Positions 1 through 46,698 of a stretch of DNA of 46,698 nt are shown piece by piece; within the stretch, counting starts at the first letter, position 1; each line of letters starts with the position of its first letter. The DNA is from Octopus sinensis. Taxonomy: Eukaryota. Made by a program: the position numbers and the translations under genes. Location of the stretch: NCBI RefSeq assembly GCF_006345805.1, contig NW_021834925.1:1-46698 (forward strand), given 5' to 3'. The notes beneath the pieces are model-generated. The model had not been told where the DNA came from, did not search any database, and was given only the letters and a program-made list of their open reading frames with translations.

Positions 1-234
1 AAATAACACAACACACACACACACACACACACCCACACACAATTGAATAAAGTTGCTTGACATTAATACACATTGCTTTCATGCAAACAACACACCACAG
101 TTCTATAAATACTTCCAATTTCTTTGATTTTCGGGTGTGGTTCTTCCTCTGTACGCGTATGCATGTGTATGCCTGTATTTTCTTCTGTGTATGTGTGTCT
201 GTGTGCGTGTCTGTGTGTGCGTGCGTGTCCATGC

Positions 235-280
<46 letters not shown>

Positions 281-665
281 ATGTCTTTGTGTGTATATAC
301 TCTTCCGCGTATGACTCTATATGAATGAACGTATGTATTGGATTTGGTGTGAACATAAGGTTGTATACATATTTGTGTTGTGTAAGGTTGAGTAGGAGTG
401 TGTGCATATGTGTCTATGTACGTGTGTGTGCATGTGTGTGTGTGCTTGTATGTGTGCCTAGGTATGTATTTATGTGTATGTGTGTGTGTATGAACGTGTA
501 TATGAATTCCCCAGTTACATATTGGTATACAGAAACAAGTTGCTTTAAGAACATATTCGTTTGAATGGATGTATACAGGCAAGACACAGGCACGACACAA
601 GCACACATACATTAACAAATATATATAATATATATATAATGTATATTATATATATAATATATATA

Positions 666-697
<32 letters not shown>

Positions 698-768
698 ATA
701 ACAATTATATACATACATATATATATATATATATATTGAAAATATGTAGGAAACACACACACAAACAC

Positions 769-803
<35 letters not shown>

Positions 804-918
804 TATATATATATATAATTATATATACATATATATGTGTGTGTATATATCCAGTTATACAATATGTTTATATATATACAATTATACATATATATGTATA
901 TATATATATACTTGTGTG

Positions 919-999
<81 letters not shown>

Positions 1000-1099
1000 G
1001 TATAATAATATAATATGTATATATATACACATATTTATATATATGCAACTATATATACATGTATCTATATCTATCTATCTATCTATCTATCTACTACCT

Positions 1100-1163
<64 letters not shown>

Positions 1164-1729
1164 GCTGTCTATCTAACTGTCTGTCTGTCTGTTGTCTATC
1201 CGTGTGTGTGTACATAAATATATATTGAATACTGCACTCCTCCAGGCTAGGTCTTTGTTATGAGAATTATAAATATCCGATTGATAAATATATTTAAATA
1301 ATTTAGTAAAGAAAGCCAGATATACCGCATAAACACACCGCCACAACACATCTATTTATACATACATACATACATACATACATACATACATACATACATA
1401 CATACATACAACATACATACATACATATATAATATAATATATATATATATATATATATGCTTATATATATGTATGTATTTCTCTGTATGTATAATGGAAG
1501 TATGCATATATACACACTCACACATACACTCAACACGCACGTGCGCACATACATACGTATGTGTATATATGTATATTGGATATATGTTTTATGTATATAT
1601 ATATATATGTTTGTGTTTGTGCGCATGAGTGTAAGCTGTATGTATATATATCTATGTATTCACGCAGACATGCATGCATACATACATACATACATACACA
1701 CATACACACATACATACATACATACATAC

Positions 1730-1760
<31 letters not shown>

Positions 1761-1785
1761 CATACATACATACATACATACATAA

Positions 1786-1822
<37 letters not shown>

Positions 1823-1830
1823 GTGTATTT
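1..1830. repeat. Compound microsatellite field: (CA)n/(GT)n, (TA)n, (TCTA)n, (TACA)n
   Basis: Read directly. All ORFs here are HT/CV/YI dipeptide artefacts. Confidence 0.98.
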
Positions 1831-2910
1831 CTTACCGAAATTTCTACACTTCTCTGTAAGGTGACAAAAATTTCCAATTTTGAAATATCTGTTGGTAATA
1901 CATTTGATTAAAGTGAATATCTAAAGAAAATGGATAGCTTTGATCTTTCAAAACACAAAAGCTGATTTCTTTTCTTCCTATCTGCTCTTTTCTTTATGTG
2001 TGTCAGACTAAAGATAATCTCTTTATTCTTAAAAACGACCCGAGCGAATGTGATCTAGTGTGGGCGAATGGGGGTGAGTCTCCGCATTAAATAACGATTT
2101 CTAGTATAAGTAAAAAGCCATAATTTTGGTGTTGGGGTTATACTCTATTAGCTGGAGCCCCAGTATATAATTGGTACTTGTTGTTTCTCTCAGGGAAGGA
2201 TATAAGATGAAGTTGACCATGGTAGGATTTGAACGCTGAATCTCCAAGGGCGAAGTACAGGGTCCCTTTACATTCTAAAATGAAATCCAGCCGAAATCGA
2301 ACAAAAGTTGTTGAGTCAGCTAGAGAATGACCATTTAGAGGGGGCAATCTGCTGCTTGCAGACTTAGTTAATTGCACGTCAATCAAAAACTTATTTTGAA
2401 TTTTCTTTAGTAGTGTTGCCCGCCTGATGATAAACCATGTTTCATGCATGGTTCATCATCAGACGGGCACCATGCCCGCTTTTGGGAAATGTTTGCCCAT
2501 GCCTGCTTTATGTAGCTGTTCGTCTTGCCAGACATTGCTACCAAATTCCCTCAAATGCCGCTGTTCCATCTTACCAACGTTATGGCTAGCTGACTAATGT
2601 AATTCTTGACATGCAAGGCGGTATAGTTACAGGTTTGAATATCTCTCATCCTCTTTCTACATCCAGCATGTCTGACTTGGCGCTAAATATCAACAACAAC
2701 AACAAAACAAATTTCTTGACCTAACTGTTTCGAAATGACATAACGTACAAAAGAGACTGATTCACATTGTACTCTCTCTGTAATTGATTATGGCTTGGGA
2801 TTAATGGAGGGTTAAATTTTAGAATTAAAAGAGAATCTCACTATTGAACTGATACAGGATCGCGATATAGAAGTAATACAGAACATATGAAAACAAGATT
2901 TTTATATTGG

Positions 2911-3122
2911 TTTCAAATTTTGGCACAAACCCAGCAGTTTCGGGAGAGGAGGTAAGTCGATTACATCGACCCCATCAATCACCTTGTACTTATTTTATCG
3001 ATCGCAAAATGATGAAAGGCAAAGTAAACCTCGGTGGTATTTGAACTCAGAATGTAAAGATGGACGAGATACCGACAAGCATTTTGTCCGTTGTGTTAAC
3101 AATTCTGCCAGCTCGCCGCCTT
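2911..3122 (-). mobile_element. tRNA-derived SINE family A (Meta/MESC-domain-like)
   Basis: Minus strand reads aaggcggcgagctggcagaa (A box), gagttcaaataccaccgagg (B box), ctttgcctttcatcattttgcgatcgataaaataagtacaag. The central domain resembles the Meta/MESC domain as I recall it. Confidence 0.85.
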
Positions 3123-3189
3123 TCTAGAAGTTTAAATATTGCCATAAAGAACGGAACCTAGAGGACTGAGTGCATTCGATTAACTAGAT

Positions 3190-3336
3190 CAGACATGGAC
3201 AATCGTTTTCGAAAAGAAGGCCGCATGAGACCAGCCTTATCGTTAGGCAGGTCGAATTTCTAAAAAAAATTCAAGGTAATTTTTAGTTAGGCGTGATATG
3301 TAGAAAGTCCCGTGGGCCGCAATTTGTTCATGTCTG
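3190..3336. mobile_element. hAT-Charlie-type MITE
   Basis: TIRs cagacatggacaa / ttgttcatgtctg; internal cccgtgggccgc. Degenerate 8-bp flanks aactagat / agctaaac fit an NNCTAGAN-type target. Confidence 0.6.
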
Positions 3337-3756
3337 AGCTAAACACTGTAATAATTGACTGATATTATCATTATTGTTGTTTTGCTCCCGCCAAGGTCAA
3401 CCATGATTAATTGGACAAGAAATTAATACCATTATAGTCCTTCCTATCTCACCTTTCATGATTAATTAGTGAGTATTATCAGGTGAATTATTTCCTTAAT
3501 GAAGGACTGAGAGGTAATGTCCATGAGGTTCTTCATTTCATATGCAATTGGCCGTTCTGTTGAATTCTTTTCTTCTTCAATGTCTTCCTTTCTAGTTTCT
3601 TGTTGTGCAAAACCAAAACTTTCAGCAATGAGGAATTGATTATCAAGATCACCTTCATCAACTCCAAACCATTCTTTAATTGGTTCCTAGTTATCAGTAT
3701 TTACAAAGGTACGCTGAAAGCCATTTGCCACAAATCCTTGAACATTTAAATAAATC

Positions 3757-3932
3757 TTCTTCTTCTTCTTCTTCGTCGTCTTCTTCTTCTTCTTCTCCTC
3801 CCCCTCCTCTTCCTCCTCTTCCTCCTCCTCTTCCTCATCCTCCTCCTCCTCCTCCTCCTCCTCCTCCTCCTCCTCCTCCTTCTTCTTCTTCTTCTTCTTC
3901 TTCTTCTTCTTCTTCGTCGTCGTCGTCGTCGT
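3757..3932. repeat. (CTT)n/(CCT)n/(CGT)n trinucleotide tract
   Basis: Read directly. Confidence 0.97.
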
Positions 3933-3989
3933 ATTATTGAGTGAGAGAGAAGAACATGACATCAAAGTGACACTGGGGCACAAAATATA

Positions 3990-4512
3990 TGAAAGCCAAT
4001 ATACTCATCATGACTACACATCTGATGAAGGTACACTAGGCACATGCATCACAACCATATGTGTGTGACAGGGTGGTCTCTTATCAAGATAAACAGCGCA
4101 TGACCTTGCAGGTGGGAGCCCAGTTCGAATCTTCTTCAGTTCGAGTAGCCTATCTCGCGCAAAAGGTCCCTGAATAAGGTTTGCTTAAGTATGATGATCA
4201 AAACACCCATGTTTCCTCAAGTGAATTATTCAAACCCCAAGGAATTTCTTCTTAACACATGGCTATTATGCCCTCCCCCACTACTGCTGTTCGTGATCAG
4301 AGATGCACATATCGTCAGCCACTAAGGGATATGCTCAACTGGTTAAAGTCAAGCAACTGATAAGCAAATCTGTGGTATTGAGCAGAATTTTTGCTGTAGC
4401 CCATCTTTTATACCAAGACAAAGCAATGTACATGATAAAACTTTCAATCAGTTAAGATCAGGAGCAATGAGAGCCAGTACCTGGTATTGCATCAGGGCAT
4501 TTATTATTATTA
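3990..4512 (+). mobile_element. Interspersed repeat family E (probable non-LTR 3' end with (TTA)n tail)
   Basis: Segment 4250-4395 recurs inverted at 27765-27910 (gcaaatctgtggtattgagcagaat vs attccgctctatactacagatttgc). Ends in ttattattattaat. Confidence 0.5.
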
Positions 4513-4715
4513 ATCTTCGCCTTAGCAAAGGCAGGGGTATTGTTTTCAGTCGTGTTTGTTTGTTTATTTGCTTGACTGTGTACAAGATATCTCAAGAACC
4601 GCTGGATGGATTCGGATGAAACTTTCAGGGATGTTTGACATCGTGACTTGCGCGAACTGATTATATTTTGGGATCGATCCGGTACCGGACAAGGATTCTT
4701 TTTTTATATTTTCTT
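4511..4715 (+). mobile_element. DINE-1/HINE-like non-autonomous Helentron fragment
   Basis: ttcgccttagcaaaggcaggggtattgttttc, a (GTTT)n microsatellite, then gatggattcggatgaaactttcag...ttttgggatcgatccgg. This matches the recalled HINE layout (subterminal repeat, tetranucleotide microsatellite, core). Confidence 0.5.
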
Positions 4716-5035
4716 TACGTTGCTTGTATATGTAAAGTTTCACATAGTTCTCTTGTACACATACACACATACATACATATACTCACACTTCAAACGCCGT
4801 TTATCGGTTTTTCCACCACTTCCTCATTATTCATCTATCACCCCTTCCTTTCTCATCCATTCGACGCTCTCTTTGCCATCTATCTCCTCTACCTTCACCT
4901 CTCACTTCGGCTCTATTATGAATGTATGTATGTATGTATGTATGTATGTATGTATGTATGTATGTGTATGTATGTATGTATGTATGTATGTATATGTATG
5001 TATGTATGTATATATAATATATATATTTCAACAAT

Positions 5036-5259
5036 TGAGGGTAAAATTAATTAATTATTAATCAATTTCACCAAGTATTCAGTATGCAAGGGACCATTTA
5101 AGGCAAATTCAAATTATTACATTATATAAAAGGGCTTAGTAAATAAATTACTTTGCCGCATACTGAACTCGTTAGAAATAGCAGCTAAAATAGTTTTTTT
5201 TAGCTGCTATTTCTAACGAGTTCAGTATGCGGCAAATAATTTATTTTACTAAGCCCTTT

Positions 5260-5267
<8 letters not shown>
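5036..5267. mobile_element. Fold-back copy of repeat family F between (TATG)n and (TA)n arrays
   Basis: About 70-bp inverted arms at 5121-5190 and 5198-5267. 5036-5190 is homologous to 5384-5545. Confidence 0.8.
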
Positions 5268-5330
<63 letters not shown>

Positions 5331-5374
5331 GTGTGTGTGTATATAGATATATGTATATATGTATATATATATAT

Positions 5375-5760
5375 AGTAATAACAAAGGGTAAAATTAATT
5401 AATTAAGAAGTAATCAATAATTTCACCAAGTAGAATTCGGCATGAAAAAAGGACCATTTCATGGTAAACTTAAGTAATACTAAATAATTAGGGTTCAGCA
5501 AAGATTTGCTTTACCACATACCGAAGCTTAGAAATAGCAGCTAAAAAACGTTAGCTATTTCTTCTACTTTAAAAAGGGACTCCCAGAAAAACCAAAATAC
5601 TTGAAAACAATCCACACAGGCAGAGAAGAAGAAGTAACGAAAATCAATCAATATCTGGTCACCTATGGACGCGCGTTTCGGAATTAGGTTGGAATGAAGA
5701 ATATAAAATTATACTTTACCAACCGTTTTCCTCTTCAGCATAGGACCCCATCAATAATTA
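5375..5760 (-). mobile_element. Penelope-like (PLE) pLTR-type fragment: hammerhead plus 3' tail ending in (TA)n
   Basis: Hammerhead at 5657-5747 followed on the minus strand by a tail of about 280 nt (family F) that abuts a (TA)n/(TG)n array. Confidence 0.6.
5657..5747 (-). ncRNA. Type I hammerhead ribozyme
   Basis: Minus strand: GGU-CCUAUG CUGAAGA GGAA..GGUUGG..CCAACC..UUCC GAAA CGCGC GUC^ CAUAGG-UG-ACC. Core intact; stem I 6+3 bp with a UG bulge; stem II G10.1-C11.1; palindromic stem III ACGCGCGU. Predicted cut between 5668 and 5667. Confidence 0.85.
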
Positions 5761-6084
5761 AATATTGAAATATTAAATTCGGAGGTACTTGAACCTCATT
5801 CATGTTTTGAATTCGGCATTACTGACGCTTAATATTATCTGTCCGATACCGTTAGGTGGAGAGATATGTTCAATTATTCCAGTACCTTCGAAACTATTTC
5901 AAATGGTGAATTTGTTAACTTTGGCTTGTACTAGATAACGATATTACGGTTACTAAATTTTCTAGAGCTGCTTTGAGATGTCATCTTTACAAAAAATAAC
6001 ATACCAAATCTAATATATAACTTGCGAAGTAAATAAAACTATGTCATTCGGCACATTGCTTCATGATGGTCACTTGCTAGTTCT

Positions 6085-6161
6085 CACTGCACAAAACCGT
6101 GTGCTGCCATCTTTTGGCGCGCTGCAGAACTAATTCGGGAACGTTTTGATACCACCTCGTA
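6085..6161 (-). mobile_element. Mariner-like TIR fragment
   Basis: Minus strand TA|CGAGGTGGTATCAAAACGTTCCCG resembles a mariner terminal repeat with a TA target. No partner end found. Confidence 0.4.
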
Positions 6162-6248
6162 TATGTTTGTACACACGCGCGCTCACCCCCCCCCCAATAA
6201 TAAAGGTGGCTTATTCGCAATTTACAACCAAAACTCAGAACTAAGTAC

Positions 6249-6590
6249 GTCCCTAAAGTGACTAAGAATACTAGTTAGCACCAGCGTTGCTAGACATAAT
6301 AGTCAAAACAACTCTTAGCCACAAGAATGCACTTATCAGCGTGTGATTTCTACGGAGACTCTTATAAGCTGACAAGGTGGGATAACTTAACCCTAGGCTG
6401 CTGGGGGAGAGCCACAGACGAGCATTAATCAAATGCGAAATCACTGATGATCTGGCTATGTCCTGAATGCTGTAGGGAGCTTGCCTCTCTTGTCATTCAA
6501 AAGGTAAATGCTTTCTAGTGGCTAAGAGTTGTTTCACTTTTATTTCTAGCAATGCTGGTGCTAACCAGTACCCTTACTCACCTTAGTGAC
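6249..6590. mobile_element. Long-TIR (about 87 bp) MITE-like / fold-back element
   Basis: gtccctaaagtgactaagaatactagttagcaccagcgttgctag...ctcttagccac pairs imperfectly with gtggctaagagttg...ctagcaatgctggtgctaaccagtacccttactcaccttagtgac. Confidence 0.75.
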
Positions 6591-6591
6591 A

Positions 6592-6654
<63 letters not shown>

Positions 6655-6656
6655 GT

Positions 6657-6691
<35 letters not shown>

Positions 6692-6692
<1 letters not shown>

Positions 6693-7651
6693 GCAATAAT
6701 AATTCTCTAAATGAGATATAGACAGTAACTGCTCCATAACATAAGGGACTAAAGCCATCTGAATATGGCTAGGGACAGGGCAGGGTGGTGGGGGTGTTAC
6801 TGTTGCATTTAGCCCCAGGCGAACATCAACGTCGCCAGATAGGCTTGACACCATCACGGCGTCCTCTATCCTGCAAAGGGAGATAATTCCCCGATGAAGC
6901 GGAAACCACACACGGACCTAGGTTTCAAGGTGTTTGCCTATTATCAACGTATGGTAGGCACCCGCTTCCCCGACGAACCACTCACTCTGCAGGATATTTA
7001 TATAGATTTTCAAGCAAAATACATTTGCTGATTTCGAAAATCTGTTCGACAGCAATAATAATTCTCTAAATGAGATATAGACAGTAACTGCCCCATAACA
7101 TAAGGGACTAACCTAGGTCCGTGTGTGGTTTCCGCTTCATCGGGGAATTATCTCCCTTTGCAGGATAGAGGACGCCGTGATGGTGTCAAGCCTATCTGGC
7201 GACGTTGATGTTCGCCTGGGGCTAAATGCAACAGTAACACCCCCACCACCCTGCCATGTCCCTAGCCATATTCAGATGGCTTTAGTCCCTTATGTTATGG
7301 AGCAGTTACTGTCTATATCTCATTTAGAGAATTATTATTGCTGTCGAACAGATTTTCGAAATCAGCAAATGTATTTTGCTTGAAAATCTATATAAATATC
7401 CTGCAGAGTGAGTGGTTCGTCGGGGAAGCGGGTGCCTACCATACGTTGATAATAGGCAAACACCTTGAAACCTAGGTCCGTGTGTGGTTTCCGCTTCATC
7501 GGGGAATTATCTCCCTTTGCAGGATAGAGGACGCCGTGATGGTGTCAAGCCTATCTGGCGACGTTGATGTTCGCCTGGGGCTAAATGCAACAGTAACACC
7601 ACCCTGCCCTGTCCCTAGCCATATTCAGATGGCTTTAGTCCCTTATGTTAT
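6692..7651. repeat. 359-bp unit in head-to-tail concatemers in both orientations, flanked by (TA)n
   Basis: The + arm 6692-7110 restarts at 7051 (period 359). The inverted arm 7111-7651 restarts at 7470 (period 359). Copies are nearly identical. Confidence 0.97.
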
Positions 7652-7687
7652 ATATATATATATATATATATATAGATATATGAGTGT

Positions 7688-7983
7688 GAAGGAGCATTGG
7701 CTTAGTGGTTAGAGCGTCGAGCTTACGATCGTGAGGTTGTCGGTTCGAATCCCCGACCGGGTTGCGTGTTGTGTTCTTGAGCAAGACACTTTATTTCACG
7801 TTGCTCCAGTTCACTCAGCTGTAGAAATGAGTTGCGACGCCACAGGTGCCAAGCTGTATCGGCCTTTGCCTTTCCCTTGGATAACACTGATGGTCTTCCA
7901 TAAACGACCTTGCCCGGACTTGTGCCTGGGAGGGTAACTTTCTAGGTGCAATCCCACGGTCGGCCATGATCGAAGAGGGTCTC
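7688..7983 (+). mobile_element. tRNA-head CORE-like SINE (family C, tail Y)
   Basis: A box tggcttagtgg, B box ggttcgaatcc, CORE-like cttgagcaagacactttatttcacgttgctccag..cagctgtagaaatgagt. Confidence 0.85.
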
Positions 7984-9125
7984 AATATGTATATGCATGT
8001 GTGTGTGTGTGTGTATGTGTGCATCGTGGGTTCACGCAACAGACGTGAGCATATAAAATAGCCTTGAAATAACACACTACAATCATATTACGTGTGTGCT
8101 AACCTGAGTGAAAATGTATCCTTGTTTTAAAGCCTTTTGTGCATTTATATCACGCAGAGTATATCCCAGAGACAATAGTCTACATCAAACATATTTTTAA
8201 AAAAACATATATTTCTTGGTAGTCTGATTCAGTTCGTTGTTTTTGTGCATACAAAATATCACTTGTAAATGTCCTTTTATTATTCAATTCAAATTCAAAT
8301 TTGAAACGATGGAAATCAAAATTAATACAATTTATGGGCATAATGCAATTCAGAATAATTAAGAATTACCGTCGATACTTTTCCCATTACTATGGATAAG
8401 AACGGAGAAATGTTTGGAAAAGTTTCGTTTTTGTTCAATTCAAATTCAAATTTTAGCACTTACTGTACAACATAGATCCAATCGATGCAGAGTTAGTATC
8501 GAATACTTTCGTTCGGTAAATATACTACAGTGTGGAAACAATCGTCTGATTGTGTAGTTTTTAGCAGACGACACAGTGACTGCATTAACAAAAGAGAAGT
8601 CTTGAATAAAAATGAAATCCATTGTGTTGATTTCTTCAACAGTAGTATCAGCACACACGCACTCAATTACTCACACACTCAAAAACTCACACATATTCAG
8701 AAACGCACACACACACACATATGTGTGTACTTAGATGGATGTCACCCAACTCCGTTCTCTCTCACTCTCTCTCTCTGTCTCTCTCTCTCTCTCTTCACAT
8801 ACCACCATACGGCGATTTTCTCAATTGTTTTTAATTGTATACATCATCGGCAGGCACTCTTGCTATACTACGTTGGTGGAACATTTTGAGAATTGATTTG
8901 TTCCTTGCCAGATGTTTCATGAACGCGATTAATCAACGAACTTTACCAATCCTCTCAAAAATATGACGTAAAACATGGCTTAACTTCAACGTTTAGTTAT
9001 TTCAAAAACATGCAAATTTAAGTCATATAATATATAGTTATGCGACTCACCCCCATTCCCTAAAATTATTTACTTTGTACCAAAATTTGAAGCCATTATT
9101 ATTACTTTTATCTGAGCACCAGCTA

Positions 9126-9905
9126 AAGGGGTGAGCTGGCAGAATCGTTAACACGCTGCACGAAATGCTTAACAGTATTTCGTCTGCTGTTACGTTCCGA
9201 GTTCAAATTCCGCCGAGATCGACTTTGCCTTTCATCCTTTTTGGGTCAATTAAATAAGTACCAGTTACGCACTGGGGTCGATATAATCGACTTAATCCGT
9301 TTACCTGTCCTTGTTTGTCCCTTCTGTGTTTAGCCTCTTGTAATTAATAAAGAAATAGGTATTTCGTCTGCCGCTACGTTCTGAGTTCAAATTCCGCCGA
9401 GGTGGACTTTGCCTTTCATCTTTTCGGGGTCAATATATTAAGTACTAGTTACGCACTGGGGTCGATGTAATCGACTTAATCCGTTTGTCTGTCCTTGTTT
9501 GTCCCATCTGTGTGTAGCCTCTTGTGGGCAATAAAGAAATAAGAATCGTTAGCACGCCGGAAAGAATGCATCCTGGCATTTCGCTGAGTTCAAATTTCAC
9601 CGAGGTTGACTTAGCTTTAATCTTTTCGAGATCGATGAAATAAGTACCAGTTGAGTAGTGGGATCGATGTAATCGGCTAGCCTGCTTCTCCCAAATCTCA
9701 GGCCTTTTGCCTATAATAGAATGAATTATCTTAATACGATTTAAAGCAGCGAGCTGACAGAATCGTCAGCATGACGGAGAAAATGCTTTGTGACATTTCG
9801 TCCGGTTTTACTTTCTGGATTCAAAATCCCGCTGAGGTTGACGTTGTCTCTCATTTTATCGGGGTCGATGAAATAAGTACCTGATGAGCATTGGGGTCAA
9901 CTGAT
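9126..9905 (+). mobile_element. SINE A cluster: dimeric A2 (9126-9540) plus further A copies
   Basis: Repeated A/B boxes and the Meta-like domain. Tail ccccttgtggg..taaagaaat occurs twice. Confidence 0.9.
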
Positions 9906-10109
9906 TGGGTTCAGTAGACTGCAGCTACTCCAACATCTCATCTGTGTGTGCAGATACAAATTATGTAAAAGCAATTTATACAGGGACAAGTCGTGAACAG
10001 CTGATCGGAGGACACCAAAACCCAAACAGCATAGGGATCAGACGCAGCGATAACAAGCCTTTTCGTTATGGGTGTGCTCAAATGTTACTGTAAATAATTT
10101 ATTTCTAAA

Positions 10110-10790
10110 TTTGGCACAAGGCCAGCAATTTTCAGAGGAAGTCAATTATATCGACCTCAGGTGGCGAGTTGGCAGAAACGTTAGCACGCCGGGCGAAATG
10201 CGTAGCCGTATTTCGTCTGCCGTTACGTTCTGGGTTCAAATTCCGCCGAGGTCGACTTTGCCTTTCATCCTTTAGGGGTCGATAAATCAAGTACCAGTTA
10301 CGCACTGGGGTCGATGTAATCGACTTAATCCCTTTGTCTATCCTTGTTTGTTCCCTCTATATTTAGCCCATTGTGTTTAGCCCCTTGTGGGTAGTAAAGA
10401 AATATATATCGACCCCAGGGCTCAACTGGCACCTATTTTATCGATTACGAAAGGGTGGGAGGCAAAGTAGGTCTCGGCAGAATTTGAACTCAGAGTGTAA
10501 CGAGCCGGAAGAAATGCGGCTAACCATTTTATCCGGCGCGGTAATGATTTTAGCAGCTCACCACCTTAATGTCACAGTGATTAATCCTTTCTACTATAGA
10601 CACAATACCTTAAATTTTCGGAGAGGAAGCTAGTCGACCATATCGACCCCAGTGCTCAGCTGGTACTCATTTCCTTGTCATGGAAAAGATAAAAATAAAG
10701 TCGACCTCGTCGGAATTTGAACTGAGGGCCGGACGAAATGCCGTTAAGGATTTAGTCTGGCGTGCTAGCAATTTTATCAATTCGTCACCT
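10110..10790. mobile_element. Nested SINE A copies: + strand A2 monomer (10161-10404) inside a - strand copy, followed by another - copy
   Basis: 14-bp TSD tatatcgacc(t/c)cag at 10147-10160 and 10405-10418. Confidence 0.85.
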
Positions 10791-11064
10791 TAATGTCACA
10801 GTAAATTATACAATGTTCTTCTATGAACACCAATGAAAATTATTATGGCAAGCTTCGACATTAAGCATCTCCAAGAATGGACGAGAATGGACGAACAGAT
10901 AACACGTCTTCATACATTTCTACTCACATTAAATTTTCTTCCTCGTGAAAAATTTGCATGATTTCATTGTTCCGCATTTCTCTCGAGTGTGTGATTTTAT
11001 GGAAGAGGTAAGATCATTTTTATGGTTTTCTCAATGGCTATTTTGACTCTTCAGTTCGAATTAC

Positions 11065-11260
11065 AAAGCTATAAATAATAGTATGTATATATCGGGTTGA
11101 AAAATCCTTTTAGATGGAGAAAGTTGAAGGCAGCCCGTTGGGCACGAACCCGCATCTCTTGAAGAAAATAAAAGCATTTTACTACGGGCAGCCTTCGACT
11201 TTTTCAATTTGAAAGAGTTTTTTAATCCAAAATCTACATTCTATCCTAAATCATAGCTTT
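11065..11260. mobile_element. Fold-back/MITE with a tRNA-like core
   Basis: About 74-bp imperfect inverted arms around 11139-11183. The core reads gtaaaatgc...agagatgcgggttcgtgccc on the minus strand. Confidence 0.55.
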
Positions 11261-11690
11261 AAGTCGGCGATCTGGCAGAATCGTTAGCACGCCGGGAAAA
11301 TGCTTAGTAGCATTTCGTCCGTCTTTATGTTCTGAGTTCAAATTCTGCCGAGGTCGACTTTGCCTTTCATCCTTTCGGAGTCAATGAAATGAATACCAGT
11401 GAAACCCTTGGTCGACTAAGTCCCTCCCCACAAATTTCAGGCCTTGTGCCTTCATTAGAAAGGATTATTCATAGCTTTAAGGTGGCGAGCTGGCAGAATC
11501 ATTAACACGCCTGGAAAAATGTTTTGCAGCATTTCGTCCGTCTTCACGTTCTGAGTTCAAATTCCGCAGAGGTCGAACTTGCCTTTCATCCTTTCAGGGT
11601 CGATAAAATAAGTATCTGTAGAGTACTAGGGTTGATTTAATCGTCTTATCCACTACCCCGAGCTTGCTGGCCTTGTGCCAAGTCTGGAAA
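11260..11690 (+). mobile_element. Two tandem SINE A copies
   Basis: ggcgatctggcagaatcgttagcacg...ctgagttcaaattc at about 11265; ggcgagctggcagaatc at about 11484. Confidence 0.9.
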
Positions 11691-12472
11691 CGACTATTAA
11701 TCATGGCTTTATGCGTACTTCAAAACCTACATTTCGAAAAAAAATTACTTCACGTTCTCTCGAGAGTTTACAAATTCTTATGACGTCATCAAATTATAAA
11801 ACTGTTTTTTTGGACAAATCCTTCTTGAAACAGACAATACTTATAGAATTAAAATGAATTTACCGATAAGATCAAGTCTACCAGAGAATTTATTGCATAA
11901 TTTAATTTTTTTTAAACTAATAACGACTAATATTTTAGTTTTCTTTACGTAATGTTGTCTTTTATTTTCTTTAAGTATTGTATCTAACTAGAATTAAAAT
12001 ATTTTCTACGATGTTTGCATTTAAATGTCTCTATACTCCATTATAATATTTTCTAATTGTTAATTATTCAAAAATATTCTAATTTACTGATATCTCTTCT
12101 TATACTTTCTTCCCACTTCTGCTTTCAAGATAAAAGATGGATTTTCAAATTATTGTACCCGTGAAACCAGCAACTTAAAAATACACATAAATTAATTTTC
12201 ATATCTTTCATTCATTCTCAGTATTTTTATTTTCTCATTTCTCTTTCTTTCTTTCTTTCTTTCCCACTATCTCTTTGCCTGCCTGAGTCTGTCTCTCTCT
12301 TCCCTTCTCTTTCTTGATAGATGTATGCAAATAAGCAACACACAAAAATCCTTGTGTATTTTATAGATATCTGTGGTTATGAATGTGCGTGTACGTGCTC
12401 GCGTGTGTGTACGTGAGTATGTTTCTTACTTCAGAATATTTGACCTTGTGGCAAACATTACGGATATCGAAA

Positions 12473-14070
12473 ATGAAGGTGAGTAGGGCAGAAAGCGGGA
12501 TGAAACGAAAATGCAAAACAGAAACGATCATCTGATTTTGTGAAGTCATTTCTTGAGCAGCTTAATCTTTCACTATTATTAACTAAAGAAGTGTCTTTCA
12601 AACACGCAATGCTAAAACCTTGGATATCAAAAACAGAAAAACAAAAAAAACATAGCCTATAGCATGTTCGATCCAGTATCATGATTTCGGGATCTTCCGT
12701 TTGATATTTAAAACAATGCTTACTTTGTGTTTGAAATAATTTTCAAATTAGTAAAAGTCCATTGAAACCTTTTAGAAAATGGTGGAATCATTAACAAAGC
12801 GCTTCAAGCTTAAATTACATTAGAAAAACCAAAATGGCGAGGCTTTTCTCCACAGAATTCTCCTTCGCATAAAAGTTTAGCTACATAAAACCTTACATTA
12901 CATGGTGACAAGGAATCTTATGGACAGGAAAAGCAAAGCTATTTTGGAAAATTTGGGCGGTTACTAAAATTGTTGGCAAACTTTGATCTCGTCATGAAAG
13001 TGTTTCTCAATAATGAGGACAAGAACACGGGAAGAATTTATTTCTGTCCATTAGTGCGAAATGAATAAATTCACTTGGCGGCTTCTGCTGTTCACCACAA
13101 ATTGCTATATAACATTCATTCATACGACGAAATATTGTGGTTTCGTGTTTGATTCTATTCAAGATCAAGCAAGCCGAGAACAAATGACAGAAACACTTCG
13201 TTATATTCACGTTAATTTTTAAGGAGAAATCAATTTTTTTTATAAAAGAATATTTTTCTAGAATTTATCCAATTAAAACAAAAGGATGCTGAATATATGA
13301 TGGCGGTAATTTGGGATCAACTTGTAAAGGACGAAACGCCATTAGAAGACGATCTCAATGCTGTAGTTATTATGGCTGGTTATTAAAATGGTGTTGAATG
13401 GAGAATTAATAAAGAAAGAAAACCCTGATATTTGGTTGAGATACCCGCTGCTAACCATAATGGTAACATTTTCAGCATCATACGATCCATTTATTCGTTG
13501 TTTTCCTGCTCGATACTCCGTTGACAAAAATTGAAGGATGTCATAGCATTAGTTATTAAATTTGAAACTCGATGGAATCGCATAACAGAGGCTGTAAAAC
13601 CAGTTCACAAATATTTTGGTATCAGAGTGAAAATTTTGCAAAGCCTGCTTTATCGTCAAAATTAAACTCTGTGTAGAAAAGCAGATGAGGTAGGTTCTGA
13701 TTCAAATGTTAACTTTAGCTTTCAATTTCTTGGTTTTGCTTCGATTTTCGAATAAATATATTACTTGGATTCACCGTATTCCAAAGTGATTCCAAGGTTC
13801 TTTCATTAATTTTTATAATGCTTCTTTATGTTTATTTTTTAGGCTACTGAGCATCGATCAGTGAATTGCTTGAAATTCGGCAGAAACAAGCAATGAGTAA
13901 GGGTTATCCCAACAGGTACGCAGAAAAACGAAATACATGATAAACAATCCAGGTATTTAGAGATTACTGTTAATGACTGGAAGAAACTATTGATTGTCAT
14001 CATGAAGAAATGAAAGAAATACTTGCTGACGTCGTTTGAAGTTTCCAAATTAAATTTCTTCTCTGGCGAA
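12473..14070 (+). pseudogene. Decayed hAT transposase (ZMYM1-like / DUF4371 type)
   Basis: Hand translation gives KFGRLLKLLANFDLVMK (about 12950), FDSIQDQASREQMTETLRYIHV (13148-13216), EFIQLKQKDA..MAGY, ETRWNRITEAVKPVHKYF (from 13564). Many stops and frameshifts. Confidence 0.8.
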
Positions 14071-14109
14071 CTTAATAGAACTGGTGGGACAAAAAAATAT
14101 ATACAGAAT

Positions 14110-14253
14110 ACTCAATAGAGTGTTTTTCGTTAGGAAGGACACCCAACCATAGAAACCATGCCATATTAGAAGGTGGAGCTCCCTGCGGTGGATCCTGTAA
14201 AACAGTTCAACTTATGCCAGCAGGGAGAACAGACGTTGAATGATGATGATGAT
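14110..14253 (+). mobile_element. RTE-derived 3' tail fragment with (GAT)n end
   Basis: cgttaggaaggacacccaaccatagaaaccatgcc...aacttatgccagcagggagaacagacgttgaatgatgatgatgat matches the RTE-type 3' end as I recall it. Confidence 0.7.
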
Positions 14254-14255
14254 GG

Positions 14256-15447
14256 ATTCAAAATTTGGCACAAGGCCAGCTATTTTGGGGGAGGGGGGCT
14301 AGTCGATTATATCGACCCCAGTGATCAAGCTATAGTTATTTTATCATCCTCGAAAGGAGGAAAGGCAAAGTTGACCCCGAAGGATTTTGAACTCAGAACG
14401 TAAAGACGAACAAAATACCGATGAGCATTTTGCTTGGAGTGCTAACGATTCTGCCAGCTCACTGCTTTAAGGACGAACCTAATAATGATTTCAAATTTTG
14501 GCACAAAGCCAGTATTTTCGAGTGAGGGGGTAAGTCAATTACATCGACCCCAGTGCTCAGTTGATACTTATTTTATCGACCCCAATGAATGAAATGTTAA
14601 GTCGACCTCGGCGGAATTTGAACTCCGAGCGTATTGATTAAGGACGAACTTAATAGTCATTATTACCAGAGGCAAAAGGCTTGAAATTTTGGAGATTTGG
14701 GGTTAGGCGACTGTATCGACTCCAGTGTTCAACTGGTACTTATTTTATTGACCCCAAAAGGGTGAAAGGCAAAGTCAGCCATTTGAACTTAGAACGTAAA
14801 AACGGTCGAAGGATGAATTTAATAGTTTCAAATTTTGACACAAAGCCACCAATTTCGGTGCGGTGGGGGATAAACCGATAAAATCGTTCCAAGTGTTCAA
14901 CTGGTACTTATTTTATTGACCCCACAAGGATGAAAGGCAAAGTCAACCATGGCAGAATTTGAACTTAGATCGTAAAAACGGTCGAAGGATGAATTTAATG
15001 GTTTCAAATTTTGACACAAGGCCACCAATTTCAGTGCGGTGGGGGATAAACCGATAAAATCGACCCAAGTGTTCAACAGGTACTTATTTTATAGATTCCG
15101 AAGGATGAAAGGAAAAGTCTGCTCCGGGGTAGTTTGAACTCAGAACGTACTGACGGATGAAATGCCGCTAAGCATTTTGTCCGGCATGATAGCAATTCTC
15201 CCAGCTTGCCACCGAGAAGGATGAATTTAATAATGACTTCGAATTTTGGCACAAAGCCAGCAATTTCGGGAGGGGTGCTAAGTTGATTACATCGACCCCA
15301 GTATTCAAGTGGTAGACATTTTCTCGACCCTGAAAGTATGAAAGGCGATGTCAATGTCAGTGAAATTTGAACTCAGAATGTAAACACGGACGAAATGACG
15401 CTAAGCATTTAGTCCGACGTGCTAACGATTCTACCAGCTTACTACCT
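14256..15447 (-). mobile_element. Head-to-tail array of about 7 SINE A copies/fragments
   Basis: Recurring tttcaaattttggcacaa...aactggtacttattttatcgacccc...aaagtcgacctcggcggaatttgaactc. Confidence 0.9.
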
Positions 15448-15599
15448 TATTGGATAAATTTAATATTGAACAACATTATTAATTAGAAATAACCATGAAT
15501 CGATCCCAAATATTCTACTTTTTTTCTTCTGTTTTCACAAGTTCTGCAACAAATAACAATAGGCATAGAATTTGGGGAAAAAATTGTGATGTGAAATGT

Positions 15600-15845
15600 T
15601 TTGTAAATAGTTTCATTTATACTTTCATTTCCTGCAATTTCAGTTTCGTGTGAACTGGTTTTTTTAGAGAAATGATTTCTTAAAAGGAGAAATGAAAGAA
15701 ACAGTTTTTCGTTCGAATGAATAAAGTGTGAACCCCTTTTGATATATTTTCAACTTAGAGATAATTGTTTAGAGATTTCAGGAAGAATCTCTTTTAAAAA
15801 TTTTATCATTTTTGCTGAAGTACTAGAAAAATATACTTCCAAAAA
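15600..15845 (+). pseudogene. Probable hAT C-terminal dimerisation domain remnant (continuation of 12473-14070)
   Basis: VSFILSFPAISVSCELVF*RNDFLK resembles L.IFLTLPVSVASCERSFSKLK; KNFIIFAEVLEK resembles F..II..FA..KARK. Confidence 0.45.
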
Positions 15846-16024
15846 TTAAAAGTGCTTGAATGCTGTGAATATATTGTAATATTGAAATAATCAATAAAGA
15901 ACTGTAAGAATATGAAATTAAACATTTATTTTATCACAGATAACAACATAAAGCAAAGCTGCAATTCTCGTAATAAAAGTATGCAATTTCATTCGTCTTA
16001 TGCGGTGGCTTACTGATATATTTT

Positions 16025-16230
16025 CTGTTATACGTACAAAGCCTGAAATTTTGCGGGTATGGGGAAGTCGATTATATCTACTATAGTGCTCAATTGGTAA
16101 TTATTTCATCGAGCCCGAAATGACGAAAGAGAAAGTCGATCTCGGTGGAATTCGAGCTCAGAACGTAAAGACGGGTCATATGCCGCTAGGTACTTTGTCC
16201 GATGCGCTAACGATTCTGCCAGCTCGCGGC
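16025..16230 (-). mobile_element. SINE A copy
   Basis: gaaagtcgatctcggtggaattcgagctcagaacg...taacgattctgccagctcgc. Confidence 0.85.
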
Positions 16231-16262
16231 CTTCTCTGGGTTCCTAATATATTATTCTACAT

Positions 16263-16695
16263 TAGGCGGCGAGCTGGCAGAAACGCTAGCACGCCGGGCG
16301 AAATGCTTAGCAGTATTTCGTCTGCCGTTACGTTCTGAGTTCAAATTCCGCCGAGGTCGACTTTGCTTTCATCCTTTCGGGGTCGATAAATTAAGTACCA
16401 GTAAAGCACTGGAGTCGATATAATCGACTTAATCCGTTTGTCTGTTCTTGTTTGTCCCCTCTGTGTTTAGCCCCTTGTGGGTAGTAAAGAAATAGGTATT
16501 TCGTCTGCCATTACGTTCTGAGTTCAAATTCCGCCGAGGTCGACTTTGTTTTTCATCCCATCTGGGTTGATAAATAAAGTACCAGTTATAAAGTACCAGA
16601 AAATAAAGCAATATGGTCGATTTAATCGACTTAATCCCTTTGTCTGTCCTTGTTTGTCCCCTCTATGTCTAGCCCCTTGTGGGCAAGAAAGAAAT
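16263..16695 (+). mobile_element. Dimeric SINE A2 with a 16-bp TSD
   Basis: TSD atatattattctacat at 16247-16262 and 16696-16711. Full monomer plus 5'-truncated monomer. Another A copy follows at 16716-16925. Confidence 0.9.
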
Positions 16696-17945
16696 ATATA
16701 TTATTCTACATATAAGACAGCGAGCTTGCAGAACCGTTAGTACGTCGGGCAAAATGCTTAGCAGCATTTCGTCTGTCTTTACGTTCAGGGTTCAAATGCC
16801 ACCGGAGTTAACTTTGCCTCTCGTCCTCTCGGGGTCGATAACATAAGTACCAGTTGAGCATTGGGGTCGATTTAATCGACTCACCCATTCCCCCGAAATT
16901 ACTGGCTTTGTACCAAAATTTGAAACGAATATAATATTCTACATATGCATTTGCCAGGTTCAGAATATATTTTGTCCTTTTTTCAAAGTTGATAGCGTTG
17001 GCAGCCCTATGTATGTCACATCACAGAGTTAGGGTCTACTTAAACTATACGTGTGTGTTAGTCCTGTCTGTCCGTGTTGAGTGAGGGAGATAAGGATTTA
17101 CGTGGTCCTTGTAGTAGTCTTCAGGAATTGTCTGGGTGGTTACAGATGGTTTTTTTTTATGTTCTGACAATAACTGTAGGCTTTTAAACATGTCACAGCA
17201 ACAGAGTCTACCCTCCCAATGTACAAATGGTATTTTATGCTGGTGCAACCCTATTTTTGTAGCCGTGGTGTTTAAACACACAAATTATTATTATTATTAT
17301 TATTATATATTTTTTTGGAGGGCTAGGCATATCTTGATTATAATATCTTTCATATCTAGCATAAATATAGGAATACTTTTATAAGCAAAAATAGGGTAAT
17401 ACAAACACAAAATACCATTTGGACGTTGAAATGGTAATTCATGTTTTGTTACCATATTTTTGTTTATCAACGTATTCCTATATGTATCTTAGTCATGCGT
17501 GTCCTTGTTGAGTGAGGGAGATATGGATTTATTTGGTTTTTGTAGTAGTGTTCAGGGACTATCTGGTTAGTTAGAAACGTTTTCTAATGCAATGTTATTA
17601 CTAGTGGCGAGTCTGGACTTCGTAAACTATCTATTCACTGTGTTTTGTCATGGAGAAAATTTCTCGCTGTAGACAAATGGTGTAGATACACCTAAATCAG
17701 CTTACAGCGCTACCTATCCAGACTGTGAGATGCAAGCATTTCGGAGTAGTTATCTCCTCCTCAGTCACAGAAACCGGGTGGTGGTGTTGCGAGCTGATAA
17801 AAGAGACAATCTCTCTTATGTTATTCTAGTCGCCGTACATCGGCTGGTAGTGTTAATCGGCGGCTGACCGTGATTAAATTACGAGGTAGGAGCACTAAGC
17901 ATTGATGTGTGTTCTAATATTCTGATAGTAACAATCGGTGTTTAA

Positions 17946-18150
17946 CGTTTTAGTGTTCAGATTACTCTGTTAAATGTAATACTTTTTCACTTAAATTGTT
18001 TTGAATTACTCATGCACTATCTTATAGCTTTGAGGTTTCAGTGATGTGAGTGTTTATTTGTAGAATGCCAATGTAGGTTAGGTGTAGGAGGCTAGACATA
18101 AAACATGTAGAATATCTGGGGCAGATATAGCCGGTTTAAACACTAAAGGG
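17946..18150. mobile_element. piggyBac-type MITE
   Basis: TTAA at 17942-17945 and 18151-18154; TIR cgttttagtgttc / aaacactaaaggg. Confidence 0.75.
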
Positions 18151-18594
18151 TTAAACATGTCACAACAACAAAGTGTCCCTTTTCAATGTCCAAATGATTT
18201 TTATGTTTGTGCTACTCTATTTTTGCTTATAAAAGTACTTCTATATGTGTATTAAACATGAAAGGAAGTATAACCAATACTATGCCCAAGCCACACAACC
18301 ACCAAAATTTTTTTTTTAATCCTGCGACCTTGTATGTATATCGGAAATAATGATTGTTTATACTGTTAAATTGTGTATCTTTTGGGTCGCTTTATATGGT
18401 TTTACGATTTTGTATGATAATTTTAAAAACTGTAAGAAACGTACCAATGTACAGCTATGACAGCTTAATACGTACTGAAACTTTGCTTCTAAAATTTCTG
18501 TATGCGCTGCTGGAGTATTTTCTGTGAGTGAACAATTTATCCTTCTGTGACATCCAAGCTGTACTCATCCTGCCTTCTTTCCTGGCGCATTATA

Positions 18595-18900
18595 TCTTTA
18601 TATATAAAATTGAAGTTGTGTGTGTGAGACTCTGTCTCCTCCGATTTAGATTCCTAACTACTCCCACATTTTGCGGTGCAATTTAACCAAAAGCGGGTAT
18701 CTTATAGTCGTCATTCATATCGAGCCCTTCTGGGTATTAGCGCGCGTCTACGATGATTCTACGATTTAAAAAGAAATTACCATAATTTTTCCGCATTTTT
18801 AATGATCTTTGCTCGGGTTATATAAGAGAAGTAACGCTCTAAAAATGCTTATATAGTTATTACCCTTACAAACCCGAGCAACGCCGGGCGATACTGCTAG
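18595..18900 (+). mobile_element. Non-autonomous Helitron
   Basis: A|TCTTTATATATAAAA start; 3' hairpin cccgagcaacgccggg; CTAG|T end. Confidence 0.8.
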
Positions 18901-19725
18901 TCTTGTATAAATTTTGTTGTCTTTAAAAACCCTAGGATGGTATATGAGGAAGATTTGGTTATAATTCTCTACGGAATGACCGCGAGATAAGGTTTCCTTG
19001 TCTCGATTTTGCCTTTCCCGTGGTCGACTTCGTCTTTCATTCTTTCGTGGTCGATAAAATAAAGTACAGGTTGAGCTTTGATATAATCGAACCCCCCTTC
19101 CCTCTAAAATTGCTGGCCTTGTGACAAAATTTGGAACCCTTATTGGATTGCTGTGGCGTTAATGTGAAATCGGTTCTTTCTTGTACACCATCTGGCGTTT
19201 TATTGATTTTATCTTTTGTTTTCGAGTGAGGAATCACCAAGAGTCTTTATTTTCATCGTCCGACAGGATTAGCACCGCAGCTGTGTGTCATTCCAGCATT
19301 TATTTGCCATTTTATATTCGTACTTTTACATTTGTTTTTTACAGAGTTCCTTTTTGTACAACACGAGCCGAGCAATCTCAATGTAAGTGGTTCAAAAGCT
19401 GCAAGCTAACTGTACCCTCTTGGCATGCAGCCAATTGTGCACCACAGTACACTATGTGTAATAACACAGACATTCAGTCACACAGACTAAACAATACATT
19501 TCTGACACATTAAAAGAATTTCCATCGAGTTGATATTTATAATCGTTTACATTTTATGATTTTAAAGTACTTGAAAAACCTAAAGGGGTATTCTATTATC
19601 GTAATTTTATCACATAGTTTAATTAAAAATTCTTATCATTTATCGTTGTTCTCGTAATTGCAAAGTGTTTTCAAGACGTGCATTTGTAATTTTTGTAAAT
19701 TATAATTTTACATTTTTACACAGAA

Positions 19726-19836
19726 ATGAAACCTGCATTTGATAATGGAGTAGAAAAGAGAAAAAGAGCTACGAATAAAAAAAGGAAAAAGAAAAGAAAA
19801 ACAGAAAAAACTTCAAAGTTATCAGTTTTGTCCTGA
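19726..19836 (+). pseudogene. Possible N-terminus of another hAT-type transposase
   Basis: MKPAFDNGVEKRKRATNKKRKKKRK... after an acceptor-like tttacacag. Resembles SG..KRK hAT N-termini; the similarity is weak. Confidence 0.25.
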
Positions 19837-20030
19837 TGCAACATCTACTCCTCCTGATCCGAACACCTTATCAACATTTACTTCGACTCCTGTGAGCACT
19901 TTTACACTTCAGCTTCCAGTTTTAGTTGCACAGGTTCCATCTCTTACTTGATACTGGAATAGATACACTAACACATAATAGTAATCGAGGATGTTAATGA
20001 AATTTTCTATTACACTACAACAAATTCAGT

Positions 20031-20270
20031 GAAGGTACGTTGTTAGGGTATTTGGCTCATGATTGTAAGGTCGTGAGTTCAATCCCAGGTGGCGCGTTGT
20101 ATCCTTGAGCAAGACACTTTATTTCACGTTGCTCCAGTCTACTCAGCTGTCAGAAATGAGTAGTACCTGTCTTTCAAAGAACCAGCCTTATCACATTCTG
20201 TTTTACGCTGAATCTCCCTGAGAACTAAGTTAAGAGTATGCGTGTCTGTGGAGTGCTCAGCCACGCGAGC
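20031..20270 (+). mobile_element. tRNA-head CORE-like SINE (tail X)
   Basis: gagttcaatcccagg B box; cttgagcaagacactttatttcacgttgctccag; tail ccccgagaactacgttaagggt-like, shared with 28677-29061. Confidence 0.8.
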
Positions 20271-20299
20271 AAGCTAAGAGTAAAAGATGTTTTATATGA

Positions 20300-22020
20300 C
20301 ATATTCTATCAGCATCCGAAGTTTGAAAGTGTTTAGTTACAAAACATTATTTTTTAAATCTGTAGGTCAAAAGGTAAAGATCCCAAAATAATTATGAAGC
20401 AAATGAAAAAGAAAGAAGAGAATAATGTATTTCACAAATTTAAAAGCAATGATTAACTTTACAAATTCAACCAATGAGAAATATCTTATTATTTTCTAGA
20501 AGTGATTTAGCGTGATTTAAATTCGAGGCCTGAAGTATCCGTTGTTCTGATATCATCTGTTGATCTTTGGTACCAGCCCTGATGTTACATTCGACTCAGG
20601 TTTTCAATAAACAAGAAGTCCATGGTGATTTATGAGAATTCTTGAACTTGTTTTTGTTGCACCGAGCGGTGTAAGAACTCAGAATTGTGTGTAAATTATG
20701 TAGGGTTTCACGCATGCGATCTTCCATATAATACCTGTAGGCAGCTGTTACTGAAGTAAAAAAAAAAAAAAAGTTTGTAGTCCCTCTGAAATTATGCAGT
20801 ATTTTATTAGGCTTCAAACTTTTATCAAGGACATATTCATGTTTCAGAAATATATACAGAAGTTTGAGAATCTTTCGATGACGTTAGCGCAAACCTACAT
20901 TGCTACAGGTTGTTCATAAGACTTGTAAAAACTGTAGATGATAAATGCAGACAGTTTTGTTGTTGATTGTTAAGATCAATTTTACTAACCTCCTTTTTTT
21001 TTAACTTTCTTGAGCTTCTAGATTGTTTATATCAAATTCATTTTTCGATCAAGCAATGCTCTGATGTTCAGTCAAATCGGTTTATCGGCAAAAACAATGG
21101 AAGTTGTGCATTTCTGTAAACACTCAAGCAATAAGCTAAGTTCATGCAATGTGTTAAGGTGATGTTGGACAGAAAATTTTCAGAGCACAGTTTATTCGGT
21201 GGACCATTCTAAGCTTTGCTATCATCCCAGATATTGTTCATTACTTAATTTCACCCCCACCCCAAACTAAAGACAGGATGCTTTATTAATTTGTCACATC
21301 TCTGAAACTGACGAAAACAAGCTAGCTATCCACTCGGGGCCCAAAGTATCCCTTATTTTCACAAACCCGTATCAGTTGAAAGGTACATTCTAAGAGGTCA
21401 TTTTAATTTCGAGACGATCTACGTACATTAAGCGCTACGGATTATCTGCAAATGACTGGAAATTATTAATTCCATGAGCTTCTCTCATCGAACCGCCTGC
21501 TAAAATTTCTGATCACTGATTAAGACTGCCAAATGATCCCATCAGAACAATGTTTATTGAGAAGTGTTGCAGTTCTAGATTTAACAGCAGCTCAAGATTT
21601 CACACCAAGATTTATGTTTAGCTTGTCACAAGCAAATGCTACAAGGTTCTGTTTCGTTAATAGCTATCAAACACATAGCTGCTGAGGCAGTTCAATAGAT
21701 TATTAGCAATAGTTGTAGCTTTCTAATTAGCCAGTTCAATCAGGTCTCAAAACACGGGAGATTACCTTCTTTATCACGTTTCAAATAAACTATTAGAGCA
21801 GTCTTAATACTCAGATTCATTGATTCATCAATGAGAACATGAATTTTTCATTTACATGCTTGTTATTCTGGCAAATGTTCATTTTCATATTAATGGTTAT
21901 GTGATTAATTATCTCTGCAGCACTAGTGCAGGAATGTAATCCAATTCCTGTTCCACTATAATTTTTCTTCTTAAATTCCTGTTTAGCCAGAGTAATCAAC
22001 ACTTGACCTGTTATCCTGAG
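20300..22020 (-). pseudogene. Decayed hAT transposase (KIAA1586-like family)
   Basis: Minus-strand translation gives LHSCTSAAEIINHI, VLIDESMNLSIKTALIVYLK (about 21838-21780), LVAFACD (about 21640), TLGPEWIASLF, HELSLLLECLQK. Many disruptions. Confidence 0.75.
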
Positions 22021-22089
22021 TTAAATCATATGCAGAACGGAAAATTAAACAACTTGCCTTTATATAATAAGATATAATGTGACATAACT

Positions 22090-23005
22090 TATAAAGGCAG
22101 CGAAATGTCAGAATCGTTACCACGCCGGGCAAAATGCCTAGCAGCACTTCGTCTTTCTTGACGTTCTGAATTCAAATCCGACCGAAGTCGCCTTTGTCTT
22201 TCATCCTTTTGTGGGATCAATGAAATAAGTGAAAGTTGAGTACAGGGGTCAATGTAATCGGCTTACCTCCTTTACCAAAATTATTGGCCTTTTGCCAAAA
22301 TTTGGAAACTTTATATAATATTGATTTAAAATTTTAGCACAAAGCCAGTAACTTGGGGGTGGGGTCAAGTCGCTTACATCGACCCCAGTGTTTAACTGTT
22401 ACTTATATTATAGACCCTGAAAAGATGAAAGGTAAAGTCGGCCTCAGCGGAATTTGAACTAAGAACATAAAGACAGATAAAACGTCGCTATGCATTCTGA
22501 CCATCATGCTAACACTTCTTATTTCTTTATTGCCCACAAGGGGCTAAACATAGAGGGGACAAACAAGGACAGACAAAGGGATTAAGTAGATTACATCGAA
22601 CCCAGTGCGTAACTGGTACTTAATTTATTGACCCCGAAAGGATGAAAGGCAAAGTCGACCTCGGCGGAATTTGAACTCAGAACATAGCGGCAGACGAAAT
22701 ACCACAAAGCATTTCGCCCGGCGTGCTAACGTTTCTGCCAGCACGCCGAAATACCTATTTCTTTACTACCCACAAGGGTCTAAATATAGAGAGGACAAAC
22801 AAGGACAGACAAACGGATTAAGTCGATTATATCGACCCCAGTGCGTAACTGGTACTTATTTAATCGATCTCAAAGGATGGAAGGCAAAATCGACCTCGCC
22901 GGAATTTGAACGTAGCGGCAGATGAAATACCACAAAGCGTTTCTGCCAACTTGCCGAAATATCGCTAAGCATTTCGTCCAGCGTGCTAATGATTCGGCCA
23001 GTTCG
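22090..23005. mobile_element. SINE A cluster: + copy 22090-22310; - copies 22325-23005 including an A2 dimer
   Basis: Same A/B boxes and domain. On the minus strand the tails gggtagtaaagaaat and gggcaataaagaaat occur in order. Confidence 0.9.
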
Positions 23006-23329
23006 CTGCCCTTTTCAGAACTACCTTGTCCAATATGCCTTCTTTTGCATTGATTTGATTGAGATTCGGCTGCTATGTCGAGCTGTTCTAGCGACCGCAT
23101 ACTAGGCTCCATGAGGGTGTTAATACCATTTTGTTTTCCTCGTCGTTGTTGTTTAATCCCAAGTTAGCTCTCACTGAACGGGTCGATGATCAAAGACAAT
23201 CCAGCCTTGGCCAACCGATCTCTACTTTTTTTTATACAAAGGCGTACATTGTTCATTGTATCATTTAGTATAGATAATGGGACGCGATTTGAGTTACACT
23301 TTGCTGTTATTTTTAGTAAATCAATCACA

Positions 23330-24290
23330 TTCGGGCTCCTTCGTTGGTTCATTATGGTTGTTGTATTGGTGATGATGATGGCGATAATGGTGATGATGAT
23401 GACGATGATGATGATGTTGCTTGTAATGTGTATAGTATTGGTAGCGATGGTTCTGTTAGTGGTGTTGGTAGTGATAATGGTAATAGTATCATGAGCGGAA
23501 ATGCTGTTGATGGATGTGGCGAAAACTGCTGCTATTGCTGTTGGCGTTGAGGGTGGTGATGGTTGTGGTAGTGATGGTAGGAGAGGTGGTGACAGTGGTG
23601 GTTGAAGCAGTAGTGATAGTGGTGGTTGTAGTAGGGATGGTAGTGGTGGTTGTGGTAGTGGAAAAAATAGCGGTTGTGGTAATGATGGTAGGAGAGATGG
23701 TGATAGTGGTAGTTGTGGTAGTGATGGTACTGGTAGTGGTGGTTGTGGTAGCGGTGGTTGTGGTAGTGGTGGTAGTGATAGTTGTGGTAGTGGTGGTTGT
23801 GATAGTTGTGGTAGTGGTGGTAATGGTAGTGGTGGTTGTGATAGAAGCGGTAGTGGTGATTGTGGTAGTGGTGGTTGTGGCAGCGATGGCTGTGGTAGTG
23901 GCGGTAGTGATAGTTGTGGTAGTGGTATAGGTGTTACTGGTGGTTGTTATAGAAGTGGTAGTGGTGATTGTGGTAGTGGTGGCTGTGGTAGAGGTGGTAG
24001 CGGTGGTTGTGGTAGTGGTGGTTGTAAGAGAGGTGGTAGTGGTGATTGTGGTAGAGGTGGTAGTGGTAGTTGTGGTAGAGGTGGAGGTGTTGGTGTTGGG
24101 GGAGTTGGTAGTGATGGTGGAGATGACTGTTGTAGTTGTTGGTGGTGATAGCGATGGTATTCGTAGAGCTGGTAGTCGCGATGGTAGTGATGATTGCCGT
24201 TGTTACTGTTGTTGTTGGTGATGGTCATGGTGGTCTTGGTAATGGTGGTGACAGCGATGGTAGCGGTGACTGCCGTTTTTGCTGTCATCT
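23330..24290. repeat. Degenerate (GTN)n/(GAT)n trinucleotide field with a GTGGTAGTGGTGGTT higher-order unit
   Basis: Read directly; it produces the spurious poly-Val ORFs. Confidence 0.95.
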
Positions 24291-24789
24291 TCTTCTTCTT
24301 CTTCTTCTTCCAATCAGAACTCGCACCATTAGCAACAAAGAATAATCTCTAATTCGAGCCTACTCTAAGCTACTAAGAATGTGTATGGCAACTTGAAGAT
24401 CCACCCACCACACGCGATAGACTGGCGGTTGCACTGGCGCGAAAGCTATGTTGTTATCCTCATTCCGTAAACGGTGGCTTTTAACGGGTGGAGAGCTGAA
24501 CCATCCTGAGGTACAGAGGATTCGCAATCTAGACTAGGGTCTGAAAGTTTACCACACCATAGTGGGTTACACCATGGTTCCTCTGCTTTGTGACAGAAGT
24601 AGGAAGAAAGAGTGAGAGAAAGTTGTGGTGAAAGAGTAAAGCAGGGTTCACCCCCTCCCCCCATGCTGGAGCATCGTGGAGCCTATGTGTTTTTGCTCAA
24701 TAAACAGTCACAATGCCCGGTCTGGGAATCGAAACCGCGTTCTTACGACCGCGAGTCCGCTGCCTTAACCATTGGACCATTGCGCCTCC
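24290..24789 (-). mobile_element. tRNA-head SINE family D with tail W ending in (GAA)n
   Basis: Head ggaggcgcaatggtccaatgg...ggtttcgattccc. Body 24310-24640 is closely similar to 34653-34990. Both end in (GAA)n on the minus strand. Confidence 0.85.
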
Positions 24790-25209
24790 ACTGCCGTTGT
24801 TGCTGTTGTTATGGTTGTTGTTGTTGTTAATGGTGGTGGTGGTATTGGTAGTGGTAAAGATTATTCATTGGTGGAAATGGTGTTAGCACAGTTGGTAGTC
24901 TAATGGTGGTGGTGACTTGTTGTTGTTGTGACTGTTGTTGTTGGTACTTTTGGTGGTCGTTGCTGTGGTGGAAATGTTGACGTATTTTGATATTGGTGGT
25001 ATGTCAATGGTAATAGTAAGTGTAGTAGAAGTACTACAATAGCAAGCAATGGGACTGATAGCGAATGGTGGTGGTGGTGGTGGTGATGATGGTAGTGGTG
25101 GCGGCGAAGATGAGTGAAAGTTTGGAAAGAAAAGATATGAAAAAAAAAACCCAGAATGGAAGGAATGGAAAATATATGAAGAATTACAGGACAGGAATGA
25201 TACACACAC

Positions 25210-25930
25210 ACGGAGAATGATGAGCTGAAGAGAGAATTAAAGGAAATATGTGAGGGAGAGAGGTAGAAAGAGAAGATGAAGGGGGGAGAGAGAGGGAGAG
25301 AGGGAAAGAAAAAGAGAAGGAGTGGGAGGGAGAGATAGAAGGAGTGGGAGGGAGAGAGAGAGGAAGAGAAGATGAAGGGGGGAGAGAGAGGGGGAGTGAG
25401 AAGGAGAGGGAAGAAGAGAGAAGGAGAGGGAAGAAGAGAGAAGGAGAGGGAAGAAGAGAGAATGAGAGGGAAGAAGAGAGAAGGAGTGGGAGGGAAAGGG
25501 GTAGAAAGAGAAGATGAAGGGGAAGAGAGAGGGGGAGAGAGAAGGAGAGGGAAGGAGAGAGAAGGAGTGGGAGGGAGAAGATAGAGGAGAAAGAGAGGGA
25601 GAGAGAGGGAGAGAGATAGAGTCTGAGTGAGTGTGTGTGTGTGTGTGTGTGTTTGTGTGTGTTTGTGTGTGTGTGTGAGACAGTGTTCGAAAGTCTGTTT
25701 CTAAAAGTGTGAGTGAGCGTGTTGGTGTGTGTGTGTGAAGAATGGAAGTGTGAGGGAAAGTGACTGGAAAAGAGAAGATGTCAGTCAGAGAAGGGAGAGA
25801 CTCAAAAAAAAAAAAGTAAAAAAAAGTAAGAAAGAGAGACGGACAAAAGACGCAGAAAGTGGGTGTGTATGTGTGTGTGTGAAAGCTTAGCGTGCGACAG
25901 TGTGTCAGCGGAAGTGTGAATATGAATTCG

Positions 25931-26007
<77 letters not shown>

Positions 26008-26216
26008 TTGTGTGTGTGTGTTTTTGTGTGTGTGTACGTTTGTGTGTGTGTGTGTGTGTGTTTGTGTGTGTGAGTGTGTGTGTATGAGTGTGTGTGTGTG
26101 TGTGTGTATGTGTGTGTGTTTGTGAGTGTGTGTGCGTGTGTGTGTGTTTGTGTGTGTGTATGAGTGTGAGTGTGTGTATGTGTGTGTGTGTATGTGTGTG
26201 TGTATGTGTGTGTGCG

Positions 26217-26247
<31 letters not shown>

Positions 26248-26274
26248 TTGTGTGTGTGTGTGAGTGTGTGTGTT

Positions 26275-26322
<48 letters not shown>

Positions 26323-26345
26323 CGTGCGTGCGTGTATGTGTGTGT
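25210..26345. repeat. Polypurine (GA-rich) minisatellite-like tract followed by a long (GT)n complex
   Basis: Read directly. Confidence 0.95.
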
Positions 26346-27764
26346 ACGCGCACGTTTACGTAAATGTCATAGAATGAGAATAGAAAAAGAAAAGCGAGAG
26401 AAAAGGAGTTCAAAAGAGTTAGAGAGACAAATCAGCGTGAACCTGTGTATGAGCGCTCGAATATATGATATGCGTATCTGTGTGTGTTTGTGTGTCTGTG
26501 TGTGTGTGTGTAACAAAAGATATTATTATACGTACACACAGAGATAAGATGGACAGACATAAAAAAAAAAACAGAAAGAAAAAAATTGCAAAAATATATA
26601 AATACAAGAACAAAAAGTTATCATACACTATATTGATTAAACCTACCTTAAACACCTAGCTTTATTTTCCAAGATTGTGGCTATAATTAGAATTATTACT
26701 ACACTAGAAGGTTTCGATGGAAAATCGATCGAAAGCTAATCAATATATTGTGAAATATTTATTCCCACCTACGCACAAATTGAAAAATAATTGAAAGTTT
26801 CAATCATAAAAATATAACTGAGTTGTCTTCCTTGATTTCTTGGTCGTTTCCTCCACTCTCTCTCTATCTCTTTCTTTCTTTTTATTAACCACCTACGTTG
26901 TAACTAACATACAGGAAATTAAAATAATGTTAATAATTCATGTTTTTGATTATCTTACAGACTCGATTCACCAACCAAAGAGTGAGAAAGAGGCGGCTAA
27001 ATGACTTGCTTGACATAATAAAAATCACAGTAAAATCTCCCTGAAATGTATCTGTATCGCCTTTAATTTGTTGTATACTTTGACTAATTTAGTCCCAGAT
27101 GTATTGTGTCACAGTAGGAATGCTTTTGATTATAAGTCAGCTCAATTAAGACTGATACGAGGCTAAAGGACGAACAAATAAGCTACAAATAGATACTATA
27201 GACGGGAATTAAAATCGCAGGAGGAAATTACAGAACCTTTGTAACGAAGTCTGTCTGATTCAGACACGGGACCGGAAATTTTATGAGAACGTTGAAGTAG
27301 ATCAAGTCAAACCTGTTCAGCATTTGACAGGTACATCATATTTTTATTGATATCCTGGTAGGATAAAAGGCAAAGACTATCACTTCGTCTTTTAAGAAGC
27401 ATATCACCTGTCAATTATCTCAATAAAAACAAACACTCGAATAATCAACTTATCTACCGATGTAATTCATTAATGAAAAATTTCCTATCTAGTAATTTAA
27501 GTAGATGCAATCCCAGATCGTTTGTTACAGAGTGCAACAAAATTTTTATTAGCTTTTTGTCTCTGGTCAGTAAGTGTTATCTCTCATTTGCTTCTATCTA
27601 TAATAGAAATCGAAGAAAATGACTATTATTCCCTTTAAACTTTGCTTTTCTGACCTGGCCATCAATGTTTTGAAACTGACCTATTTTCCATTACATTTCA
27701 GACAAACTCAGCGCAGAGTTGTTGAAGCAGAAATATCATTATAACAAATATTCCGCTCTATACT

Positions 27765-27910
27765 ACAGATTTGCTTGTCAGTTGCTTGTCCTTAACCACT
27801 TGAGCATGTCCCTTAATGGCTGACAGTACGTGCGCTTCTGATCATGAGCAGGGGTAGTGAGGTAGAGAGGGAGAATTATATCCATGTGTTGAAAGGGATT
27901 CTTTTGGGTA
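27765..27910 (-). mobile_element. Family E fragment
   Basis: Inverted homologue of about 4250-4395. Confidence 0.6.
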
Positions 27911-27933
27911 TGAATATAATAAAATAAATGCGC

Positions 27934-28176
27934 CCTTTTAAAGCCTAGCCAGGCTCATTGGCCCGGTTTCCCGGTTCCAATGGCGTATGTGTTCCGCAGC
28001 TGGACGGGACGCCAGTCCATCGCAGCGTTACTCATTTTTGCCAGCTGAGTGGACTGGAGCAACGTGAAAAGAAGTGTTTTGTTCCAGAACACAACGTGTC
28101 GCCCGGTCCAGGAATCGAAACCACAATCTTACGATCATGCTGCTGACTCCCTAACCACTAAACCACGCGCCTCCAC
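27934..28176 (-). mobile_element. tRNA-head CORE-like SINE (tail Z)
   Basis: Head gtggaggcgcgtggtttagtgg..ggtttcgattcc; CORE-like; tail ctgcgatggactggcgtcccgtccag. Confidence 0.8.
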
Positions 28177-28676
28177 TTGGGTATGAATAAATGCAACAAA
28201 AGCAAATAGGAAATAGCAGTTGCTACTCAAGGGACAAAAATCGTGTTATACAGTGTTATCAAAGAGTAAAGAGCAGAGTCAAAAAAGCAATCAATTTGAA
28301 ATCTGGTCGTAAAGGAACGTACGTTCTCTCTACAACCAATGATCTATTGCAAATGGTTACAATATTGGTTTCTCATATAATCGAGGTTAAATAAAAAATT
28401 AAAACTTTGATGTACTGGAACTGTGGTATATGATAGTTTCTTAAATGAAAAATCTCACATTTTACTGCAGAAAGACGACAATGTCTACCTAAATAATTTA
28501 CGTTGCTAGTACTGAAAGAACAAGAATTAAAGTCCAGAAGAGCGAAATCTACGATGAATATTTCGATTCCAGAAATTTAGATACTGTTGCATACAATTTT
28601 TCCATATGTCTTAAGGAAAATGTATAACTGAGATAAAGTTGCTCAAATTGACCTTCACCGTTGCCATACAGTGCCG

Positions 28677-29061
28677 GGGAAGCACTCCGTCGGTTACGAC
28701 GATGAGGGTTCCGGTTGATCCGAATCAACGGAACAGCCTGCTCATGAAATTAACGTGTAAGTGGCTGAGCACTCCACAGACACGTGCACCCTTAACGTAG
28801 TTCTCGGGGATATTCAGAGTGACACAGAGAGTGACAAGGCCGGCCCCTTGAAATACAGGTACAACAGAAACAGGAAGTAAGAGTGAGAGAAAGTTGTGGT
28901 GAAAGAGTACAGCAGGGATCACCACCATCCCCTGCCGGAGCCTCGTGGAGCTTTTTAGGTGTTTTCGCTCAATAAACACTCACAACGCCCGGTCTGGGAA
29001 TCGAAACCGCGATCCTATGACTGCGAGTCCGCTGCCCTAACCACTGGGCCATTGCGCCTCC
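28677..29061 (-). mobile_element. Full-length tRNA-head SINE family D (tail X)
   Basis: ggaggcgcaatggcccagtgg A box, ggtttcgattccc B box, D middle, tail ...ggaaccctcatcgtcgtaaccgacggagtgcttccc. Confidence 0.88.
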
Positions 29062-29405
29062 ATACAGTGCTATATTAACATTCGTTTGATGGATTTGACT
29101 TTTCCTTCATATCTAAACGCTTCAGCACTATCTGACTGATTCTGGTGCCAAATACACACACACACACACACACACACAAGTGATTTTTTCTATATAACCC
29201 ACGAGAGTAAATAAGAGAGACAGAAACAGGCAGAAACAAGGAAAATGCCACCTGTATTTGAACACTATGCAAATATTCTTTTAAAAATCTCTTCTTTTAA
29301 TTTTTCCAAAATTTAATTGTTTTCCATACTTACAGTTGAAAAAGTATGAATGACTGAATCCGGTATTGAAAAGTTATTTTAGCATTTTGGGTCCCAGCTG
29401 ATACG

Positions 29406-29686
29406 ATTAACGGAACAGCTTGCTCGCGAAATTAACGTGCAAGTGACTGAGCAATCCACAGACACGTGTACCCCTAACGTAGTTCTCGGGGAGATTCAGC
29501 GGGACAAAGAGTGTGACAAGGCCAGCCCTTTGAAATACAGGTACAATTCATTTTTGTCAGCCGAGTGGAATGGAGCAACGGGAAATAAAGTGTCTTGCTC
29601 AAGGATACAACACGTCACCGGGAATTGAACTCACGACCTTACAATCGTGAGCCGAATGCCCCTAACCCCTAAGCCACACGCCTTCA
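29406..29686 (-). mobile_element. tRNA-head CORE-like SINE (tail X)
   Basis: Homologous to 20031-20270 and to the tail of 28677-29061. Confidence 0.82.
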
Positions 29687-29719
29687 CTACATACATACAT
29701 ACATACATACATACATACA

Positions 29720-29751
<32 letters not shown>

Positions 29752-29979
29752 GTTCATTGATTAAACCTCGCTAAGTTAAATATTTAAATCACCTGAAGAA
29801 TGACTGTAACTCGAAATTTTAAGAATTGGACAGCCATGAAACGATCGTAGTGTTATACTAATTATCTTTTTTTAATAATTTTGATATATATTTAAAATAA
29901 TATAAATTAATTAATCTTATGTATTGGCTTAAGTTTTTCATTGTATGATTTGCCTAATAGTGGTTTTATCTCTAATTTA

Positions 29980-30034
<55 letters not shown>

Positions 30035-30346
30035 AAAAAATGAAGTTCGAAAATGCTGCTATATTATACAGTTTTTAATTTTTATATATACATTATAACA
30101 TGTTTCAGTTCCTGAAATGAACCTTATCAAAAAAAGTTATATATAAAAAAAGACAGCTCATGACGTCAAACACAAGAAATTCATTTATAATACACAACGG
30201 AGTCAGACATCTTAGAGTTCATGTATAGTTGATATATAGTTTGAAGTAAGTTCATTCATGCTATATGTTCAAAGTGTTCGATGCAGTGGCCCACGGTGGC
30301 GATACGTATTCAATACAAGTATATACAGTATATATATATATATATA

Positions 30347-30842
30347 CAGTAATCCTTCGATTATTGCGGGTGTTACGTTCCAAAATGTCCGCAATAGGTG
30401 ATAATCCGCGTTAGAGAAACAGTACTGTACTGTATATTTTTAAAATTATTTTTATAATTTGTATATATTCATTTTATTATAAATGCAAAACGACACCACA
30501 CCCTCGCCTCCCGAGTTTCGTTTTCCACACAGTATGTCCGATACTTTGTTTATTCAACTACGGTACAGTACGTATTTTCTTTTAAGATATTTTAATAAAT
30601 GTTTTTATACAGAGCAGTACTGTAATGTATTTTTATTTATTAATTTATTAATTTTTAGGCGTGAAAATGCTTATTTTACCATAGAAATAATTAAAATCTA
30701 AAAAAGATACAAATATCTACCGGCTGCAGTAACCTGCGATACACTGAGGAGAATACGATATAAATCTGCATATATTAGCCAGAAAAATCTGCGATGTACT
30801 GAGGGCGCGATAGGTGAACAGCGATATGGCGGGTGATTGCTG
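30347..30842. mobile_element. Tigger/pogo-type MITE
   Basis: TA|CAGTAATCCTTCGATTATTGCGGG ... GCGATATGGCGGGTGATTGCTG|TA. Confidence 0.75.
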
Positions 30843-30944
30843 TATATATATATATATTTGGATCAAAACAATTTGATTTAAATTCGTTGGTACTCTTGAG
30901 ATATTCAGCTAATTACAGAAGAAAGAAAAAACATTCGGACGTAA

Positions 30945-31189
30945 GTGTCTTCTACTATAATCTCAGGCCGATCAAAGCCTTGTGACTGGATTTGGTAGAC
31001 AGTAATTGAAAGAAGCCTGTCCTAAATATATATATATTATATATATATGTAGGATAAAATTTTTATTTTTTCGAAGAAAAAAAATTTTATCAATGGCCAG
31101 CATATTAAAAAATACTTTTAAAGGTTAAAATTATAAACAACTTATAAATAAGGGCAAAAGAAAAAAATTTTAATGCCAAATATATATTA

Positions 31190-31227
<38 letters not shown>

Positions 31228-31487
31228 TGTGTGTGTGTGTGCGTGTGTGGTGTGTGTGTGTGTGTGCGTGTGTGTGTGTGTGTGTGTATGTGTGTGTTTC
31301 TCCCTACCATCACTTGACAACTGATGGTGGTGTGTTTACGTCCCCGTAACTTAACGGTTCGGCAAAAGGATTCGATAGAATAAGTACTAGGCTTGCAAAA
31401 CATAAATCTTGGGGTCGATTTTTCGACAAAAGGCAGTGCTCCAGCATGGTCGCAGTCAAATGACTGAAACAAGTAAAAGAATAAAAG
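30945..31487 (+). mobile_element. SINE family B, 5'-truncated, with internal microsatellite
   Basis: tgtcttctactata..ggatttggtagac and the 3' half cttgacaactgatggtggtgtgtttacgtcccc..gtaaaaga. Confidence 0.8.
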
Positions 31488-31636
31488 GATATATTTTACT
31501 TTAATATCAGAGGGAAAGCGGTAAAACAAGATAAAGTTTGCCACCAAACGAAAGCAGTTTATCTCACACCACTACCATGCATGCATATTTTATTAGAGCT
31601 TAAACTTTAATTTCATATTTATGCCTGAACAATGAC

Positions 31637-31681
<45 letters not shown>

Positions 31682-31685
<4 letters not shown>

Positions 31686-32060
31686 CGCAGGAGTGGCTGT
31701 GTGGTGAGTAGCTTGCTAAACAACCGCATGGTTCCGGGTTCAGTCCCACTGCGTGACATCTTGGGCAAGTGTCTTCTGCTATAGCCCCGGGCCGACCAAT
31801 GCCTTGTGAGTGGATTTGGTAGACGGAAACTGAAAGAAGCATGTCATATATATGTATATATATGTATGTGTATGTGTTTCTGTGTCTGTGTTTGTACCCC
31901 TAGCATTGCTTGACAACCGATGCTGGTGTGTTTACGTCCCTGTAACTTAGCAGTTCGGCAAAAGAGACAGATAGAATAAGTACTGGGCTTACAAAGAATA
32001 AGTCCCGGGGTGGATTTGCTCGACTAAAGGCGGTGCTCCAGCATGGCCGCAGTCAAATGA

Positions 32061-32064
<4 letters not shown>
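31682..32064 (+). mobile_element. SINE family B (tRNA head, CORE-like, internal (TA)(TG) microsatellite)
   Basis: taggcgcaggagtggctgtgtgg, gggttcagtccc, cttgggcaagtgtctt, then the 3' half. Confidence 0.9.
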
Positions 32065-32103
<39 letters not shown>

Positions 32104-32298
32104 CACGGTCACTGCCACGTAGATATTTCTCCCTCTGCCGTAAGGCTTCATTTCCACACACGCCAGCTGAATTCAGTTCGTCCCCAGTCGAAAGACGCCA
32201 GTTGTTATGTCCTGTTTTTATAATTATTATTGTTTTTTTTATTGTATTTTTGTATTTATATTCGTGTAACATCGTCTGTTTTTCCGTCTTTGTTTCCT

Positions 32299-32548
32299 AA
32301 ACATTCGATGGTTTTTTTTCCAAGGAATTTAATGCACTTAGCTTAGTTTTTCCTTGGGGATGGCCAGATTGGAGCAATCTCAAGATTAATCAGCCGAAAT
32401 TGCGAGGATGATCCGGTTCTTGACTGAAGATAAAAGGCTCCGAATGACCCACCCGTGTTTTTTTGTATCGTCTATCTGGATCTTTTGCTGTCCCTTTTTG
32501 TATCACCTAGTCGTCCGGATGTTTTGCGTTCTTGTCCCATTTTGTATT
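32299..32548 (+). mobile_element. Repeat family G (degenerate hammerhead-like core, T-rich tail into (TA)n)
   Basis: Homologous to the reverse complement of 44661-44907 (ccagattg..caatct.aag..cttgactga.ga..cgaa.gaccc). Confidence 0.6.
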
Positions 32549-32552
32549 ATAT

Positions 32553-32621
<69 letters not shown>

Positions 32622-32639
32622 TTATAATACATACATACA

Positions 32640-32675
<36 letters not shown>

Positions 32676-33091
32676 ATATATATATATATATATTAATATA
32701 TATATACATACATATATATAATATGCATATAGGTATGCACGGCAGCAACACACATATACACACATTCACACGCACACACTCATACACACTGGCGTACGCA
32801 CCGATACACCTGGACTCATAAAACTACCTGGTCTATCTGCCGTCTTAAAAAAATGACAATGCGTTCGATAATATACTTTAAGACTATGGTTTTAAAAAAT
32901 GCGATCAAATCTGTTTCCAGTTTTACGTTTAACGTGTGTAACGTAATGAAGCGTGTTCTGGATTATGAAATTAACAGCGATAAAATAAAAACTTATACAC
33001 ACACACACAAACATAAACACTCACACACAAATATATATACACACACACACACGCACACATATATACACATATATAAATATATGTATAAGTA

Positions 33092-33146
<55 letters not shown>

Positions 33147-33274
33147 ATATATATTATATATATATATATATATACATGTGTGTATGCGCGCGCACATATC
33201 TATCTATCTGTACGTATAAGTGTGCTTATGTGTGTACGTATATGTGTATATGTATGTGTATATGCATATATGTA

Positions 33275-33470
33275 TATAACGGGAAGCTTTATGAAAATAA
33301 ACAAAAGACGAAGGCACGTGGAAAACAAACGAACAATTGTATTAGTATGGCGCTCAGGAAAATAAATAAAACAAGTCTTTAACGTTTCGAGCCTACGCTC
33401 TTCAACAGAAAGACACAGAGAGAGAAAAACACAGAAAGAAGGAGAGAAAAAAAATGCGTGCAGTAGCTAA
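33275..33470 (-). mobile_element. Repeat family H (PLE-type) with a minimal hammerhead
   Basis: Homologous to 45345-45548 (cgaaacgttaaa, ttcctgagcg, ttccacgt); 3' end abuts a TA-rich microsatellite. Confidence 0.7.
33375..33414 (-). ncRNA. Minimal type I hammerhead, core variant CUGUUGA
   Basis: GUCUUU CUGUUGA A GAGC GUAG GCUC GAAA C GUU^ AAAGAC. 6-bp stem I, 4-bp stem II, palindromic AACGUU stem III, A6U change. Confidence 0.6.
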
Positions 33471-33630
33471 ACGAATCAACATGGCGATCTGATTTCGGCC
33501 AGAGGTCAAAGATCAAACATGAGACGCGAGAGCGAAATAAGGGGAGATAATAGGGTTGCATGAAATGAATGTAAAAAAAGTGGTAATATAAGAGAAAATA
33601 AAAATACAACAAACGGGACATATATATATA

Positions 33631-33662
<32 letters not shown>

Positions 33663-33738
33663 GTATACGTATGTGTGTATATGTATATGTACGTATACTT
33701 ATGTGTGGATGTGTGTATATATATATGTATGTGTGTGT

Positions 33739-33781
<43 letters not shown>

Positions 33782-34540
33782 ATATGTGTGTGTGTTTATA
33801 TGTATATATGTAATATTAGTAAAAAAATATATTCTTATCTGAACACGTTGCGTGTATGTGTGTATGTGCGCGTGTTTGCATATGCCTATATATCTGATGG
33901 GTAGTGTTATTCATATCGTAGAAGAAAAGAAGGTGGCTAGCTGGGTAGAAAGATTGGCTCATCAGAAAAAAATGTTTAGTTTCATTTCTTCCAGCCCTTT
34001 ACGTTCCGAGTTCAAATTCCGCCGAGAACAGCTTAGCCTTTCGTACCTTCGCTGCCCTTTCTCCTCAAAGTTGCTGGGCTCTAACCAGCGCCCCACTCAG
34101 CGGGATTTTGTGGACCGTTCGGGGGATTTTGTGGTCCCTTTCAGCGGGGATTGCTGTGGTCTGGATCACTTATATGCTATGGAAAGCAGGTAGCCGGCCT
34201 TTGGAGTCAGAAAAAAGAAAGCACAATAAAATTTCATTTTAGTATATGGAGAGATGAAGGGTAGCACCTCGCCTTTTGTCATGTGGGGCATCTGAGACAG
34301 GCAGAAAGAAACGAAAAAAATTATACATATATCGCTGAATTTGCCGAATGCTTTCAACTAAGTGGATTCTACCAAAGCTACTAAAGCTACTAAAGATCCA
34401 TGAGGTGGGTGTCAAACCGGACGACGGATTACCTCTGTTATCCAACAAAAGAAACGGTTTTCTTCTACCATTGTTAGTTCACAAGGATATGATATACTAA
34501 AAATACGCTTGTTTGTAATAACTCGCAGTGAGACTGAACT

Positions 34541-35010
34541 TTTGACTCTTCTTCTTCTTCTTCTTCTTCTTCTTCTTCTTTTCTTCTTCTTCTTCTTCTT
34601 CTTCTTCTTCTTCTTCTTCTTCTCTTCTTTTCTTCTTTCTTCTTTTCTTCTTCCAATCAGGGCTCACACCATTAGCCACAAAGAATAATCTCTAATTCGA
34701 GCCTACTCTAAGCTACTAAGAATGCGTGTGGCAGCTTGAAGATCCACCCACCAAACGCGAAAGAATGGCGGTTGCACGGGCCCGAAAACTACGTTGTTAT
34801 CTACATTCCGTAAACGGTGGCTTTTAACGGGAGGAGAGCTGAACCATCCTGGGGTACAGAGGCTTCGCAATCTAGACTAGGGTCTGAAAGTTTACCACAC
34901 AATAGTGGGTTACACCATGGTTCCTCTGCTTTGTGGCAGAAGTAGGAAGAAAGTGTAAGAGAAATTTGTGGTGAAAGAGTACAGCAGGGTTCCCCCCGCC
35001 GGAGCCCCTG
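34541..35010 (-). mobile_element. SINE D/tail W copy (head lost) with a long (GAA)n tail
   Basis: Homologous to 24290-24660; (CTT)n at 34541-34652. Confidence 0.85.
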
Positions 35011-35084
35011 CTGTTGCATAATTGCTTTTGTAGCACATTTGTTTTTTCATTTACTCGTAATATCTTTTGTATTAAATGCACAAG

Positions 35085-35900
35085 GTCTGAAACTTTGCGG
35101 GAAGGGTCTAGTGGCTGACAAGTATTGATTTTATCGACGCCGAGCGAATGAAGGACAAAGTAATCTCGGTGGAATTTGAACTCAGAACGTAAGCATTTAG
35201 TCCGACGTGCTAACGATTCTAACAGCTCGTCGCCTTATCTTTCATTTGTAATATGGTTTCAAATTTTGACACAAGGCCAGTAATTTTAGGGCAGGGGGAA
35301 AGTCGATATTATCGACCTCATTGATCAACTGGTACTTATTTTAGCGAATTTGGATTCAGATGTAAAAACAGACGCAAAGAAAGACGAAATGCCGTTAAAT
35401 ACTTTGTCCAGTGGGCTAACGATTCCGCCAGTCCGTCACCTTATCTTTTACTTGTAATATCCATTCTACCATAATTTCGCCGGGATCGAATTTGCCTTTC
35501 ATCCTTTCCAGGTTGATTAAATAAGTACCAGTCGAACATTGAGGTCAGTTTAATCGACTTAGCCCCTTTCTCAAACCTGCTGGCCTCGTGCCAAAGTTTG
35601 AAACCTATATCATTTCTACAATAGGAACAAGGTCTGAAATAAATTCGGCGGTGGGATCTAATCAATTTCATCAATCCCGAAGGTGAGCTGGATGAATTGT
35701 TAAAGCGTTCGAAAAATTACCTAGTGGTATTACTTCCAACTCATTACGCCTGAGTACATAATCCGCTGGGGTCAGCTTCGCTTTTCATCCCTCCGGCTTA
35801 ACAGAATAAAGAGAAAGTACCAGTAAAGTATTGGAAGCGATGGGACCTTTTAACTTCAAATTGCTGAGCCTTTGCCTAAATCAGAAACTGATATTTAGCT
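35085..35900. mobile_element. Cluster of degenerate SINE A copies in both orientations
   Basis: Recurring gaatttgaactcagaacg, actggtacttattt and gcctttcatcctttc motifs. Confidence 0.75.
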
Positions 35901-35964
35901 TTGAATCGAACGCTGATCAGAATAATTCCGTTTCAGGATATATGTATCTATGTATATCGAGGAA

Positions 35965-35985
35965 TCTATATTATAAAGCTGAAGT

Positions 35986-36030
<45 letters not shown>

Positions 36031-36833
36031 GAGGTTTGGTAGCCTTCAACTAACACTATCTCCTCCGAGATCCTGTGGCGCAAGTTGACCAAAATTGAAA
36101 GTATGATAGAAGAAGGCTTGCTCATCATTCCGTAGAAGAAAAAATTCAAATCGGACTATGTTAAGACCAAAAATTATTCACATCAAAAAGGTGCTATTTT
36201 TCTATGAAAATCCCTATTTTTTACGATTTTTTAACTGCTGTGTCGCCATTTTTCGTTGTATTTCAACCAGAAAAAGTGCGATATGCATGCTGTTACTATC
36301 TACAATGTTCAAGTCAAACGTTCAATGAGTATGTTTTGATTTTACAGAATTTTTTTTAGTGATACGTGATGTAAAATAGTTGATTTTTTTCATTTTACAA
36401 GTACAACCACGATTCATGTTACCCACCCGTTTGGCTTCAAAATAAAATTTTTCGGGGCTTTTTTGTAACCACAAACTGTTCTTATTAATGTTTCGGATTT
36501 TCCTGTACTTTTTCTTAATGAATGCTGTTGCAGTGTTAACTTCTTAATAGATTTTCAGTGCAGTTCGAAACTTGAGCTTCACTTTGCTTTAAATCTACGG
36601 GTAATAAATTTTCTCCATAATGTTAATAGAAGGAATATTAACCAGCAATACCAACAATTGAAGTCGGCATTACACATTTGCAGCTCATTCAGAGCAAACT
36701 CGAGCATCACCACACTATACTTTTATTCATAGATTGAAACTATATCAAAACTTTGTTAACGCGACATCAAAGTCTGCCGTTTTAAGCGCAACTATAAAAA
36801 TCAAAATCGAGCAACGCCGGGCTATACTGCTAG
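35965..36833 (+). mobile_element. Non-autonomous Helitron (longer relative of 18595-18900)
   Basis: A|TCTATATTATAAAGCTGAAGTTG start; end cgagcaacgccgggctatactgCTAG|T, nearly identical to the 18.9-kb copy. Confidence 0.8.
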
Positions 36834-37439
36834 TATTTAATACAATGTGTCCCCCAACCCTTTTTTAAAGATGAAAATGTGATTGTAGGGAGAATTGGTT
36901 GCTATGTATCGTTGCCGACCTACTTTGCTGATTCTAAGAGTGTATTCTCTGTTAAATGGTTAATGGATGAAATGCCCAGTTCTATACATTTTAGATCTTC
37001 TTGTGGTGAAGTTCATGGAACCATGACCATCGTTATAAAACAACGTGGAAGGTAACAAATGTTTACTTTCATTAGTGGTAACCATCAAACCGAAAATAGA
37101 TGTTTACTCTGTTTTATCTAATTACTTTAAGATAATAAAAATACAAGCGACACAAAACTCTAACACACATCGATAAAGAGAGAAAAGCCTGCACACATAA
37201 ATCTTGGCAAAAATCGAAGTGGAGAAACGAGATTAGGATGAAAGAGAGGAATAAAAATAGAAACGAAACATTTTAACAAATTTTTAAAAAAGAGAAAATA
37301 TCACGTGACGATTGTAATTAAATTATAACAAGAAACTCTTGATTTCTTCGATTATTTTTTTTTTACTTTTGTATTGTTTTATGAATCAACAATATTACCG
37401 GTGATCCATTTTTATTTTTGTCAGTGCGCTGGAGCTCGT

Positions 37440-37444
37440 GTGTA

Positions 37445-37475
<31 letters not shown>

Positions 37476-37619
37476 TAAAGAGAGAGTGGATGTATACAGG
37501 AAGAGAGGGAAAGAGAGCACAGCAATGTTATCGCAAATTCACACATGTACACACATAGACACACACACACACGAATATGCGTATATATACATACACACAA
37601 ACATACATACATGTACGCA

Positions 37620-37692
<73 letters not shown>

Positions 37693-37889
37693 CTATTTTT
37701 CTATCTATATGTATGTATGTTTGCATGCATGTTTATGCACATCTATGTATGCAAACGCGTTCGTGTGTGTAATCAAATAGATATATTTATGTATATTTAT
37801 CTCTGAATGAAAGCTCGTTATGACGAGCTTATAATATTTTAACAGCCAACAAAAGAAACCCCACAACCACCACCACCACCACCACCACC

Positions 37890-37921
<32 letters not shown>

Positions 37922-37950
37922 CAAACAACAACAACAACAACAACAACAAA
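37440..37950. repeat. Compound (GT)(GA)(TA)(TAGA)(CAC)(CAA) microsatellites
   Basis: Read directly. Confidence 0.95.
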
Positions 37951-38489
37951 CACAACAATTTTTGTTGCATGTTCCTCCTCGTTATAAAGAATCATCCCGT
38001 TGCTCTCTTAGCACGCACAAAAGAAAGCAATCAGTTACACGTGGTTAGCTTTTTGAGTTCTGAAGGGTTCTACTAAATCGTGCCATTTGTTAAGCAATGT
38101 GTTACATTTTTTTTTTTTTTTTTTGAGATTTGCAAGCAACTTGCTTCTCAAGCGTTCAGAGCTCTAATGACTGGACGCCAGCAGTAGGTTTCAGGGGTCA
38201 CCATTAGAGAAATTGTAGGACTTCGGGACCTTCCCCACGATGGCTTCTGGCTGACTAGGTTTTGAACTTAAGTCCTTTATTCCAGATAGGCAACACCTTT
38301 TGAATTAGGGCGTCAAGTACGGGTGTCTGACTTGCTTCATAGGTCTGACCTGCTTCACACCTAATTATCCTTTTCTAACTAGGTCTCGTCATACTTTTTC
38401 AGCCATATTCAGACTGTGTCATTTGTCAAGCAATTTGTTAATTTCTTAGTATATAGTAATTATTAAAAGAAAAAATTCTTTCATTACTT

Positions 38490-38760
38490 GTGCTCAACTG
38501 GTACTTATTTTATCGACCCAGAAAGGACGAAATGCAAAGTCGTCCGCGGCGGAATTTGAACCCAGAACGTAAAGACGGACGAAATACTTCAAAGCATTTT
38601 GCTCACCACCTCAACGAATCTAAATGGTTTAAAATTTTGGTACATGATCAACAATTTCGGGGTAGGGGCTAAGTCGATTACATCGACCCCAGTATTTAAC
38701 TGCTACTTACTTTATCGATCACAAAAGGATGAAAGGCAAAGTCGACCCCGACAGCATTTG
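38490..38760 (-). mobile_element. Two SINE A fragments
   Basis: caactggtacttattttatcgaccc..ggcggaatttgaacccagaacg; aaaggatgaaaggcaaagtcgacc. Confidence 0.85.
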
Positions 38761-38788
38761 ATACGAGTCTAAATATTATAAATGAAAA

Positions 38789-38947
38789 GCAGGAGTGGCT
38801 GTGTGGTAAGTAGCTTGCTTACCAACCACATGGTTTCGGGTTCATTCCCACTGCGTGGTACTTTGGGCAAGTGTCTTCTATTGTAGCCACGGGCCGAACA
38901 AAGCCTTGTGAGTGGATTTGGTAGACGGAAACTGAAAGAAGCTCGCC

Positions 38948-38998
<51 letters not shown>

Positions 38999-39068
38999 TT
39001 TTTTTGTGACCGCGATGTGTAACAACATCTGATGGTCTGGTCGGTCACGTGATCACGTGATATATATA

Positions 39069-39147
<79 letters not shown>

Positions 39148-39176
39148 TATATATATATATTATATATATATATATA

Positions 39177-39239
<63 letters not shown>

Positions 39240-39468
39240 GTGTGTGTGTGTGTGTGTATATGTTTGTGTCTGTTTGTTCCCCCAACATAGCTTGACAACC
39301 GATGCTGGTGTGTTTACGCCCCCGTAACTTAGCGGTTCGGCAAAAGAGACCGATAGAATAAGTACTAGGCTTCCAAAGAATAAGTCCTGGGGTCGACTTG
39401 CTCGACTGAAGGCGGTGCTCCAGCATGGCCGCCGTCAAATGACTGAAACAAGTAAAAGAGTAAAAGAG
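38789..39468 (+). mobile_element. SINE family B with an expanded internal (TA)n
   Basis: 5' half at 38789-38950, about 320 bp of microsatellite, 3' half at 39270-39468. Confidence 0.88.
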
Positions 39469-39568
39469 AAGGAAAGAAGCGTGCAATCATTGGGACTTGT
39501 ACTATCAACAGTAAAACAAACTATAATGAATTAATTTGGCAAAATATAAGCAGCCATATAAAATTAAA

Positions 39569-39991
39569 AGGAACGGCTGTGTGGTAAGTAGCTTGCTAAC
39601 CAGCCACATGGTTCCGGGTTCAGTTCCACTGCGTGGCATCTTGGGCAAGTGTCTTCTGCTATAGCCCCGGGCCGACCAATGCCTTGTGAGTGGATTTGGT
39701 TGATGGAAACTGAAAGAAGCCTGTCGTATATATGTATATATATATATATGCATGTGTGTGTGTTTGGTGTGTCTGTGTTTGTCCCCCTAGCATCGCTTGA
39801 CAACCGATGCTAGTGTGTTTACGTCCCCGTCGCTTAGCGGTTCGGCAAAAGAGACCGATAGAATAAGTACTGGGCTTACAAAGATTAAGTCCCGGGGTCG
39901 ATTTGATCGACTAAAGGCGGTGCTCCAGCATGGCTGCAGTCAAATGACTGAAACAAGTAAAAGAGTAAAAGAGTAAAAAGAGTAAAGAGTA
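39569..39991 (+). mobile_element. SINE family B
   Basis: Same structure; (AGTAAAAG)n tail. Confidence 0.9.
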
Positions 39992-40507
39992 ACGCTTCTG
40001 AATTAATACGGACATGCAGTGAAGTCATGGAAAAGGCGGTGGATTGCTAAGTATTTAGGAGGATAATACGTCACTTGTCATTCTCCTCGCCATTCTCTAA
40101 CGAAAAGACGTTAAACTTATTTAAACCAATGTTTCTCCATCACTTTTCGCATATGCTCCCCGCCAAACACTTAGAAACTTACTAACAACCCACACCACCA
40201 CTCTAGTTCTACCCTTATGTAATAAAGGTAGTTGTTGTAATTGATTTTAAAATAAATCTAGACAATTTAATTATATAGACAGTTTAATCATAATGACAAT
40301 GCTGTTATTAAAGTGAATAACAAAAAAAAAGGAATAATTATGATGACGTACATTATTTATTAATTAATATCATTAAAATAAGAATAATTAAACCAACGCG
40401 TCATTTATTAATGTGGTTCCTGTGGCTGATGACCAGCTGCAAGTTTTGCAATATTTGCTTCCAAGTTTCATAAAAGGAGTTGAAGATCCCAATGTTGCAC
40501 TGCTTAC

Positions 40508-40562
40508 GTCCGTTCTCTGCTTTCGGACGCGGCTCGATTTGTTGCCATAAAATCTTTTCTCG
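40508..40562 (-). other. Candidate 55-bp exon
   Basis: Minus strand ttttcacctttctgttctcctttatAG|cgagaaaag...agaacggac|GTAAGC. CpG-rich; all three frames are open. Confidence 0.3.
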
Positions 40563-40633
40563 CTATAAAGGAGAACAGAAAGGTGAAAAATAACTGTATT
40601 TGAATATGGTATACGTAATTGAGGCAGTATTAA

Positions 40634-40944
40634 CCCCTTACCCGGCAGAAACGAATATATGCGTTTTGACCGAAATCGTTTTTTTTTTCCATTTCTGGTG
40701 AGTTAACTCGTCAAAAGATAGACTCGCCAAAATCGACAGCAAACGAGTTCCTTCGTCTAAAAACGGGTTAACTCGTTTCTGCCCAAAGCGGTAATTTAAA
40801 ATCAATATTATTGAATTAAAATTCATAATAAATAAGGTTTGAAATATACCTCGAAATCACCATTCAAAACATAGTAAAATAAAACAATTAAAAAATATGT
40901 CTGAAAAAATACATTTATTTTCAAAATAATTGTTGGGTAAGGGG
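40634..40944. mobile_element. piggyBac-type MITE
   Basis: TTAA|ccccttacccggca ... tgttgggtaagggg|TTAA. Confidence 0.75.
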
Positions 40945-40999
40945 TTAAAGTAGTCACGTAGGTATCTTACTTAATGTAAGTACTCTGTTGACAGGCCAG

Positions 41000-41525
41000 T
41001 TTACCGTAGTATTTTCTCGTGGTACCATTTCTTATGGATATGCTGTGTTAAAACACCAATAACCATAGGCGAAAGACGAAAAACACGCGCCATTGAAAAG
41101 GCTAAAAAACGCTGAAATGCATCTGGAGTTCTTACTAGCCACTGCTGGATTGCGTCCCCAAAGTCCATCCCCTCCTCACCGTGGTGGGGACGCTGGCAAC
41201 GTGTAGTGTCAGAGCTATGCCCTTGGGAACTTCGGTTCCTGGTAGGGCCACCCAAGGCGGAATGGTCTGACACCGAGTGGTATTAGGGCCACAACCCGGC
41301 AGACGGGGCTCTGGTGAAAATCCTCGAAGTATCTGTTTCGGCAACCGGCGGTTCCTCGGTTGTTCTGTCCCTGTGTCTGCGGACAATCTGCGGCAAACAG
41401 GATGTCTTTACATGCGGGTTTGGGGACCGCTTGTGAAATCCACATATTTCCACGAAACTTCTTCCATGAGTAGAAGAAGCCGACTCAACCCGCCCAGGGT
41501 GAATGTTGCTACAAGTACAAGTAAG
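41000..41525 (-). mobile_element. Probable RTE-clade LINE 5' UTR
   Basis: GC-rich island. Minus strand ggccctaccaggaaccgaagttcccaagggcatagctctg..ccaccacggtgagg resembles the RTE 5' UTR motif as I recall it; preceded by (CTTGTA)n. Confidence 0.45.
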
Positions 41526-41914
41526 TACTGCTGGATTGCTGGGTCGAATTTTCTTCTCCCCCCAATATTTATTGTGTCTTTAGCACAGCACAACTGTAAC
41601 GGATGTTATCTTAGAACAAATAGCACAATAACAATTGTTATAAATATACGCAACAAGTCCTCAAATTTTCATCTATAAATAATTGCGAAAGTCTTTCATT
41701 GATTGAAGCTACCTTTTGCCAAGGTTTCACTTGTTAAATTTAATTTCACTTCTAAAATAGCTGACTGCATTCTTTGTGTGCATTAGATTAAAATTGTTCC
41801 TTTCCATTTACAAACTCAGTTTGTTCGTCTTGCCATAAATACCTGGCAAAGAAGCCGCATCTCTGTGAATAAAAACAGTGTGTTTTGCTTATTAGATAAC
41901 ATAATTCATAAACA

Positions 41915-42324
41915 TAGGCGCAGGAGTGGCTGTGTGGTAAGTAGCTTGCTAACCAACCAGATGGTTCCGGGTTCAGTCCCACTGCGTGGCATCTTGGGCA
42001 AGTGTCTTCTGCTATAACCCCGGGCCGACCAATGCCTTGTGAGTGGATTTGGTAGACGGAAACTGAAAGAAGCCTGTCGTATATATGTGTATATATGTAT
42101 GTGTGTTTGTTTGTGTGTCTGTGTTGTCCCCCTAGCATTGCTTGACAACCGATGCTGGTGTGTTTATGTCCCCGTTACTAGCGGTTCGGCAAAGAGACCG
42201 ATAGCATAAGTACTGGGCTTACAAAAAAGAATAAGTCCCGGGTCGAGTCGCTCGACTAAAGGCGGTGCTCCAGCATGGCCGCAGTCAAAGGACTGAAACA
42301 AGTAAAAGAGTAAAAGAGTAAAGA
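41915..42324 (+). mobile_element. SINE family B
   Basis: Full length, from taggcgcagg to the (GTAAAAGA)n tail. Confidence 0.92.
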
Positions 42325-42750
42325 GAGATGTCACAATAGTGTTGTAAAATTGAAAGAAATACGATCGATTCAGAAGTGATCGAACTTCAGTGTCAAGAAA
42401 TAGTGCACAAAATATATATTACTCTCTTCACAAAATCGACGGAGCACCCAGAGTTTTAATGTCCAAATTTTGATTTCGTTAAAAGTATTATTAAAGCTCG
42501 ACTCCATAACAAACTGATCACCAAGCATTTTAACAATGTTTAGTGTTGCCAACAGTAAACAGCGAAGGAGTCGGGTCCTTGCTTTTTTCATATACAAAGC
42601 AAGACTATCTAGGCGAATTCTCATAGTTATCGTACGATACCATATTGATAAAAGGCAATATTTTTTTTTTATTTCCGATCCAACTTTTCAAAACTCCATT
42701 TTTTTTTCTCCCATTATATACATGACTTACAGAAAAAAGATTTCTCATAT

Positions 42751-42968
42751 ACTCTTTTACTCTTTACTCTTTTACTTGTTTTAGTCATTTGACTGCGGCC
42801 ATGCTGGAGCACCGCCTTTAGTCGAGCAAATCGACCCCGGGACTTATTCTTTTGTAAGCCCAGTACTTATTCCATCGGTCTCTTTTGCCGAACCGCTAAG
42901 TGACGGGGACGTAAACAGACAAGCATCGGTTGTCAAGCAATGCTAGGGGGACAAACACAGACACACAA

Positions 42969-43003
<35 letters not shown>

Positions 43004-43178
43004 CACATATATACGACAGGCTTCTTTCAGTTTCCGTCTACCAAATCCACTCACAACGCATTGGTCGGCGCGGGGCTATAACATAAGACACTTGCCCAAG
43101 ATGCCATGCAGTGGGACTGAACCCGGAACCATGTGGTTGGTTAGCAAGCTACTTACCACACAGCCACTCCTGCGCCTA
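42751..43178 (-). mobile_element. SINE family B (inverted relative to 41915-42324)
   Basis: Full-length reverse complement. Confidence 0.92.
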
Positions 43179-43689
43179 TAGCCACTCCAACAAAATACGC
43201 ATAAGTCATACCAATAAAGATTTATTGCCTCGGAACGATTGATTCTTCAACCGCAACTGATTGCCAACACCCTCATGCCATCGAGAGTTTATTATTTTAA
43301 GAAAAATAGATTTTAGAATGTTTTGTACATATGTTAAGGACAATGGTAAGAATTTCAGAACATTAGATTTTCCCCAACAGTATGTGGTTTTTCACATTTA
43401 GGTATGATATGATATTCTGTATGAAGCAATGTGGAAACTGTCGGGTTTTGGGTCACTCTTTAAGCCCATCTAGAGTAAGGCATCTTCAAGATGTTTATGT
43501 AATCTTTTGTAACTGTAAATACATGAGGATTCTTTGGGTGTTTTCTCAAGAAGTGTACTTCCATAGTTTCACTTAATAAAATATTTTTTCGGAAAAGATA
43601 TACAGGTCGTCGTTGAACCGAAGACATATACAACAGATTTGTTTAATATATTGTCTAACTTTGGTTTTATTTTAGTATGGGTTATTCTT

Positions 43690-44210
43690 TCTTTCTTCCG
43701 TTCGATTCTTTCTTTCTTTCTTTCTTTTTTCTTCTTTTTTTCATTTCTTTCAGTCTTCTTCTTTTCCATCTCCACATCCTCCTCCTTCTCCTCCACCAAC
43801 TTACTACACAAACTCCACATCCTCCTCCTCCTTCATTCATCATTTCTTCCACCTTCTCCTCCAACCTCCACTTTCCTCCTCCTCCACTCCTTCACCACCA
43901 CATCCCTCCTCAACCTCAACATCATCCACCTCCACTTACCCCACCTCCCCACCTCTACCTCCACCTCCTCCTCCTCCACCTCCACCTCCGCCACCTCCTC
44001 CACTCCCACCTCCACCTCCTCCTACTCCACCTCCTCCTACTCCACCTCCTCCTACTCCACCTCCTCCTACTCCACATCCTCCTTCTCCACCTCCTTCACC
44101 ACCACCTCCTCCACCACCCCTCCTCCACTCCTCTTCTTCCCCTCCTTTCCTCCTCCTCCTCTGCTCCTCCCACTTCCCGCCATCCCTTCACCTCTCCTTT
44201 CTTTTTCGTT
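43690..44210. repeat. Polypyrimidine/(CCT,CCA)n tract with a 15-bp tccacctcctcctac unit
   Basis: Read directly. Confidence 0.93.
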
Positions 44211-44503
44211 TCTAATCAAGAAAATAATTAAGACAAGTAATGGCTCAAGGCCTTAGTTTCCATGGTATGGTAGTGTGGTAAGAATAATGTGTGTGCGTGT
44301 ATGTGTGTGTGTGTGGTGTGTGTGTGTGTGTGTGTGTGTGGTGAGTGTGTGTATAGTTGAGATTTACAGAAAGACAAAATACAAAGACAGGTGTATAAAC
44401 AACAAGCAAGTGTATTAGTTTGACGCTCTACACATCTCAACTACTAGCTGAACTTTCTACACCTCTCCTCACATACATACACACACACATATATATGTGC
44501 ATG

Positions 44504-44534
<31 letters not shown>

Positions 44535-44660
44535 TTAAATATATATATATATGTACGTGTGTATGTATGTATTTATGTATGCATGTGTGTATGTATGTAT
44601 ATACACACACATATATACATACATGTCTATATATATGTGTGTGTATATATATTTATATAT

Positions 44661-45003
44661 AAAATGGAACAAAAACGTAATGGAGGACAATAAAACATCC
44701 AGTCAGATTGACGATACAAAGGCGGACAGGAAAACTACAAATAGAAGGACAAGAAAAAAAAGGACGGGTCTTTCGCTGCCTTCTTCATCAGTCAAGTTTC
44801 CAGATGTCTTTACAGTTTCCGACAGTTACACTTAAGATTGTTCAATCTGGTTGCCTACCCCCAAGTCTAAACTAAGAACATTAAATTTTTTGAAAGAATG
44901 CAAGCGATTCTTGTCCCTCTATTTGTTATTTTTCTTGTCTGCCTTTGTATCGTCTATTTGTCCAGATGTTTTATTGTCCTCTATTGCGTTTTTGTTCCAT
45001 TTT
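44661..45003. mobile_element. Fold-back copy of family G (about 95-bp inverted arms) in a TA-rich context
   Basis: 44661-44755 vs 44908-45003: atggaacaaaaacg.aat.gaggacaataaaacatc..gacgatacaaaggc.gaca. Confidence 0.8.
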
Positions 45004-45238
45004 TTAAATATTTATATATGCATATAGCGGCGCACGTACACTTTTGCACACCTTGTAAGTAAGTATATATATACTCGAACAATTCAGCTCCCGTAGTTAT
45101 TCCTTTTAAAGTTCTGTGCTTATTCTATCTGTCTATTTTACTGAATCCTTACGTTACGGGAACATTAAGACCCCAACATAGATTATCTCACATAAGTACA
45201 AACATAAACATACTCACATACATACATACATACATACA

Positions 45239-45269
<31 letters not shown>

Positions 45270-45344
45270 GTGTGTGCGTATATGTATATATTTAAATGTG
45301 TGTGTAATATATATATATAGATATAGATATTTCAATATGTGACC

Positions 45345-45548
45345 GCATGTGTATCGTTGGCGATTTTCTTTTTCCGTCTTTCCTTCCTTGGACCTTTCCT
45401 TTCTCTATGTTTCTGACGAAGAGCTCCACTCGAAACGTTAAATCCTCCTTCTTTCTTTCCTTTCCTGAGCGTCCATTAACACTATACTTATTCCACGTCC
45501 TTGCGTTGTTGTGTTTTCTGTTTGTTCATGTTTGGATTAATTATACAT
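45345..45548 (+). mobile_element. Repeat family H (PLE-type) copy
   Basis: Homologous to 33275-33470; flanked by TA/TG microsatellites. Confidence 0.7.
45409..45443 (+). ncRNA. Minimal type I hammerhead
   Basis: GUUU CUGACGA A GAG CUCCA CUC GAAA C GUU^ AAAU. Canonical core, 3-bp stem II, palindromic AACGUU, short stem I. Confidence 0.65.
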
Positions 45549-45550
45549 AT

Positions 45551-45617
<67 letters not shown>

Positions 45618-45619
45618 TG

Positions 45620-46125
45620 CATTCATATATGTCGGGGTTGTCGATTCCTTATGTAGAGTCTGACCACCTCTGTCTGATGTGGCTTTTTAATCCAGAAATT
45701 GTATTGAAAAAACACCCACATACATTGCATATCTGATTTGGACCACCAAGAGCTGCAGTTAAGTTCTCCGTTAGATTTGAAGACCTTATGACATACATGG
45801 CATTGAATGGTGTGCACAAATATATTGGCAGAATTGTTGGTGGAGGTTCATTTTTCATGGGTCCGCAAATGAGGATTTGCGCCCAGCAAAAAGAAGGCAT
45901 GGCCTGTCATAAACTATGCACGCAAAATGGTCATTGTGATTCACCTTCACGATCGTAACATTTGACTTGAGTCTTGCATGCGTTATCCTGTCCTCTTCAA
46001 ACGCTTTACTCCACTCCACACTTTTGTTCGCCATCCAACTCGATCTGAAGCAAGGGTTTCTATGTCCTCTGGATCCATTCCAAGTGACTTCAGAGTAGTC
46101 CTTATGCCATCCTAAAACCTTCTTT
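45620..46125 (-). pseudogene. 3' end of an RTE/RTEX-type LINE ORF2 with C2H2 zinc fingers
   Basis: DGIRTTLKSLGMDPEDIETLASDRVGWRTKVWSGVK, then CHVCHKVFKS and CNVCGCFFNTISGLKSHIR, with frameshifts. Confidence 0.75.
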
Positions 46126-46167
46126 TAGGTTTTATACACACACACACACACACATACAAGCACACAC

Positions 46168-46375
46168 ATATGTGCATATATAAATGTACATATATAAATG
46201 TACATATTATATATATGTGCATATATAAATGTACATATATAAATGTACATATTATATATATGTGCATATATAAATGTACATATATAAATGTACATATATA
46301 ATATGTGCATATAATAAGTACATATATAAATGTAAATTTATATTATATGTGCATATATAAATGTACATATATATT
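46168..46375. repeat. 45-bp AT-rich minisatellite built from 14-bp subunits
   Basis: atatgtgc + 2x atatataaatgtac + atattatat; about 3 perfect and 1-2 degenerate copies. Confidence 0.9.
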
Positions 46376-46515
46376 TATGTATAATTATATCCAATATATT
46401 CATATATACATGCATAAATACATACATAATATAATTATGTATGTATATCTGTATGTATCTCTCTCTCTCAGTCTGTCTGTCTCTCTCCTGTTATATATAT
46501 ATATATATATTTATT

Positions 46516-46551
<36 letters not shown>

Positions 46552-46698
46552 CAAATGCATGCATGATGACAATGTCTATCTTTAGATTTTGTTTTTTTTT
46601 TTACTATCAACGAAATTCTATCATATTCGGTTTTGTTTCTTGTTATATATTTTACAAATAAATTGAAAATGCACGTATGTTAATTGCTTAAGAACAAC

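What the first reader, a model, noticed from the sequence alone, without database searches (positions are those of the whole stretch)
6692..7651. Young 359-bp unit inserted as concatemers in both orientations inside (TA)n: footprint of a circular-RNA retroelement?
Seen: the + arm has one full unit plus 60 bp (6692-7050, 7051-7110). It flips abruptly at 7110/7111 and runs about 1.5 units inverted (7111-7469, 7470-7651). The same end-to-start junction (ttcgac|agcaat) is read in both arms, so the template was circular or already concatemeric. Both outer ends fuse directly to (TA)n. Copies differ by only about 2 substitutions and one 6-bp indel. The flip lands on the palindrome ACCTAGGT, and the preceding ggacta mimics ggaccta. 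Established: non-LTR retrozymes are tandem repeats of a few hundred bp that produce circular RNAs, and Penelope-like elements leave tandem and inverted terminal repeats. Inference: this is a retrozyme-like circular RNA retrotransposed by rolling-circle reverse transcription plus twin priming or template switching. It lacks a recognisable hammerhead, so it may use an unknown processing motif.
Basis: partly seen in the sequence, partly recalled or inferred. Interest (0 to 1): 0.82.

Follow-up and report, generated by a model that had tools for sequence, protein, structure and literature searches.

The report
Penelope-like retroelement footprint in TA repeat
A 359-base non-coding unit sits about 2.7 times, partly forwards and partly backwards, inside a TA microsatellite, in the pattern that Penelope-like retrotransposons leave, so it is most likely a small passenger of such an element, not a new circular-RNA parasite.

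Summary
A 359-bp unit runs 1.17 times forward (6692-7111) and 1.51 times inverted (7110-7651). The same unit-to-unit joint appears in both arms. The copies differ by 2 substitutions and one 6-bp deletion, and (TA)n lies on both sides.

The unit is non-coding. No hammerhead or other Rfam ribozyme was found. Each full unit carries one very stable 130-nt hairpin. No second copy was found in the window or in any searchable collection.

Five features match the published insertion signature of Penelope-like elements (PLEs):
- head-to-tail partial tandems;
- an adjacent head-to-head inverted 5'-truncated copy;
- a palindrome at the inversion joint;
- a (TA)n target;
- outer ends that stop 44 nt apart in the same polarity (the PLE "tail", i.e. 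two RT start sites).

PLE protein nicks and extends both DNA strands and copies unprocessed multimeric RNA. A circular RNA or an unknown ribozyme is therefore not needed.

My best reading (about 0.5) is a short, hammerhead-less, non-autonomous PLE passenger. The rivals are LINE-type twin priming, DNA-level templated repair at a fragile (TA)n, and misassembly. One locus cannot settle this. The source organism was not verified.

The parts
6656..6692 (.). Left (TA)n flank, half of the target microsatellite. (TC)n lies just upstream at 6592-6654.
   Evidence: TRF; sequence
6692..7050 (+). Full 359-bp unit (copy A). It is the reference for unit coordinates. In the proposed model the top strand here is cDNA and the template RNA is the complement.
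6692..6735 (-). 44-nt stretch (unit 1-44) present at the left outer end and absent from the right outer end. It is the candidate PLE 'tail', i.e. the distance between two RT start sites.
   Evidence: End phases; tail concept
7051..7111 (+). Partial unit (copy B, unit 1-61) following A head-to-tail, with T>C at unit 42. This is the 5'-truncated end of the left arm.
7110..7118 (.). Inversion joint. A 2-nt AA overlap (7110-7111) is followed by the unit's own palindrome ACCTAGGT (7111-7118).
7110..7342 (-). Inverted partial unit (copy C, unit 233->1), with G>T at unit 87. This is the 5'-truncated end of the right arm.
7343..7651 (-). Inverted unit (copy D, unit 359->45) with a 6-bp deletion. Its outer end shares 3-4 nt (TAT) with the (TA)n flank.
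6867..6996 (+). 130-nt imperfect hairpin of copy A (unit 176-305).
   Evidence: Circular fold; local fold of the equivalent stretch
7397..7526 (+). The same hairpin in copy D, read in the proposed sense polarity. Free energy is -62.9 kcal/mol, z = -6.4. The inversion point (unit 233) lies next to its apex.
7649..7681 (.). Right (TA)n flank, followed by the head of a tRNA-derived SINE from about 7688.

Best explanation
This is one fairly recent retrotransposition event of a short (359-nt period), non-coding, hammerhead-less, non-autonomous element. It was mobilised in trans by a Penelope-like element (PLE) reverse transcriptase/GIY-YIG endonuclease.

Proposed steps (all inferred from anatomy plus the literature; none shown directly here):
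2. Each freed 3'-OH primed reverse transcription at one of two nearby internal start sites, unit position 1 on the left and unit position 45 on the right, 44 nt apart.
3. The left cDNA ran 420 nt (1.17 units). The right cDNA ran about 548 nt (1.5 units) and stopped next to the apex of the unit's 130-nt hairpin.
4. The two cDNA 3' ends were joined through a 2-nt AA microhomology beside the palindrome ACCTAGGT. This gave a head-to-head structure whose two outer ends are both element 3' ends.

No circular RNA or self-cleaving motif is needed.
For: Shown in the sequence:
- Period-359 head-to-tail copies in both arms, with the identical joint.
- A head-to-head inverted arrangement with both arms truncated at the inner end.
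- Outer ends at unit positions 1 and 45 in the same polarity.
- (TA)n on both sides, while (TA)>=6 tracts make up 2.2% of the window.
- The joint abuts one of only two 8-bp palindromes in the unit.
- No hammerhead or other ribozyme.
- No coding capacity.

From the literature:
- PLE insertions form partial tandems, often with an adjacent inverted 5'-truncated copy and a 30-40 bp 'tail' at one end only. Naiad PLEs prefer (TA)n, lack hammerheads and occur in Octopus spp. (PMC8557442).
- Palindromes are common at PLE inverted junctions (PMC3846280).
- Purified PLE protein cuts and extends both strands in AT-rich DNA. It starts RT at two adjacent internal sites that are not homologous to the target, and the interval between them is the 'tail'. 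It works on unprocessed RNA, and hammerhead mutants insert normally. The authors propose multi-copy transcripts as the natural template (PMC11167929).
- Non-autonomous Chlamys PLE derivatives make multicopy head-to-tail insertions.
- Animal non-LTR retrozymes are pLTR-derived PLE passengers.
- O. vulgaris has 31 recently active PLE families (PMC13282606).
Against: - This is a single locus. No other copy exists in the window or in any collection I could scan, so fixed termini and a target preference are not demonstrated.
- No autonomous PLE, RT or endonuclease domain is present in the window. No sequence link to a PLE pLTR could be tested.
- The polarity of the template is inferred only from the geometry.
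- 44 nt is slightly longer than the published 30-40 nt tail. It can equally be read as a 17-nt overlap in classical twin priming.
- Cephalopod Naiads are reported as ancient remnants, which argues against a young Naiad-driven event if the host is an octopus.
- Canonical PLEs carry hammerheads.
- The source organism is unverified.
- A DNA-level template-switching repair can reproduce the same geometry.
Confidence: 0.5

Rival explanations
1. The unit is a retrozyme-like element whose RNA is excised by an unknown self-cleaving motif and circularised. It is then copied by rolling-circle reverse transcription, with twin priming giving the inversion.
For: - Unit size (359 bp), GC content (46%) and tandem form resemble mussel retrozymes of 350-390 bp.
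- Circular folds are more stable than shuffled sequences (z = -3.2 and -4.4).
- The period-359 template is compatible with a circle.
Against: - No hammerhead, HDV-like, twister, hatchet, pistol or hairpin ribozyme scores even at E<=10 on either strand or across the joints.
- No CUGANGA core is present. The only look-alike, CCGAUGA-AGCG-GAAA, has no helix II.
- Only 57-60% of bases are paired and the fold is not rod-like.
- PLEs need neither cleavage nor a circle to make this structure.
Confidence: 0.1
2. LINE-type target-primed reverse transcription with classical twin priming on a single multimeric transcript of at least 951 nt from a 359-bp tandem array. The first cDNA covers positions 1-420. 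The second is primed internally at position 404 (17-nt overlap) and runs to 951.
For: - The geometry fits exactly, with a small overlap as in L1 inversions (arithmetic).
- There are 3-4 nt of TAT microhomology at the internal priming site.
- Dong-R4, RTE and CR1 LINEs are recently active in O. vulgaris.
Against: - There is no poly(A) or element-specific 3' tail.
- The left junction has 0-1 nt of homology.
- The combination of multicopy tandems, (TA)n targeting and a junction palindrome is the PLE signature, not a LINE signature.
- No LINE fragment lies nearby.
Confidence: 0.12
3. A DNA-level event. A break in the fragile (TA)n tract was repaired by microhomology-mediated, template-switching synthesis (MMBIR-like), or by capture of rolling-circle-amplified extrachromosomal DNA. 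The donor was a 359-bp satellite-like array of at least 592 bp, and one strand switch gave the inversion.
For: - All four junctions have 0-4 nt of microhomology and no filler.
- Long (TA)n tracts are known break-prone sites (general knowledge).
- The strand switch lies at a palindrome beside the apex of a strong hairpin.
- Only 1.65 donor units are needed (arithmetic).
Against: - No donor array is present in the window.
- Three independent low-homology switches are required.
- It does not predict both outer ends lying in the same 44-nt stretch of the unit in the same polarity (about 0.25 by chance).
- It does not predict the overall match to the PLE pattern.
Confidence: 0.2
4. Assembly artefact: chimeric or palindromic long reads, or a mis-joined repeat.
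For: PLE-type tandem/inverted structures are known to be hard to assemble. Inverted repeats are a common failure mode.
Against: - The two outer flanks are different unique sequences, (TC)n plus a hairpin element on the left and a SINE on the right. They are not mirror images.
- The arms are out of register (61 versus 233).
- Each arm carries private variants.
Confidence: 0.05
5. A DNA transposon: a Helitron/Helentron rolling-circle concatemer, or a foldback element with long repeat-built terminal inverted repeats.
For: Helitrons insert at AT dinucleotides and can carry tandem arrays. The locus has long inverted arms.
Against: - In either orientation there is no 5'-TC or 3'-CTRR terminus and no subterminal 3' hairpin.
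- The inverted arms are offset by 44 bp at the ends, so there are no true terminal inverted repeats.
- No transposase or Rep domain is present.
Confidence: 0.03

Closest known systems
Naiad/Chlamys-clade Penelope-like elements and their non-autonomous derivatives (e.g. MRC1 of Chlamydomonas)
   Same: Partial or multicopy head-to-tail insertions, an adjacent inverted 5'-truncated copy, an extra short stretch at one end only, strong microsatellite bias ((TA)n for Naiads), and no canonical hammerhead.
   Different: There is no RT/GIY-YIG ORF here, and no sequence link to any autonomous Naiad could be tested. The unit is only 359 bp. Cephalopod Naiads are reported as old remnants, whereas this insertion looks young.
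Metazoan non-LTR retrozymes (hammerhead-bearing tandem repeats, now viewed as pLTR-derived PLE passengers)
   Same: Tandem monomers of a few hundred bp, GC below 50%, non-coding, and presumed PLE-dependent mobilisation.
   Different: The defining type I hammerhead is absent. A circular RNA is not shown. The published descriptions I read do not mention an inverted arm or a (TA)n target for retrozymes.
Canonical Penelope/Poseidon insertions (e.g. Pen2a_Av of Adineta vaga; PAc of Anolis)
   Same: Direct plus inverted pLTRs, a palindrome at the inverted junction, a 31-40 bp tail equal to the interval between two RT start sites, cleavage and extension of both strands, and AT-rich targets.
   Different: Those elements carry an ORF between the pLTRs and a hammerhead in the pLTR. 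Here the whole insert consists of repeats of one short unit.
L1 5'-inversions by twin priming
   Same: Head-to-head geometry from priming on both target strands, with a small overlap (17 nt) between the two copied segments.
   Different: No poly(A) tail, a periodic template, and a (TA)n target.

Membership tests
Metazoan non-LTR retrozyme | Tandem repeats of a non-coding monomer of about 170-400 bp with GC below 50% | tested here: met
   359-bp unit, GC 46%, 1.17 + 1.51 copies. No credible ORF homologue.
Metazoan non-LTR retrozyme | A type I hammerhead ribozyme in each monomer | tested here: not met
   Rfam cmscan at E<=10 over 6200-8200, both strands, and at gathering score over the whole window: no ribozyme family. 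No CUGANGA core on either strand.
Metazoan non-LTR retrozyme | Expression as small circular RNA | not testable with these tools
   No transcriptome data. The circular fold is only moderately stable (z = -3.2 and -4.4).
Penelope-like element insertion (autonomous) | An ORF with PLE reverse transcriptase and GIY-YIG endonuclease | tested here: not met
   No Pfam domain in the unit ORFs or in the 150 longest ORFs of the window. At most this is a non-autonomous passenger.
PLE-type insertion signature (autonomous or non-autonomous) | Partial or multicopy head-to-tail tandem (pLTR-like) | tested here: met
   The unit-to-unit joint is present in both arms.
PLE-type insertion signature (autonomous or non-autonomous) | An adjacent inverted 5'-truncated copy, head-to-head, often with a palindrome at the joint | tested here: met
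   The arms meet at unit 61 | unit 233 beside ACCTAGGT. 'Head-to-head' rests on an inferred polarity.
PLE-type insertion signature (autonomous or non-autonomous) | An optional 30-40 bp 'tail' at one outer end (two adjacent RT start sites) | tested here: inconclusive
   The outer ends differ by 44 nt in the same polarity. This is slightly long, rests on a single locus, and is also explained by a 17-nt twin-priming overlap.
PLE-type insertion signature (autonomous or non-autonomous) | AT-rich or microsatellite target ((TA)n for Naiads; a microsatellite bias is also attributed to Neptune) | tested here: met
   (TA)n on both sides. (TA)>=6 tracts cover 2.2% of the window.
PLE-type insertion signature (autonomous or non-autonomous) | The 3' region is shared with an autonomous PLE of the same genome | not testable with these tools
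   No host genome, Repbase or Dfam access. The supplements of PMC8557442 are not held.
LINE-mediated insertion with twin priming | A poly(A) or element-specific 3' tail plus a target-site duplication | tested here: not met
   No tail other than the target (TA)n. A duplication cannot be read inside a microsatellite.
Helitron | 5'-TC and 3'-CTRR termini with a subterminal hairpin, inserted between A and T | tested here: not met
   The termini are AGCAAT... / ...GTTAT, and in the other orientation ATAACA... / ...TTGCT.
Satellite DNA | Long homogeneous arrays at one or more loci | not testable with these tools
   Only 2.7 units are present here, with no other copy in 46.7 kb. The genome-wide picture is unknown.

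The most novel reading that the evidence does not exclude
The unit represents an animal family of hammerhead-less, retrozyme-like elements. Their RNA would be processed and circularised by a self-cleaving or protein-assisted motif not yet described, perhaps within the 130-nt hairpin. It would then be copied by a PLE reverse transcriptase in rolling-circle mode.
Probability: 0.07. Interest if true: 0.8.

Novelty: new member of a known kind. Interest (0 to 1): 0.4.

Why it matters
If the PLE reading is right, this locus is a compact, nearly undecayed record of one PLE-type integration. In under 1 kb it shows both primed strands, both reverse-transcription start sites, the tandem read-through and the cDNA-cDNA joint.

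PLE transposition is still poorly understood. A 359-nt hammerhead-less passenger would be a convenient minimal template for in vitro work. It would also show that short tandem PLE passengers in animals need not carry a ribozyme.

It would further indicate recent PLE activity in the host. If the event instead proves to be DNA-level repair, the locus is an ordinary example of templated insertion at a fragile (TA)n tract.

Tried and rejected
1. Other copies. blastn of the unit against the window found only this locus. Exact-pattern scans of JGI metagenome contigs (two scans), GTDB genome contigs and IMG/VR (two scans) gave 0 hits. These collections probably hold no cephalopod DNA, so the result says little.

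2. Reaching host-genome contigs through called ORFs. The 88-aa unit ORF, a SINE ORF and a zinc-finger-like ORF had no homologues in the 5.8-billion-protein index. A full HMMER pass gave only four low-complexity, repeat-type hits. The unit is therefore treated as non-coding, and the organism stayed unverified.

3. A literature string search for SINE sequences found nothing.

4. Ribozymes. None were found by Rfam or by motif search. The CCGAUGA...GAAAC look-alike lacks helix II and has C at the conserved U4 position.

5. An autonomous partner in the window. No RT, endonuclease or transposase domain was found.

6. A second repeat family next to (TA)n (31680-43180) turned out to be an ordinary tRNA-derived SINE, not a PLE-like structure.

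7. Structure at the putative RT start sites. None was found beyond chance (z = 0.18).

8. The 'ggacta/ggaccta' mimicry as a template-switch guide. By hand pairing, it gives no more than 2 bp in the orientation that would produce the observed inversion.

9. Helitron or TIR termini are absent.

Full report
**Observation**

- Copy A is 6692-7050 (359 bp).
- Copy B (7051-7111) repeats unit positions 1-61, with one substitution (unit 42, T>C).
- From 7110 the sequence is the reverse complement of the unit. Copy C (7110-7342) is unit 233->1, with one substitution (unit 87).
- Copy D (7343-7651) is unit 359->45. It has no substitution and one 6-bp deletion in a GGTGG-repeat context.
- The joint GTTCGAC|AGCAAT occurs at 7050/7051 and, complemented, at 7342/7343.
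- The flanks are (TA)n at 6656-6692 and 7649-7681.
- A (TC)n tract and a 340-bp hairpin-like element lie upstream. A tRNA-derived SINE head lies downstream.
- The two arms overlap by AA (7110-7111).
- The palindrome ACCTAGGT at 7111-7118 is the unit's own (unit 225-232). It is one of only two 8-bp palindromes in the unit.
- (TA)>=6 tracts occupy 2.2% of the window.

**What the unit is not**

- It has no second copy in the 46.7-kb window.
- It does not code for protein. Its longest circular ORF (88 codons) has no homologue in the indexed search. A full HMMER pass over 1.84 billion representatives gave only low-complexity, repeat-type hits. Pfam gave nothing credible.
- It contains no known RNA family. 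Rfam at E<=10 over 6200-8200, both strands and covering every joint, lists only microsatellite-driven miRNA noise and the neighbouring SINE's weak tRNA match. The whole window has no match at gathering score.
- There is no CUGANGA hammerhead core on either strand. The nearest look-alike, CCGAUGA-AGCG-GAAA, has no room for helix II.
- The window holds no reverse transcriptase, endonuclease or transposase domain among its 150 longest non-repetitive ORFs.

**What the unit has**

- Folded as a circle, it is more stable than dinucleotide shuffles (z = -3.2 for the top strand, -4.4 for the bottom strand). Only 57-60% of bases are paired, so it is not rod-like.
- Most of the signal comes from one 130-nt imperfect hairpin (unit 176-305), at -62.9 kcal/mol and z = -6.4.
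- The inner end of the right arm (unit 233) lies next to the apex of this hairpin.
- The stretch around the outer ends shows no structure beyond chance (z = 0.18).

**Geometry**

If the top strand of the unit is taken as cDNA, so that the template RNA is the bottom-strand sequence, both arms read outward-in in the same way.
- The left cDNA starts at unit position 1 at the left (TA)n and runs 420 nt, ending at phase 61.
- The right cDNA starts at unit position 45 at the right (TA)n and runs about 548 nt, ending at phase 233.
- Both outer ends are then element 3' ends, 44 nt apart. Both inner ends are 5' truncations, joined by 2 nt of microhomology.
- The right outer junction shares TAT with the flank. 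The left shares 0-1 nt.

**Comparison with the literature**

Craig et al. 2021 (PMC8557442):
- PLE insertions are 5'-truncated partial tandems (pLTRs).
- They often have an inverted 5'-truncated copy adjacent at the 5' end and a 30-40 bp 'tail' at one end only.
- The Naiad clade lacks canonical hammerheads, has a strong (TA)n insertion bias and is present in Octopus spp.
- Non-autonomous Chlamys derivatives such as MRC1 make multicopy head-to-tail insertions.

Arkhipova et al. 2013 (PMC3846280):
- Direct plus inverted pLTRs occur with a 31-bp tail on one inverted pLTR.
- Palindromes are common at the inverted junction.

Frangieh et al. 2024 (PMC11167929):
- A purified PLE protein cuts and extends both strands of AT-rich DNA.
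- It starts reverse transcription at two adjacent internal RNA sites that are not homologous to the target. The interval between them is the 'tail'.
- It uses unprocessed RNA as the dominant substrate. The authors propose multi-copy transcripts of the tandem locus as the natural template.
- It inserts equally well when the hammerhead is mutated.

Other sources:
- Cervera and de la Pena 2020 (PMC7229834) describe metazoan retrozymes as tandem repeats of about 300-390 bp with type I hammerheads.
- A 2026 preprint argues that these are pLTR-derived, non-autonomous PLE sequences.

Every structural feature of this locus has a counterpart in that signature: tandem copies, a head-to-head inversion, a junction palindrome, the (TA)n target, no hammerhead, and an extra stretch of about 40 nt at one end.

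**Best explanation (confidence about 0.5)**

This is one integration of a short, hammerhead-less, non-autonomous PLE passenger. It was made by PLE-type target-primed reverse transcription on both nicked strands of a (TA)n tract, from a transcript with a 359-nt period. The steps are inferred from anatomy plus published biochemistry. None is shown directly here.

**Caveats**

- This is a single locus.
- The polarity is inferred.
- No partner element is known.
- 44 nt is a little longer than the published tail.
- Craig et al. state that cephalopod Naiads are ancient remnants. This argues against a young Naiad-driven event.
- Bonar et al. 2026 (PMC13282606) report 31 recently active PLE families (336 insertions) in Octopus vulgaris, so some PLE machinery may be active there.
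- I could not verify that the window is from an octopus.
- The low divergence between copies (2 substitutions in about 600 compared bases) suggests youth. Gene conversion between adjacent repeats could also keep them alike.

**Rivals**

It shares the retrotransposition part, but the circle and the ribozyme are neither needed nor supported.

(b) LINE-type twin priming on one multimer of at least 951 nt (0.12). The numbers fit, with a first cDNA over 1-420 and a second primed at 404, a 17-nt overlap. But there is no 3' tail, and the overall pattern is PLE-like.

(c) DNA-level microhomology-mediated template switching, or capture of extrachromosomal DNA, at a fragile (TA)n (0.2). A donor of at least 592 bp and three low-homology switches reproduce the structure. 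This does not predict the shared end region or the full PLE pattern.

(d) Misassembly (0.05). The flanks are different unique sequences, the arms are out of register and each carries private variants, which argues against a chimeric palindrome.

(e) Helitron or foldback DNA transposon (0.03). The required termini are absent.

**Verdict**

- I file the feature as a probable new member of a known kind. It works like a non-autonomous PLE derivative.
- It fails the defining hammerhead test for membership of the retrozymes.
- Its membership of a PLE-dependent family remains untested, because the genome and TE libraries were out of reach.
- Interest is moderate (0.4). It is a clean natural record of a poorly understood integration mechanism, but it is one locus and is explicable by published biology.

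Noticed in passing
window 6249-6590: A roughly 340-bp near-palindromic element (arms 6249-6335 and 6505-6590, about 84% complementary) lies directly upstream of the (TC)n-(TA)n tract. It is MITE- or hairpin-like and has no other copy in the window.
   Followed up: partly
window 7688-8000: A tRNA-derived SINE whose head abuts the right (TA)n flank (sub-threshold Rfam tRNA match, 18.3 bits). It ends in a (TG)n-rich tail. Three diverged relatives (76-81% identity) lie at about 20055-20161, 28030-28165 and 29544-29676.
   Followed up: partly
window 31680-32044, 38789-38977, 39212-39426, 39569-39931, 41914-42276, 42801-43180: A SINE family of about 380 bp with a tRNA-like head and an internal (TG/TA)n stretch, 88-92% alike. 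Two copies in opposite orientation bracket 42277-42800. Several copies sit beside (TA)n tracts.
   Followed up: partly
window 9175-9541 and 14715-15119: Tandem dimers (period 184 and 176; 2.0 and 2.4 copies; 86-88% matches) of another abundant SINE-like family of about 225 bp. That family has at least 10 copies across 2897-22750. Whether the dimers arose by head-to-tail retro-insertion was not examined.
   Followed up: no
window 23513-24150, 25212-25640, 43856-44170: Minisatellite arrays: a GTGGTAGTGGTGGTT-type array (15/39-bp period), a purine-rich GGGAGAGAGA-type array, and a CCT/CCA-rich array with a 30-bp period. Together with many (TA)n, (TG)n, (TATC)n and (TCT)n tracts they make the window extremely rich in simple repeats.
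   Followed up: no
window 45626-45906 (- strand): Two overlapping ORFs in different frames carry CxxC...H motifs. Two of the 150 scanned ORFs (the tool does not say which) matched Pfam zf-C2H2 weakly (best E = 0.0023); by eye these are the likely ones. They may be a frameshifted zinc-finger gene fragment. No homologue was found in the protein index.
   Followed up: partly
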